Below, piece by piece: positions 1 to 64,000 of a stretch of DNA of 64,000 bases. A program made the translations under genes and the position numbers. The notes under the pieces were generated by a model. That model searched no databases and was not told the origin of the DNA. It saw only the letters and a program-made list of their open reading frames with translations. Origin of the DNA: an uncultured Verrucomicrobiae bacterium. GTDB taxonomy: Bacteria; Verrucomicrobiota; Verrucomicrobiia; Limisphaerales; Palsa-1400. The first letter of the stretch is position 1. Each line of letters starts with the position of its first letter. Where the stretch lies: assembly GCA_963707025.1 (NCBI GenBank), contig CAVPOM010000008.1, forward strand, positions 116,560-180,559. Direction: 5' to 3'.

Positions 1-1
1 A

Positions 2-685
2 TCTGTCGCGTATGTCGAGGCCGAACGCTGGATGGTCCGGTTGGAACGTCAGCTCGCGGCGATTCCCGTAAAGCAGCGGCTGATTGACGGACGCATGTCA
101 GACTTCGCCAGGCTCTCGGATGCCCGCTACCGTTACCAAACTGAAATGCGCGGACGCCGTCCGGAACAGGTGAAGGCGTATCTCGACGCAGCCGCCCGTC
201 TCCATGCCGGCAAATCCTTCGGTGACCTCGCCAGCGAACCTGGCATGACGCTTCTGTCACCGACGGTCGAAGTTTTCTTTGGCTCGGATTCTCTCTCCCG
301 CGCCCGCCGCCAGCGCGCGATGGTTGACCTGACCCTTGAAGCACCACCCACAGGTGCGGATTCCGAAGCCGCCAATGACGAAATTCGCCGGCGCAATTTA
401 AACGTTCTCAATCCACAGCGGGCTGCGCGATTCATCGAAAAGCATTTGGCAGCGAAAGGCGCTCGAATTTCGACCGAACAGTTGCATGTGCTGACCGAAG
501 ACGACTTCCTCGACTTGCTCGCCGTTCTCGCCTTTGATCGCGGGCCGGCGGGTGCCTCACACCGCACCATTCGCTGGCGCATCCACTCTGCCAGAGCAGA
601 TCTCGGCACGGAGCCCGAGCGCATCCCGCGCGACGCCGAGGCTGACCGCCTCGTCGAACGCTTCATTCTTGAAAGGACTTCCTGA
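2..685 (+). CDS. jetA: Wadjet JetA (MukF/kleisin-like), C-terminal part, 5' truncated by window edge
   Basis: Frame is open from position 2; first gene of a tightly packed four-gene unit ahead of jetB/C/D-like genes; called mainly from position. Confidence 0.75.
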   Translation, partial: SVAYVEAERWMVRLERQLAAIPVKQRLIDGRMSDFARLSDARYRYQTEMRGRRPEQVKAYLDAAARLHAGKSFGDLASEPGMTLLSPTVEVFFGSDSLSRARRQRAMVDLTLEAPPTGADSEAANDEIRRRNLNVLNPQRAARFIEKHLAAKGARISTEQLHVLTEDDFLDLLAVLAFDRGPAGASHRTIRWRIHSARADLGTEPERIPRDAEADRLVERFILERTS

Positions 686-686
686 C

Positions 687-1322
687 ATGCCTCTCCCCTG
701 GCCAACATTCTGGCAGCATATTCGGGTGGAAGATCGCGCTGCGCTTTCTGATGTGCTCACCGAACTGCTCGCTCACGGCGCGTTGCTTGGCGATGGCGGC
801 CGTGACCACGAACTCTACATGGTGGCCCGGGAATATCAGCGTGAAATTGGCGAATACCTCGCGCCGTTGCATCTTGAATTGGTGCCTGACCCCGACCGGC
901 CTATTTTCCAGGTCCGCCCTGTGCCCGGCGATTGCGGCCTTATGGCGCGATTCAATAAAGCCGAGACGTTGCTTGTTCTGACGCTCTGGCGGATCTATCA
1001 CGATGCGCGTATGGAGCGGACGGTTGAGACCGTGGTCGTCAGCGCCAACGACATCTGGCAGCGGCTCAAGCTCTACTTTGAACAGGTGGACCTGCCCACT
1101 GCCTCGCAACTCCGTGACATGCTCGGCAAGCTGCGCAATCAACGGCTTGTGCGTTTGCAATGGCACGAGGATCCGAATCAGTTTGGCGAATCTCAGGTGG
1201 AAATCCTGCCCACGCTGGCACGAGCGATTCCATTCGAGAACGAGTCCGCTTGGGAACAGCAGGCTGCATTGTATCAGCAGCCAGACGCCGAAACCGAGGA
1301 GAAGAAGGAGGAAGCGCCGTGA
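687..1322 (+). CDS. jetB: Wadjet JetB (DUF4194, MukE-like)
   Basis: ATG 687 follows the jetA stop (CCTGACATG); ETLLVLTLWRIYHD winged-helix-like segment; about 211 aa. Confidence 0.8.
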   Translation: MPLPWPTFWQHIRVEDRAALSDVLTELLAHGALLGDGGRDHELYMVAREYQREIGEYLAPLHLELVPDPDRPIFQVRPVPGDCGLMARFNKAETLLVLTLWRIYHDARMERTVETVVVSANDIWQRLKLYFEQVDLPTASQLRDMLGKLRNQRLVRLQWHEDPNQFGESQVEILPTLARAIPFENESAWEQQAALYQQPDAETEEKKEEAP

Positions 1323-4300
1323 GCCAGCGCATTTCTCTCACACGCATCATCGCCATCAACTGGTATGGCTTCCGCCAGATTTTCGACGTGGACGATAATG
1401 TCCTTATCTCGGGCGCGTTCGGCACCGGCAAATCGGCATTGCTCGATCTGATGCAATACGTCCTGCTCGGTGAACACTGGCGGGCAAATCGGGCCGCCAC
1501 GGGCAATGCGCGCGGACGAGATCTCGTGGGCTATTGCCTCGGCGACACCAATCAGGCGGGCAAAGATGGCGGCCGTCACTTCCTGCGCCGAGGCGGCGTT
1601 ACCCTCGTCGCGCTGGAGTTCACGCGCCCTTCCAGTCGTTCCGGCAAAGGCTCTGATCGGGAGACATGGGGCGTCCGTCTCGAATATTCCAGTCCGGACG
1701 CAAGGCCAAAACACACGTATTTTTTCATTCCCTCACGGCTCGAATATGCCGACATCGCGCCGAACGGCAAGATGTTGGGCGAGGATGAATTCAAGACTTG
1801 GATTCGACGAGAGGCTTTCACCGACTTTCTCATCACGGAGCGCCAGGGCGACTATTTGAAGGAGATGGCAACCCCGCGCCATCTCAATTTCGATGACACT
1901 GCCTTTCATCGCACTTTTCCGAAGGCCATAGCTTTTGAATTGGAGGAGAACGTGGAACGGTTCATCCGTGAGTTCATCCTGGAGGAAAGCCCACTGGACG
2001 TTCCGCGCGGTCCGCGACGCGCTGCGCGCCTATGAAGATACCCGCAAGCGGTTGGAGACGCAGGAGGATGAAGCGGCGTTTCTCCGGCGCATAGGGGAGC
2101 AGCACGCGCTTTACGAAACCAACCGGCGCGAAGAGGCGATCCACCAGCACACCGCCCATGCGCTTAAGCTCCTGCAGGCAGAGGAGCGCCGCGAACGCCA
2201 CGCCGCCGATTTGAAGCGACTCGAAGAATCCAACGCGGACGACCTCAAAAACTTGAGCAAGGCGACAGAGGAAGCTGCACAAGTCGGCAAACTTCTCAAC
2301 GAAGTCCGGTTCCAAGTCGGCAAGGACCCTGAAGCTGTCAAAATCAACGAATTAGATCGTCAGAAATTGGAGCTTCAACAAGCTGTGCAAGCGCTGCAGG
2401 AGGCTCGAAAGTCCGCACGCCAGCGGCTTGACGATCGGCATTATCGTTGGATGCAGTGGCTCAAACATGGCGCCGCCTTGCCGCTGGCTAATTTGAAGGA
2501 ATTGCTCGTCGTGGACGATAGCCTGTTGGCGAATCTACGCTCCGGAACAGATGCAGAGCGACTCGCGGCGCTCCAAAAACTCGCGGAGCGATTCAATGAG
2601 TTGTGGAATTTAGTCCGGGATCTGACCCGTCCGCTGGAAGAGGAAATCAAGACCGCCAAGAACCGGCTCCAGCAGTTGGCGGAGGATTTGGAGAACCTTT
2701 CCAAGGGCCAGTCACCCGGCGCATTCCCGCTCTTTCAAGCTGTTCGCCAAAAACTCGGCAACCGCGTCGAACAGCTTGGCCGGCTCATCGAAGTGAAGCC
2801 TGAAGCGGAGCGCTGGTGGCCTGCGCTTGAACTTTTCCTAGGCCGCAATCAATTGGTCATTGTTGTGAACGATGTCGCCGATTATGGGCAGGCGCTGGAA
2901 ATTCTGCGAAAGACGCCTGCGGGCCGCGAACCTGAGTCGCTGCTCAATCCCAACGAAGCCCGCCAGCTTCGTGCCGGTGCGCGCGAAGACTCGCTTTTCA
3001 GCAAAGTTGAGGTGGCGCATCCAGTCGCCCGCCATTACGTCGAGCATCTGTTGGGCGACGTGCTCTGTGTCGAGAATATCGAGGAATTGGAATCGGCCGA
3101 CACAGGCCGGGCCATCACGCCTGAAGGAATCTTCAAGCAAGTGCCATTGCGTCGTCGTCTCAAGTCAGCCGCCTCCGTCGAACTCACTTTAGGCCGGCAG
3201 GGACTCGAACGGATGCGGGCCGCGAAGCAAAAAGAGCAGATCAACACGCGGGTAGAGTTCAATGCCCTCCAACAACGGCTCAGCGACGTGCAGACATGGC
3301 TCGACAACGGTCGCAAAGGCGGTTTGGCCGACAGCACTCTGCCAGAGCGCGCCGCGGAACTGCCCCAACTGCCCCAACTTGAGGCTAATCTGGGCCGTGT
3401 GGGTGAGACCATCAAACTATTGATGACACCGGAGCGGGAGGCGCGTCAGAAACATTTGAACAGCCTTGAGAAAACCGAAAAGGAGCTTCTCGCGAAGGTC
3501 GCCGTTCTGACTGAGAGACGAAACAATTTCGAACTGACCACACGACCCGAACGCGAGGGATTGGCGCGGGCGGAACAAGACTCGAAAGATGCGCGATTGG
3601 AAGTCGAAGCCAGCCGCGTCGAACTCAGCCGCCGCTGTAGTGGGATCCTTGACGGCGAACTCACAGAGCGGCGCGATCAATTCCACTCTGAATTTCCGAA
3701 ATGGACGGAATGCTTTTCCAAGGTGGCCGAAGCGTCCGCCCAAGCCGGACAAATCGCCGTGGCGGCTCGGGCGCAGCGAAATGGTGAACGAGAGAAGCTG
3801 GCTACCATCCGTGACGAGCAGGGGAACCTCCGCCATCCCGAATACCAGGGCGAATTCACGATTGACGATGAAAGTAACGAGGGCTGGTCAGCGCGGCTGC
3901 GCGTTTTGGAAGCCGTCGAGTTGGAGAAATCCCGCCAGCTTGCCGCCGACCGAAAACGAGAGTGGGAGCGCCGGCTGGAAGAGAACGTCCTCAACGAACT
4001 GAACCGGCGCATCACCGACGCGCAAAACACGGTTCGTCTGCTGGACCGTTACCTGAGCCAGCCGGTCGGCAAATTTCGCTACCGGCTCAGTCAGCGGAGA
4101 GATTCCGCCGGCTACGGAGCGATCTGGCGATTGCTCGATTCCGGGCTGGAACCGACCGATCCGTTGACCGCAGCCATCCAGGAAACGGAAATTCAGCACG
4201 CCAAAGATGAGTTGATGAAGGCAGTTGACGGAACCGAGCGCAAAGATCCCGAGCAGGATGCGCGCGCATTGCGCCTGCTGGACTACCGGAACTATCACCG

Positions 4301-4736
4301 CTACGACTTGGAAATGGTGCCCGCCGACAAGCCCGAGTCGCCGCCGATTTCGCTTGGCCGCAGCGGCCGCAACCTGAGCGGCGGCGAGGGGCAGGCCCCT
4401 TTCTTCATCTCAATGCTCGCGGCGTTTCGGCGGGTATATGATCGTGGCGACCGCACCTCCGTTCGCTCGCAACAAATTGGTTTAGTCGTCATGGATGAAG
4501 CCTTTTCCAAACTTTCCAGCGACGGCATCGAAGACTGCCTGGCGCTGGCGCGCAGCTTCCAGTTGCAGCTCGTGATGGCTTTCCCGCCAGAGCGCCTCGG
4601 AGTGATGGTGCCGCACGCGGAAACCGTCGTGATGTGTCAAAAGGAGGTCGAGCGCGATGCGGAAGGATACGTCACAAAAATAACCAACATTCCGATGCTC
4701 ACCACAATGGCCGAGGCCATTGAAGCCCTCTCCTGA
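1319..4736 (+). CDS. jetC: Wadjet JetC SMC-like ATPase (one +1 frameshift near 2002)
   Basis: GTG 1319 overlaps the jetB stop; LTRIIAINWYGF, Walker A GAFGTGKS, long coiled coil, signature LSGGEGQ, Walker B VVMDEAF; joins ORFs 1160..2035 and 1935..4736. Confidence 0.9.
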
Positions 4737-4737
4737 C

Positions 4738-5849
4738 ATGAACCCTGCTGACTCGCCAAGCGCCTGCGAACTGTTCTCCCAGTGGCAGCGCGCCCGCGGC
4801 GGGCGCGCGGAGCCGGCTTCACGTCCATTCTCGCGTGGTTGGGAAGACCTGCTCGAAGACGCGCGGCTTGTGTCCGCAACCGAGAGGGGGGAAGCCGAGC
4901 ATGACGTGAGAATGCTCGAAACAAACGGCTGGCTCGAATTGAAATCAGTGCGGTACAAGTCACACCTGATTGATCGCGTTGTCATTCCACTCGATGCCGA
5001 GTTGCGCTGGTGCGAGGCATTCGGTTTTGTGGTTTCGTCCGACGAAGAAAGTCGCCAGGTTCGTGAATTTCCGTGGGAGCCTGAACTGTCGTTCTTGCGC
5101 GAAGCAAGGTTGAATCTTTCCTTCGCCGAACTGTGCCGGGTGAACCAGTTTATAAAGGATCGTGGCCGCGAGCGACCGATTGTACCCATCAAGGAACGGT
5201 CGCTTCAGATTTTCGGGGACGAAAAACGACTGGACACCCTTCTATCCTCGGCGCTTTTCCGCTCTGACCGGCTCAATCTGGCAAAGAATTTGTTGTGTGA
5301 GATCATTGGGGTGCCACTTGCCTGGAAACGCGGTCCGTCAGCGGCATCCATGCAGCCGGTCATCGCTATCGAGAACGCTGCGACCTGGCACTCCTACTGT
5401 CGTTGGAACGTAGAGAGGAATCTGTTCAGCGCTGTTGTTTATGGCGATGGCAATCGTTTCGTTGATGGCATCCGTTATTTGAGGGATCTTTTCACTGAAC
5501 TCGGGGGCCTCGCTGCGTGTTATACTTTGGCGACCTCGACCCCCAAGGTTTGGTGATTCCGCAGGAAGCGTCTGCTCGCGCCCGGGCTGCTGGTCTGCCT
5601 GCGATTGAGCCTCATCTGTGGAGTTATCGCCAGTTGTTGACTTTGGGTGTCGGGTGCAGTCAGCCCTGGAAAGGTGAGCAGCCATCGTCCACGCTCTGCG
5701 ATTGGCTGGGATCCTGTGCGGAACCGACGCGTCAGCTTTTTGCCGCCGGGCACCGTTTGGCACAGGAGCATGTGGGTTGGGAGTTTCTCCTATCCAACAA
5801 ACCTTTCCCAGAGAACGTTATGACGCATCCGGAAAGGCCTGAACAGTGA
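4738..5849 (+). CDS. jetD: Wadjet JetD TOPRIM nuclease (DUF2220-like; frameshift near 5507)
   Basis: ERSLQIFGDEKRLD, AIENAATW, YGDGN and YFGDLDPQG TOPRIM motifs across ORFs 4720..5556 and 5517..5849; one base missing in the GGGGGCC run. Confidence 0.88.
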
Positions 5850-7721
5850 CGACCCTTCGGAAACAGCACCGTATTGGGGACCGTTGTCCTCCTCTTGGCG
5901 TATTCGCGCGCGCAGGCGCTCGACAGTCAACTGGCGCTGACGAACGCGACCTTGGTGGTGAGCGTGAACACCTCCAATGCCACATTCTCGGTGCTCGACC
6001 GGCGGACGGGACGTCTCTGGACCCAGCGGGCCGTTCCGGTGGAGGTCGCTGTCACAGAAGCGCGTTTGGAATCCAACGAGATTGACCTGGGGCTGCGCCT
6101 TGTCCCGTCGGGTTTGGTCCTGAAAGCGCGCATTGTGCTCGAGGCGGCCAAGCCGAAGTTCACCTTCAGCCTGATTGGGGAGGGTGCCTTGTCCCGCCCG
6201 GTGCGTTATCCTTATCCCTTTGCGACTGAGCCATCAGACCGGTTGGTGGTGCCGATGAATGAGGGGATTTCTTTTCCAGTCGAGGACAAATCCATCGAAA
6301 CCTTTCGTTTGATTGCCTACGGCGGGCATGGGATTTGCATGGCGTTCTGGGGAGTGACCGATGACCGGCAGGGACACGCTGTTATCATCGAGACGCCCGA
6401 CGATGCCGCCATCCACCTGGTGCGCCTTGAGGATCGTCTGGCAGTTGCGCCGGAATGGGATACGCAGAAGGGGCAGTTCGGTTACGCGCGACGGCTGCGA
6501 TATGTTTTCTTCGACGGCGGCGGGCATGTGGCCACTGCCAAACGATACCGGGAATATGTGCGGCAGAAGGGCCTCCTGAAAACCCTGGCAGAAAAGCGTG
6601 GCGAGAATCCCAACGTGGATCTTCTGGTCGGCGCGGTCAACATCTGGAACTGGGACGCCGACCCGGTGCAGTTGGCCACACAAATGCGGTCGGCTGGCAT
6701 TGAGCGGATCCTCTGGAGCCGCGGCGGTTCGGGGAATGCGCTCCGCAGTTTGAACGACATGAAAGTGCTCACCAGCCGCTACGACATCTACCAGGACACG
6801 ATGAATCCGTCCAATTTCCCATTTCTGGCCGGAATTCACCCGGACTGGACGACCGCCGGGTGGCCTGCCGACATTATTCGTCAGGCCAACGGCGACTGGC
6901 GGCATGGTTGGGGAGTCAAAGGCACCAATGGCATCATGTACGATTGCGGTGTTCTCTGCGACAGCCGGGCGCTGGACTACGCCCGGGCGCGCATCCCGGC
7001 GGAGCTGGCGACGCGCCCTTACCTCTGCCGCTTCATCGACACCACCACCGCCTCACCGTGGAACGAGTGCTACGATCCTCATCACCCGATGACCCGGACC
7101 GAGAGCCGGGAATGGAAGATGAAGCTGCTGGATTATGTCTCGCACGACTGCAAACTGGTCACCGGCAGCGAGACCGGCCACGATGCGGCGGTGCCGTTCG
7201 TGGATTATTTCGAAGGGATGCTCAGCCTTGGCCCATACCGCGTGCCTGACGCCGGGCGGGACATGAAGCGCATTTGGGATGACCCTCCCGAACGCGTCGC
7301 CAAGTTCCAGCTTGGCCAGGCGTATCGTTTGCCCCTCTGGGAGCTGGTTTATCATGATTGCGTCGTGGCACAGTGGTATTGGGGCGACTACAACAACAAA
7401 TTGCCGGCGCTGTGGGACAAGCGTGACCTGTTCAACGTCCTTTACGGCACGCCGCCCATGTTTATGTTCGACAAGAAACTCTGGGAGGCTCAGAAAGCGA
7501 GGTTCGTGCAAAGTTACACCAACACCTGTCCTTACGTTCGGGCCGCAGGTTATTCCGAAATGACCGACCACCGCATTCTGACGGCGGATCGCAACGTCCA
7601 GCAGACGGTCTTTGCCAATGGTGTCATGATCACCGTCAACTTCGGGACCACACCGTTTCGTCTGGGTTCCGGAGAGAACCTGCCGCCGGGCGGATTTCGC
7701 GCAGATGGAATGCCAAAATAA
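5846..7721 (+). CDS. Secreted glycoside hydrolase, GH129/GHL-like
   Basis: Signal-peptide-like N-terminus; RFIDTTTASPWNECY, VTGSETGHD and PLWELVYHDC motifs; likely start GTG 5846 with a +1 indel near 5862, alternative start TTG 5874. Confidence 0.6.
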
Positions 7722-7728
7722 AGGAGAC

Positions 7729-10027
7729 ATGAAATCCTTGACCTCTGGTTCATATTTGAAGGTCCTTTCGTTCTGGTTTTGCCTGCTCGGCGGACTCCTC
7801 CCGGCCAACTTGCCGGCCCAGTCGGCTCCCTGGCAACCCATCGGCATCTCGGGTGGCGGTGGCATGTTCACGCCCGCGATTTCTCCGGCGGACCCAAATT
7901 TGATGATGCTGAACTGCGACATGAGCGCCGCCTACATCTCGGAAGACGGCGGCCGCAACTGGCGCATGATCGCCCACGCCCAACTGCGCAGCGATACCGT
8001 CTGCCGTCCGGCATTTCACCCGGCCGATTCAAACGTCCTCTACGCCTCCTCCGGCGGACGGCTCAAAATCAGCCGTGACCGGGGCAAAACCTTCGCGCCC
8101 CTCGGCAATCTCAGGGATTCCCTGGGCGGAGAGATCGCCATCAATCCGTCGGACGCAAAGATCATTCTGGCCGGCTCGCGCAGTGGCCGCTGCTGGCTCT
8201 CGCGCGATGCGGGGGAAACGTGGGCGGCGTGCCAGGGGCCGGCAGGCCAGGTGATCGCCTTTCACTTTGACCGCACCCGGCAAGGCCGCTCGATGTTCGC
8301 CGCCACGGACAGAGGCATCTGGCGATCCGACGACGGCGGGCAAACGTGGGCGGAGAAAACCCAGGGCCTGCCATGGAAGGAGATTCAAGGTTTCGCCGGC
8401 GGCTCGGACGCTGGCGGGGAATCTCGTCATGCTGTACTGCTCCATCCGAAGCAAGGACGAGAACGGCGTGTTCACGGGCGGCCTCTACCGCTCGCGGGAC
8501 CGGGGCGAAACCTGGGAATCAGCGATGGGCCAGGGCCTCAACACTGAGACGAAGACAGCCGACCAGTGGGCCTACGGTTCCATTTCGCAATACTACCAAC
8601 TGCTCGCGACCGACGCGAAGCCGCTCACCGTTTATGCCTTCAACACCAGCACCGGCTTCAGTCCGCCGCACAGCGACACGGTGTATCGCAGCGACGACGG
8701 CGGCGAAACGTGGCGCGCGACTTACTTCCAGGACCCGCGTTTCAAGAATTACAACGTCGCGCCCGGATTGGGAAACCGCCTCGTGCGGGCAATGCTTCAA
8801 GGGCGGCGAGACACCCTTCGGCGTGGCCATCTGCAACACCGATCCCAACCGGGTGATCCTCGTGCGCAACGAGCCGCACATCACCCATGACGGAGGCGCG
8901 GCGTGGTTCGGCGGGCACACTTATCCCGCGCCCGGCCAGAAGCCCGGCCCGCGCTCCGCCTGGGTTTGCAACGGCCTGGTCGTCACCACCACCTGGCATT
9001 TCTACATTGATCCGTTCGAACCGAACCGCCACTACATATGCTACACCGACATCGGGCTGGCCCGCTCCACCGACGCCGGCCAGAGCTGGATTTGGTGGGA
9101 CCCGAAGTCGTGGTCGCCGTGGCGGAACACCTGTTACGAGATGGCGTTTGATCCCGAGACGCCCGGCAAAATTTGGGGCGCGTTCTCCGACGTGCATGAC
9201 ATCCCGAACGACAACATCATCACCGAGCGCCACGGCCATCAGGGTCCCGGCGGCGTCTGCCTCTCGACCAGACTTCGGCGTGTCGTGGAAAAGCCAAACG
9301 GAAGGGCTGCCGCGCAAACCGGTGACCTCCATCGTGCTTGATCCGGCGAGTCCGAAGAACGCGCGCACGCTCTACGCCGGCGTGTTTGACGAAGGCGTCT
9401 TCAAGTCCACCGATGACGGAAAGACATGGGTGCTGAAGAAAACCGGCCTGGGGCATCCCGACAACATGCGCGTCTATCGGGTGATTCTCCACCGCGACGG
9501 CACGCTTTTCGCCGTCATCTGCGCCAAGCGGCCCGCCTCCGGCCAACCGCTCATGCCCGAAGGCGTCGGCCTCTATCGTTCCAAAGACGGGGCGGAACTT
9601 GGGAGAAGATCAACGCCTCCACGACCGCTGCTCTACCCCAAGGACTTCTCCGTCGATCCCCGCAACAGCCGCCGAATCCTGCTGGGCGCGGCGGACGCTG
9701 GCCGCGAGCGACCAATCCGGCGGCCTCTACCTCACCGAGGACGGCGGCCAAACCTGGCAGCGCATCGGCCGCCAAGGGCCGCAGACTTTCGGCGGCTATT
9801 TCCATCCCAAGCACGACGGCTGGATTTATATGACCCTGACCGAAGACGCGCCCGGGGCGGGCCTGTGGCTCTCGCGCGACAACGGGAAGAGCTGGCGGGC
9901 GTTCGATGAACTGCCGTTCTCGAACATCCAGCGTGTCGAGTTCGATCCGGCCAACGATGCCATAATCCATGTGACGACCTTCGGCGGCAGCGTGTGGCGC
10001 GGGCCAGCGACACCGGCCGGACAATGA
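7729..10027 (+). CDS. Secreted BNR/Asp-box repeat beta-propeller protein (GH74/VPS10-like), multiple frameshifts
   Basis: RBS AGGAG + ATG 7729, signal peptide, many SxDxGxTW Asp-boxes continuing through successive frames (shifts near 8415, 8768, 9270, 9595, 9620, 9705). Confidence 0.8.
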
Positions 10028-10279
10028 ATGAGTCGTCTCCGTCCATGGCTGTTTCTCCGTGGCCAGTCCGAAAGGTGCGGCAGACGCGGGGGGCATGCAG
10101 TGTAGCCGAGCCGTCACGACGGCATTTCACCAGCCGGACGTTGGCCGGGCGGAACGCCTCAACAAACCCCATGCGGGGACGTCCACTTAACCGGATTTGC
10201 CCAACCGTTTTGTCGCAAACAAGGCAAATGGATTGGTTGCGAATCAGACCCCACAATGCTATTTCTAAGCGAAGAAAAG

Positions 10280-11260
10280 ATGCCGCGCTCTGATTTATTG
10301 CTCTCTCTCGTTCGCGCCAGCAGGCGCGGCGACCGGAGCCTGCTCCAAAAAACGGTGGAGGCAATCGCCGCCGAAGAGCGGGCGAAGAAGCACCATGTCT
10401 TGGCGGACCAACTCATCGGGCTCCTCAAAGAGAGCGATGACACCGTCGTTCCGGACAATCAACCGAAATTCAACGGTGCTCTTCACGGACCACTTTGGTA
10501 TGAAATGTTGCCCTCACGCAGCCTGTCCTCCCTGGTTCTCCCTGACTCGGTGACGGTTGGCTGCACCGAGTTGGTGGAGGAACAAATGCGGTCCGAGCTC
10601 CTTCGCTCGCACGGATTGGAGCCACGGAACAGGGTCCTCTTAACCGGCCCACCGGGAAATGGCAAGACCGCGTTGGCCGAAGCACTCGCCGAAGGGATGA
10701 CCGTGCCCCTCGTCATCGTGCGTTACGAATCCATCATCGGAAGTTATCTCGGCGAGACTTCCTCTCGACTGAGCAAACTTTTCGATTATGTGCGGGGGCG
10801 TCATTGCGTGCTCTTCCTGGATGAATTTGACACTTTGGGAAAAGAACGAGGTGATGAGCGAGAAACGGGCGAGATTAAGCGGGTCGTCAGCACACTTTTG
10901 CTTCAGGTGGATGCAATACCAACGCATGTCGTGGTTGTGGCTGCCACAAACCACCACGAAACTCTGGACCGGGCAGTTTGGCGACGGTTCCAACTGCGCC
11001 TCGCACTCCCCGCCCCATCGCTCGAACAAGCGACCACTTGGATCGAACGGGAGGTGAAACGATTTAATTGGGACACCGGATTTGCAGCCAAAACACTCGC
11101 GACGAAACTCGCAGCCTCAAGTTTCTCAGAACTGGAGGACTTCTGCCTGGACGTGCAGCGTCGCATTGTGTTAGCACAAGGAGAACTCAAGACCACTGAA
11201 ATAATTGCAACACGTTTAGCCTACTGGTCGCAGCGCGTGAAACCGAAAGACCCACGCTAA
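10280..11260 (+). CDS. ietA: AAA+ ATPase, IetA-like
   Basis: Walker A GPPGNGKT, Walker B LFLDEFD, ETGEIKRVV, ATNH, LDRAVWRRF; directly upstream of an S8 protease. Confidence 0.85.
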   Translation: MPRSDLLLSLVRASRRGDRSLLQKTVEAIAAEERAKKHHVLADQLIGLLKESDDTVVPDNQPKFNGALHGPLWYEMLPSRSLSSLVLPDSVTVGCTELVEEQMRSELLRSHGLEPRNRVLLTGPPGNGKTALAEALAEGMTVPLVIVRYESIIGSYLGETSSRLSKLFDYVRGRHCVLFLDEFDTLGKERGDERETGEIKRVVSTLLLQVDAIPTHVVVVAATNHHETLDRAVWRRFQLRLALPAPSLEQATTWIEREVKRFNWDTGFAAKTLATKLAASSFSELEDFCLDVQRRIVLAQGELKTTEIIATRLAYWSQRVKPKDPR

Positions 11261-11282
11261 CATTTTGCCAACACCGGCCATC

Positions 11283-13839
11283 ATGGCGAAGCACCCTTTA
11301 CTAATATTCCCGAAGTCCGTCCCGGTTGACCGGGAAAAGCTCCGACCGGCCTATATCCCTCGCGCGGCCATCGGTCGTCGTTGGCAGGACTCTCACGTAG
11401 GACAACCACTCCTCAAATTGGAAGCAGCGATCGCCCGCCGCACATTGGAGCTTTCCACCACTGCCTCGGGCGCAACAGCGGAAGAAGTGCTTGTCTTGGA
11501 AACGATTGGCAACGTAATTGATTTCGTTAATGCTGTCCGTCGGATTGAGGGTTTGGAGTGGCTGGTTTCCTTCGATGTCGCCGAAGCCGATGAGGAAAAT
11601 CTTCCTTCGCTGGATGCTCCGGACGACGACTTCACGGAGGGGGGAAATCGTCTGTTCGCGCTCGCGACCGATGCCCAGGCTTTACACCAGCTCCTGTCCC
11701 TTTGGCAGAGGTACCAGACAGGTCAATCTTTTGAGCGCGGCTTCGGTGTATGGAAACAAGTTTTTGCACAATTGCGGGAGGTGCGGCGCTGGTCCGTAAA
11801 GGACCGCTTGTACGAGACAGGAATGGTAGAATTTTGGCGCGATGCATTGGACATGGGTGATCCCACCATCACCTTTGCAGTAGAACTTTGGTTCCGTGCA
11901 AATCCAAGTGTGCGCCGCGCTCGGTTCGAATCGCTTCAGGCAGAAGCCGTATCTCTCGGTGGTCGGTTGGATCACTCCTACGAGCACGAGCCCACAGCCT
12001 TTCATGCCGCGGTGGCGACTTTTCCGCCGTCAGTTGTGAGGCAATTCCTCGAGCAGCCAGATACTTCGGCCTTTCTTGAGCGTGCCGAGGTTATGTATTG
12101 TCGTCCCCATGGACAGACCGCCATTCCGCTCCAAGACGGCGATGCGTTCGGGATCGCCACAATCCCCACAACACCGCCGCCAGGGGAGCCTATGGTCGCC
12201 CTGCTCGACGGTTTGCCAGTGGAAAACCACTCTGCTTATGCTGGCTGGCTGCGGGTGGACGACCCCGACGGTTGGGCGGCAACGTATGAGGTGCGTGACA
12301 GACAACACGGGACGGGCATGGCTTCGCTAATCGTCCGGGGAGACCTAAGTTTAAATGAGGCGCCAATCAATTCGCCATTATATGTCCGTCCAATCCTCAA
12401 GCCGGACCCCAGCGATTTCCGCCGACCGCGACGGGAGGCTATGCCGTTCGGGCGATTCCCCCAGGACTTGCTTGAGATTGCTGTCCGCCGATTCAAGATT
12501 GGAGATCCCGATAACCCCGCGACCGCGCCGAGCATTCAGGTCGTAAATTTATCGGTAGGGGACCCGTCTCGGTTGTTCGACGGGAGCATGAGTCCGTGGG
12601 GTCGAATGGTGGATTATCTCGCTTGGCGCTACAACTTGCTTTTTATCGTAAGCGCGGGAAACCATGCCTCATTCCGGATAGAGAAATCTCTCGCTCAGTG
12701 GGATTCTCTGACACCAATCGAGCGCGAACAAGAGGCACTTCTCGCGTGTTGGCGCGATATTCGGCACCGTCGCCTTCTGTCGCCGGCCGAGGCGATCAAT
12801 GCGGTGACGGTGGCGGCGTTGCATATAGATAACAGCGGCCCTCCGCCGCCGTCGGGCGCACTGGGTACTATCCCAATCCAGAACCCAAACATTGCCTGCA
12901 CAACTTCAGCCTTTGGCCCAGGCTGTTGAACGCTCAGTGAAGCCTGACATCGCCCTTCCTGGAGGCAGAAATGTGATGCGGGCAGAGTCGGGCCTGATTG
13001 TCAGAGCGGCAGGCACAGCGAGACCCCCAGGCCAACTTGTAGCTGTCCCCAGTGCTCCTGCGGCAACCGCAACTGGCCATACTCGCGGCACCAGCAATTC
13101 CGCAGCGCTGGCCACCAGGCAAGCCGTCGCCATTATCGAGACGCTACGCAGCCTGACAATCGATGAGAATTCAATACCTGACGAGTTTCTGCCCGTGCTC
13201 ACGAAGACAATGCTGGCCCACGCGGCGTCCGCTGCCCAAGCTGCGGTCAGACTTAGAGAAGTTTTCGATCCAGGGCACGATCAACGGGTCAACCTATTTC
13301 GAAAGCGCCATATCATAACTACCGTCGGCTATGGCACAGTGGATCCTGCACGCGCTACTGGCGCAGACGACCACCGCGCGACGCTCATTGGATGGGGCGA
13401 GCTAAAAAAGGAGCAGGGGCACGAATTTCGCCTTCCCCTTCCGCCGTCGCTGAACGCGGTTCGTGGAAAGCGTAGGCTTACCTTCACGCTTGCTTGGCTG
13501 TCGCCAATCAATCCACAAAGCCGCGCATATCGTTGTGCGCGCCTTTGGTTTTCGCCACCCAGCGAGACCCTCGCCACAGTACGCTCTGAGGCCGAATGGC
13601 GTTCTGTTCGCAACGGAACATTGCAGCACGAAATCTGGGAAGGTGAACAAGCGGCCGCCTTTTCCGATGGAACCGATATCGTCATCCGGGTGAACTGCCG
13701 GGAGGACGGCGGAAAGCTGCAGGGTGCTGTCCGGTATGGATTGGCGGTATCCATCGAGGCTGCCGTCGAACTCGGACTGCCCATTTACGAAGAGGTCCGC
13801 CAAGCAATTGCCATTCGAGAGCCGATCCGGCCAACCTAA
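11283..13839 (+). CDS. ietS: S8 subtilisin-like protease, IetS-like (+1 frameshift near 12923)
   Basis: Triad motifs ALLDG, RQHGTGMASL, RGTSNSAA; SAGNH oxyanion motif; KPDIALPGG; split over ORFs 11265..12929 and 12892..13839. Confidence 0.85.
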
Positions 13840-13869
13840 CTTTCTCAAGGTTGCCTTCGCCGGCGGGTG

Positions 13870-14601
13870 CTAGTTTGGGGTGGAGTTGTTTTCAGTTTCA
13901 AGCCTGCGGCGCAACTTTTCGCGATGGGCGCTGAGGTTCTTCACTACTCTGGATGTAACGGATTCCTTTCCACGCGTGTCGGCTTCGTGGAGGAAGAACA
14001 CTCTCCCGGTTTCGGTGTGCCGCAGTTCGCCGTTTTCCAGCACGTTGAAACCATAGTGCGGCGCCTGTTGCCTCAAGAACTGAGCCAGGTTCCCGGTTGA
14101 ACCGTCTTGCCGGAGAACCGGACCAAACACGAGCAGCAGCCGCAGGTTCTCGCATAATGGCAGCAACCGGAAGAGCCATGCAACGTCGCGCTCGACCATC
14201 CGACCGAATTCGAGCCTGTCGGTTGCGCCATTCGTGAGCATTGCCGATGTGGGGCGATATGAGACATCGAAGTGCGTGGCGGTTCCTTCCTCGTAACTCA
14301 GGTCCAGCAATTTCAACCCGGCGCGCCACGGCTTAAACCAGTCGTGCGGTGGCGCTCTGTGGTTGAAATAATCCCTCAACCTTCGCTTCCAATCTAGTGG
14401 CGTTTTAACATCTGCCCAGCCACGGCTGAATTCAAACTCGGTGTTTGAAGGATTTACTCCGACCGTTGCGACGAGCGCCTTGGCGGGGTTCCCAAAGAAG
14501 GGTATCGGCCAGTGCGGGCATCGGATCCTATTCAACGGGAAGTCATTCTGACTTTCTCTCCAGTCCTGAAGCACGGCCGTCAGATGGTCAGAAATGGTCA
14601 C
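13870..14601 (-). CDS. Uracil-DNA-glycosylase-superfamily-like protein
   Basis: GTG 14601 with RBS GGAGG; PIPFFGNPAKALVATVGVNPS resembles UDG motif A (GxNP); LLLVFG strand. Confidence 0.5.
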   Translation of the reverse strand: MTISDHLTAVLQDWRESQNDFPLNRIRCPHWPIPFFGNPAKALVATVGVNPSNTEFEFSRGWADVKTPLDWKRRLRDYFNHRAPPHDWFKPWRAGLKLLDLSYEEGTATHFDVSYRPTSAMLTNGATDRLEFGRMVERDVAWLFRLLPLCENLRLLLVFGPVLRQDGSTGNLAQFLRQQAPHYGFNVLENGELRHTETGRVFFLHEADTRGKESVTSRVVKNLSAHREKLRRRLETENNSTPN

Positions 14602-15265
14602 GCGCCTCCGTTCTTGGCATTTCAACAGCCTGCGGCGGCGGAGCCGCCCATGAGACAACGCGCTTGGACAGACGCTCCAATTCCCCACCGGCGGTGATAT
14701 GGGCGAACCAAACTTCGTCGGCCAAGGCGGCGACGAATTCATTGCGCCGGGTGGCCAACGCGGCTGTGACGCGGTTCTCCCTGGGGGCGAACGGGGACAG
14801 GACCAGCAAGCGGCCGTCGGCCATCGGTTGTCTCCATTCTGGGGGCACTCGCCGGGGCAACGAGCGTGCCGGGCAAATGATTATAGGCTGCGAGCCGCGC
14901 AGGAGGATTTGCAGACACTCCTTTTCCACGGGGGAATGGAAGCCGCTGATGACGCAGCGACCGGCGTCGCGCCATTTGGCAGCCTGGTCGTAGGTAGTCA
15001 GGATGGCGTGGCCGGGACATCGGGCGGAACAGAAAAGTGCGGTTTTGGGGAGGGCGAGCAGGTCGAGGTTGCCGAGGACTGAGATTTGCTTCGGTGCATT
15101 GTTTCCCAACAGGCGCACGACCCGATGTGGGTAACCGGCATCCGACAGCCTGATTTCAGTTGGGTGTGTTGGCGTCGGTTGGGGATTTCCTGCTCTAAGC
15201 TTCCCCGACACAACACATTCGTTGTGATTCGACGGCTTCTGCCGCGATTGTGGCCGGCAGATCAT
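14588..15265 (-). CDS. Short DprA/SMF-like (SLOG fold) protein
   Basis: ALFCSARCPG, VISGFHSPVEKECL, ATRRNEFVAALADEV; lacks the SAM and wHTH domains of full DprA. Confidence 0.8.
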   Translation of the reverse strand: MICRPQSRQKPSNHNECVVSGKLRAGNPQPTPTHPTEIRLSDAGYPHRVVRLLGNNAPKQISVLGNLDLLALPKTALFCSARCPGHAILTTYDQAAKWRDAGRCVISGFHSPVEKECLQILLRGSQPIIICPARSLPRRVPPEWRQPMADGRLLVLSPFAPRENRVTAALATRRNEFVAALADEVWFAHITAGGELERLSKRVVSWAAPPPQAVEMPRTEARDHF

Positions 15266-16984
15266 GTAATTCCTTTCAAATATTCAAGCAGTTCCTCTGG
15301 GGAACTACCAATCTGCGTGTCATAAACCATGCCAAATTCGAGCGGCTTGTTGCGCATTTTCTGGGCCATGAATTTATCGCAAAATAACGCGTCGCAATAC
15401 GGTAGTGCCTGCGCGGCGTGCAGGAAGTCGAGCATATCGTTCGGTTGCACTTTCCTGTTGGTTTCGAGTGCCAGTGCTGCGCTCAGGCCGGCGATCACTT
15501 CCAGGGACGGCACAGCTTTTAGGTCGCGCCCCTCATAAAGAGGGCCGAGTACAGGCCGCAACGTGGTCTTCGGGGGTTCCCGGAAGACCACTACACATCG
15601 TGAACCACTTCAAAAACTCATCTTTCAGCGCACCGAGCAGGTCAGCCCGATAATTTTTCACCAACTGTTCAAACTTGGGTTTCGCCTCGGCGGGTTGGGC
15701 TTTTCTTTGATCGGCTGCTTTTACCCAAGCGGCAATCCCTTCGTCCGAAATTGGAGTCCAATCCGGCATGGCTTGATACTCCGCGAATGTCATATTCCAA
15801 CGCAAATCAATGTAGGCTTTCATCATCGCCGCACTGTTTTGCCCGGGCAAATGCGGGAAAGTGACTGTGTGCTCCCCCGCCCAGTAACCGGCTTTAGTCC
15901 AAATAGGAAACGTTGCTTCGTTGGTACGGCCGCCTCGCAATGTCCGATAGACATGCCGTGCAAATTCCATTTCGATCAGGTGCAGCCAATTCTGAACACA
16001 CACACCACCGCTCAGGTAATCCATTATTCGAGCGGTTGCGAGCCGAGTCGCAATGTCGTTTTGCTTCATGAGTTCCTCAAATAGCGGGGAACTTGTGGGG
16101 CAGCAAATGCGCTTCTTTTGCCTAAGCAATTCCAGGCGGCCCAAGATTTCATCGTAGATTGGAATGAGCAGGGGACTCTGCGTGACGACATGGCGAAGAT
16201 TCACCCAGTATTTTGTGTCCAAATAAATTAGCTTTTTGTCCGCCAGATCGCCAGCAAGTTCGGCCCGCTTCTGGGCAAGATACTCATCTGGGGACAAATG
16301 GGGGTTGGCGCGGTGTTTGTCCGCAAACCCCTGGACACGACAGTGGCAATCAACTGTTGTATACCACCGCTCCCACTCGTCGCTTTTGCCCTTGCTCGCG
16401 GAATGTCTAAGCTCTCCTGATTGCATCCGGAACAAATCTTCAATTGTGTGTTCGCTCATGAACCGTTCCTTGGCGCGGTTAAAATCAATCGTGCCCACGT
16501 TGCGGCACGATTCCTCAAAGAAATCCAAGGCTTCGCCAAGACCGTAGTTGTTTTCAAACTCGAAGAACTCTCTTTGCCTCCCCGCCGTGCCGACGAGGAA
16601 CAGATGCCAATGTGATTGCGCGGCAACGCTGCGCCACAGACGCATTTGCGTTTCGTTTTTCGGGTCGAGGTAACAATCCCATGAGCAGAATGGTTCGCTC
16701 AGGGCCGCTGGGTTTTCGACCCAGAACAGAATGAAAACCAGCGGCCCGAAATCATTGCGCGCACAACCGTTTTTCATCATCAGGCGGAACGGTTTGACCT
16801 GCCTGAGTTCTTCCATAAAAGGCGTTTGGTCGCGCACAAACAGGACCACTTCTTCGCCCACCGCAGGGTCAAGAATCACGGGCATTGGCATAAGGCCATC
16901 GCGCGGGCCAAAAAACTCATCAAGCGCCGGAATCTCAAATTCCGTCGGGCCATGCTGCCACTTATTTTGCTTTTGCTCGCTCAT
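15262..16984 (-). CDS. Hypothetical protein: unknown N-domain plus PIN-like domain (frameshift near 15556)
   Basis: LIYLDTKYW, PLFEELMKQ and NDMLDFLHAAQALPYCDALFCD give a PIN-like acidic set; joins ORFs 15533..17005 and 15262..15591. Confidence 0.55.
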
Positions 16985-17094
16985 TCTATCTGGTGGAAAG
17001 GGCATTACTCTTCCCTCTGGGTGCTGAGGTCAGCCCAATCGCAGTCTCCTCGGATGCGAAACAGAGTAATCTGGTCTGACGGGTGTGAATGCGA

Positions 17095-18216
17095 TCAAAC
17101 CACACCGGGAACCTGCGGTCTTGGAATTGCATAAGGTAATGGACTGGCCGTTTCCGGGATTGGAGCCGACGTGGAGTAAAGGGATTCAAATTCGGCGGGG
17201 TCCTTTAACTTCTGAATCAAAAACTCAACCCACGCCTGAGTATATCCGTAGTCTTCGTGCATTTTGTCGTAAACGCAATACTTCCAATCCGTTTGGTGCG
17301 GACAACTGCTGCCGCTCGGAGGCCGGACCTTGTACTTGTGCCAACATCGCGCGTGCGCATCCAAGGTGAACTTGTTGACCTGCTTTCCGTAGCGAGTCAC
17401 CTTTGGATCGCCCAGTCCCGCCTGGACTTTCTTAACGACTTCGCCTGGCCTGATTATATCCGGGTTTGCCACTGGGACTTCTTTGAATTTGACCATGGCC
17501 ACGACGTGACCCAGTTTTTCTTTCTCCTCATTTGACAGCTTATCATAGTGTACAAACTGTATGGGCAGAGCGTTTTCACTTTTGTGATTTGCAACCTGGA
17601 TCAGGAACGCCTTGAAGGAGTATTTTCCACTGGCGATGACCTCCGGTGAAATGGTCGATCGATATTGGTGGATAAAATCTACGATCGGCTTCGCTCCCGG
17701 GTTACGCTTGATGGCATCAACGAGGTTCTCGGAGGATGGAAACAGTTGTAGGGAGAAGGACAAGCTCTCGCGCAGGCAATATTCTAAGCCAAATTCCTTT
17801 TCAAGCATCGCGTCAAAATTGAGCAACATGGCCTGGCACTCGCCAAAAATACTGGCGTCAAGTTCCGGCATCGATCTGTGCTCGATTTTGTTCCGAAGCG
17901 GGATGAAAAACTCCAAGTTTTTCCGGACAGGATCGCCTGTATCGGCTTTGAAATACTGTGACAAACACTCACCAAGTTCCCAATGTTTGAAATCGTTTTC
18001 AACCTTCAAGAAGCGGCCGTGATCCTTACAAAATGGTTTGCGCTTCCCCTTGTAGAAGATTGCGTGGAACAAGGATGTCCAAGCAATCACCATGAGGGTG
18101 ATGTAGCCGCCCGACTTGAATTTTACAGCGGGTTTGTTGTAAACCTCAACAGCCAGCAAGGCAGAATCCCTCGCCTTTTCAAGGGCATTTTTGACCTTCC
18201 GTCCGAGTCGTTTCAT
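17095..18216 (-). CDS. DUF3644-family protein with HEPN-like RxxxxH
   Basis: LEKARDSALLAVEVYNKP N-terminus, LMVIAWTSLFHAIF, LRNKIEH. Confidence 0.75.
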   Translation of the reverse strand: MKRLGRKVKNALEKARDSALLAVEVYNKPAVKFKSGGYITLMVIAWTSLFHAIFYKGKRKPFCKDHGRFLKVENDFKHWELGECLSQYFKADTGDPVRKNLEFFIPLRNKIEHRSMPELDASIFGECQAMLLNFDAMLEKEFGLEYCLRESLSFSLQLFPSSENLVDAIKRNPGAKPIVDFIHQYRSTISPEVIASGKYSFKAFLIQVANHKSENALPIQFVHYDKLSNEEKEKLGHVVAMVKFKEVPVANPDIIRPGEVVKKVQAGLGDPKVTRYGKQVNKFTLDAHARCWHKYKVRPPSGSSCPHQTDWKYCVYDKMHEDYGYTQAWVEFLIQKLKDPAEFESLYSTSAPIPETASPLPYAIPRPQVPGVV

Positions 18217-18332
18217 CTCGCCTCGCTTTCGCCGTCGAGGCCACGGCGGTGTTTGACGTCGCAGTTCTGGATGAAAACTGGAGTTGACAACGTCTGATCA
18301 AGTTTCTGTTTGTCGGGTTGGATATCCACAAG

Positions 18333-18920
18333 TCATCGTTGATTGTTTTTGAATTTAGATTCCTTCGCAAGGAGCAGACGGCGGAATGCGGTCATGGTTT
18401 GTGGCGGAGCCTCGTGGATGTATTGCAAGGCCCTTTCTCTGGTCGGAGCGGACAGGCCGTCCAAATAATTCAAGGCCGCGGCTGGGCTAAACGGGATGCG
18501 GAGAACATCCTCGAACCGACGCCCCAATGCAGTCCAGATGACGGCGTCAAAACCTTTAGCCTGCGCCCAGGCACTGATGCGTTCGCAGGATTTGGGATGG
18601 CGGCTCAAGGCGTTATGGGCAAAACGCCCGGCGGCGACTTCGCAAAAGCCGATGTCATCTTGCGAAGTTCGCTCACGCACCCGCAAATCGGCGATGGCCG
18701 GTGGCAAGTCGCTGCGTTTGCTCAAGGCGTGAAGCGTGGTGACTTCTGATTCGCATTGTTCGTCAATCACGAGCGTCAGGCAACCCGCACGCGCCCCGCG
18801 TTGCGAGATGCGGGAAAATTCAATCCAGAGTTTCGGGCCATCCGGTTGCCACTCGCCTTCGATGGGCAGCCCGCGCGGCTCTTTGATGAGCGAACCCCAG
18901 CCGAGGATGGCGATTTTCAT
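18333..18920 (-). CDS. Gamma-glutamylcyclotransferase (GGCT/ChaC)-like protein
   Basis: ATG 18920; MKIAILGWGSLI matches the GGCT-fold YGSL-type loop; IEFSRIS, LRVRE; about 195 aa. Confidence 0.55.
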   Translation of the reverse strand: MKIAILGWGSLIKEPRGLPIEGEWQPDGPKLWIEFSRISQRGARAGCLTLVIDEQCESEVTTLHALSKRSDLPPAIADLRVRERTSQDDIGFCEVAAGRFAHNALSRHPKSCERISAWAQAKGFDAVIWTALGRRFEDVLRIPFSPAAALNYLDGLSAPTRERALQYIHEAPPQTMTAFRRLLLAKESKFKNNQR

Positions 18921-19835
18921 TTGCGTGCTCCCTTCGTGGCGCGGGCATGGAATTCCTCCGCCAATTGATTGCACAGGGCCTCCAACGCTTCCTCTGGATC
19001 GGCAAACGCCTGCTTCTTCAGCGTCCGACCCGAATTTTTGAAATGGAGGGCGAGAACGGCAAACGCAATCGCTTTGGTGATATGATTGGCATTGCCAAGG
19101 AAACGATTGAGAAGAGAACGTCAGGCGGTCGTAAGAAAATGGATGGCTGTTGCCACCCAAATTCCCCCCGTATAGCCCGATAGCTGTAGCTAACAGAAAC
19201 GCTTGGACAACGCCGAGCATTCGCTTAACGAATATGAGACTGTCTGCATCAATGCCGTCCAGCACCCATTCCGCCGCCGCGATGTCCGCCTCCTTTTCTT
19301 GAGAGAGACTTAATGCGTTGTCCACGCCGGCACTGTGGCGAAGACGTATGTGTGCCAACTCGTGATGAAGCAGGAAGGCGCAGGATACCAAGCAAAGCTC
19401 GTTCGCTGCATTGTCCGGCCCATCGGCGGGTGTCTCTTGGGGAATTGGAAGGTTTGGAGGCCAGTTGTCAGCAGTGTCGTTTTCAAGCTGGCAAATAATC
19501 GCCCAACGAAGCAACTTCAACGCGTTGCTGACGCCTCCATCGGAATGAGGGTCAATTTCCGTAGGCCGGTCAAGTTTCTTACCCTGGATCAACCGAGTGT
19601 AGAAAAGAAAATGGGCCAGTGACGAACACCAAATCAATTCCACTGCGCCACGGCTGACAAAAACCACCCGCTTTGAGGGATCGGCGTCGGCACAAAATTT
19701 CCAGCGGCGCTCATTGGTATATATGAGGTCAAAGTTGTCGAGCGAAATATCAAACTCTGATTTGCGCTCTGGTGCGATATTGAAGACCGAGTTGCCTAGA
19801 TTGTCTGCCATCAAATGACGAATCGGCGATTGCAT
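18917..19835 (-). CDS. lit: Lit-family (peptidase U49) phage-exclusion-like zinc protease (frameshift near 19117)
   Basis: FLLHHELAH (HExxH), QEKEADIAA, HPFSYDRL; removing one T restores a C-terminus whose TGA overlaps the next ATG; alternative start 19868. Confidence 0.7.
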
Positions 19836-19876
19836 CGTCGCTAGGCATGTTCTGTCAATTCGGCGCATATCGTGTC

Positions 19877-20848
19877 TTATGCGGAACGATCTAGTCCCAA
19901 ACGGACGTCAAACTTTGGGTAGATCTTCCGGAATGAATCCAAAATCTCACTTCTGATTTGGTCCATTTGTTGAATTGCGGAATGGGTTGGATGGAATACA
20001 GAACACTCCGGGACGTTGCAGCCACAGGGACGAATCTCACCGGCTTTGACCAAGCTTTCGTAAGTTGTCCGTAACTTCGCGAGCTGCTTTTCGATAGACC
20101 CCAATTCCTTTTTCGTCGCTGGCGACTGAATTTGGTGGCGGCTTGGGATTCGGCGTATCTCAGTGCCGTCCCTAAGTCGGTGGACGCCAGTGCCGAGGGC
20201 TTCGATTGTGTCGGTGATTGCTTTTTTGAACGCCGGAACAGAGCTTTCCTGATGGAAGGGTGTGTAAAATGCAGGCCGGTCAAAGAGGGAACTCATTAAA
20301 GCCAGTCGCTCTTCATCATTATCAACCTGAACTGAACCGACAAAAAGCTGCAATTCTTTCGATGAATCCGGGAATGCCTCCCCGCCAAAAAAGCGTTTGA
20401 GCAGTGATTCGGCTTTGTCCCGAAGGCGTTCTTCAAACTCAGGTCCTGACCAAACCTCGCATTCGTGAATGGCAACTTTCGACGCCTCGTTCTTGATGGC
20501 ATCACGAAGTTTAGCAGATATTACACCGCCGCTGATAACTATGCACTTGTCTGGAAAACCGCTGGGGCTTTTCCTGAGCTTTGCCAAATCAGATTTGGCT
20601 TTCGCTTTTGTAAGCTTCTGCCAGTTGGCACAGAGAGCGCAAATTCTCTGCCCGTTGGGAAACCTGTCACTCTCCCTCAATCCCCAGATGTCTCGACCTG
20701 AATCCGAGCCCGTTTGCCCATACCAATCGAGTGAAATCCAATCGTTAGTTCGCAAGAGGAACGCAAATACAAGCCGCTCAAATGTCGTGCCATCGTAATC
20801 CTCGAAGTGAATCCGATGCACCATGGTGGATGGCTGAGGTTTTCTCAT
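19877..20848 (-). CDS. Mrr/REase-like N-terminal domain plus unknown helical C-domain
   Basis: FERLVFAFL...YGQTGSDSGRDIWG; ATGA overlap with the MTase stop. Confidence 0.6.
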   Translation of the reverse strand: MRKPQPSTMVHRIHFEDYDGTTFERLVFAFLLRTNDWISLDWYGQTGSDSGRDIWGLRESDRFPNGQRICALCANWQKLTKAKAKSDLAKLRKSPSGFPDKCIVISGGVISAKLRDAIKNEASKVAIHECEVWSGPEFEERLRDKAESLLKRFFGGEAFPDSSKELQLFVGSVQVDNDEERLALMSSLFDRPAFYTPFHQESSVPAFKKAITDTIEALGTGVHRLRDGTEIRRIPSRHQIQSPATKKELGSIEKQLAKLRTTYESLVKAGEIRPCGCNVPECSVFHPTHSAIQQMDQIRSEILDSFRKIYPKFDVRLGLDRSA

Positions 20849-23800
20849 TGTTCCTCGGTTTCGGTGTCGCGGCCAAGGCGGTATTTGATGTCGTAGTTCA
20901 GGATGAAATCCAACTCCTCCTCCGTGAACCCGTAGTGTCGTGCGAGCACCGAGTCAATTTCGTCGAGGATGGGCTTGGATGGTCGGAAATTAAAGTATTG
21001 GACGGTTACGTTGCCAACTCCTTTATAAAGAACAGTTCTATGTGTCGAATTTTTATTGTAGCTCGCCATCAACCGAGAAAGCGTACTTGGAAAATCCTTT
21101 GTCTCGGCCTCTGGAATCTTCGGTATTCGAAAACCGAGGATTTCTCGTTTGTTGAGATTCCGGCAGTCGGAGTTCACCACATTAAACCAATAAAAAAGCG
21201 ACGACGACAAACATGCCAAAGCCACATCTCGATCATGGCGGTTCGCGAAAGGCAACACCTTTAATTCCGATGGTTCGGCTTTTCTTCCTTTGCTGTCTTT
21301 TACCTCTGGAATGAAATCCAAAAACTGAAGAAAGAAAGAGACCTTACGAGTGAAATACAGCCGAAATTGTGGGGTTCCGCTTGTCAACATCTCGATTGTG
21401 AGCGGTTGGGCGCGGAGCTTCTTCAAAATTTGCCGTTCAATATTCGTCTGAATTTTCGTCATCGAAGCATCGAAGAATTGCCTATCTCCAGTAGGCGGAA
21501 GGCCAAGATAAAATGGACGCACGTTGAAAAGCTGCGGCCGTTCGTCGGAATACCATTTCAGGTATTTTGAAGTGAAAATGCGACAGTCGGCTTTGCTCTT
21601 GCGGCGGGACAGAACGATTTCTAAGCGCTTATCAACACCCTCGAACAGCTTTGCGGGGTGTGCGTCTCCTGACCAGTGGCTCACCCACAGATCTGCGTTG
21701 TTCTCATAGTAAAAAGCTTGGAAAGATTTGAAGCCGCCAACGGAAAAGGCGCTAAGCGGCACAATGAATCCCAAGGCGGAATTTGGGCGGGCCAATTCGA
21801 CGGATCGTTCAAGACAAAGATTGTATAAGTCGCCGCAATCGCTTGTCGAATAGCCGCGCACCACATAGCCAGTAACATCCTTAAGTTCTACATACGGCGG
21901 GTTCCCAATAATGACATCGAAGCCGCCGCTTGCGAGGATGCCGTAGAACTGAATGAACCAGTGGAATGGCTGATGAGATTTTACCCACTTGGCGTAGGCA
22001 ACTTTGTCGCTCCCCTTTACGCCGCATTCGCTGGCAAGGTAACGATTGAGTTCGTCTTCCAGCGCCTTGAGCCGATTCTGGAGATTCTGCTTGTCGGCGG
22101 TGGGCACTGAACCGTCGCCTTCCGTCTGGAGTTGGCGGAATTTGCTAAACGCCTGGTCCACGTCGGCACAACGGGTATTGAACCGCGTGAAGCTGCCCAA
22201 ATCAGCTTCGTCCATCAATTTCATCTGGCCGCCAGCGAGTTCCTTCATGCAACGGCGCACCTCTTCTGCCGTGGCGTAGCCGACAAGGGTGTTGCCAGCC
22301 CGGATGTTGAAATCAATATCCGGCAGCGGCTCGATACCGAGGTTATCGCGAGCGGGGTTCGGCTCGACCTGGGCGGCAAGCTTGAGGAACAGGCGCAGTT
22401 TACAGATTTCCACCGCCTCTTCCATGATGTCCACGGCGTAGAGATTATTGAGGATGATGGATTTCAGGACGAAGTAGCGTCGGTTGGGGTGAGCGTCCAC
22501 GCGAGCAAGGACTTCGCTGAATTTCTTGTGGTAGTTGGGATGGGCCTTGCGGCCGTTGTCGCCCCACTCAGCAAGGAACGCTTCCATGCGGTCGAGACAG
22601 GCTTCGTAGAGGGGTTCAAGGATGTTGAGTGCGGCGAAGATGAATGCGCCCGAGCCGCCAGTGGGGTCAAGGACGGTGATGGTGGTGATGGCCTGCCAGA
22701 AGGCCATGAGCAGGTCGGGGCCTTCGCAATTCTGGATGACATCCTGCGCGAACTGGCGGAGATCGAGATTGAGGGTAATAAAGTCGTTGACCTCCCGGAC
22801 TTCGCCTGCGGCAAGTTTCTTATTGACTTCCTCGCAACGCTGCCGCCGGGCAACGACTTCACGCCAGATTTCGGTGGGCAGGGCATACTCGCCGGACGCG
22901 GGTTTATTCCACGTCTTGCGGCGTTCGATCAGGTCGGGCGTTGTGGTAGCCAGACCGGCAACAATTTCCGGCGGGAGTTTTTTGTCCGTGCCATGGCGCA
23001 CGGCGGGGTAAATGTAGCGATCCGGATTTTCGCGGAGCAAATCCCAAACGGTCGGGCCGTTGGGATTCTCAAAGGCCACCTTGCACTTGGCGCGGGCGGC
23101 GTCGAAGAGGAACGGAAGAACCGTGTTTTTGCTGATGTATTCGGTGATGTCCTCCTTCGTGTAATACGCCCCCATTTGCTTCTGGTTGATATATTTCTCG
23201 AAGATGTAGCCAAGCACGTCGGGATTGATCTCGTTGTCGGCGCGGAGCGGGCGCTCGTCCAAGTGCCATTGGTATTGATCAAAATAATCGAAAACGCGCT
23301 CGAAGGCTTTGTCGGGAATCTGGATGTCCTTGCCATAGCGTTCGGGCTGTTCAAGTTCATGCACGTCGAACAAGCCGCCGTTAAGATACGGGATGTTGCC
23401 AAGGAGTTTTTCGAGGTCGGGCGCGCGGTCTTTGCGGCGCTTGCCAAAGCCTTCATGGAAAAGGCGGAGCAGGAAATAACGGTAGAATGTGTAGAACTTG
23501 TCCTTGCCCTGCTCCTTTTGGCAGCGATCGAGGCGGTTGCGGAGGTAGTTGTGGTCGCCGTCGAGGAACCCCTTGCGCTGGATGAAATAGACGAACATCA
23601 AGCGATTGAGCATGACGGAGGCATACCATTCACGGTCGGCCACTTCGCCAATGCCGTCAATGAATTTGAGGAAGGCTTTGCGGTGCGTGTCGAAGTCACG
23701 GTAGAACGCCTTGGTGACACGCTCGATGTCGAACGCGGCGCGGGCGCGCCCGGCAATGGTGATGGTGGACAGTTCGCCTTTTTCCTCTTCTTCGAGCGAA

Positions 23801-24207
23801 ACGTAGAGAATTTGCAGTTTCTGTAGCAGGGAGTCGCCGGGCTGGGCGCGATTGAAGTCGTGCTTGCGGGCGGAAAGCGGGCGGCCCGGCTCGCGGCGCA
23901 CCCATGTCCAGGATTGTTGGGCGAAGTCACCGGAGGCGAATACGATGAGATGCTCGAAACTGGTCTGGGTAAGGGCGCGGTCGAGCTTCAACCGCGTCGT
24001 GTGATCGGGCAGGACCCCGTCCACGCTGGCGCAAAGCCAGGCGGTGAAGCCGCGCTTTTCGGCGACGGCCGTAAAGGCGAAATCGGTTTCCCGTGCGCGG
24101 AGCGTGAGCTTTTGGCGGCACGGCTCCCAACCGAGTTCTTCGACAAACAACGTGGTAAGATTCCCACTTTGCAGCAGGGGGCGCGCGCGTTGGAAATCGA
24201 ATGGCAT
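20845..24207 (-). CDS. N6-adenine DNA methyltransferase, Eco57I/type IIG-like, 1120 aa
   Basis: IPYLNGGLF, LGYIFEKY, GAYYT, DPTGGSGAF (motif I), FDVIIGNPPY (motif IV), C-terminal TRD-like region. Confidence 0.92.
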   Translation of the reverse strand: MPFDFQRARPLLQSGNLTTLFVEELGWEPCRQKLTLRARETDFAFTAVAEKRGFTAWLCASVDGVLPDHTTRLKLDRALTQTSFEHLIVFASGDFAQQSWTWVRREPGRPLSARKHDFNRAQPGDSLLQKLQILYVSLEEEEKGELSTITIAGRARAAFDIERVTKAFYRDFDTHRKAFLKFIDGIGEVADREWYASVMLNRLMFVYFIQRKGFLDGDHNYLRNRLDRCQKEQGKDKFYTFYRYFLLRLFHEGFGKRRKDRAPDLEKLLGNIPYLNGGLFDVHELEQPERYGKDIQIPDKAFERVFDYFDQYQWHLDERPLRADNEINPDVLGYIFEKYINQKQMGAYYTKEDITEYISKNTVLPFLFDAARAKCKVAFENPNGPTVWDLLRENPDRYIYPAVRHGTDKKLPPEIVAGLATTTPDLIERRKTWNKPASGEYALPTEIWREVVARRQRCEEVNKKLAAGEVREVNDFITLNLDLRQFAQDVIQNCEGPDLLMAFWQAITTITVLDPTGGSGAFIFAALNILEPLYEACLDRMEAFLAEWGDNGRKAHPNYHKKFSEVLARVDAHPNRRYFVLKSIILNNLYAVDIMEEAVEICKLRLFLKLAAQVEPNPARDNLGIEPLPDIDFNIRAGNTLVGYATAEEVRRCMKELAGGQMKLMDEADLGSFTRFNTRCADVDQAFSKFRQLQTEGDGSVPTADKQNLQNRLKALEDELNRYLASECGVKGSDKVAYAKWVKSHQPFHWFIQFYGILASGGFDVIIGNPPYVELKDVTGYVVRGYSTSDCGDLYNLCLERSVELARPNSALGFIVPLSAFSVGGFKSFQAFYYENNADLWVSHWSGDAHPAKLFEGVDKRLEIVLSRRKSKADCRIFTSKYLKWYSDERPQLFNVRPFYLGLPPTGDRQFFDASMTKIQTNIERQILKKLRAQPLTIEMLTSGTPQFRLYFTRKVSFFLQFLDFIPEVKDSKGRKAEPSELKVLPFANRHDRDVALACLSSSLFYWFNVVNSDCRNLNKREILGFRIPKIPEAETKDFPSTLSRLMASYNKNSTHRTVLYKGVGNVTVQYFNFRPSKPILDEIDSVLARHYGFTEEELDFILNYDIKYRLGRDTETEEQ

Positions 24208-24210
24208 AGA

Positions 24211-27200
24211 TCAATCTTTACGGACGCCAAGGGAGCAAATGATTTTGGGTTCGCGCGCTTTCACGTCATCCTTCTGAATGCAGAGGCGGTCTTCTTCATG
24301 GAGTGAAAGGACCAGAGCGACAAGTTTTTCATCACTGACGCCAGCGCGAAGTTCACGGTTGAGCAAATCACGGGCGGCCTCGGTCAGCGGCGACTCGTAG
24401 ATTTCGTCAATTGCCTGATGGAGCGGTTTGATGTCAAACAAACTGTCCTTCACATGGGCGGCATATTCCTTGAGCCGCTCATAGATGCGACGGCGCGCGC
24501 TGGATGGTTTACCGAGCTGGCCACCAGTGGTGATGCGTTCGGTCTGGATGCCACCGATGGCTTTTTGAACGAGGGGATGGTGATTGGCCAGGCGCGGGAT
24601 CGTGGGTGTGGCCGGTTCGCACGCGGCGGCGCGCAAGATTTCGTGCTGGCTTTCGGTGACGGTGCGCCCTTCTTCGTCCACCCAGGCGAGCGCATCGTTC
24701 CCATCGGCTGTGCGGACGTAAACCATGACGCCGGAGGCGGGCTGGGGGCCGGATGCGCCAACGGGCTTGGCAGGAATGGCAGTCAGGGCCTTGGTCGAAA
24801 AAATGACACCGGGCAGATCGGGGATAGTTTTTTTCAGGGTTGGGTCGGTGTCGCAGGCGTTTTTCCAAATCTGGTAGGCCAGTGACGCCAGGTCCACTTC
24901 GTCGTCCGCCGGATCGTTCAAAATGCCGGATTTTTCCGTGAAGAGGTCGCGGATAACCGTGTCGTGTTTTTCGTCCTCGAAAAATGTTTCGTCCGTGCCG
25001 ACGACTTCGGCATTTTCACTCAAGCGCTGGCGGACCCGCGAGCGCAAGCGGATCAGACGCTCGACTCCATCCGCCGGGACAAACGAATAACAAAGAATCT
25101 CCTCCGCTTTTTGGCCGATTCGATCCACACGGCCCGCACGTTGAATGAGGCGGATAATGGCCCACGGCAAATCGAAGTTCACGACGATGGCGGCGTCCTG
25201 GAGGTTCTGACCTTCGCTCAGAACATCAGTGGCGACCAGCACGCGGAGTTCTTCGGCTGGTGAAACGTAGTGGGGTTCCCCTTTGTCCTGAGCTTTGTTG
25301 CTCTCCGGGCTGAAACGGCGGGCGTAGCGGGAAGGGTCTTCGATGTCGCCGGTGACGCCCGCCATCTGTTTGAGTTCGCGCTCGTGCAACTGGGCCGCGA
25401 GGTAAGAAACAGTGTCGGCAAACTGCGAGAAGATGAGAATCTTCTGGCCGGGATGCTTTTTGGTCACAAGCTTGTGGAGTTCGGCCAGCTTGTGGTCCTC
25501 CTCGGGTTCCCATTGGCCCGCAAGTTCGAGGATGGAGAAAAGGCGTTGGGCATCCTGCCGCAGGTGCTCGGCAAGGTCTTCGATAAAGACGTTGGCGCGC
25601 AACCAGTCGAAATTGCGGGTGTGCTCGGTGCGGAGCGTTTGATAGCCGGTTGCCCCGGCTTTGGCAAAATCGGCCAGGGACTTTGCAGTGATTTCGGTTG
25701 GAGTTGCAGCTGCTGTCTCGTCCGTGCCGAACAACGTGCTGTCGCTGTCGTGATCGTCAGCGCGGGTGTCGAACAGGGCGGAATCCTGCGTGCCAATGGG
25801 AAGAGGCAAGTCATTTTCCAACGCATGGAGAAAGATATAATTGCGCAGGATGTGGCGGCGCACAGAGAGAAGAAAGGAATGGCCGCTGCTTTCCAGCCGC
25901 TTGAAAAGGTTTGTCCGGCAGAAACCGATGAGACGTTTGCCGGCGCGGGAAAGGTTGTCCATCACTTCGGCTTCATTCTGGGCCGGTGGCACGTCGGATG
26001 GAGGCTTGAGATAATTGGCGAGGCCGTAGCGGGGCAGGTGCAGCACACGGACGGTGTCAACCACCTGGTCAGAATAAAGCCGGGCGTATTGGTCGTTCGG
26101 GTCGCTGTCACGAATCCGAAACGTGAGGGTCTTCGGCTGGCGTTTGGGGAAATGAAAACGGCTGCCGCCTTCAAGGATGAGGAATCGCCGGTCTTCTTTG
26201 GCCTTGGCGCGTTGGCAGTTGGAACATTTTCCCTGGGTGGGCAGGAGCACGGTGGCGCACGCGGGACACTCCGTGAAGGCGTAATTCCGTTCAACGAAGC
26301 TGCGCGTGCGGCGAACCATGAACAGGCGCATCAACTCGCGCCAGTCGTCGGCGTAACCGCTTTTCTCAAAGGCGGAGAGGCAATTGACGGCGCACTGATG
26401 GCGGCGGGTGAATTCATCGGGGCGACCGTCGCAGTCGCGTCGGAGGTATTCCTCGGGCCGGATGCCAACCACGTCCTCTGGATTCATGAACAGGCGAAGC
26501 TGGTTGGCGAGATCGAGATAAGCTTTGTTGTAGGGCGTGGCCGAAAGGAGGATGCACTTGCTCGCGTTGCGCGCCAGATAATCTCGCACCACCGCCCAGC
26601 GCCGGCCCTCGCGATTTCGCAAGTTGTGATTTTCGTCAATGATGACGACGCGGTAGCGGCGGAGGTCGGGCAGGCTGTTCTGCGCCTGGGTGATGGAGAC
26701 GACCTCCGCGATCAAGCGGTAACGGTGCGCGTAGTCTTTCCACATGCCGACGAGATTTTTCGGGCAAAGGATGAGGGTTTCGAGCGAGCGGGGCGGGTCC
26801 TGAAATACGCGGGCAAGTGCGGTGGCCATGAGAGTTTTGCCAAGCCCGACGACATCGCCGAGGATTACACCGCCGCGCTTTTCCAGATGCCGGGCCGCGA
26901 TGCGCACGGCGGCGGACTGAAATTCCAGCAGCGTATCACGCATGTCCGGCGGGATGGTAAATTCGGACAGGCCGGCGCGCGCCTCTTCCGCCAAGTGATA
27001 GGCCATCTTGACGTAAATTTGGTAGGGCGGCGGACATTCAGGCCGCGCCCAACTTTCGTCAATCACCTGGATGAGTTCCTTGGTGATGTCCACACACCAA
27101 CGGTCGCACCAGCGGTTCTTGAACCATTGTTCGAGCTTGGTTGAGGCGTCGTGGTCGAGGACGTCCACGTTAAGTTCGCCCTGATGGGAGAGACCCGCCA

Positions 27201-27693
27201 ACGTGAGATTGCTGGAGCCGAGAAAACCGGTGATTGGATTGTTAGGGTCGAGACGAAAACAGAGGTAGAGCTTTGCATGAAGGGTGTGACGGAGGAACAA
27301 TTTCACAACCACTTTGCCCGCCTTGAGCTGGGCTGAGAGGCGGCGAAGGCCGGCCTCGTCGGCGTCGGTGGGGGCGCCAAATGTAAGCTGGGCGCGAAAC
27401 TCCTCGGCGAGACGCCTTTTCAAACGAATGACCGCCTGCTGGCTGATCTGGTCCTCCTGGGGCAAAAGGCTGTAGGCGAGGCGCAGTTCGTCTTGGGCGA
27501 GCCGTTGCATCCCGACGAGGAGACGACATTGGGCGCCCTCGCCGCCCGCCCACTTTTCGATCAGGCCGTCAATCGCTTTCCAGCCGCGCAAATTGAAATA
27601 GCCAACGCAAAAGTCGGAGCGCTGGGAGATTTCAAGCGTATCCCGTAGCGCTGGGAGCAAATCAGTTTCGATGTTGTCGAAGATACGCGGCAT
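24211..27693 (-). CDS. PLD/Nuc-domain SNF2-family helicase, 1160 aa
   Basis: LHAKLYL...GSSNLT...ELN PLD motif; GDVVGLGKT, IIDENHNLRN, SATP, TDVLSEGQNLQ, QRAGRVDRIGQ. Confidence 0.92.
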   Translation of the reverse strand: MPRIFDNIETDLLPALRDTLEISQRSDFCVGYFNLRGWKAIDGLIEKWAGGEGAQCRLLVGMQRLAQDELRLAYSLLPQEDQISQQAVIRLKRRLAEEFRAQLTFGAPTDADEAGLRRLSAQLKAGKVVVKLFLRHTLHAKLYLCFRLDPNNPITGFLGSSNLTLAGLSHQGELNVDVLDHDASTKLEQWFKNRWCDRWCVDITKELIQVIDESWARPECPPPYQIYVKMAYHLAEEARAGLSEFTIPPDMRDTLLEFQSAAVRIAARHLEKRGGVILGDVVGLGKTLMATALARVFQDPPRSLETLILCPKNLVGMWKDYAHRYRLIAEVVSITQAQNSLPDLRRYRVVIIDENHNLRNREGRRWAVVRDYLARNASKCILLSATPYNKAYLDLANQLRLFMNPEDVVGIRPEEYLRRDCDGRPDEFTRRHQCAVNCLSAFEKSGYADDWRELMRLFMVRRTRSFVERNYAFTECPACATVLLPTQGKCSNCQRAKAKEDRRFLILEGGSRFHFPKRQPKTLTFRIRDSDPNDQYARLYSDQVVDTVRVLHLPRYGLANYLKPPSDVPPAQNEAEVMDNLSRAGKRLIGFCRTNLFKRLESSGHSFLLSVRRHILRNYIFLHALENDLPLPIGTQDSALFDTRADDHDSDSTLFGTDETAAATPTEITAKSLADFAKAGATGYQTLRTEHTRNFDWLRANVFIEDLAEHLRQDAQRLFSILELAGQWEPEEDHKLAELHKLVTKKHPGQKILIFSQFADTVSYLAAQLHERELKQMAGVTGDIEDPSRYARRFSPESNKAQDKGEPHYVSPAEELRVLVATDVLSEGQNLQDAAIVVNFDLPWAIIRLIQRAGRVDRIGQKAEEILCYSFVPADGVERLIRLRSRVRQRLSENAEVVGTDETFFEDEKHDTVIRDLFTEKSGILNDPADDEVDLASLAYQIWKNACDTDPTLKKTIPDLPGVIFSTKALTAIPAKPVGASGPQPASGVMVYVRTADGNDALAWVDEEGRTVTESQHEILRAAACEPATPTIPRLANHHPLVQKAIGGIQTERITTGGQLGKPSSARRRIYERLKEYAAHVKDSLFDIKPLHQAIDEIYESPLTEAARDLLNRELRAGVSDEKLVALVLSLHEEDRLCIQKDDVKAREPKIICSLGVRKD

Positions 27694-27917
27694 TGTGGGC
27701 CTCAGTTGACGATGGAATGCACGACAATGCCTCGCTTATGGCTGTCCCGTATGCCTGAGTTGTTTGGTGGTCCCGACATGGCTGGCTGATTATGCTACCG
27801 GCTGCCAAATTTTCAAATAGATTGATTGGGCGGCTTTCCAGCGCGGGTTGAGAGACGGTGTATAAGGGGGGGTGAGGAGGCGTTCGCGCCGGACGGCACT
27901 CCGCAACGGGGTGGCCA

Positions 27918-29480
27918 TCAGAGTCCCCATTGCCTGTCGGACGCTTCTTTGGCCGTTATCTTCATGAGGGTTTCAACCCCAAGCGAGAGGCCGTGGGCCA
28001 CGCTCAGGCGGTCGAAATCTTCCGCGCCGACCTCCTCAGCCACAAATCCCGCAGGCTGCATGAAGTGAATGCGGTTAAGGCCCTGGCCGAGACTGCGACG
28101 ACGATAAGGCTCAATCTCCCAGGCGGTGAGATTGATAATGTGCTGCTCCAGCCGTTTCGGGAAGAGGTCCAGATAAAAGTCCGCACGGCTGCCGCCACCA
28201 GAGAGGATGAAGTTTGCTTTTGTGCGAAACGCGGGCGGGCGGCGGTTTTGAAGCAGGAACGGTTCATCAATGTACCGTTTGAAAGCGGCAAAGTTGCCCC
28301 GGCATGCATCGAGGCAATCTGAGGCAAAGGCTGCGCGGCTCTTGTGATAGGCGGTTTCGAGTGAAGAATCGGTACGTGCGTTCGGAACCAGGAACCCAGC
28401 GGGAGAATCAGGGATGCGCCAATCGGGGTCTTCCCCGACAGACACGGCGGTGCGGACTTGAGCAGGCGACACAGCGCGCAATGCCTGGTCAATTCTCTCG
28501 TAGAGCCTGAATGCTCCAAGCTGGGCCACTTCGCAAAAATGGAATGAGCAAATCTCCTCGCCGTCAATTCTGTGAAGTATGAGCGTGGAGATGTCGAGAG
28601 TTCCGGCACCAACGTCAAGCAACAGGAGAGGGCCTTCGCTGCGGTAGGGTGAAAAGGCATAGCCAGCCAATTGAGCTGCGATCTCGGGATAAAGGGAAAG
28701 CCTTTCATCTGCGAGTCGCTGGGTCTCGCTGGAGGGTGGCAACCCTGAGGTCATGCACATGCGCACCAACTCGCGCGTGATGGTTTGTCGGGAATCCACC
28801 GCGCAAATGGCGGCCCTGGCAGCCAACAAATAGGAGTCGACCAGTTTTGGGTTGTTTTTGAGTCGCTTGGCGGGAAAGCCGATGTTCAGCCACCAGCATG
28901 GCTGCCTGGCGCGGTGATCATTGGCGTGATTATCTTGATACCAGGTAAAAGTATGCATGAGCACCAGGGCGATGAAGATTGCAAGGTCGAGCGCGGCGTC
29001 AGATTCGCCTGATCCGCGCGTGATGGCGTCCACCAGCCGGAGCTTAATGTTTGAAGTCGGCTGCACTCCGTCGAGAGGGTGGAGCGTCGCGGTTTGGGTT
29101 GATTCGTAGAAACGGGTTGGGATGAGATATTTTGTGACACCTTTTGCCCTCGGGGCAAAGACCACACCGTAGTGGCGATCCCAATGGGAATCGCCAATGG
29201 CAACCTTGCTGCAGCTCGTTCCGATGTCGAGGCCGATGCGGAGATCCACGACTGGACTTTGCATGGAACGAAGATTGGGCTGTTCCGGGGGCAGGACGGA
29301 CGGGGCTTCCTGGTAGCGGACGCGTTTTTCTGGCGGCGCGGCAGGCTCTGGGGGTGCAGGCGGTGGGGGGCCGGCAGGGGTGATGCCCTTGGCGGAGTCC
29401 GCCGGCTTGGGCACTTGGGGAGGCGGTGTGTTTTGCTCGCCTCTCAGCCACATCCGTAATTTCTGAAACCAGCCAGCCAT
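27918..29480 (-). CDS. Actin/Hsp70-fold (ASKHA) ATPase with N-terminal amphipathic segment and Pro-rich linker
   Basis: ATG 29480 with RBS AGAGGT; IGLDIGTSCSKV (phosphate 1), YPEIAA (connect 1), LLDVGAGTLDIS (phosphate 2), ILSGGGS (adenosine), SVAHGL (connect 2). Confidence 0.8.
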   Translation of the reverse strand: MAGWFQKLRMWLRGEQNTPPPQVPKPADSAKGITPAGPPPPAPPEPAAPPEKRVRYQEAPSVLPPEQPNLRSMQSPVVDLRIGLDIGTSCSKVAIGDSHWDRHYGVVFAPRAKGVTKYLIPTRFYESTQTATLHPLDGVQPTSNIKLRLVDAITRGSGESDAALDLAIFIALVLMHTFTWYQDNHANDHRARQPCWWLNIGFPAKRLKNNPKLVDSYLLAARAAICAVDSRQTITRELVRMCMTSGLPPSSETQRLADERLSLYPEIAAQLAGYAFSPYRSEGPLLLLDVGAGTLDISTLILHRIDGEEICSFHFCEVAQLGAFRLYERIDQALRAVSPAQVRTAVSVGEDPDWRIPDSPAGFLVPNARTDSSLETAYHKSRAAFASDCLDACRGNFAAFKRYIDEPFLLQNRRPPAFRTKANFILSGGGSRADFYLDLFPKRLEQHIINLTAWEIEPYRRRSLGQGLNRIHFMQPAGFVAEEVGAEDFDRLSVAHGLSLGVETLMKITAKEASDRQWGL

Positions 29481-29500
29481 TGCGACCTCTCTTTGCTTGC

Positions 29501-32500
29501 TCATCCAACGGCAAGCAGTCCGAAGCAGATTTTGGTGAAACTCAGCTTCAGTCCTGGCACGCTGCTGTATCTCCCGGCGCTGAAGGGCGCACCGTTCCTT
29601 AAGTTTTTGGATCTGACCGAAGGTCGCCTCAGCGAGACTGTCGCGACCTTTATCCATGTGGGTCCGGAGCACTTCGTTCAATTTCTCGACCCGCCGGAAT
29701 TCAAAGCGATCGAACGGATGTCTGTTGAATCTTGGCGCGATCATCATTCTCGTCCATGCACTGCTGTTCGAAGACGAGAAACTCCTCTGAAGCAAGGGCC
29801 TCCAGCCTGGTGACCACCGAGGCAACCTTGGTGAGATCAACGTCAATGCCCGGGTCTCGCCAATCCTCGCCGGCACCGATGGCCTGCTCCAGCGCGCGTT
29901 CGACTTGGGCACGGTCGGGAAGAGGCTCTCCGGACGTGAGCGGGGCGGCGAGAAAATGTAGTTTTTCGATTTCTCGGAGGCCGGTAACCTGCCAGCGCTG
30001 AACGTTGAAGACATAAATGCCTGGCGCGAGACCCTCTGGGTGCGCAACGTGGGCGAGTCTTATTGCGACGGGCACGCAGTGGCTTAGCTGCTCGGTGCGA
30101 GTTTTCCAGGCGGCGAATCGGACGAGGGGATGGGATTGGGAAACGATCTCCTCGCCGGCGGCTGGCTTGAGGAAGCTGCGGTTGTCGAAGAGGAGGCGCC
30201 GTTTCTGGACGGTGTTGAGGCGGGTTTGGCCGATGAGATTCCTGAGCTGGAGGAAGCGATCGAACTCGAAAAGAGCATCGTTATCCAGGCAAAGGTCGAA
30301 GGAATGGTCGCGTGCGTTTACGCCTTGTAGCCCAGTGACGGGAAAGCATTTGCGGAAGAAGTCGAGCATGTAGCGCTCGATTTCTTCGGCTTTGATCCAG
30401 CGCTCCATCCGGTGGCTCGCTTCGATCTGGCGGAGGATATAATCACCGTAAGCGGCGAGGACGACGGCCTTTTCCTCGAGTTCCTCCTGGAATTTGATGC
30501 CGTAAGCGAGGGCCTGCTCGGCACGTTTGATGCATTCCTGCTGCTGCTCCGGCGACAAGCGATGAGTCAGGAGGTCGCGAGTCAGCTCGGAAAGGATTGG
30601 CCCCAAAACCGCTTCCAGATCACCCAGGGCGCGGCGGAACAGGTTCAAGCGCATGTAAAGGCGGTCGTAGATGCGTTCGTCAATAGTGTCTTCGGCGATG
30701 AGGTTGAAGATGAGGATGCGGTCAGCTTGTTGCCCAATACGGTCAAGGCGGCCGATTCGTTGTTCGACAACCATAGGGTTCCAGGGAAGGTCGTAGTTGA
30801 TGAGCACTTTCGCGAATTCAATGTCCAGCCCTTCGCTGCCGACCTCGGAGGAGAGGAGGAGGCGTGCGGTTTTGGATACGCGGAAGTCGTTAATGATTTC
30901 CTGCTTGCTCTCGGCCATCCCCCCGAGGAGGAGGATCGTCTCGATGCCCTTGGCGGCCAGCCTGCGGCGGAGGTAGTGCAGGGTGGGGCGGAAGTAGGAG
31001 AAGAGCACGACTTTCTCGGCTGGGTTTTGATCCCAGTAATCTTTGAGGGTGGAGGCGAGCATGGCGAATTTGGTATCGCATGCTTCAAGGCTGGCCGGGG
31101 TTCCAAGGTGCTGGACATTCTCGCTGATGAAGGTGACCAGGGGGTGGCTTTCATCGCTGTCGGCCGCCGCGTTGTCGAGGTCTGGATTGATCTCCATTTC
31201 TTCCTCCAAGTTGAGGGAGTGGGTGTCCCATCGGGCGCAAGCGGCAGCCATGCAACTGGCAACCTGGCGCTGGGGCATGACGAACAGGAAGCCTGCCGGT
31301 AGATCATGCTGCTCGGCATAGCGGAGTACGAGTTCAGTGACGCCGTCGTAAAATGCTCGCTCCTGATCCGTGAGTTTCACACGAACGGTGTTCACTTCAC
31401 GCTCGACACGCCTTCCAGGGATGTCGCGCTTTCTGGTGCGATTGATGGCGTGGCCGAGGAGATTGACCTTTTCAACCCGATAGGCCAGTTCAATGCGGCT
31501 TTGCGGAGTCGCCAATACGGCAGGATCTCCTTGGATTTGCTTTTGGATGCTTTCCAGGACGCGGCTGTCTTTGAGGAAGGGGTTGAGCGCAGCCTCAGTG
31601 AACTTCTGGCGAATATCCTCAAGCTTACCGGCCGGGTTCAGGAGGAGGTCGCGCAGGCAGACTAAAGGCGCGTTTGCCTCAAGAATGCTGCGGAAGGCGT
31701 AGGGGTTATTAAATGTGTCAGGATCCAGGAGGCGCAGCAGGTTGTAGAGATTTTCGTTGCTGGTATGGATGGGTGTGGCGGAGAGAAAGACACGATGGCT
31801 GGCGGCAGCGGTGGCGAGTTCGCCAAGCTCGGCGGTGCGGTTCTCCCTGTTCCGCATGTAGTGGGCTTCGTCAATGACGACGAGATCAATGGGGGTTGAA
31901 TTCGCAGACAGTTCTGATAGGAGATGGGCAACGGCGATGCGGGGGTTCTTGTCCGGGGCTTCCTCTTGCCAATTGGATGGGGGGCGGAGGCCGTGGAACG
32001 AGGCAACAATCGCAAAGGAGTGGTTGGGGTCCTGGCGCAACTGGCGGAGGTGGCCGAGGACTTCTTTCGCGCCACAGATTTCGGCTTTGACGCCGAAACG
32101 GTTCTTGAGACTCCATGACCCACTTTTCGCGGAGATGCGGTGGGCAAATGACCAGCAAGTTTCTGGCGCCAGACCGGGCGCGCAATTCAGTCCAGATGAG
32201 TCCAGCTTCAATCGTTTTGCCGAGGCCAACTTCGTCGGCGATAAGAAGGCTGTTGGTGGGGGATTCGAGAAGCTTTAAAACCGGCTTGAACTGGTAGGGA
32301 AGGAACTCGGTCTGGGAAGTCTCCATCGAGTAGATGACGTTGGCGAGGCGGCCGGTGAGCTTTTCATGGGTGAGGATGCGCTGAAAGCTGGCGAGCCCCT
32401 GGATGCGGCCATTCACAAGGTCATCGAGAGGATCTGCGTGGGTTGGTTGGCGCTCCAGGTTGGCCGCCCGGTGCCAAGTTGCCACATGGCTGCCATCGAA

Positions 32501-32626
32501 GAGAACTCTGACCATTAAGATGCCGTTGACGTCCCTGCGAAAGCGCTCGGCAGAAATCACGCCGGCGCGCTCCGGGTTGCCGATCAGCCGGACACGAATG
32601 TTTGATTGGATTTCGCGCTCTTCCAT
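29501..32626 (-). CDS. SNF2/RapA-like helicase, about 1040 aa (frameshifts near 32111, 29713, 29531)
   Basis: [51 protein letters not shown]; restored C-terminus [15 protein letters not shown] at 29501. Confidence 0.88.
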
Positions 32627-33519
32627 GGGGCGGCTAGATGCTCACATTTGGTAAGTTTGCTCCTGGAAGTGCGTGCAACGTCTCCTCGGCTTGCCGGTTC
32701 GTAGTTTGGGTGTACCGGCGGTCTGGTCTCGGACGAGACGCGTTCCGAGTGGTGGTGCTGTTCGTTGCACCGAGTAACGGCACAGGGATGTCAGCAGATC
32801 ACTCATACTGCGCACCCCAGTAAGGCGACACCATTTGTGCCGAACCAGTTGTTGTCCAGTTGGCAGAACATTCGCGGCTATTCTATCACTGTGCGCCTGT
32901 TTGCACGAGCAAGGATTTTTGAGCGGTTCCCCCAGATGGGCAGATTGCATTGGTGAGCGCGGTCGGGGCCTGTTCCGGTGTCTGGCCGTCCAAGTCGTTG
33001 ATCCCCAGTCTTTCAACTGCCCTGCCATCGCCAGGCTGCTGAATGTCGCGAATAAATCTCCCGGTGGTTGAATGGCCACCCAGTAATTCAGCAGGTGCTC
33101 ACGCCTGGAACAAGGCACCGCGACGGCCTTTCTAACGCCTGCCAGTACCACGGCCATGACGAGGAAAGCGTTCAGACCGTTTTTCCATCGGCGCAGGCGG
33201 CGGTAGAAGGAAATCCAGCGCATTGGATAAAATCCAACGGGTTGGATATGAGTTTACGGATGTTACGGCCTCCGCATAATCGCCACGATGAAAGAGAAAT
33301 CAAGTTTCGGCGCGGGGCACGCATTGGCTAATCAACAGGCACCCGGCCTCATCGAGAACCAACCGCATCGCCTGGGTGAAACGCACCTGTTGGCGGAATT
33401 GCGCGGAGGCAAAAATTGCTGGGGATTGGTGGCCGTTCAGGCTTGCGCCGCAGGTCGGCGATTAACGCGAGATGTTGAGGTTGGTCCATTGTCTCCATTT
33501 CAATAAATTAAATTCAACC

Positions 33520-34143
33520 ATGTCCAATCCAACACTTGGAATAACCCTGGCAGCTCCCACAATTGCGGTTTCTGCCACCGCTGTGGGATCCGAATACATT
33601 CGGCTTCCGCGCCCTGGCGAGCACGACCCGTTCTTCGGCCTCACGCGCTCATATCTGAATCTTCTCATTTTGCCCTCAAGAGAGAACGACTTCCGGCCTC
33701 CAGTGCGCAGCAGCGTGTTGCGACAAGGGAACGCGAGGACGGGCGTGCGCTTGGTGAATGTGGCCAGCTTGCGAGCGCATCTAAAAAATCAAATGCAAGC
33801 CGCAGATGAGCAATCCTCAGTTGCACCAGTTGGCGAAGAGGCCTCGGACCAGCCACCACCCATTTCGAACGTGGAATTCTTGCGCGTCCCCAAGCCGAAA
33901 GCGCGGGACCCGCTCTTCGGTCTTTCACGCTCGTTTTTAAACCAATTGATTTTGCCCTGTGAGGAAAACGGACATCGCCCGCCTGTGCGCAGCCATGTGC
34001 TTCGAAGAAGGGGTTATCGCACTGGAATCCGGCTCATAAGCGTGGACAGTCTGCGGGATCACATCAGGGCGCACGAGGATCCCAGCGCAAGCCCTCCAGA
34101 TTCAACGGCGACCACACATGGCACTGGGCAAGGCGATATTTAA
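33520..34143 (+). CDS. Protein with two tandem excisionase/AlpA-like DNA-binding repeats
   Basis: EYIRLPRPGEHDPFFGLTRSYLNLLILP...VRLVNVASLRAHL repeated as EFLRVPKPKARDPLFGLSRSFLNQLILP...IRLISVDSLRDHI. Confidence 0.6.
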   Translation: MSNPTLGITLAAPTIAVSATAVGSEYIRLPRPGEHDPFFGLTRSYLNLLILPSRENDFRPPVRSSVLRQGNARTGVRLVNVASLRAHLKNQMQAADEQSSVAPVGEEASDQPPPISNVEFLRVPKPKARDPLFGLSRSFLNQLILPCEENGHRPPVRSHVLRRRGYRTGIRLISVDSLRDHIRAHEDPSASPPDSTATTHGTGQGDI

Positions 34144-34760
34144 CTTCCCAGATCCTCAGCGAGATCCTTCAACACGCGTTTCGCGAGCACCCGGACCTGC
34201 CTGCTGTGGTCTCTAACTCTGTGATACGGCACATGGTCCGCCCAAAAGAATGACTTTTCCCACTCATCAATGTCTGGAAGCAACTTTGGCGGGGCCTTCC
34301 TGTGAAGCCGCAGAAAAAACTCCCTTTTGAGGTCCACCAGGCTGGCATCCGCATCGGGCTCAGTCCCGGCTACGAGCACAACGGTGGTTTGCTCTTCTTC
34401 GCCGTCCCAGGTGCGATGAATCAACTCATGGATAAAGAGCAGCTCGCGGTTTCGCCAAGTTCCTTCTATCACGGAATTGGTGGCCGATCTGATGTAATGC
34501 AGGAAGGCGCTTTTTGTTCGCACATGTTCCATCTTTGGCCGGCGGCCGGAATTGCCATTCCGGGTCCCGCGAATAAGTGAGAGCAATGCCTTTTGGACCG
34601 CATCCTCCCCTGAAAACCGGCTGCGGGGGAGCCAACCCAGCCGGCGTTCGGCAAATTCGGCCAATCGATTTAGATCCGCGGCTGTGAGCTGGTGCAACTG
34701 TTCAATTGTGAGCGCTCGAATTTGACCAAGGCGCGCTGCCTTTTTCGACGGCGTTTCCAT
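34140..34760 (-). CDS. ECF sigma-70-like protein (divergent)
   Basis: LNRLAEFAERRL...GEDAVQKALLSL...FLHYIRSA resembles sigma region 2; C-terminal helical region. Confidence 0.45.
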   Translation of the reverse strand: METPSKKAARLGQIRALTIEQLHQLTAADLNRLAEFAERRLGWLPRSRFSGEDAVQKALLSLIRGTRNGNSGRRPKMEHVRTKSAFLHYIRSATNSVIEGTWRNRELLFIHELIHRTWDGEEEQTTVVLVAGTEPDADASLVDLKREFFLRLHRKAPPKLLPDIDEWEKSFFWADHVPYHRVRDHSRQVRVLAKRVLKDLAEDLGS

Positions 34761-34901
34761 GATCTTTCGTTTGGCGCAGATTTCTCTGGCCAAACAAGCG
34801 CCGGCTGACCGGGAGACTTCCGTTGGGGGCGGATGAAGAGCGTGAAGGGCGGCCAGGCGCGATCCGGAGCCTCGCTGACTGCCTTCGCCGGGTGAAGGGA
34901 T

Positions 34902-35968
34902 TTACTTTGCGGCTCGAACTTGCTGGGTTTCCACATCCACCTCCTGCGGCAAGAGAATCACCTTGCCGCCGCCATTCTGGTAAGCCACTTCATAATCCTC
35001 CAATGCCGGAATTTTCACCTTCGCCTTTTTCGCATAGGCGCGGGCCACCGCCTTGGAACCGTGTCCCAGCCCGGATTGCGCGTGCCGTTCGGGATAGCCA
35101 CAGGTGGCGGCGCGTTCCGCCCATCCGTAACGATAGCTGTGCAGCGTGACCCCCTCGATGCCCAGCCCACGGCAGCGCTGCTTGAATTCGGTGGCGCGGT
35201 ATTTTTCACGGATCGTGATCAGATACGGGAAAAGCGGACCCAACTTCGGCCGCCTCGCCAGAACGGCTGCCGTTTTATCCCGAAGCGCTGGAGCGCGTCC
35301 CTGCCGTTTTTCTTCCGGCGATAAAACACCGTGCGGTCCTTCCAGTTTACATCCTCGGCATGCAGCGATGCAACATCCGTCTGGGAGCCTCCCAAAAACC
35401 ACAGCAACTCGTAATAATCGCGCCGCTCCGGGTTCTTCTCGCGCGCGATGATCTGCTGGTGTTCCCCCAGCGTGATGCCGCGCTTTTCGCCGTACACGAC
35501 CTTGGGCCATTGCTTCCTGGCCAGAATGCCCCAGGCCAGCCAGTTCATGGCCAGGGCATGGTTGTGCAGCCGCCGCAGGAACACATTGGTCAATACCGTG
35601 CCATGCTTGAGCATCTTTAACAGATGATCGGCCCGTGTTTGCACTACCGGGAGATTCCAAAGAGCGGCCAGGGCCTTGTCCTTTTCCGTGTTCTCCCAGC
35701 GTGTCCGGGTGGGCCCGGTTTTCTCCTCGATGATGGAGCGGATAACGTCGCGCCAGGTTCGTTCTGGCATGAGGGGATCGGATGCCACCATGTAAGCTCG
35801 GGCGATTTGCAGATTGAGAGTTCCCATCTGCCCGGCTTCATTTTTCGCGTGCAGGATGCGCCCGGCATCAACTTTGTCACAGGTGTGCAGGCTCTCCTGC
35901 TTCCCCGTGGCATTGTCTTGACAGTAGTAAACCTTCTTCCGCCGATAAAGTCGAAAGCTGTGCTTCAT
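34902..35968 (-). CDS. int: Tyrosine recombinase/integrase (frameshift near 35280)
   Basis: VTLHSYRY (HxxR), LGHGSKAVARAY (H, Y); N-terminal arm-binding-like YYCQDNATGKQESL; adjacent to tRNA-Cys. Confidence 0.88.
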
Positions 35969-36088
35969 GACCGGCTCCAGTCGGGAAGAAGTTTAGAGCA
36001 GACGAAAACAGCACCGTTATGAAGTTCAAGGCTAGTTCTATGGTAGTACGAGCATAGTTCGAGCCAGTTTGAGGCGACTGCGTCATTT

Positions 36089-36108
36089 TGCTGGCATTTC
36101 TGCTGGCA
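36089..36108. repeat. Direct repeat TGCTGGCA x2, candidate integrase arm-type sites
   Basis: TGCTGGCA at 36089-36096 and 36101-36108, between the integrase start and the tRNA 3' end. Confidence 0.5.
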
Positions 36109-36156
36109 CTTTATTTTTTTAAAGTTACAACTGATTGCAGCAGAGCATGTTAAAGA

Positions 36157-36231
36157 TGGAGGCGGGGGTCGGAATTGAACCGACGCATACAGCTTTTGCA
36201 GAGCCGTGCCTTACCACTTGGCTACCCCGCC
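36157..36231 (-). tRNA. tRNA-Cys(GCA)
   Basis: GGCGGGGTAGCCAAGTGGTAAGGCACGGCTCTGCAAAAGCTGTATGCGTCGGTTCAATTCCGACCCCCGCCTCCA; cloverleaf, anticodon GCA, encoded CCA. Confidence 0.97.
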
Positions 36232-36298
36232 CCATTCCGAAAAATCGTACCGCTTTATCACGCGCACGCAAGCTAACTTTTGCGCCGCTGCCACCACC

Positions 36299-37642
36299 CT
36301 ATCCGGCCTGACGGATCCATTTCTTCCAGATCAGGGCGAAGGAGGGAGCGAAGTCGCGCGGAGTTCGGGCCAGCCAATGGTTGACTTGGGCAGAGGTGAA
36401 CCAGGCGCCGCGCTCGATTTCTTCGGGGTGCAGGGTGAAGGGGCCTTCTGACTCGCCCCGATAGACCCGGATAAATTCCTGGCCGGTTTCGGCGCAGGCG
36501 GCGATTTTGAATAACGGCCGGAGGGGAACGGGGGCGCTCCAACCCAGTTCTTCGCGCAGTTCGCGCACGGCGCCGGCGGCGTAGTCCTCGCCGCTGCCCA
36601 GATGGCCGGAGGCGGAGGAATCCCAGGCGCCAGGAAAAGTGTCCTTGGTCATCGAGCGCTTTTGCAGAAAGATCCGGCCGCGGCCATCAAAGACCAGGAC
36701 GTGGACGGCCCGGTGTTTGTGGCCGTCGCGATGGACCAGGCGGCGCGGGAGCTGGCCGATGACCTCATCCTGGCCGTTGACAATGTCAAAAATTTCCTCG
36801 GGCATGGGTGAATCAGTTTGGGGGCGGCCCAGGATTTCGACCAGGCGGACGAATTGTTCGAGGGTGACGGCCTCGGCGCGGATTTGCGGGGAGAGGGCCA
36901 GTTGGCCGAAAGCCTGGGCCAGCCGGGCCTCGGGCCAGTCTTGTTTGAGGAGTTTGAACATCATTTTTCGCCGCTGGGAGAAAGCGCGCTTGACCAGGGC
37001 GGCAAACCGGGCCTGCCCTTCGGGCGCCAGCAAGGCAACGGGCCGCCGAATGAGGGTGACGCAGGCGCTGTCAACCTCCGGCTCCGGGAAGAAACAGGAG
37101 GGTGGGATTTTGAACCAGCCGGCGCATTGGCAGGGCAGTTGCAGCAGGAGGCCAAGAATTCCATAGTGCTTGCTGCCGGCCCCGGCGGCGATGCGCCGGG
37201 CCACTTCGATTTGCAGGGTGGCCACCATCCGCTCCGGCGGGTTTTCGGCCCGGGCCAACTCCACCAGCATGGCGGAACCGGCCGAGTAGGGCAAATTGGA
37301 GACCAGCTTCCAGCCGCTCCAGGAGCGGTGGGTTTTCAGGTAGCCCAGGGCATCGTCGTGGAGCAGTTGCAAATGGGTGTGGCCCGCGAATTTTTGTTGC
37401 AGGAAATCGAAGAGGCGCCGGTCTTTCTCGATGGCCAGCACTTGGGCGCCGCACTCCAGCAGCCCCTGGGTCAGCGGACCGAGGCCGGGGCCGATTTCCA
37501 GAATCTTGTCCTGCGGCCCGGCCTGCGCGGCGGCCAGAATGCGGCGGACCTGGTTCTGGTCGTGCAAAAAATTCTGGCCGAGCGATTTGGACAATGACAA
37601 AGCGCGTTCCGAGAGGATTTTCCGGATGTCGCTCAGGGTCAT
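36299..37642 (-). CDS. rsmA: 16S rRNA dimethyltransferase RsmA/KsgA fused to a C-terminal NUDIX (IDI-like) hydrolase
   Basis: KSLGQNFL, EIGPGLG, SNLPY, FFPEPEVDS; then HRAVHV, GHLGSGEDYAAGAVRELREELG Nudix box. Confidence 0.92.
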   Translation of the reverse strand: MTLSDIRKILSERALSLSKSLGQNFLHDQNQVRRILAAAQAGPQDKILEIGPGLGPLTQGLLECGAQVLAIEKDRRLFDFLQQKFAGHTHLQLLHDDALGYLKTHRSWSGWKLVSNLPYSAGSAMLVELARAENPPERMVATLQIEVARRIAAGAGSKHYGILGLLLQLPCQCAGWFKIPPSCFFPEPEVDSACVTLIRRPVALLAPEGQARFAALVKRAFSQRRKMMFKLLKQDWPEARLAQAFGQLALSPQIRAEAVTLEQFVRLVEILGRPQTDSPMPEEIFDIVNGQDEVIGQLPRRLVHRDGHKHRAVHVLVFDGRGRIFLQKRSMTKDTFPGAWDSSASGHLGSGEDYAAGAVRELREELGWSAPVPLRPLFKIAACAETGQEFIRVYRGESEGPFTLHPEEIERGAWFTSAQVNHWLARTPRDFAPSFALIWKKWIRQAG

Positions 37643-38958
37643 CTGGCGGGCAGATTTTTGAGGGCCTGGCCGAAGACGCGCGCCGTGGCGGCCAGTTGGG
37701 CGCGGGTGATGGTCAGGGGCGGGGTGAAACTGATTGTATTTGACGCTTCTCCTTCCGGCAGGACGATGAAGCCGACGCGCAACATGTCCCGCAGCACGCC
37801 CAGGGCCGCGGCGGAGGAGGGCGCGCCGTCCGGCTGGCGGATTTCCACGCCAGCCATGAGGCCCAGGCCGCGAATTTCAAACTGATATGCCGACGGCGGA
37901 ATGCGGACGCGCAGTTCTTGCAGGAAGAATTGGCCGAGGGCGGCGCTGCGCTCCGCCAGGCGGCGTGTTTGAATCTCCTGGATTTGCGCCAGGGCCATGG
38001 CGCAGCCGACCGGATGGCCGAGGAAGGTGCTGGTATGGATGGCTTCGCCGGTGGAGCGCGGCCAGGCGGCGTCCATCAGATCGGCACGCCCGACGCAAGC
38101 GGAGAGGGGAAATCCGCCGGTCAGGGCCTTGCCCAGGCAAATCACATCCGGCACAACGCCGCCGTGCTCGCAGGCGAACCATTTGCCGGTGCGCCCAAAG
38201 CCGGTGTAAATCTCGTCCAGTATTAGCAACGCGCCAAACTGGTCGCACAGATCGCGCAGGAGCGGGACAAAGCCGGCGGGCGGAACGTTGATGCCGCCCC
38301 GGGCCTGGACCGGCTCGGCCAGAATCGCGCCGAAGGAATTGCCTCTGTGCAATTTTCGAATCGCGCCCGCAAGCGCGGGCAGAGCGGAGTCGTTTTTCGG
38401 AAACGGGGCGAAGGCGGCGAATTTGGCCAATTGCGCCCGGAAGGGAGCGCGGAAATGGGCGCGATGGGTCGCGTTGAGCGCGCCGTAACCCAGTCCATGA
38501 TACGCGCCGGTGAAGGCGAGAATCCGGGGCCTGCCGGTGGCGAGCAGCGCCGTTTTGAGGGCCGCTTCCACCGCTTCAAAACCGGAATTGGTGAAAATGG
38601 TTTTGCCGGTGAGACGCCGCTCCTCGGTCCAGGCCGCGGTCCAGCGTTCGAAGGTGATGCGGCTGAGTTGGCGGGCCAGTTCGGCTTTGCGGGCGTGCGG
38701 GTAAACGTCGCCCATGGCATGCAGGAGAACGCCCATCTGCCGCCGCGCCGCCGCCACCACGCGCCCATTGGCGTGGCCCGCCGCCGCCACGCCGAACGCC
38801 GCCGTCAAGTCGAGATATTTTTTGCCGGCCGCGTCCCAAACATGGACTCCGCCGGCCCGCTCCCACACGGCCGGCGCGGAAAGGTCCGGGGCGATGGCCA
38901 GGATGTTGGGCGATTCGTAGTCGCGCAGCAGCCCCAGGATTTTTTGCGTGCGGTTCAT
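37639..38958 (-). CDS. Class III PLP aminotransferase (GabT/ArgD-like)
   Basis: NSGFEAVEAALK, AYHG, EPVQARGG, DEIYTGFGRTG, LGKALTGG, HTSTFLGHP. Confidence 0.9.
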   Translation of the reverse strand: MNRTQKILGLLRDYESPNILAIAPDLSAPAVWERAGGVHVWDAAGKKYLDLTAAFGVAAAGHANGRVVAAARRQMGVLLHAMGDVYPHARKAELARQLSRITFERWTAAWTEERRLTGKTIFTNSGFEAVEAALKTALLATGRPRILAFTGAYHGLGYGALNATHRAHFRAPFRAQLAKFAAFAPFPKNDSALPALAGAIRKLHRGNSFGAILAEPVQARGGINVPPAGFVPLLRDLCDQFGALLILDEIYTGFGRTGKWFACEHGGVVPDVICLGKALTGGFPLSACVGRADLMDAAWPRSTGEAIHTSTFLGHPVGCAMALAQIQEIQTRRLAERSAALGQFFLQELRVRIPPSAYQFEIRGLGLMAGVEIRQPDGAPSSAAALGVLRDMLRVGFIVLPEGEASNTISFTPPLTITRAQLAATARVFGQALKNLPAR

Positions 38959-38959
38959 G

Positions 38960-39694
38960 TCAGACTCCGCGCTGGTCCGGGGGCCAGATGAATTTGTGCA
39001 TTTGCAGTTGAAAGCGGACGGGCAGGGCGTCGGCGATGATTTTTTCGACGAGTTGGCGCCGGGTGATGGCGGTTTGGCCGGGCGGGACTTTTTTCAGGGA
39101 TTTGTCCTGCTGGTGCGGCTGGAGGGGCGACACCCAGGAAAAAAGGACGGGACAGATTTTGGCGAGCTGGCGGGCGGCCAGTTGTTCCCTGGCCCAGTCA
39201 TAATCCTGCGCGGTGCCGATGACGAATTTGATTTCGTCGGTGGGCTTGAGGAGCGGCAGGTTCTGCCAGCGGTTGCGCTTCAGTTCGCCGCTGCCGGGGC
39301 ATTTCAAGTCCATGATGCGATGAACGCGGGGGTCCACCGGGGCGATGTCCAGCGCGCCGCTGGTTTCCAGAAGCACGGTGTAGCCCGCGTCGCACAGGGA
39401 CTTCATCAAGGGGAGCGAGTTTTTTTGCAGGAGCGGTTCGCCGCCGGTCAGTTCGACCAGGGGAAGGCGGGAATGGAGCATGGCGACGGGAGCCTGGTGA
39501 AAAGGCGCGGCCAGTCCGGCGACGCGGGCGGTGATTTCGGCCAGGGTCATTTTGCGGCCCTGGGTGAAGGCGTAGGCGGTGTCGCAATAAGAGCAGCGCA
39601 AATTGCAGGCCGTCAGCCGGATAAAAATGCAGGGCAGCCCGGCAAAAGTGCTTTCCCCTTGCAGGCTCAAATAAATTTCGTTGATGGTCAACAC
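38960..39694 (-). CDS. queE: 7-carboxy-7-deazaguanine synthase (radical SAM)
   Basis: INEIYLSLQGES, CNLRCSYCDT, TGGEPLLQ, QLQMHKFIW; GTG start 39694. Confidence 0.9.
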   Translation of the reverse strand: MLTINEIYLSLQGESTFAGLPCIFIRLTACNLRCSYCDTAYAFTQGRKMTLAEITARVAGLAAPFHQAPVAMLHSRLPLVELTGGEPLLQKNSLPLMKSLCDAGYTVLLETSGALDIAPVDPRVHRIMDLKCPGSGELKRNRWQNLPLLKPTDEIKFVIGTAQDYDWAREQLAARQLAKICPVLFSWVSPLQPHQQDKSLKKVPPGQTAITRRQLVEKIIADALPVRFQLQMHKFIWPPDQRGV

Positions 39695-39707
39695 TATGGA
39701 AATAATC

Positions 39708-40749
39708 TCAATTCCTTCGTGGAATGCGAATAGATGCAGTTTTTCCCTGCACGCGAATCTCAACTGGCGTCCAGGACAACTGGATGGTTTCCGGGCCAAC
39801 GTCCTCATGTTTTGCCATTTCTGTGAGCGAAGGGCGAATGTAGCGTTCCAGAAAAACGGACATGGTCTTGCCTGGCCTTGGATTCCAGGTGCGCCCAGGC
39901 ATCCGCACCGACATGGTGTTTGCCGCGGTTTGTTTTGAACGCTTCGATAAGCTCGTCTAGGCGCGGCGAAGGGGTCGGGTCGAGAACGATGAGCACGGGG
40001 GTCAAGCCGGCCGCGCCAGCTTCGCGGGGAAAGGACAGTTCTTCAGCGAAGCGGCCTTGACCGCTCGCCGCGATGGTGACGCGCAATTTGAATTCGTAGG
40101 CGAGGTGATGCTCACCGTCGTAGCAGTCAATCTGGCGGCCTTCGCCGGTTGGTTCGCCGCGCTCGTTCAGGCGTTTTACCGGCGAGTGCTTTGAGCCGAC
40201 AGCCTCACCGCCCAGACAACTGGCCAGCACCGGTTCAAATAAATATCCCGTTTCCTGCGCTGCCCGGTTGTCCAGGTCGAAAATCCATTTCCGCCAAACG
40301 AGCCACGAGGCGAGCAAGGCATCATCCACTCCGCCATATTCCAGCAGGCTGCGTGGACCAATTTGATTCATGGTGGGCTTTGGCTGGGTGGAAAGGATGC
40401 GTTGGTACTTGCGCCGACGTTTATGGAGGGTGGCAAGGTTCTCAAAGTAGAGGCGGAAGTCGGCCTCCTGCGCGGCACATGATGAGAGGCTCTCCAAAAG
40501 CAATGTCGCAGTTGGACAGCCAGCCTGGGGTGTTTGAAACCACGCAAGAGGAATTCGGAAATAATCGGCCCCGGGTGGAGCAACGGAGAGCTCCGGCAAA
40601 TGGGAAACAGACTCAGCCACAGCCAAATCGCGGCAGCATTGAGCCAGCAGACAGAACAACTCATTCTCGGAAAGCGCCACACGGTCATCCCCGTTTCCCA
40701 GAATTCTAGCGGCGCTGAAAGCTTTTTTGATTTCGGCGGAAACAGGCAT
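39708..40749 (-). CDS. Type II restriction endonuclease, ApaLI-like (frameshift near 39872)
   Basis: LHKRRRKY, WRKWIFDLDNRAAQETGYLFEP, RQIDC, YEFKLRVTIAASGQGRF match ApaLI as I remember it; C-terminus continues in ORF 39708..39914. Confidence 0.75.
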
Positions 40750-40755
40750 TGGTCC

Positions 40756-42123
40756 TCAAGGGTTGGGTTGTTCGAGCAAGTCCAATTGTTCGGTTCGGGA
40801 ATCTGACAATTCAGCCAGCAGAAATTCAGTTCGCGCCAGGGCCGGACTCATGCCTTCCGAGCGCGTCAGACTGAAGCGCAGGGCGGGGCGGGCAGCGCCC
40901 TGATAGCTGGGTTGGAAGCCGTAGGTCCGCACGATGTGCTCGGCAATCCTTCGCGCGAGCAAGGGAGGGATGGCGTTTCCAATCTGCTGGATTCGACTGG
41001 CGGCGCTGCCGGTGAATCGGAACCAGTCTGGAAACGTTTGCAGGCGGGAGCATTCGCGCAGCGTGAGCAAACGGTCTTCCGTCGGATGCACAAATTCGCG
41101 GGTGGCCGCGCCGGTAATGGTCAGACTTGGCTCGCCGGCAATGAGCCGCTTCAAGCCGGAGGGCGCCCCGCCGCGTTTCTCGACCGGCGTTCCATCCATC
41201 ACGCGGCGAAAGGCGCGCCGGCGAAAGGATTCATGCTGCAAGTCCTCAGGCAAGTCCTTCATGGTCTGGCCGGGCCGCAAGGCGCGCACGCGCTCCAACT
41301 GGATTCCTGACAGCGCGGGCGCGCAGTGGTCGGTGATGCTTTTTGCTGCTCCCCGCAAATAAGCCTGCAGTTCGTTGTGTGGCCGCCCGCCATATTCCAG
41401 CGCACGCTCCGCGTCCTGACTCGCTGGCGGGAGATCACTGGTGGCGGTCAGAAATGTGACTTCGCCTTTCCGAAAAATGCTGCCCGAAAACGGCGTGACC
41501 GGTTTGGGGAAAAGAAAATCGTGTCCCAGGCGATTGCCAACGATGAGCACCCGTTTGCGCCGCTGGGGAACCCCGTAGCCTTGAGCGTAAACCTTCTCGA
41601 CGTTGACGGAATACCCCGCTGCCAAAAACACCTCAACCGCATCCCGAATGTGCAAGCCACCCGCGTTGGTCAGGAGTCCCTCAACATTTTCCATGACAAA
41701 CCATTTCGGGCGAAGGCCTTCCAGCAAGCGGACATAATGGCAGAGCAGAAAGTTGCGCGGGTCGTCGCCGGACTTCACCCCCGCGCTGCTGAATCCCTGG
41801 CACGGCGGCCCGCCGAGCAGGATGTCCAGTTCGCCGTCATCCAGACCGATGCATTCCAGCAAGGATGCAACGCCCAGCTCCCGGATGTCTGCCGCCACAC
41901 AATGAGTTTTGCCAAAGTTGCCGCGGTAGGATTCAACTGCATCGGCATCAATGTCAGTCGCACACCGAATATCGTAATCCGCCTGTTGAAATCCGAGCGA
42001 ACAGCCGCCGGCGCCAGCGAACAGGCTAACCGCGGTTGGCCTGCAATGTCGGGAGTCCCGGTCGGTGAATGTTTTGACCAACTGCTTCACCGGTTTAAAC
42101 GCTTGATCGAAATTGGAAGGCAT
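40756..42123 (-). CDS. DNA cytosine-5 methyltransferase (M.ApaLI-like partner)
   Basis: LFAGAGG, GGPPCQGFS, MENVEGL, PQRRKRV, RECSRLQTFP, QIGNAIPP. Confidence 0.93.
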   Translation of the reverse strand: MPSNFDQAFKPVKQLVKTFTDRDSRHCRPTAVSLFAGAGGCSLGFQQADYDIRCATDIDADAVESYRGNFGKTHCVAADIRELGVASLLECIGLDDGELDILLGGPPCQGFSSAGVKSGDDPRNFLLCHYVRLLEGLRPKWFVMENVEGLLTNAGGLHIRDAVEVFLAAGYSVNVEKVYAQGYGVPQRRKRVLIVGNRLGHDFLFPKPVTPFSGSIFRKGEVTFLTATSDLPPASQDAERALEYGGRPHNELQAYLRGAAKSITDHCAPALSGIQLERVRALRPGQTMKDLPEDLQHESFRRRAFRRVMDGTPVEKRGGAPSGLKRLIAGEPSLTITGAATREFVHPTEDRLLTLRECSRLQTFPDWFRFTGSAASRIQQIGNAIPPLLARRIAEHIVRTYGFQPSYQGAARPALRFSLTRSEGMSPALARTEFLLAELSDSRTEQLDLLEQPNP

Positions 42124-42591
42124 CTCCCAGGACGGTAACAACAAGCAGGGGCCAGTGGCAAGCGCGGCGGGGCGGAAGCGGGAAACTTCAGGGAGCGGTC
42201 GGGGTGCGAGGACGGCAGGGCGGGGCGGACGGATCGGGTGCGGTTGGGCCGGGAGGGCGGCAGGGCGGCGCGGATGAACCCGGCTCCATTGCATGGAACA
42301 ATCCCTTGCCCATGAACCGGCTCCGCGCCTTGCACCCCATCTGCCAGGCCGTGATCCAATTGCGCCGCGGGGACCAGCGCGCCGCCGAATTGGGTTTCGC
42401 TCCGGCACGCCGGCACCGCAGCGCTCCGCCCTCCCATCTCTTGGGCTCCATCAAGCCAAATCAAGCCAAATCAAAGTAATTTTTTTTACAACTGCGCCTC
42501 TGCCGGCCGGCAAGGCGTCCTTCAACGGTGGGAGGGACTTTTGGCGGAGGCGGCTTGACTTGGGGGGCGGAGTTGGGATAGGGTCGCCGCC

Positions 42592-43575
42592 ATGAATCGC
42601 TGGTATATTCGAGTTTTTTTGGTGGGTCTGGCGGTAGTGCTGTTTCCGTTCCGGTCGCCGGCGCCGCTGGTCTATCGTCCTGGTGAAGGCTGGAGTTATG
42701 AAAGCCCGTCGGGCAAGGCGGTGGACTGGCACAAGCTGCGGGCCAAGGATCAGTTGGAAGTGGCGCAGGCGGCGTTCGATAAAAAGGATTACAAGCTGGC
42801 GATGAAAGCGGCGTTGCGCGTGGTGACGGTCTGGCCGTTGTCGGATTACGCGCCGCAGGGCCAATATCTGGTGGGGCGCTGCTACGAGGAGCACCACCAG
42901 GATGAGAAGGCCTTCAAGGCCTACGATCAGTTGCTGGGCAAGTTTCCGAAAATGAAGAGCGCGCAGGAAATCCAGGGCCGCCAATTCGAGATCGCCAACC
43001 GCTTTCTGGCGGGGGAATGGATCAAGCTGTTTGGCTATGTCCCGTTTTTCCCGTCCATGGACAAAGCGGCGGAGATGTATGGGGATATTGTCCGGTTCGG
43101 CCCGTATGGGCCTTACGGCCCGGCCTCGCAAATGAACATCGGGGCGGCGCGGGAAAAGCAAAAGGATTACCAACTGGCGGTGCAGGCCTATGAAACGGCG
43201 GCGGATCGTTACAGCGCCCAGCACGAAGTGGCGGCCACCGCGCTCTACAAGGCGGCGCTGGCCTGGAACAAGCAGGCGCGCAAAGCCGATTACGACCAGA
43301 GCGCCGCCGGCCAGGCGATTGCGTCGTTCAACGATTTTAAGGCGCTGTATCCCGGGGACCCGCGGGAGGCGGAGGCGAACAAGATCATTGCGTCGCTGAA
43401 ATTGGAGCAGGCGCGGGGCGATTTTTCCATTGCGCAGTTTTACGAAAAAAGCAAGCACTGGGACGGGGCGCTGATCTATTACAATTCACTGGTGCTCAAC
43501 GCCGCCGGCACGCCGCTGGCCGAGCAGGCGCGGCAGCGGATTGAGGCGATCCAGGCGCAGCGGAAAGGGAGTTAA
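42592..43575 (+). CDS. bamD: Outer membrane protein assembly factor BamD (TPR)
   Basis: Signal peptide, TPR repeats, DYDQSAA...FKALYP...IAQFYEK pattern; upstream of lptE. Confidence 0.8.
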   Translation: MNRWYIRVFLVGLAVVLFPFRSPAPLVYRPGEGWSYESPSGKAVDWHKLRAKDQLEVAQAAFDKKDYKLAMKAALRVVTVWPLSDYAPQGQYLVGRCYEEHHQDEKAFKAYDQLLGKFPKMKSAQEIQGRQFEIANRFLAGEWIKLFGYVPFFPSMDKAAEMYGDIVRFGPYGPYGPASQMNIGAAREKQKDYQLAVQAYETAADRYSAQHEVAATALYKAALAWNKQARKADYDQSAAGQAIASFNDFKALYPGDPREAEANKIIASLKLEQARGDFSIAQFYEKSKHWDGALIYYNSLVLNAAGTPLAEQARQRIEAIQAQRKGS

Positions 43576-43576
43576 G

Positions 43577-44080
43577 ATGCGCCCGCTGCTCCCCGCCGTA
43601 TTGGCCGCCGCCCTGGCCGGGTGCGCGGGTTACCACCTGGGCCCAAGCAACGGGCTGCCGGCGGGCAGCCGGTCGGTGCAGGTCCTCCCCTTTGTCAATC
43701 ATACCCGCGAGCCGCGCATTTCGGAATACCTCGGTTCGTCCATGCGCCGGCAGTTCCAGCAGGACGGCACCTTTCACCTGCAGACGGCCGGGACGCCGGA
43801 TCTGGAGGTGAGCGGGGAAATTATCCGGTTTGAACGAGGTGAACTTTCCTACGCCACCAACGATGTCTTGACGCCCCAGGAATATACGCTGATCCTCACG
43901 GCCAAGGTGCTGGCGCGGGACCCGGTCAGCGGCAAAACCAACCTGGACCGCCAGGTGCAGGGCCGGACCTATATTCGCGCCGGCAATGATCTGGCCAGCA
44001 CCGAGCGGGAAGCGATGCCCAATCTGGCCGAGGACCTGGCGCGCAACGCCGTTGCCATGTTGGTGGACGGGCCTTGGTGA
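43577..44080 (+). CDS. lptE: LPS assembly lipoprotein LptE
   Basis: Lipobox LAGC followed by GYHLG; VLPFVNHTREP. Confidence 0.8.
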   Translation: MRPLLPAVLAAALAGCAGYHLGPSNGLPAGSRSVQVLPFVNHTREPRISEYLGSSMRRQFQQDGTFHLQTAGTPDLEVSGEIIRFERGELSYATNDVLTPQEYTLILTAKVLARDPVSGKTNLDRQVQGRTYIRAGNDLASTEREAMPNLAEDLARNAVAMLVDGPW

Positions 44081-44084
44081 GAAG

Positions 44085-44993
44085 ATGAGTCACGCCAACG
44101 CCACGCCGGCTTTTGATCTGGAGGGTTATTTGAAGCAAAGAACCGCGGCGGTCAACCGCGCCCTGGACGATTTTCTGCCCTCGGCCGGATGCAAGCCCGC
44201 CACCATTCACCGGGCCATGCGGTATTCCCTGTTTGCCGGCGGCAAGCGGCTGCGTCCGGTGCTTTGTCTGGCGGCGGCGGAGGCCTGCGGGGGTTGGTGG
44301 CGGGAGGCGCTGCCGCTGGCCTGCGCGGTGGAGTGCATTCACACCTACTCGCTCATCCATGATGATTTGCCGGCGATGGACAACGATGATTACCGGCGGG
44401 GCAAGCTGACCAATCACAAGGTTTTTGGCGAGGGCATCGCCATTCTGGCCGGGGACGCGCTCTTGACGGAGGCCTTCGCCGTGGCCGGCAACTGCGCCGC
44501 GACCGCGCGCTACCCGCACCGGAGCATGTTCTGCGAACTGTGGGAGGCGGCCGGCTCGCGCCAGCTCATCGCCGGGCAGGTGGCCGATCTGGAGGGTGAA
44601 GGCAAGAAGACTTCCGCCGCGCAGCTTCGCTACATTCACGAGAGGAAAACAGCGGCGCTGCTGCGCTGCGCGGTGCGCCTGGGCGGGATGAGCGCCAATT
44701 GCCCGCCGGCCCAACTGGAGGCGCTGGGCGATTTTGGCCGCAACGTCGGGCTGGCCTTTCAAATCATTGACGATATACTTGACGTGACGCAGACCAGCGA
44801 ACAACTGGGCAAGACGGCGGGCAAGGACTCCAAAGCGCAGAAGGCGACTTATCCGGCGATCATCGGCCTGGAAAAATCCCGGAAAATGGCGGAGCAACTG
44901 ACGGGGCGGGCCTTCGCCGCGCTGCGGATTTTCAAGGGCCGGGCCGCCGCCCTGGAGGCGCTGGCCGGACACCTGTTGCGGCGGGACAGATAG
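44085..44993 (+). CDS. ispA: Farnesyl/geranylgeranyl diphosphate synthase
   Basis: GGKRLRP, HDDLPAMDNDDYRRG, FQIIDDILD, LGKTAGKD. Confidence 0.93.
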   Translation: MSHANATPAFDLEGYLKQRTAAVNRALDDFLPSAGCKPATIHRAMRYSLFAGGKRLRPVLCLAAAEACGGWWREALPLACAVECIHTYSLIHDDLPAMDNDDYRRGKLTNHKVFGEGIAILAGDALLTEAFAVAGNCAATARYPHRSMFCELWEAAGSRQLIAGQVADLEGEGKKTSAAQLRYIHERKTAALLRCAVRLGGMSANCPPAQLEALGDFGRNVGLAFQIIDDILDVTQTSEQLGKTAGKDSKAQKATYPAIIGLEKSRKMAEQLTGRAFAALRIFKGRAAALEALAGHLLRRDR

Positions 44994-45011
44994 GGCGGGG
45001 GAGGGGAGGAT

Positions 45012-45108
45012 TCTTAATCTTAATCTTAATCCTAATCCTAATCCTAATCTCCCTTCTCCGACCGAATTGAGATTAAGATTAAGATTAAGATTAGGATTAT
45101 GATTAAGA
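45012..45108. repeat. Inverted repeat built of hexamer tandems (TAATCY)n / (RGATTA)n between convergent genes
   Basis: Arms 45012-45051 and 45069-45108 are near reverse complements with a 17-nt loop. Confidence 0.9.
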
Positions 45109-45156
45109 GCGGGAGTGTGGTTGCGGCGGGGCGGAAGGAGACGGAGAGAAGGGGCG

Positions 45157-46161
45157 TCAGCGGGCGAAGATTTGGCGGATGACCTCTTCGATGGGGACTT
45201 CCTGGATGTCTATATCATTGACAGGAAGCTCGTCCAAAAGCTGCTTGCAGGCGGCGATGACCTGGTCGCGCTTGACCTTGAGCTGGATGCGGTTGGAGGT
45301 GTGCTGCAGCACCTGGCCGTAGCGCTGCAAGTCCACCTGGGGAAAATGGGCGCCGGTCAGCCAGGAAATGGAGACGATTTTGAAATCGGCGAAGCGGTCC
45401 AGCACCTCAGCCAGCCGGCCGTCGAAAAAGATCCGCCCCCGGTCAATGATGATGACGCGGCGGCACAGTTCCTGGATGTCGGTCATGTAATGGCTGGTCA
45501 GCAGGATGGTGGTCTTGCGGGTGGCGTTGTAATGGCGGAGGAATTCGCGCACGATTTTTTGCGAGACCACGTCCAGGCCGATGGTGGGTTCGTCGAGAAA
45601 CAGGACCCTGGGCTGGTGGAGCAGGGCGGCGATGAGTTCCATTTTCATTCGTTCGCCCAGGGAAAGCTCGCGCACCATCACGTCCAGTTTGTCCTGGACG
45701 GCCAGCATCTCGGTCAATTCCGCCACGGTGCGGGCGAAGAGGGCCGGGGCAATGCCGTAGATTTTGCTGTTCAGTTCGAGGGATTCCCGGGCGGGGAGGT
45801 CCCACCAGAGCTGGTTTTTCTGGCCGAGCAGGAGGGCGAATTGCCGGCGGTAGCCGTCCTGGCGCTCCCAGGGGACGTAGCCCAGGACGCGGGCGGAGCC
45901 TTGGGAAGGGTAGAGAAGGCCGGACAACATTTTGAGGGTGGTGGTTTTGCCCGCGCCGTTGGGGCCGAGGAAACCGACCAATTCGCCTTCGGCAATGGAA
46001 AAGCTGACTTGGTTGACCGCGACGGTGGGTTGGTATTTGCGATGAAACAGTCCGCGCACGGCCCCGGCAAAGCCGGGCTCTTTTTTGTAGGTGCGGAAGG
46101 TTTTGGTGAGGCCGGAAACCTCGATGACGGCGGAGGGCGGAGTGGGGATTGCGGAATGCAT
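45157..46161 (-). CDS. ABC-2 type transporter ATP-binding protein
   Basis: GPNGAGKTT, LSLGERMK, LFLDEPTIGLD, TSH. Confidence 0.92.
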   Translation of the reverse strand: MHSAIPTPPSAVIEVSGLTKTFRTYKKEPGFAGAVRGLFHRKYQPTVAVNQVSFSIAEGELVGFLGPNGAGKTTTLKMLSGLLYPSQGSARVLGYVPWERQDGYRRQFALLLGQKNQLWWDLPARESLELNSKIYGIAPALFARTVAELTEMLAVQDKLDVMVRELSLGERMKMELIAALLHQPRVLFLDEPTIGLDVVSQKIVREFLRHYNATRKTTILLTSHYMTDIQELCRRVIIIDRGRIFFDGRLAEVLDRFADFKIVSISWLTGAHFPQVDLQRYGQVLQHTSNRIQLKVKRDQVIAACKQLLDELPVNDIDIQEVPIEEVIRQIFAR

Positions 46162-46209
46162 GGTTGCCACGCCCAATTTTTCAGAAAATCGGCAATGTGC
46201 AATCCGCCA

Positions 46210-47574
46210 TTACCGCAGGAGTTGTTTTTCGAGGTAGTGGACGGCTTGGCGGACCTGGGCGTCCACTTCCATGCGGTCCTTGACCAGGCGGCAGGCGTGG
46301 AGGACGGTTCCGTGGTCCCGGCCGCCGAAGGCCTCGCCAATGGTGTTGAGGGAGCTTTCGGTCATTTGCCGGGCCAGGAACATGGCGACCTGGCGCGGGA
46401 AGGCGATGTTCTCGGGACGGCGCTTGCTGGTCATGTCGGCCAGGCGGATGTCGAAATGTTCGGCGACCTTTTTCTGGATGCAATCAATGTTGACGGTGTA
46501 ACGGCCCTCTTCATGGAGAACTTCCCGGAGCAAGCCCTCCGCGACTTGCAAGGTGAGTTTCTTGCCGGTGAGGGAGGCAAAAGAGGTGACGCGGATGAGG
46601 GCGCCTTCCAGACGGCGGATGTTGGTGCGGATGCGGTTGGCCAGGAAATTGATGATTTCCTCCGGCAACTCCACGCCCATGGCCTTGCCCTTTTTGCGCA
46701 AAATGGCCAGGCGGGTTTCGACGTCGGGCGGCTGCAGCTCGGTGACCAGGCCCCATTCAAAGCGGGAGACCAGGCGATGCTCCAGGTTCTGGATTTCGGC
46801 GGCGGGGCGGTCGCAGGTCAGGACGATTTGTTTATGGGCCTCGTGCAAAGCGTTGAAAGTGTGGAAGAACTCCTCCTGAATGCGTTCCTTGCCGGCCAGG
46901 AATTGGATGTCGTCAATCAATAACACGTCGGTCTGCCGGTATTTGCGGCGGAAGCGGACCAACTGGTTGTTCTGAATGGCGTCAATGTATTCATTGGTGA
47001 ATTTCTCGGAGGAGAGATAGGTGACGCGGGAGACTTTTTTGTGGGTGGCCACATGCTGGCCGATGGCGTGAAGCAGGTGCGTCTTGCCCAGTCCCACTCC
47101 GCCGTAGAAGAAAAGAGGGTTGTAGGATTTGCCGGGGGCCTGGGCCACGGCCATGGCGGCAGCGTGGGCGTGATTGTTGTTTTCGCCGACGACAAAGGTT
47201 TCGAAGGTGTTCTTGGGGTTGAAGGCGGCTTCGCGTCCCGGCGCGGCGGCCCGTTCCCCCGGTTCCATGATGGCCTTGGGCCTGGCTTTGCCGCTGCCGT
47301 CCGGGCTGGGGGCCAGGGGCGGCGCGTCTCCGACGCGGAACCTGATTTTCAAAATCTGCCCGGAAGCCTGGGCCAGGACATCGCGAATCAGCCCCAGGTA
47401 GTTGTCCTTGAGCCAGACTTCGCAGAAATCGTTGGCGACTTCCAGCACCAAGGTGTCCTCCTCCAGTCCCACGGCCTTGACCGGCAGGAACCAGAGATTA
47501 TAGATGTCCGGATTGAGCATGGCGCGCAAGGACTGCTGGGCCAACTCCCAAATCTTATCGACGGATGTTTGCAT
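46210..47574 (-). CDS. dnaA: Chromosomal replication initiator DnaA
   Basis: YNPLFFYGGVGLGKTHL, LLIDDIQF, RLVSRFEWG, FGGRDHGTVLHA. Confidence 0.98.
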   Translation of the reverse strand: MQTSVDKIWELAQQSLRAMLNPDIYNLWFLPVKAVGLEEDTLVLEVANDFCEVWLKDNYLGLIRDVLAQASGQILKIRFRVGDAPPLAPSPDGSGKARPKAIMEPGERAAAPGREAAFNPKNTFETFVVGENNNHAHAAAMAVAQAPGKSYNPLFFYGGVGLGKTHLLHAIGQHVATHKKVSRVTYLSSEKFTNEYIDAIQNNQLVRFRRKYRQTDVLLIDDIQFLAGKERIQEEFFHTFNALHEAHKQIVLTCDRPAAEIQNLEHRLVSRFEWGLVTELQPPDVETRLAILRKKGKAMGVELPEEIINFLANRIRTNIRRLEGALIRVTSFASLTGKKLTLQVAEGLLREVLHEEGRYTVNIDCIQKKVAEHFDIRLADMTSKRRPENIAFPRQVAMFLARQMTESSLNTIGEAFGGRDHGTVLHACRLVKDRMEVDAQVRQAVHYLEKQLLR

Positions 47575-47599
47575 TAGGTTTCAGTGCTGAAACCTCAAA

Positions 47600-47945
47600 A
47601 AGCGCCAATTATTCACCAGCATTTTCTCTGTCCCTGGTTTTCCCTCGTGGGCGCGCATGAAAAGATTCTCCTCGGATGGACGCGGGACGGAAGGAGGCGG
47701 TTGCCCGCCGCCAATCCGCAACGGTGTCTATAATCCGATTATAAGTAATTGATAATCAATATGTTGAAACATATCAATTGCGGCGCTCGCGTGAACTGGA
47801 GACACATTTTGTGTCATGGTGCTTTTTCTTGGTTCAGCTATGAGTGTTTTATTACACAATGGGGTTGTTTGGCTATCACAACATATTAAACGTTATTCCC
47901 GACTTATTCACATCAATAAAACCCTTTAAAAACAGGCTGTTTATC
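47600..47945. promoter_or_regulatory. dnaA upstream region / candidate oriC
   Basis: DnaA box TTATTCACA 47904-47912; one-mismatch boxes at 47609-47617 and 47850-47858; IHF consensus AATCAATATGTTG 47754-47766; AT-rich. Confidence 0.6.
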
Positions 47946-48010
47946 GGTGTCCTCCCCGGAGAAATTGCGCCGGGCATCAGGCGAGGCCCGGCGACAAGTT
48001 CCGCCTGGGA

Positions 48011-49423
48011 TTAGACGTCATAGTAGAGATGGAATTCGTAGGGATGAGGGCGCAGGCGCAGGGCGTCCACCTCTTTGCGCTTGGCCGCGATCCACATGTC
48101 CAGGAAGTCGGTGGTAAAAACGTCCCCTTTGAGGAGAAAGGCATGATCTTTTTGCAACAGATCCAGGGCCTCGCCCAGGCTGGAGGGGACTTGCGGGATT
48201 TTTTTGAGGTCTTCCGGCGGCAGTTCGTACATGTTTTTGTCCATGGGCTCGCCCGGCTCGATTTTGTTCAGGACGCCATCCAGCCCGGCCAGGAGCAGGG
48301 CGGCGAAGCAGAGATAGGGATTGGCGGCGGGATCGGGGGGCCGGTACTCAATGCGCCGGGTTTTGGGATTCTCACTGTAAGTGGGGATGCGGATGGCGGC
48401 GCTGCGGTTGCGGGCGCTGTAGGCCAGGTTGACGGGGGCTTCGTAGCCGGGCACCAGGCGTTTGAAGGAGTTGGTGGTGGGGCTGCAAATGGCGCAGAGG
48501 GCCTTGGCGTGTTTGAGGATGCCGCCAATGTAATAGAGGGCCATCTGGCTCAAGCCGGCGTATTCCTTGCCGGCGAAGAGGGGCCGGCCGTTTTTCCAGA
48601 GGCTTTGATGGGTGTGCATGCCCGAGCCGTTGTCGCCGAAGAGGGGCTTGGGCATGAGGCAGACGGTCTTGCCGTGGCGGCGGGCGACGTTTTTGATGAC
48701 GTATTTGTAAACCATCATGTTGTCGGCCGTCTTGACCAGGGTGTCGAAGCGGAAATCAATCTCGGCCTGGCCGCCGGTGGCCACTTCATGGTGCTGGCGC
48801 TCGATCTTGATGCCCAGTTGTTCCATGATCAGGCACATCTCGGTGCGGATGTCCTGCTGGGTGTCGTGGGGGGCGACGGGGAAATAACCCTCCTTGTGGC
48901 GGATTTTATAGCCGAGGTTGGGGGCCTGGTCCCGGCCGCTGTTCCAGATGGCCTCCTCCGAGTCCACCGAGTAGAAGGTGCCGTTGCATTGGGCGTCGAA
49001 CTGGACGCTGTCAAAAATAAAGAATTCGGCCTCCGGCCCGAAGACGGCGGCGTCGGCCAGGCCGGTGGAGCGGAGGTATTTCTCGGCGCGCCCGGCGATG
49101 CCGCGGGGGTCGCGGGTGTAGGCTTCCTTGGTGCCGGTCTCGGCGATGGTGCAGGTCAGGGAGAGGGTGGGCACGGCGCAAAAGGGGTCAATGAAGGCGG
49201 TGTCCGGGTCGGGCATGGCCAGCATGTCGGAGGCCTCGATGGATTTCCAGCCGCGGATGGAGGAGCCGTCAAAGCCGTAGCCCTCGGCAAAGGCCTCCTC
49301 GGTCAGCTCGGAGATGGGCAGGCTGAAATGCTGCCAGGTGCCGAAGGTGTCAACAAACTTAACGTCAATCATTTTGGCGCCCTGCTGTTTCGCCAGGGCC
49401 AAAACGCTTTTGGGGGTGTTCAT
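48011..49423 (-). CDS. glnA: Glutamine synthetase type I
   Basis: [45 protein letters not shown] adenylylation-site region. Confidence 0.97.
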
Positions 49424-49495
49424 GGGGGAGGATGGGATTTTTTGGGGTTTAGCACGGACAGCCCCCGCCACGCGCCGGGCGGGAAGGGGCGAAAA

Positions 49496-49996
<501 letters not shown>

Positions 49997-50238
49997 TTAG
50001 TTAAGGGCGAGTCTTATTTTGAATTTTTGGGGCAAGATATAAAATTGTTCTTTGTTGCCCAATGGATTTCGGCGGCGGTTTTGTACAGGCTGCTGCCGGA
50101 AAACCCCTAAGACTACAGTTGTACTAAATTCGAAAATTCCCCGGGCTTTCAGGTCATCCCCTGACCTCTTAGCCCGGTTTTCGTTTTTTATGGGCCGGCG
50201 GCCCGGAGGGGGGCCGGCCTGCCAGATGAGGATTTGAT

Positions 50239-51120
50239 ATGAACCATGTCCGCGCTGTTTTTGCGGTGGAGAACTACGATCTGGCCGCCACCCTGGCGTC
50301 CGGCCAGGCCTTTCGCTGGCGACGGGGCCAAGAAGGGGGATGGACGGGGGTGGTGGGCGGGCGCTGGGTGCGGTTGCGCGCCGCCGCCGGCCAGATTGCG
50401 GCGCAAACAGCCGCGCCTGTGGCCGATTGGCAATGGCTGCGGCACTACCTGCAGTTGGAGGTCAACCTCCCGGAAGTTCTGGCCGTCTTTCCCCGCGACG
50501 ACGCGGCGCTGCAAGCCGCCGTGCGCGCCTGCGCCGGGCTGCGCGTGCTGCGGCAGGAACCATGGGAATGCCTGGCGTCATTCATCTGTTCGTCCACCAA
50601 ACAGATTGTGCAAATCGAACAAATCATCGCGCTGCTCTGCCGGCGCTTCGGCCAATCCCTGCCCGTTCCTCCCGGAGAGGAGCCGGCCCATTCGTTTCCG
50701 GGTTATGCGCAACTGGCGGAGGTTTCCGAATCGGACTTGCGGGGGTGCAAGCTGGGTTTTCGCGCGCCTTACCTTCGGGGCACGGCGCAAAAACTGGCCG
50801 GGGGCGAGGTGGACTTGGCCCGCCTTTTTGAGCTTTCCCTGGAGGAGGCGCGGGCCGAACTGCTCAAGCTGCCCGGTGTGGGGATGAAAATCGCCGACTG
50901 CGTTTTGCTGTTTGCCTATGGATTTGCGGAGGCTTTTCCCGTGGACGTGTGGATCCGCAAGGCGCTGCGCCGCCATTATTTCCCGCGCCGGAGCGTTTCG
51001 CCGGCGCGGCTGGGGCGGTTCATCCGCGCCCACTTTGGACCGCACGCCGGCTACGCGCAGCAGTATTTGTTTCATTACATGCGGGTGATGGAGAGGATGG
51101 GCGGCCATAAACCAGGCTGA
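50239..51120 (+). CDS. 8-oxoguanine DNA glycosylase (OGG1/AlkA HhH-GPD family)
   Basis: TLASGQAFRW, RQEPWECLASFICS, LPGVGMKIADCVLLF, FPVDVW. Confidence 0.88.
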   Translation: MNHVRAVFAVENYDLAATLASGQAFRWRRGQEGGWTGVVGGRWVRLRAAAGQIAAQTAAPVADWQWLRHYLQLEVNLPEVLAVFPRDDAALQAAVRACAGLRVLRQEPWECLASFICSSTKQIVQIEQIIALLCRRFGQSLPVPPGEEPAHSFPGYAQLAEVSESDLRGCKLGFRAPYLRGTAQKLAGGEVDLARLFELSLEEARAELLKLPGVGMKIADCVLLFAYGFAEAFPVDVWIRKALRRHYFPRRSVSPARLGRFIRAHFGPHAGYAQQYLFHYMRVMERMGGHKPG

Positions 51121-51200
51121 TTAGCTTGACGGCCTGCCCGGCAATACTTAGCGTTCCAAGCTCGGTTGGTCGGAATGACCAGCGAATCGAAAGGTATTTT

Positions 51201-52526
51201 GTGAATGTAACGGTAGAGATTTTGGCTCCCTGCAAAAGATTGATGCGAGTGGAGGTCGAACCCGCAAAGGTGGAGGAAACCTTTGAGGAAATTACCAGGG
51301 ATTATCAGCGCGGGGCGAGGTTCCCCGGTTTTCGTCCGGGCAAGGCCCCCAAGGAGATGGTGGCCAAACGGTTTGAATCGGAAATTCAAGATGAGGTCAA
51401 ACGCAAGTTGATCTCCGACTCCTACCGCCAGGCGGTCGCGGAGCAGAAAATCACCCCGGTGGTCGCCCCCGATATTGAGGAAGTCCAATTCACCCGCGGC
51501 CAGCCGCTCCATTTTGTCGCCACCCTGGAAACCGCGCCGGAATTTGAGCTGCCCGAATACAAGGGCCTGCGCGCCCAGCGGGAAGTCGGCGGCACCACCC
51601 CCGCGGACATCGAGCGGGCGTTGCAACTGTTTCGCGAGCGTCAAAAGACCTTTCTCACCGTGGATCGCGCCGTCAAGAGAGGGGACGTCGCGGTGGTCAA
51701 CTACACCGGGGCCTGCGAGGGCAAACCGATCACCGAGACGGCCCCCACCGCCAAGGGCCTGACGGAGAGCAAGGGTTTCTGGATCGAAACGGAGAAGGAT
51801 TCCTTCCTGCCCGGATTCAGCGGGCAATTGCTGGGGGCCAAGGCGGGGGAGAAACGAACCGTCACGATTGATTTCCCGGCCAATTTTATGCTGCCGGCGC
51901 TGGCGGGCAAAAAGGGCGTTTATGAGGTGGAATTGATTGAAGTCAAGGAGAAGATCTTGCCGGAATTGGACCAGAAGTTTGCCGAATCGTGGGGGGCCAA
52001 GGATCTGGAGACCTTGCGCGAAGGGGTGCGCGCCGATTTGCAAAACGAGTGGAACCAGACCCAGAACCGCAAAATCCGCCAGCAAGTCACCCAGGCCCTG
52101 CTGCAGAGCGTGCAGTGCGACCTGCCCGAAGCGGTGGTGACCGGGGAGACCCGCAATGTCGTGTATAATATTGTCAGCGACAACCAGCAGCGCGGCGTCT
52201 CCAAGGAGGCGCTGGACGCGGAAAAGGACAACATTTACGCCACGGCCAACAACGCGGCGCGGGAGCGGGTCAAGGCCATGTTTGTCTTTCAAAAGATTGC
52301 CGAAAAGGAAGGCATCCGGGTGGAACAAAGGGACATCCTGGGGCGGCTGCAGGCCCTGGCGGCCGAGAATAAAATGCCGGTCGAGAAGCTTTACCAGGAA
52401 CTGGAAAAGAACCGCCGCCTGGAAGAGGTGGTCCACCGCCCCATCCTCCACGACAAGGTGGTGGACCTTCTGGTGCAATACGCCAAGATCGAAGACGTCC
52501 TCGCCCCGGCCAAAACGGGCGCATAA
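51201..52526 (+). CDS. tig: Trigger factor
   Basis: GFRPGKAP ribosome-binding motif; FKBP domain FLPGFSGQLLG. Confidence 0.95.
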   Translation: MNVTVEILAPCKRLMRVEVEPAKVEETFEEITRDYQRGARFPGFRPGKAPKEMVAKRFESEIQDEVKRKLISDSYRQAVAEQKITPVVAPDIEEVQFTRGQPLHFVATLETAPEFELPEYKGLRAQREVGGTTPADIERALQLFRERQKTFLTVDRAVKRGDVAVVNYTGACEGKPITETAPTAKGLTESKGFWIETEKDSFLPGFSGQLLGAKAGEKRTVTIDFPANFMLPALAGKKGVYEVELIEVKEKILPELDQKFAESWGAKDLETLREGVRADLQNEWNQTQNRKIRQQVTQALLQSVQCDLPEAVVTGETRNVVYNIVSDNQQRGVSKEALDAEKDNIYATANNAARERVKAMFVFQKIAEKEGIRVEQRDILGRLQALAAENKMPVEKLYQELEKNRRLEEVVHRPILHDKVVDLLVQYAKIEDVLAPAKTGA

Positions 52527-52540
52527 AGGGGCTCGCCCTG

Positions 52541-52852
52541 TCAGTGAAGGTAGGCGCAGTCGCCTGGCGCCAGTTTTCGTAGCGCCGATAATACGATATC
52601 CGCCTTGACGCGCAGCACGGTCCAGTCGTTGGTAGGCAGGACCAGGATGGCCAGTTTTCGTCCAGCAAGGTTTTGTTGATATTTAAGATTTTTGTCGCTT
52701 GTCACAAATACATCGAATTGCGTTTCAGCCGCACGAAGCAGATCGCCGTTTTTTAATTGCCCCCAGCCCATTTCCTGGGCCGTTCGGACTTTGCAGCCTG
52801 TGAGATGCTCTCGCAGCGGACGCGGAACACAGGCGTCGAGCAGCACGTTCAT
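52541..52852 (-). CDS. DUF5615 PIN-like toxin (VapC45-like)
   Basis: VLLDACVP, GQLKNGDLL, FVTSDKNLKYQQNL. Confidence 0.85.
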   Translation of the reverse strand: MNVLLDACVPRPLREHLTGCKVRTAQEMGWGQLKNGDLLRAAETQFDVFVTSDKNLKYQQNLAGRKLAILVLPTNDWTVLRVKADIVLSALRKLAPGDCAYLH

Positions 52853-53082
52853 GCCGCGGTTTTAAAGAGTGACTTGTGGGCGTAAACCAGAACAGCCACC
52901 GCTTGCTCCCGGGTGACTTCAGGAAAGCACTCCAAATAAGCATCGAGACTCAGTCCGCTTTCCAAATTTGTGAAGAGGCTGTCCACCGGGACGCGCGTGC
53001 CCTTGAAGCATGGCGCGCCGCTCATCCGTTCCCGATCCACCCAAATGGGAAGTTCAGGCGGGAAGCTGAGTTTGGACTTCAT
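52849..53082 (-). CDS. DUF433 antitoxin
   Basis: SGAPCFKGTRVPV, YLECFPEV; ATGA overlap with the toxin gene. Confidence 0.88.
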   Translation of the reverse strand: MKSKLSFPPELPIWVDRERMSGAPCFKGTRVPVDSLFTNLESGLSLDAYLECFPEVTREQAVAVLVYAHKSLFKTAA

Positions 53083-53136
53083 CTTGCGTCAATATAGCAG
53101 GTAAACCATTTTTGTCAGGGCCATTTTCCGGCCTCC

Positions 53137-54876
53137 CTACATCTGCTCGGTGGTGGCGATGCCGAGGGCGTCGAGACCTTGCTGGAGGACGCGCGAGGTG
53201 AGATCGCACAGGGCCAGGCGCGTCGCGCGGGCGCCGCCTTCCGCCTTGAGCACCGGGCAGTTCTCATAGAAGCGGGCAAAATCCCCCGCCAAATCATAAA
53301 GGTAGGCGCACAGGAAATTCGGGCGGTACTCATCGGCCACGGTTTCCAAAACCAGCCCGAAATCCAGGAGCCGCCGCGCCAAAACAATTTCTTCCCGCGC
53401 CCCCAGCACCAGGCCGGGCGCGGAGGCGGCCGCGTCCGCCGCGCCCTCGCCGCCTTTGCGAAAAATGCTGCGCGTGCGGGTGTAGGCGTATAACAGATAC
53501 GGAGCCGTGTTCCCTGAGAACGAGAGCATTTTGTCCCAACTGAATACATAATCGCTCTGCCGGTTTTGGGAAAGGTCGGCGTACTTGATCGCGCCCAGGC
53601 CCACAGTGCGCGCGATCTGACGCCGCGTCGCTTCCGCCCATTCCGGGTGTTTTGCCGAGACGACTTGAAAGGCGCGCTCCTCCGCTTCGTCCAGCAAATC
53701 TTCCAGGCGCACCGTTTGGCCCGAGCGGGTCTGGAACGGTTTGCCGTTTTCGCCCAGGATGGAGCCGAACCAGACATGGGCCAGCTTGACGCGCGCCTCC
53801 GGATGCCAGCGGCGGAAGACGGTGAAAAGCTGTTTGAAATGAAGCTGCTGGCGCCCGTCGGTGACGTAGATGATTTCGTCCGGCGGCCCGTTGCCGCAAC
53901 CGCCCTCCATGCGGAATTGCAGCGTGGCCAGATCGGTGGTGGTGTAGTTGAAGGCGCCGTCGCTTTTTTGCACCAGGGCCGGCTGCCCCTTCAGTTCGGG
54001 CACGTCGTCGAAAAAGACGGCCATGGCCCCTTCGCTCTGCCGTGCCAGGCCGCGCCGCTGCAAGTCCTCCACCACCGATTGCAGGCGCGGGTTGTAATGG
54101 CTCTCGCCAAAAGTGTGATCGAACTTGACCCCCAGGCGGGCATAAACCCGTTCGAACTGCTCCTGGGAAAGGGCGATCATCTGCCGCCAGATGCGCAAGT
54201 TCTCCGGGTCACCGGCTTGCAGTTTGACCAGTTCCTGGCGCGCGTTTTCCAGTATTTTTGGGTCCTGTTCGCAGGCGGCGTTGATCAGTTGGTAGAGGCG
54301 TTCCATTTCCGCGATGGGGTCGCGCGCCAGGGCGGCGGCATCGAGCCGGGTTTTCCAGCCGGCAATCAATTTGCCAAACTGCGTGCCCCAATCGCCCAGA
54401 TGATTGTCCGTCATCACCCGGTGTCCCAGCAGCCTGGACACCCTGGCCAGCGCATCCCCCAATATGGTCGAGCGAATGTGCCCGACGTGCATCGGTTTGG
54501 CCGCGTTGGGGGAACTGAAATCAAGGATGATGGCGCGGGGCCGCTCCGTTTTCTCCACCAAGGCCCGCCCGCCGTCCGCCACGCTTTGCAGGGCTTGGGC
54601 GATGGCCGGGATTTTGAGCCGGAAATTCAGAAAGCCGGCCCCGGCCATTTCCACCGGCTCGCACCACTCCTCCACGTCCAGCCGGGCCGCCACCTCCGCG
54701 GCCAATTGGCGCGGATTGAGCTTGCGCGCCTTGGCCAGCGCCATGAGCGCATTGGCCTGGTAATCGCCGAAGCGCGGGTCCGGGCAGGGGCGCACCCGCA
54801 CCGCGCTGGCGTCCGCGTCCGGCAGGAGGGCGGCCACCGCCTGTTGCAGTCTTTGCTCGAGAACTTTGTGAAGCAC
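53137..54876 (-). CDS. argS: Arginine--tRNA ligase
   Basis: FGDYQAN, SSPNAAKPMHVGHIRS, GDWGTQFG, GNTAPYLLYAYTR. Confidence 0.97.
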   Translation of the reverse strand: MLHKVLEQRLQQAVAALLPDADASAVRVRPCPDPRFGDYQANALMALAKARKLNPRQLAAEVAARLDVEEWCEPVEMAGAGFLNFRLKIPAIAQALQSVADGGRALVEKTERPRAIILDFSSPNAAKPMHVGHIRSTILGDALARVSRLLGHRVMTDNHLGDWGTQFGKLIAGWKTRLDAAALARDPIAEMERLYQLINAACEQDPKILENARQELVKLQAGDPENLRIWRQMIALSQEQFERVYARLGVKFDHTFGESHYNPRLQSVVEDLQRRGLARQSEGAMAVFFDDVPELKGQPALVQKSDGAFNYTTTDLATLQFRMEGGCGNGPPDEIIYVTDGRQQLHFKQLFTVFRRWHPEARVKLAHVWFGSILGENGKPFQTRSGQTVRLEDLLDEAEERAFQVVSAKHPEWAEATRRQIARTVGLGAIKYADLSQNRQSDYVFSWDKMLSFSGNTAPYLLYAYTRTRSIFRKGGEGAADAAASAPGLVLGAREEIVLARRLLDFGLVLETVADEYRPNFLCAYLYDLAGDFARFYENCPVLKAEGGARATRLALCDLTSRVLQQGLDALGIATTEQM

Positions 54877-54956
54877 AATAAAACCTCAATGGGGCCGGGC
54901 CGCCCGTGGTCCCGCGCCATGCCGGGCGATGGGAGAGAGGCCCGGCCCCGGCAAAA

Positions 54957-55427
54957 TCAATGGGCCGCCGAGTATTTGAGGATGACCTGGAACATGGCCT
55001 GCGCGTCGGGGGCTTGTTCGAGTTCCTGGCGAAATTCTTTGATGTGCAGAAGTTTGGCGATGCTGGCCAGGGTGTGGAGATGTCTTTGAAACTGCCCCTG
55101 GGGCACCAAAAAGAGCATCACCAAATTGACCGGTTGATTATCCAGCGCGTCAAAATTGATCCCCTTGCTCGAACGTCCCAGCGCCCCCACCACTTCCGGA
55201 ATAAGATCCGTGGAGGCGTGCGGGATGCCGATGCCAAAACCGATGCCGGTGCTCATGGACGATTCCCGTTTCTTGACAACGCCAGTGATGGCCTGGCGGT
55301 TCTCCTCCTTGATTCTGCCGGTGGCGATAAGATTGCCCACCAAATCATCAATGGCGGCCCAGCGGTCCGCCGCCTGCATCTCGGGCAGAATGTTGCTGGG
55401 ACCGGTCAGTATATCAGCAAGGTTCAT
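54957..55427 (-). CDS. PTS IIA component (PtsN/fructose-type)
   Basis: KRESSMSTGIGFGIGIPHA, FDALDNQPV. Confidence 0.9.
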   Translation of the reverse strand: MNLADILTGPSNILPEMQAADRWAAIDDLVGNLIATGRIKEENRQAITGVVKKRESSMSTGIGFGIGIPHASTDLIPEVVGALGRSSKGINFDALDNQPVNLVMLFLVPQGQFQRHLHTLASIAKLLHIKEFRQELEQAPDAQAMFQVILKYSAAH

Positions 55428-55607
55428 AAAATCGCTGGGCCATTTCGCCTGATTTGCCGTTTCATTTCAAGACCAATCGGCATTTTTTAACTGTTTGTGG
55501 CCCATCCGGCCATCCCCGTCGTGCCGCATCGCGCCTCCCCTTGGGCCGCAGAAGGCCGGTTACTCAACGCTGGCAAACTTCCTCCGTTTGTGTCATTGCT
55601 GTGGCCC

Positions 55608-56837
55608 ATGAAAACGTTCGATGAGGCCTTGGCCGCGCGTTTGATTGATTTGCGCGAGCAGGGGTTGTATCGCGAATTGCGCCGCGTGGACTCACCCCAG
55701 TCCACCCGCATCCAGATCGCCGGCCAAACCCTCCTCAACTTTTCCTCCAACGATTACCTCGGCCTGGCCAATGACCCGGCGCTCAAAGCCGCCGCCACCG
55801 CCGCCGTGGAAAAATATGGGGCCGGCTCCGGCGCCTCGCGGCTGGTGTGCGGCTCCCTGGCCCCGCATCACGAACTGGATGAAACCCTCGCCGCCTTCAA
55901 AGGGACTCCCGCCGCCCTGTCCTTCTCCTCCGGTTACGCCGCCGCCCTCGGCACCATTTGCGCCCTGCTCGACAGCAACAACGTCATCCTGGTGGACAAG
56001 CTGGTCCACGCCTGCATCGTGGATGCGGCGCGTCTTTCCCGCGCCAAAATGCGCGTCTTCGGCCACAACGATCTCAACGCCGTGGAAAGAATCCTGCGCT
56101 GGGCCGACCGCCGCCACAGGGCGGCGGCGGAGAGCGCCATCCAGCCGCGCACGCTCATCGTCACGGAAAGTATTTTTTCGATGGACGGCGACCAGGCGCC
56201 CCTGCGGGAATTATTCGAGCTGAAGGAAAAGTACGGGGCGTGGCTGATGGTGGATGAAGCCCACGCCACCGGGATTTTTGGGGATCGGCGGCGCGGTTTG
56301 GCCGAGGAAACCGGCATCGCCCAGAAGGTGGAAATTCAAATGGGCACGCTGGGAAAAGCGCTCGGATCCTCCGGCGGTTACATCTGCGGTTCGCGCGCCC
56401 TGATTGATTGCCTGATCAACCGCGCGCGCAGTTTCGTCTTCTCCACCGCGCCCGTGCCGGCGGCGGCGGCGGCGGCGGCGGCCGGAGCGCGTTTTGCGCA
56501 AAGCGCGGCCGGCGAAGAACGGTGCCGCCAGCTTTGGGCCAATGTGGCGGCGGTCTCCGCGCACCGCGCGCTGGCCCGCAAAGGCACGCCCCTGGCGGAG
56601 CGGCGCGCCAAAACCGCCGCCATTATTCCGATCGTGATCGGAGACGAGACCAAGGCGATGGACCTGGCGCGCCGCTTGCGGGAACAGGGCGTTTTCATTC
56701 CGGCCATCCGTTTTCCCACGGTGGCGCGGGGCGCGGCCCGCCTGCGCCTGACCCTCAGCGCCGCCCACACCCCGGCCGAAATCGCGCAAATGCTGGCCGC
56801 GCTGGATTCGGTCTTGAACTCCAACCCCTCCTCTTGA
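55608..56837 (+). CDS. bioF: 8-amino-7-oxononanoate synthase
   Basis: FSSNDYLGLA, GSGASRL, ESIFSMDGD, DEAHATG, GTLGKALG. Confidence 0.95.
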   Translation: MKTFDEALAARLIDLREQGLYRELRRVDSPQSTRIQIAGQTLLNFSSNDYLGLANDPALKAAATAAVEKYGAGSGASRLVCGSLAPHHELDETLAAFKGTPAALSFSSGYAAALGTICALLDSNNVILVDKLVHACIVDAARLSRAKMRVFGHNDLNAVERILRWADRRHRAAAESAIQPRTLIVTESIFSMDGDQAPLRELFELKEKYGAWLMVDEAHATGIFGDRRRGLAEETGIAQKVEIQMGTLGKALGSSGGYICGSRALIDCLINRARSFVFSTAPVPAAAAAAAAGARFAQSAAGEERCRQLWANVAAVSAHRALARKGTPLAERRAKTAAIIPIVIGDETKAMDLARRLREQGVFIPAIRFPTVARGAARLRLTLSAAHTPAEIAQMLAALDSVLNSNPSS

Positions 56838-58282
56838 AATCCGCCCAAACCGCCCTCGCCCAACTGGATCACCGCTACCTCTGGCATCCCTTCACCCAAA
56901 TGCGGGACTGGCTCCGGCGCGCGCCGATTATGATTGTGGCGGGTCGCGGGGCGGTGCTGCGCGACGCCGCCGGCCGCGAGTATCTGGATGCCAATTCCTC
57001 CATCTGGACCAACCTCCACGGCCACGCCCATCCCAAAATCAACGCCGCCCTCCGCCGCCAGCTCAAAAAAATCGCCCACTCCTCCGCCCTCGGCCTGGCC
57101 AGCGAACCCGCCTCGCTCCTCGCGCAAAAGCTCATCCAATCCGCCGGCCGTTTCCGCGCGCCTGCCGTCGCGGCCCGCCCCGTCCGGCCTCCATTGGCCC
57201 GCGTGTTTTTTTCCGACGACGGCGCGACCGCCATGGAGGTGGCGCTGAAACTGGCCTTCCAATTCGCGCGCCGCACCGGGCGCAGCCGGCGCCCGAAGTT
57301 TCTCTGCCTGGATTCCGCCTATCACGGCGACACCGTTGGGGCGGCCAGCCTCGGCCACATTGATTTGTTTCACCACAGTTACGCCGGCTTGCTTTTCAAA
57401 ACCGGCCAAGTCATGTCCCCATACTGTTATCGCTGCCCCTTCAACCGCGCCCAACCGGAGCGGGCCGACGCCCGGGAATACCGCCAATGCCATTGGGAAT
57501 GCGTGGGCCAAGTCGAGCAGAAATTCGCCGCGCAGAAGAAGAAAGGCGATCCATACGCCGCCTTTGTTTTTGAGCCCCTCATCCAGGGCGCGGCCGGCAT
57601 GATCCCGCAGCCTTCCGGCTGGCTGGGAAGGGTGGCGGAAATCGCCCGCGGCCACGGGGCCCAATTGATTGCCGACGAAGTGATGACCGCTTTTGGCCGC
57701 GCCAGCGTGAGCGTCCCAAGCCTGCTGGCCTGCCACCAGGAAAACGTGCATCCCGATTACGCGGCCCTGGCCAAGGGGCTGACCGGCGGCTACCTGCCTC
57801 TGGCCGCCACCCTGACCACGCGCGAGGTTTTCGAGGCCTTTCTCGGCGAATACGGCGAGTTCAAAACATTCTTTCACGGCCACAGTTTCACGGGCAATCA
57901 ACTGGGAGCGGCGGCGGCGCTGGCCAGCCTGGAAATCCTGGAATCGCCCGCCAGCCTCGCCGCCCGTCAGGCGCTGGAGAAAATTTTGCGGGAAGAACTA
58001 AAAACGCTCTGGCCGCTCCCGCAAGTGGGCGACATCCGCCAGGTTGGATTGGTCGCGGGAGTGGAACTGGTCAAAAACTGGAAGACCCGCGAAGCCTGGC
58101 CGTTGCGCGAGCAGACCGGCATCCGCGTCTGCGCCGCCATGGCCCGGCGCGGCGTGCTGACCCGTCCGGTCGGCAACGTCATTGTCCTGATGCCTCCGTA
58201 TTGCACCAGCAGAATTCAGGCGCAAAAAATGGTCAGGGCGCTGGGTGAGTCGGTTGGGGAGACGCTGGGGAAGGGGGGTTAA
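56834..58282 (+). CDS. bioA: Adenosylmethionine-8-amino-7-oxononanoate transaminase
   Basis: LWHPFTQM, SSIWTNLHGH, AYHGDTVGA, ADEVMTAFGR, AKGLTGGYLPL, FFHGHSFTGN; TTG start overlaps the bioF stop. Confidence 0.95.
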   Translation: MKSAQTALAQLDHRYLWHPFTQMRDWLRRAPIMIVAGRGAVLRDAAGREYLDANSSIWTNLHGHAHPKINAALRRQLKKIAHSSALGLASEPASLLAQKLIQSAGRFRAPAVAARPVRPPLARVFFSDDGATAMEVALKLAFQFARRTGRSRRPKFLCLDSAYHGDTVGAASLGHIDLFHHSYAGLLFKTGQVMSPYCYRCPFNRAQPERADAREYRQCHWECVGQVEQKFAAQKKKGDPYAAFVFEPLIQGAAGMIPQPSGWLGRVAEIARGHGAQLIADEVMTAFGRASVSVPSLLACHQENVHPDYAALAKGLTGGYLPLAATLTTREVFEAFLGEYGEFKTFFHGHSFTGNQLGAAAALASLEILESPASLAARQALEKILREELKTLWPLPQVGDIRQVGLVAGVELVKNWKTREAWPLREQTGIRVCAAMARRGVLTRPVGNVIVLMPPYCTSRIQAQKMVRALGESVGETLGKGG

Positions 58283-58841
58283 CTGGCGCAGCCCGCCCCG
58301 GTTTGAAGCTGGCGTTGCGCAACGCGGTTTCGATTGTCTTCCGGTCGTTCTCCGGCATGGTGGGCGCCGCTTTGCGCATCATTTGCACAAACCAGTCCAC
58401 CTCAGCCGGTTCATTGGGATAGCCGATGTTGGCGTTGCCGGAGTTGGAAGCGGACGGACATTTGGAATTGACGATGAGGGAACCCTGCGCATCCAGGAAG
58501 GCGGAATAGGGAAGCCCCGCCAGTGCGCCGCCGAGCTTTTCCATGAGGACATCCGCCCCCGGGTTTTCCAGCAATTTGTTCGTTGGACTCTCCATAACCA
58601 CGAGCTTGACCGGGACAAAATACTTCTCGAAAACGGGTTTGATGTCGGCCCGGTCCAGAAAGGCGTCCAACTGCTTGCACCAACCGCACCAAGACGCGCC
58701 GAAGTGGACGAAGATGGTTTTTTGTTCAGCCGCCGCCCTGGCCTTGGCCACCGTTAATACTTTGTCGGCCGATGGCGGGTCGGCAAAGGCTGCCGGCGGC
58801 GCGAAAGAGAACACAACCAGAAAAAAAGAGAGCGACTTCAT
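58233..58841 (-). CDS. Exported thioredoxin-family protein
   Basis: Signal peptide MKSLSFFLVVF...AFA; HFGASWCGWCK (CxxC). Confidence 0.85.
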   Translation of the reverse strand: MKSLSFFLVVFSFAPPAAFADPPSADKVLTVAKARAAAEQKTIFVHFGASWCGWCKQLDAFLDRADIKPVFEKYFVPVKLVVMESPTNKLLENPGADVLMEKLGGALAGLPYSAFLDAQGSLIVNSKCPSASNSGNANIGYPNEPAEVDWFVQMMRKAAPTMPENDRKTIETALRNASFKPGRAAPVNPPSPASPQPTHPAP

Positions 58842-58972
58842 GGGTCGTTTCGTACGCCCGGACGGGATTGAAATCAAGTCGAATCCAGGCCTGCCATTGT
58901 GCCGGCTGGGAATTTGAAGATCGCATCCTGCAAATCGGTGGCGTTCCTCTGGAAAGCCGGCTGGAGTCCCTG

Positions 58973-59614
58973 TTAATCCTCCTTCGGCTCCAGCTTGGCA
59001 ATGGCCGCCATGATTTCTTCTGCCACCTCCTGATAAATCGCTTTGACACGAGGCTTGGCGCACGCGCGGGCCTCGGCGCGCCGGGCCGCGAAGTCCATCG
59101 GCCGGCCATACTTGACCGTCAGCCGCCGCCGCGGACGGGGCCAGCATTGCCGCCGGCCATAAGCCTGGTAGGTGCCGAACAGCCGCACCGGCACGACCGG
59201 CGCGGTGGATTTGATCACCGCCAGGCCGAGGCCGGCACGGGCCGGTTGCAGTTGGCCGTCCGGCGTGCGCGTGCCTTCCGGAAACAGGAGGATGGCGCCG
59301 CCGCCTTCCAGCCGCTCCAGGATGGCTTTGAACCCGCCGCCGGTCCCGCCGTCGCGGTCCACCGCCACCACCTCCCAGGAACGGAGAATGGCGGCCAGGA
59401 TCGGAACACGGAACAGCGAGGCGCGGGCCAGATAGCTGATGGGCCGATTCAAGCCGGCCCCCGCCAGCGGCGGGTCTATATAACTGGCGTGGTTGCACGC
59501 GAGAATGACCGGACCGGACTCCGGCACCCGTTCCGCATTGAACACCCGCCAGCCAAAATAGAAGCGGAACAGGCCGCGGAAAAAATGCCAGCCGATTTTG
59601 TAGCTGGGGTTCAT
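58973..59614 (-). CDS. plsC: 1-acyl-sn-glycerol-3-phosphate acyltransferase
   Basis: CNHASYIDP, LFPEGTRT. Confidence 0.9.
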   Translation of the reverse strand: MNPSYKIGWHFFRGLFRFYFGWRVFNAERVPESGPVILACNHASYIDPPLAGAGLNRPISYLARASLFRVPILAAILRSWEVVAVDRDGGTGGGFKAILERLEGGGAILLFPEGTRTPDGQLQPARAGLGLAVIKSTAPVVPVRLFGTYQAYGRRQCWPRPRRRLTVKYGRPMDFAARRAEARACAKPRVKAIYQEVAEEIMAAIAKLEPKED

Positions 59615-60279
59615 TTCGGCGGACGGGACGGGAACCCGGCAAGCTTCTGCCTGACCTCGTTGAGAATGAGCGCGCTGGTCTCCTCGGCGGTCATGCGGGA
59701 GTTGTTGATCACCGTTGCGCCCAGCGCGATCATCAAGGGCGCCGCGGCCCGCTCGCTGTCGCGTTGATCGCGCGCCGCCAGATTCTCGCGGACCCCCTCG
59801 GCCGCCCGCCGCTGGGAGCGTTCCTGCAGGCTGGCGTCGAGGTAGAATTTGAAAGCGGTTTCGGGAAATACATGGGTCCCAATGTCGCGGCCTTCCATCA
59901 CCAGGTTGCCGAACTTGACGCACTCCCGCTGCTGGCCCTTCATCCATCGGCGCACGGCGGGCACGGCGGCAACGTGGGGCACGGCGGCGCTGACTTCGGC
60001 GGTGCGGATTTCCTTTTCCGGGTAGTAACTGTTGACGCGCAGAATCACCTGGCGGTCCACGCATTGCAGCGAGGTCTTCCATTTGCGGCAGAGAGCGGCC
60101 ACGGCTTTGGCATCGTGCGGATCCACCCCTTGTTGCAAGGCATGCCAGGCCAGCGTGCGATACATCGCCCCGGTATCCACGTAAATGTAGCCCAGCTCCC
60201 GCGCCACCCGTTTGGCGTTGGTGCTTTTGCCGGAGGCGCTGGTGCCGTCTATGGCGATGACGAGATTGGGTGTATTCAA
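59611..60279 (-). CDS. cmk: Cytidylate kinase
   Basis: IAIDGTSASGKST, DTGAMYR, MEGRDIGTHVFP. Confidence 0.95.
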   Translation of the reverse strand: MNTPNLVIAIDGTSASGKSTNAKRVARELGYIYVDTGAMYRTLAWHALQQGVDPHDAKAVAALCRKWKTSLQCVDRQVILRVNSYYPEKEIRTAEVSAAVPHVAAVPAVRRWMKGQQRECVKFGNLVMEGRDIGTHVFPETAFKFYLDASLQERSQRRAAEGVRENLAARDQRDSERAAAPLMIALGATVINNSRMTAEETSALILNEVRQKLAGFPSRPPK

Positions 60280-60297
60280 GTGTTTGACAGGATTGGG

Positions 60298-61578
60298 CTA
60301 ATCGGCGAACAAGGCCTCCCCGCGCAACGGCCGCCGCTGGCGCGCGTCCAGAATGGTTGCGCCCAGGCCGCCGGGCGGCCGGGCGGCCAGCTTTTGGAAA
60401 AAATTGGGAAACGTTTTCTTCACGCAGGCAGGATTCTTGATTTTAAGGCCTGCCACTTTCAATCCCAGAATGGCAAAACACATCGCCAGGCGATGATCCT
60501 GGTAGGTTTCGATTTCCGCCCCGCGCAGTTTTCCCGCCGCCGGGAAAATGGCCAGGCTCTCCCCCTTCTCCACCACCCTCACGCCGCATTTGCTCAAGGC
60601 GGCGCGCATCGCCGCCACCCGCTCGCACTCCTGCACGCGCAGCCGTTGCAAGTCCGTGAACTTGACGGGCCTGGCGGCGAAAGGCGCCAGCACCATCGCC
60701 GTCATGATGCTGTCGCCCAGCTGGGTCCGCCGCGAAACCGTGGCGGGCAGCGGGAGAAAATCGGGGAAGGCCGCGTCCATTTGCCAATGGGAGACGGGGA
60801 AGGAGGCGACGGTGATCGAGCTGGGCGGCGGCAGCAGCCATTGGGCCGCGCAAAAGTAACTGGCGCTGGAGGCGTCGGGTTCGACTTGAAAGGCGCCCCC
60901 ATCCCGGGGAAACGAATTGATGAGCTGGAGGGTCATGTCCAGGTAGCGCTCCTGTTCCGCGTTTCCCTCCGCCAGCCTCACCCGCCACAAGCCGCGCCCC
61001 GCGCACAGGGCCAGGGCGGAGGCGAACTGCGAACTTTCCTCCGTGCTGACCGCGCAAGCGGCGTTCGCGCGCGGCCCTGTTCCAAAAATGTCCGCCGGCA
61101 GCCGGTGGCTCGGCGAATCCACCCGGTAACCCAATTCACGCAGGGCGTTGAACAAACCCGCCTGCGGACGTTCCTGCATCCGGGAAGTTCCCACCAGGCG
61201 ATAGACGCCCTGGCCCAAACAGACCAGTGCCGCCAGGAACCTCGCGGCGGTGCCGGCATTGCCCACAAAAAGTTTCAGCGGCCGGGCGGCCGTTCCCGCC
61301 CTGGGGATTTTTCCGCCCAGCCCGCGCACGACCAGCGTTCGATTGCACAATTCCTGGCGATCCGCCCGCACCTTGATTTGAAAACCGAGGCGGCCCAGGC
61401 TGTCCACCATAACCTGGGTGTCCTCGCTCCAGAGCGCGCCGCGCAGCGTGATTTCCCCGCCGGCCAGCGCCGCCAAAATCAAGGCCCGATTGGTCAGGCT
61501 CTTGGAACCCGGCACCGTGATTTCCGCCACGACCGGTTTTTCCAGAGGCACCATCTCGATGAGTTCAGGAATTGCCAT
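60298..61578 (-). CDS. aroA: 3-phosphoshikimate 1-carboxyvinyltransferase (EPSP synthase)
   Basis: PGSKSLTNRAL, GNAGTAARFL, SSQFAS, RVQECER, DHRLAM, KTFPNF. Confidence 0.95.
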   Translation of the reverse strand: MAIPELIEMVPLEKPVVAEITVPGSKSLTNRALILAALAGGEITLRGALWSEDTQVMVDSLGRLGFQIKVRADRQELCNRTLVVRGLGGKIPRAGTAARPLKLFVGNAGTAARFLAALVCLGQGVYRLVGTSRMQERPQAGLFNALRELGYRVDSPSHRLPADIFGTGPRANAACAVSTEESSQFASALALCAGRGLWRVRLAEGNAEQERYLDMTLQLINSFPRDGGAFQVEPDASSASYFCAAQWLLPPPSSITVASFPVSHWQMDAAFPDFLPLPATVSRRTQLGDSIMTAMVLAPFAARPVKFTDLQRLRVQECERVAAMRAALSKCGVRVVEKGESLAIFPAAGKLRGAEIETYQDHRLAMCFAILGLKVAGLKIKNPACVKKTFPNFFQKLAARPPGGLGATILDARQRRPLRGEALFAD

Positions 61579-61665
61579 CCTTGGGATGATACATGGAAGA
61601 CGGCCCGGCGGCAAAGATTGTTGGCCATCCTCCCTCTTGCCTCCTCGCTTTTGTTTATCCCCTCC

Positions 61666-62550
61666 TCATTCCGGAGACATGGTGGCCGAGCGGGCCCGCC
61701 ATTGTTCGCGTCGCTGTTGGGCTTTGGTGAAGAATTCCTCGATGGCCGCGACGTCCTCCCGTTCCAGGGCGAGTTGGAATTCCTGCAAGTCCGCCACAAA
61801 AACGCCCAGCACCCGCCCCAGGTTTTTGCGGTTGGCCAGGGCCACGTCCCGCCACATTTCCGGCGAACTGGCGGCGATGCGGGTGGTGTCGCGAAAACCG
61901 CTGGCGCAGACCAGTGCCTGCTCCTTGGGATGGGCCGGGCTCAACACGTAGTTGGCCAGTTCCGCCGCCACCACATGGGGCAAATGGCTGGAGCGGCTCA
62001 CCAGGTCGTCGTGCAATTCCGGCGTCATGCGCACGGGCCATCCGCCCAGCGCCTTCCAAAAATCCTGCACCGCCCCCACCGCCGGCGCGGGCGATTGCCG
62101 GGTGGGTGTGACCAGGCAGATGGCGTTGTTGAACAGATCGGCGCGGGCGGCGGCCAGGCCGGTTTTTTCCGAGCCGGCCATGGGATGACTGCCGACAAAC
62201 CAGGCCTTGACCTCGCGCAGGAGCGGTTCGAGTTCCTGGGCCACGCCCGCCTTGACGCTGCCGACATCCGTCACCACGACGCCCGGTTTCAAAAAGGGCC
62301 GCATTTGCAGAGCCAATCCGCGCATTTGGGAAAGCGGCGTGCAGAGAATCACGAAGTCGGCCCGCCCGACCGCTTCCTTCATGTTTTGCGTGGCCAAATG
62401 GGCGATGCCCAGCCGCTGACATTCGGCCACACTTTCCTGGCGGCGGACAAAAGCATGCACTTGCACGGGCCATTGGCGCTGGCGGATGGCCAGCCCGAGG
62501 GAGCCTCCCAATAGGCCGGCCCCAACTATCGTGATTTCTTCCAAGTGCAT
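61666..62550 (-). CDS. tyrA: Prephenate/arogenate dehydrogenase
   Basis: GAGLLGGS, DVGSVK, HPMAGSE, SHLPH, GFRDTTRIA. Confidence 0.93.
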   Translation of the reverse strand: MHLEEITIVGAGLLGGSLGLAIRQRQWPVQVHAFVRRQESVAECQRLGIAHLATQNMKEAVGRADFVILCTPLSQMRGLALQMRPFLKPGVVVTDVGSVKAGVAQELEPLLREVKAWFVGSHPMAGSEKTGLAAARADLFNNAICLVTPTRQSPAPAVGAVQDFWKALGGWPVRMTPELHDDLVSRSSHLPHVVAAELANYVLSPAHPKEQALVCASGFRDTTRIAASSPEMWRDVALANRKNLGRVLGVFVADLQEFQLALEREDVAAIEEFFTKAQQRREQWRARSATMSPE

Positions 62551-62714
62551 TCCGCATTAAAGATCAAACTGCCCGGCGGCAAAAGCGAAAATTGCGCGGC
62601 CTGGAAAAAGGGCTGCTCCTTGGCCGGCTTTTTCTCCAACTGCAATGGCAAAAGAATTGGGAGAAATGGGCGTGACAAGGGCCGGGCGCGGCGTATATTG
62701 CACCACCTTTCGGT

Positions 62715-62789
62715 GACCCTATCGTCTAGTGGTTAGGACATCGCCCTTTCACGGCGGTAGCAGGGGTTCGACTCCCCTTAGGGTCGCCA
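62715..62789 (+). tRNA. tRNA-Glu(TTC)
   Basis: GACCCTA/TAGGGTC acceptor stem, anticodon loop CTTTCAC, GTTCGA T-loop, encoded CCA. Confidence 0.97.
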
Positions 62790-62796
62790 TGTTGAT

Positions 62797-62847
62797 TATC
62801 AACGACTTGCGTAAATCCACTCAAAAGTAATAACCTCTGGTAATAAC
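62797..62847 (+). promoter_or_regulatory. att-like region: IHF consensus plus GTAATAAC direct repeat
   Basis: TATCAACGACTTG 62797-62809 fits WATCAANNNNTTR; GTAATAAC at 62827-62834 and 62840-62847. Confidence 0.5.
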
Positions 62848-63061
62848 AAGTTTGCCAATGTTTGGGGATGTTTGCCGGTGTCACCGCAGACTTTCTTTCA
62901 GAATTTCTGATTCCAGACGTACCCCCTCCTCCTGCTCCCACCCCTCCCCGCAATAGCCCCTCTTCCTGCGCTATAAAGTATTGACAGAGGCCATTTAGCT
63001 CTCTGTTGGTTCCGCCTCCTCCGAGCCCCGGGATCTGCCCTCAATTCAAACCATAAGCAAT

Positions 63062-63100
63062 AAACGCCTGCTCCTGACCGGGACGGGCGTTTTTGCTTTT
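63062..63100 (+). terminator. Hairpin plus T-tract, intrinsic-terminator-like
   Basis: AAACGCCTG...CGGGCGTTT followed by TTGCTTTT. Confidence 0.45.
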
Positions 63101-63120
63101 CCCACCAGAAAGGACACCGT

Positions 63121-63831
63121 ATGACCGCCAATGCAGGAGTAATTTTATGCACAGATGTTGTTCCCAGAATCCGTTCCGCCATCCCGGCCGCCGTCAATTG
63201 CGTCGGTTGTGAGGATGCCGAGGAAATCATACAGGATGGCACGGCAATGGCCGCGAAGATGATGCACAACGCCGAGAGAAACGGCAAGAAGGTGACCCGG
63301 GCTGCCACTGGCCGGCGCGGGGAAATCAGCGCGGGCAACATCGCCTATTTCACCATCGTCAAACTCAGGAATGGCTGCCGTTCCAGCGGCATGGTGACTG
63401 GCGATGTCTATGGCGCCGGGACACAGATCAACGGCAGGACCAGGCTGACCTCATTGGATGAAGTGGCGGCCAGGGATGAAGAGAGCGGCGGTGAAGTATT
63501 TGAATTCCATGACGTGCTGGCGGATGGAGGGGAAGACCCGGCGACGAAGGCAACCAGGAAAATAGATTGGCAGGAATTCGTCGCTGGATTGCCGGAGCGT
63601 GAAAGGGCGGTGATCCAGTTCATGGTGGAAGGGAGATCGCTCCGGGATGCAGCTCATGCCCTGCGGGTGAGCGATTCGGCCATGCAGCAAAGCAAACGGG
63701 ATTTGAGGGTGAAAATTCTCGAATTCATGGGTGCCGGGATTTTGGTCGAAATTCAGCGCCGGCCTCAATGGAAACAGAACCTGGAGACCATCCGGGAGAA
63801 GATGGCCTGCCGGGGGGAACGTCGCTGCTGA
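63121..63831 (+). CDS. Sigma-70-like protein (region 4 HTH), probably mobile-element encoded
   Basis: DAEEIIQD, LTSLDE, LPERERAVIQFMVEGRSLRDAAHALRVS HTH. Confidence 0.65.
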   Translation: MTANAGVILCTDVVPRIRSAIPAAVNCVGCEDAEEIIQDGTAMAAKMMHNAERNGKKVTRAATGRRGEISAGNIAYFTIVKLRNGCRSSGMVTGDVYGAGTQINGRTRLTSLDEVAARDEESGGEVFEFHDVLADGGEDPATKATRKIDWQEFVAGLPERERAVIQFMVEGRSLRDAAHALRVSDSAMQQSKRDLRVKILEFMGAGILVEIQRRPQWKQNLETIREKMACRGERRC

Positions 63832-64000
63832 CATCCGGGGAAGCCGGGAAAGGCAGGCGACGCAGGCACCCGGATTGGCCATTCCGCAGCAGGAGGAGCA
63901 GCACCCGCTTACCCCTCCGTCAAGAACGGTGGGAAAAGGAATTCGCCAGCGCGGGTTCCTTTTCTTTATCTGTCGGGCGCGACTGAGACGAGGGTTCGAT

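Follow-up and report, generated by a model that had tools for sequence, protein, structure and literature searches.

A closely spaced SNF2 helicase and Hsp70-like ATPase gene pair as a candidate two-gene defence cassette

In the stretch of DNA analysed here (the window, 64,000 nucleotides), a predicted RapA-fold SNF2 helicase gene is followed by the gene of an ATPase of the ASKHA (Hsp70-NBD/actin-fold) class. The two genes form an obligate, co-evolving and closely spaced pair, and as a cassette they move from one defence locus to another, unrelated one. Reading from the sequences, we lean towards the view that the two genes would act on their own, without a nuclease, as a cassette that defends against phages or plasmids, and a role in defence of either kind, stand-alone or accessory, is probable. 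The features of the locus are as follows.

27789..27816, minus strand: sigma70-like site preceding a PLD-SNF2/type IIG R-M operon, 10/12 consensus match
27918..29480, minus strand: ASKHA ATPase gene, 520 aa, intact, without substrate-binding domain
27984..28013, minus strand: connect-2 DRLSVAHGLS, by motif and homologue alignment
28185..28205, minus strand: adenosine motif LSGGGSR, by motif and homologue alignment
28587..28622, minus strand: phosphate-2 LLDVGAGTLDIS (D289, T294, D296), by motif and homologue alignment
28671..28691, minus strand: connect-1 with catalytic Glu E266, by motif and homologue alignment
29205..29234, minus strand: phosphate-1 GLDIGTSCSK (D85, G87, K92), invariant in 90/90
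29256..29438, minus strand: Pro-rich low-confidence linker, about residues 15-75, pLDDT 48-65
29439..29480, minus strand: amphipathic helix at the N terminus (residues 1-14), candidate anchor to the membrane or to a partner
29485..29490, minus strand: ribosome-binding site AGAGGT, within the 20-nt gap separating the two genes
29501..32626, minus strand: SNF2 helicase gene, 1040 aa after discounting extra bases at 32110, 29713 and 29530
30739..30762, minus strand: motif VI QRIGRLDR, in 90/90 homologues
31861..31872, minus strand: Walker B DEAH, D and E invariant in the homologue alignment
32213..32239, minus strand: Walker A ADEVGLGKT, in 90/90 paired homologues
34902..36231, minus strand: tyrosine integrase (frameshifted, 34902-35968) and tRNA-Cys (36157-36231), right end of the integrated element bearing the pair

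Gene structure and predicted proteins

The helicase reading is split over three frames as assembled (32626-32110, 32109-29713 and 29714-29501). Its span of 3126 nt minus the three extra bases gives 1040 amino acids and a stop, and this TGA (29503-29501) lies 20 nt ahead of the ASKHA ATG. The first-pass annotation had described this arrangement, with its ribosome-binding site and five ASKHA motifs, and all of it was confirmed. It had also suspected three indels in the helicase. The three bases are probably assembly errors because they are missing from short-read contigs of near-identical strains, all three in run X1 and two in run X2; the same contigs also lack one intergenic base at 27864. A true helicase pseudogene in the sequenced cell is unlikely, the contigs speaking against it being single, shallow (depth 2-4) and from relatives. 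Frame switches were found in 3/14 genes of the genome, a small sample for a genome-wide indel rate. A 709-aa ORF (27918-30047) suggestive of a fused helicase-ASKHA protein was rejected as an insertion artefact, since the final ~70 helicase codons, as assembled, read in frame into the ASKHA gene.

The intergenic gaps noted earlier on both sides are real: the downstream one measures 224 nt and leads to the PLD-helicase/type IIG operon, and on the upstream side a divergent gene lies ~845 nt away. The sigma70-like site at 27789..27816, within the 224-nt gap, may mark where the pair ends downstream, as judged from sequence; two such sites were found and 1.6 were expected in shuffles, which is a weak signal. 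The locus showed no Rfam family except the tRNA and no excess of terminators, and the pair holds no meaningful internal repeats. Short contigs of one RNA run cover parts of the helicase, which cannot show expression.

The helicase comprises an N-terminal Tudor-like domain, two RecA lobes, a RapA-like spacer and a C-terminal domain with a terminal long helical hairpin. The PADLOC model PDLC02623 (labelled DrmD) spans the whole protein (E 1.6e-182) and matches four intact homologues over their full length (766-972 bits). Along its whole chain, the model of L002, an intact homologue with 72% identity, has RapA as its closest structural match (Foldseek E 1.9e-33, TM 0.44-0.47), and the C-terminal part is similar to RapA_C clusters (12% of members). 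By its sequence and this predicted fold, the product of gene 1 is a RapA-fold SNF2 ATPase, complete in length and with its motor motifs intact. According to Pfam, neither the helicase nor the ASKHA protein has a nuclease domain, in agreement with the earlier reading.

The five motifs of the ASKHA protein lie at residues 83-92, 264-270, 287-298, 426-432 and 490-499, and the catalytic D, K, K, E, D, T, D and GGG are invariant in 90/90 homologues. In the predicted structure (pLDDT 87.9) the fold ends at about residue 510. Foldseek found DnaK with E 6.8e-11 and nearly all of its top matches were Hsp70-family nucleotide-binding domains (NBDs), as were all of the top six in structural comparison (Hsp110 Z 22.4, rmsd 3.4, 300 aligned). 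The scores are close, with Z 22 against Hsp110/Ssz1 and Z 20 against BeeR/PilM. The actin fold was found in comparison with the bacterial actins MreB, ParM, BeeR, FtsA and PilM (Z 16.7-20.0), and Arp4, Arp7/9 and Arp8 gave Z 14-17. No Pfam, NCBIfam or PADLOC model matches the ASKHA gene, Pfam HSP70 matches 0/87 family members, and the C-terminal tails are at most 59 aa in the 71 measured. A profile alignment to the genome's own Hsp70-family protein placed the connect-1, phosphate-2 and adenosine motifs, and the same profile did not align to the genome's MreB, nor to a second DnaK-like protein, making this a weak test. The invariant K146 would be the presumed equivalent of the DnaK catalytic Lys, which the profile alignment did not confirm. 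The actin/Hsp70-fold partner proposed at first is therefore retained as an ASKHA fold, and on model and sequence the term Hsp70-type NBD, lacking the substrate-binding domain, describes it better than actin filament protein does.

Residues 3-12 of its N-terminal helix are helical in the model, with a hydrophobic moment of 0.62. Pooled over 82 homologues, amphipathicity exceeded that of shuffles, with no such excess in the linker control; it is individually significant in 14/90 homologues, and the helix is missing in 6. The linker has a median length of 66 aa across 90 homologues and few hydrophobic residues. As far as sequence and structural modelling go, the product of gene 2 folds like an Hsp70 NBD, its ATPase site is invariant, and a short amphipathic helix on a disordered linker usually precedes the fold.

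Conservation, mobility and distribution of the pair

The two genes are kept together at 61/64 informative genome loci and at 57/57 informative helicase-first metagenome loci (80 loci in all, the other 23 being on contigs that end too early). The helicase was found immediately upstream in 61/67 ASKHA loci; three contigs were too short and three are true exceptions, namely the ASKHA genes without helicase at L045, L061 and L055. Among the six plasmid matches, the ASKHA gene was present in 4/4 fetched and in a fifth by tblastn, and G288 also carries it. No ASKHA gene occurs in the available flanks of the sister SNF2s scoring at most 480 bits, including all 61 viral loci. The helicase and ASKHA trees agree (Mantel r 0.93, 90 pairs), with 38/45 supported ASKHA splits common to the helicase tree, and the intergenic gaps of the 90 pairs range from -11 to 61 nt. 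This reciprocal co-occurrence, together with the matching trees and tight spacing, strongly supports the stand-alone two-gene module proposed in the first-pass annotation. A tree match arises for adjacent co-moving genes regardless of protein contact. In an MI-APC analysis of inter-protein covariation (90 pairs, Meff 62), no clustering of signal was seen. Complex prediction, covering the C-terminal 540 aa of the L002 helicase and the ASKHA core with both chains entered as 89-row alignments, scored 0.00 in two runs and, with its controls not folded, speaks neither for nor against contact. The two proteins may bind each other.

In the window the pair is carried on a tRNA-Cys-integrated element, and this contig holds, at a distance of ~125 kb, a 22-nt copy of the tRNA-Cys 3' end. 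Flanking genes differ from locus to locus. PADLOC models match 57/112 neighbours of the pair and 11/120 random ORFs of this genome, a control drawn from a single genome and unmatched to hosts. The pair is inserted within ARMADA-like operons at L005, L006, L027, L029 and L033 and within a DUF499/DUF1156 operon at L010; embedding of this kind predicts defence (10.1101/2024.01.29.577857). On the other hand, 21/60 loci have no immediate neighbour of defence type, and several pairs lie among housekeeping genes (L016, L034, L036, L041-L043). For the defence role suggested at first reading, the support comes from genomic context only.

The pair is rare and patchy, being present in 2/401 genomes of the host phylum and in 4/400 genomes of a single proteobacterial class, the search centre itself included, with matches in 6/72,556 plasmids. 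No match was found in 50,697 phage records or, by distant blastn, in E. coli genomes, a DNA search that is no proof of absence; viral contigs held distant SNF2s only. The ASKHA family has 1103 representatives at 50% identity (E up to 0.001). GC3 is low, 0.65-0.71 compared with 0.77-0.83 in three core genes.

Relation to known systems

Defence systems in which SNF2 ATPases recur include DISARM, ARMADA, BREX, Dpd, Hma and Zorya. No named system with an SNF2 plus Hsp70-like ATPase pair was found in the literature or in PADLOC/NCBIfam models, which bears out the earlier statement that none was known. DrmD (class 1 DISARM), ArmA (ARMADA II) and BrxHII (BREX) are likewise RapA-like Swi2/Snf2 ATPases of ~1040 aa from defence islands, whereas the fixed partner here is an Hsp70-like ATPase and not a methyltransferase or YprA helicase. 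Against the DrmD NCBIfam cut-off of 610 bits, the window pieces score 249 and 112 and the intact homologues 410-428; moreover, the helicase of the pair coexists with true DrmD (L044, 1406 bits) and with ArmA-like genes. Class 1 DISARM was rejected, as drmMI, drmA, drmB and drmC are not among the flanking ORFs of the window that were scanned. DrmA/DrmB-like genes occur just upstream only in L050, L052 and L058, where the genes are UvrD-DrmA-DrmB-NERD/UvrD, a cytosine methyltransferase is close by and the pair has no other DrmD-scoring gene beside it. ARMADA is described as SNF2 plus a PglX-like methyltransferase plus a YprA (DUF1998/MZB) helicase, with UvrD in type II (10.1101/2025.09.15.676423, PMC13463889). 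Types I and II were rejected since no MZB helicase is among the island ORFs scanned in the window and flanking ARMADA operons have their own SNF2. Zorya type I was rejected as well, since the ZorD model scored 15 bits where its cut-off is 1500 and no ZorA/ZorB match appeared among the 112 neighbours. The missing DISARM and Zorya partners had been remarked on at first reading.

RapA (HepA) is an RNA polymerase recycling factor that binds the core enzyme and frees post-termination complexes. The homologue model has the RapA fold, with its Tudor-like domain at the N terminus and its C-terminal domain. The helicase differs from RapA in having one Tudor-like domain in the model, a patchy mobile distribution and an obligate partner gene, and the main helicase piece scores 104 bits with the PRK04914 equivalog (cut-off 576). 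RapA prises RNA polymerase off DNA (10.1101/2024.09.28.614012). The ASKHA protein has the fold and the connect-1, phosphate-2 and adenosine motifs in common with the Hsp70/DnaK NBD, Hsp110 and Ssz1. YegD is a further NBD-type relative of Hsp70. In contrast to DnaK, the ASKHA protein has no substrate-binding domain or lid and no Pfam HSP70 match, and adds the N-terminal helix and disordered linker. CnuD of type III CoCoNuT (CnuCD) likewise has an Hsp70-like ATPase domain inside an anti-phage operon; its described features are an NBD/SBD together with HEAT-like repeats, phosphate motifs that are degenerate, and McrB/McrC as partners (PMC11090510). Membership was rejected on the invariant ASKHA motifs, the missing SBD, the SNF2 partner and the lack of a conserved McrB/McrC neighbour (a McrB-like AAA neighbour occurs at one locus, L038). 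PADLOC PDC-M61 was also rejected: 61/89 members match PDC-M61B weakly (best 6.4e-9) and not over its full length, the match on the checked ASKHA genes of the pair spans some 27-33 residues at phosphate-2, and 2/14 control genomes match the model too.

Possible function and alternative explanations

In the cassette reading, the ASKHA protein would be an ATP/ADP switch, brought by its N-terminal helix either to the membrane or to a partner. The switch may keep the motor inactive, or recruit it once an infection cue appears, and the motor would then strip protein machines, RNA polymerase or replisomes for instance, from the invading DNA, as RapA does with RNA polymerase; alternatively, it may strip machines across the chromosome and lead to cell arrest. 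This particular mechanism of ATP switch plus remodeller is doubtful. The lack of a recognisable effector domain and the three ASKHA genes without helicase were counted against the cassette.

The pair could instead be an accessory or booster of restriction-type systems (ARMADA, DISARM-like, DUF499/DUF1156, type IIG/III R-M), inert alone, whose motor clears phage-DNA proteins for the nuclease of the neighbour. We consider this rather improbable. It would suit a pair having no nuclease of its own, whose close kin DrmD, ArmA and BrxHII all work within methyltransferase/nuclease systems, and which is embedded in ARMADA-like operons, follows the DrmA-DrmB genes of L050, L052 and L058 with no other DrmD-scoring gene beside it, and stands just upstream of the PLD-SNF2/type IIG operon in the window. 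However, the partner systems vary by locus, the ARMADA-like/DISARM loci L005, L006, L008, L012, L031 and L044 retain their own SNF2 beside the pair, and the 21 loci with no defence-type immediate neighbour fit poorly. An unlikely role in mobile-element housekeeping, with a RapA paralogue and its dedicated Hsp70-like co-factor resolving transcription/replication conflicts on integrative elements or plasmids, or maintaining them, would make the island location merely a reflection of where mobile genes accumulate. The RapA fold, full-length and complete with its N-terminal Tudor-like domain, agrees with it, as do the plasmid copies, the adjoining integrases (L019, L022 and the window) and the DnaJ-type CxxCxGxG zinc motifs that terminate 9/90 ASKHA proteins and hint at chaperone-system ancestry. 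But the pair is inserted between defence-operon genes, no replication, par or integrase gene is a conserved neighbour across loci, and the phage records hold no match and the plasmids very few.

A membrane-anchored, polymerising actin-like protein of the BeeR, MreB or ParM type, with the SNF2 motor as its DNA-linked cargo or adaptor, is very improbable. BeeR (Z 20.0), PilM (19.5) and MreB (18.8) lie about 2.5-3.5 below the best Hsp70-family score, and N-terminal amphipathic or membrane helices would fit such a protein. A Lys in phosphate-1 is a feature of actin, ParM and PilM, and is present here. The leading structural and Foldseek matches to Hsp70-family NBDs argue against it, as does, weakly, the profile that aligned to the genome's Hsp70-family protein and not to MreB. 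In eukaryotic SWI/SNF, INO80 and SWR1 remodellers, actin/Arp modules are coupled to an SNF2 ATPase. By analogy only, the pair might be a bacterial counterpart of this SNF2-actin/Arp logic, arising independently from an Hsp70 NBD, in which a membrane-tethered actin-fold ATP switch, as an obligate motor subunit, would sense phage entry and direct the motor to strip RNA polymerase or replisomes off the entering DNA; the pair differs in being bacterial, in its Hsp70-type motifs and RapA-type motor, and in having no identified HSA domain. This proposal is quite unlikely, and if true it would mean immunity by nucleoprotein remodelling without nuclease, methyltransferase or toxin.

If the cassette reading holds, a motor plus ATP switch would offer a minimal system for working out the role of SNF2 in defence, and would add a nuclease-free mode of defence and a large unannotated Hsp70-like family. 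Helicases of the pair may be mis-called as parts of DISARM, because PDLC02623 with its DrmD label matches this separate subfamily.

Reading frames, folds and active sites of the two proteins

The pair comprises two genes.

29501-32626, minus: RapA/DrmD-like SNF2 helicase gene
27918-29480, minus: 520-aa partner of the actin/Hsp70-fold ATPase superfamily (ASKHA)

The partner ORF is intact and contains all five ASKHA motifs assigned to it in the first-pass annotation. The helicase gene upstream is split across three frames in the window; frame changes were placed near 32110 and 29713 by alignment with the homologue of locus L002 (71-76% identical), and a third near 29530 is implied by the C-terminus of close homologues. 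One base at each position is missing in near-identical strains, at 3/3 positions in sequencing run X1 and 2/3 in X2 (single short-read contigs, depth 2-4), as is one further intergenic base at 27864. Since these contigs omit exactly those bases, the extra bases in the helicase are probably assembly errors, and it is unlikely that this one cell carries a pseudogene. Dropping the three bases reproduced the 1040-aa helicase read earlier, its stop lying 20 nt ahead of the partner ATG with AGAGGT in between.

The helicase motor motifs are intact, Walker A and motif VI both being kept in 90/90 pairs, and Pfam and related domain searches found no nuclease domain, in line with the first impression. 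Modelled with pLDDT 83.8, the L002 homologue matched RapA best in Foldseek over the whole chain (E 1.9e-33). PDLC02623, a PADLOC model labelled DrmD, matches the helicase full length; against the curated DrmD model of NCBIfam, with its cut-off of 610, homologues that are intact reach 410-428 bits and a true DrmD adjoining the pair in locus L044 reaches 1406 bits. The helicase is a distinct RapA/DrmD-like subfamily. In L050, L052 and L058 the pair comes after DrmA/DrmB-like genes, and this position may have been the route of the subfamily into a DrmD model.

Searches of Pfam, NCBIfam and PADLOC returned no match to the partner, and 0/87 members of its alignment match Pfam HSP70; 1103 representatives match the family at E up to 0.001. 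Its model (pLDDT 87.9) has the ASKHA fold and DnaK ranks first in Foldseek. An Hsp70 type is favoured by the models, not by a wide margin, because the VIA-align Z scores for Hsp110 (22.4), Sse1 (22.2) and Ssz1 (21.8) lie just above those for BeeR (20.0), PilM (19.5) and MreB (18.8). No substrate-binding domain was found in the partner. Without exception (90/90), the paired homologues keep Asp and Lys in phosphate-1, another Lys, Glu in connect-1, Asp/Thr/Asp in phosphate-2 and GGG in the adenosine motif, a sequence pattern which indicates an active ATPase.

At the start of most ASKHA homologues a short helix is followed by a long linker of low complexity. Pooled N-terminal amphipathicity was above shuffles (Fisher p 1.5e-8, overstated because the 82 sequences are related; linker control p 0.89), individually significant in only 14/90, and the extension is missing in 6/90. 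Hydrophobic membrane-type segments replace it in a few (4/283 over threshold); by inspection, the ASKHA protein of cyanobacterial plasmid locus L140 (6653-8887), encoded upstream of the helicase in reversal of the usual order, carries an N-terminal hydrophobic hairpin and a long coiled coil. The C-terminal tails are variable, ending in a K-D/E-x-x motif in 39/90 and, in a subclade of 9/90 (L034, L038, L039, L042, L043, L044, L046, L064, L216), in two CxxCxGxG motifs which we take to be DnaJ-type zinc motifs. Neither tail is present in the window's clade.

Conservation and genomic setting of the pair

When searched from the ASKHA side, the helicase was directly upstream in 61/67 genome loci (one frameshifted), the remainder being three contigs too short and three distant members without a helicase (L045, L061, L055). 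The distant solo ASKHA gene at L055:10007-11365 has BREX genes on one side and, on the other, an Azaca operon (ZacA, PLD protein, ZacC helicase) with which it is co-oriented. With a subfamily-specific helicase motif, the ASKHA gene was found adjacent in 57/80 metagenome loci, the other 23 contigs ending too early. Among six plasmid matches it was present in 4/4 fetched, upstream in one, and in a fifth by tblastn; for more distant SNF2s (at most 480 bits; 61 viral loci among them) the available flanks contained no ASKHA gene. The two genes are spaced by -11 to 61 nt. Their trees, built from 90 de-duplicated pairs (100 before) excluding truncated or broken genes, are concordant (Mantel r 0.93), with 38/45 supported ASKHA splits common and 3 conflicting. 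The cassette occurs in 2/401 genomes of the window's phylum and in 4/400 of one proteobacterial class, one of the four being the centre of the search and another a decayed fragment. The cassette is real and its two genes strictly paired; it is widespread but rare, and its partner family is unnamed.

An integrated element carries the pair close to its right end, by which a frameshifted tyrosine integrase is found. The surroundings of the pair, which also include a DUF3644 gene downstream, are as follows.

2-5556: Wadjet-like jet genes, downstream
10106-13839: AAA ATPase and split S8 peptidase, downstream, presumably IetAS-like
18333-27693: downstream operon of PLD-SNF2 helicase, type IIG R-M enzyme (PDLC03628, 1211 bits), 323-aa Mrr/LmuA-like protein and Lit-like U49 peptidase
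32642-33223, minus: 193-aa ORF in the gap upstream of the pair, no Pfam match, probably not a gene
33472-34793: 223-aa gene with two tandem repeats (no Pfam match; presumably AlpA/excisionase-like) facing a 217-aa gene (weak sigma-70 region 2 match), adjoining the integrase
36157-36231: tRNA-Cys at the right end of the element
39805-42408: cytosine methyltransferase and 314-aa unannotated neighbour outside the island, a probable type II R-M pair

The frameshifts in the S8 peptidase and integrase may be assembly errors like those of the helicase. The 3' end of the tRNA-Cys recurs as a 22-nt copy ~125 kb upstream on the same contig (contig coordinates about 27788-27809), with an 11-gene tRNA array (contig 72468-81806) in between, so that the island resembles a single large integrative element. 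GC3 is 0.65-0.71 for the pair versus 0.77-0.83 for dnaA, glnA and aroA.

No third gene was found conserved beside the pair among the loci compared. PADLOC matches (E up to 1e-6) were obtained for 57/112 immediate neighbours at 60 loci versus 11/120 control ORFs from 14 arbitrary stretches of the window's genome alone. A defence-type neighbour is present at 39/60 loci, discounting three that match only a generic methyltransferase or HTH model; 21/60 are without one, some amid housekeeping genes. The pair is embedded in ARMADA-like operons (SNF2, PglX-like methyltransferase and YprA helicase systems), either as methyltransferase / pair / YprA and UvrD (L027, L029, L033) or as YprA and SNF2 / pair / methyltransferase (L005, L006), and in a DUF499/DUF1156 operon (L010). 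Such embedding serves as a criterion for finding new systems in 10.1101/2024.01.29.577857. In L050, L052 and L058 (extended as L226-L228) the recurrent DISARM-like layout is UvrD - DrmA - DrmB - NERD/UvrD followed by the pair, with a cytosine methyltransferase nearby and Vsr in two loci; neither DrmC nor DrmMI was seen in it.

Relation to known systems and possible mechanism

The pair's motor side works like DrmD, ArmA or RapA and its partner side like an Hsp70 NBD. As for its being a fragment of a named system, membership tests failed for DISARM, ARMADA, Zorya and PDC-M61, as did the RapA equivalog test for the helicase and those for DnaK and CoCoNuT CnuD for the partner. Hsp70-like domains occur in CoCoNuTs (PMC11090510) and in GTPase-centred conflict systems (PMC7159879), and the accessible portions of both accounts contain no pairing of such a domain with SNF2. 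The literature compared also included 10.1101/2025.09.15.676423, 10.1101/2025.09.30.679545, PMC13463889 and 10.1101/2024.04.30.591980; searches for the pair and for its candidate families, in the main texts of a mostly open-access literature, found no description of the pair. The earlier remark that no named system of SNF2 and actin-like ATPase is known holds for this literature and the PADLOC-DB of 2023 used throughout, and a recent name may have been overlooked because of both limits.

The pair is a credible defence candidate, and on balance we lean towards an autonomous nuclease-free defence cassette. A role as accessory to restriction-type systems, as its place within ARMADA-like operons might suggest, appears unlikely; mobile-element housekeeping is rather less probable still, and a filament scaffold formed by the partner, whose model also resembles MreB, is improbable.

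Pairing, folds and intact active sites were observed; what we infer for the autonomous cassette is its trigger, physical contact between the two proteins, a place at the membrane, a target and the protection itself. With its N-terminal helix setting its position, the Hsp70-like ATPase would serve as a nucleotide switch and could license the RapA-type motor, which would then clear protein machines off DNA. A precedent is RapA itself, in which a change of conformation driven by nucleotide opens the clamp of RNA polymerase (10.1101/2024.09.28.614012). The named loci nearest to the window's pair belong to Verrucomicrobiota (L001, L002), and in these the pair is directly preceded by the genes of a 792-aa Hsp70-TPR protein and a UvrD helicase, both within 3215-6861.
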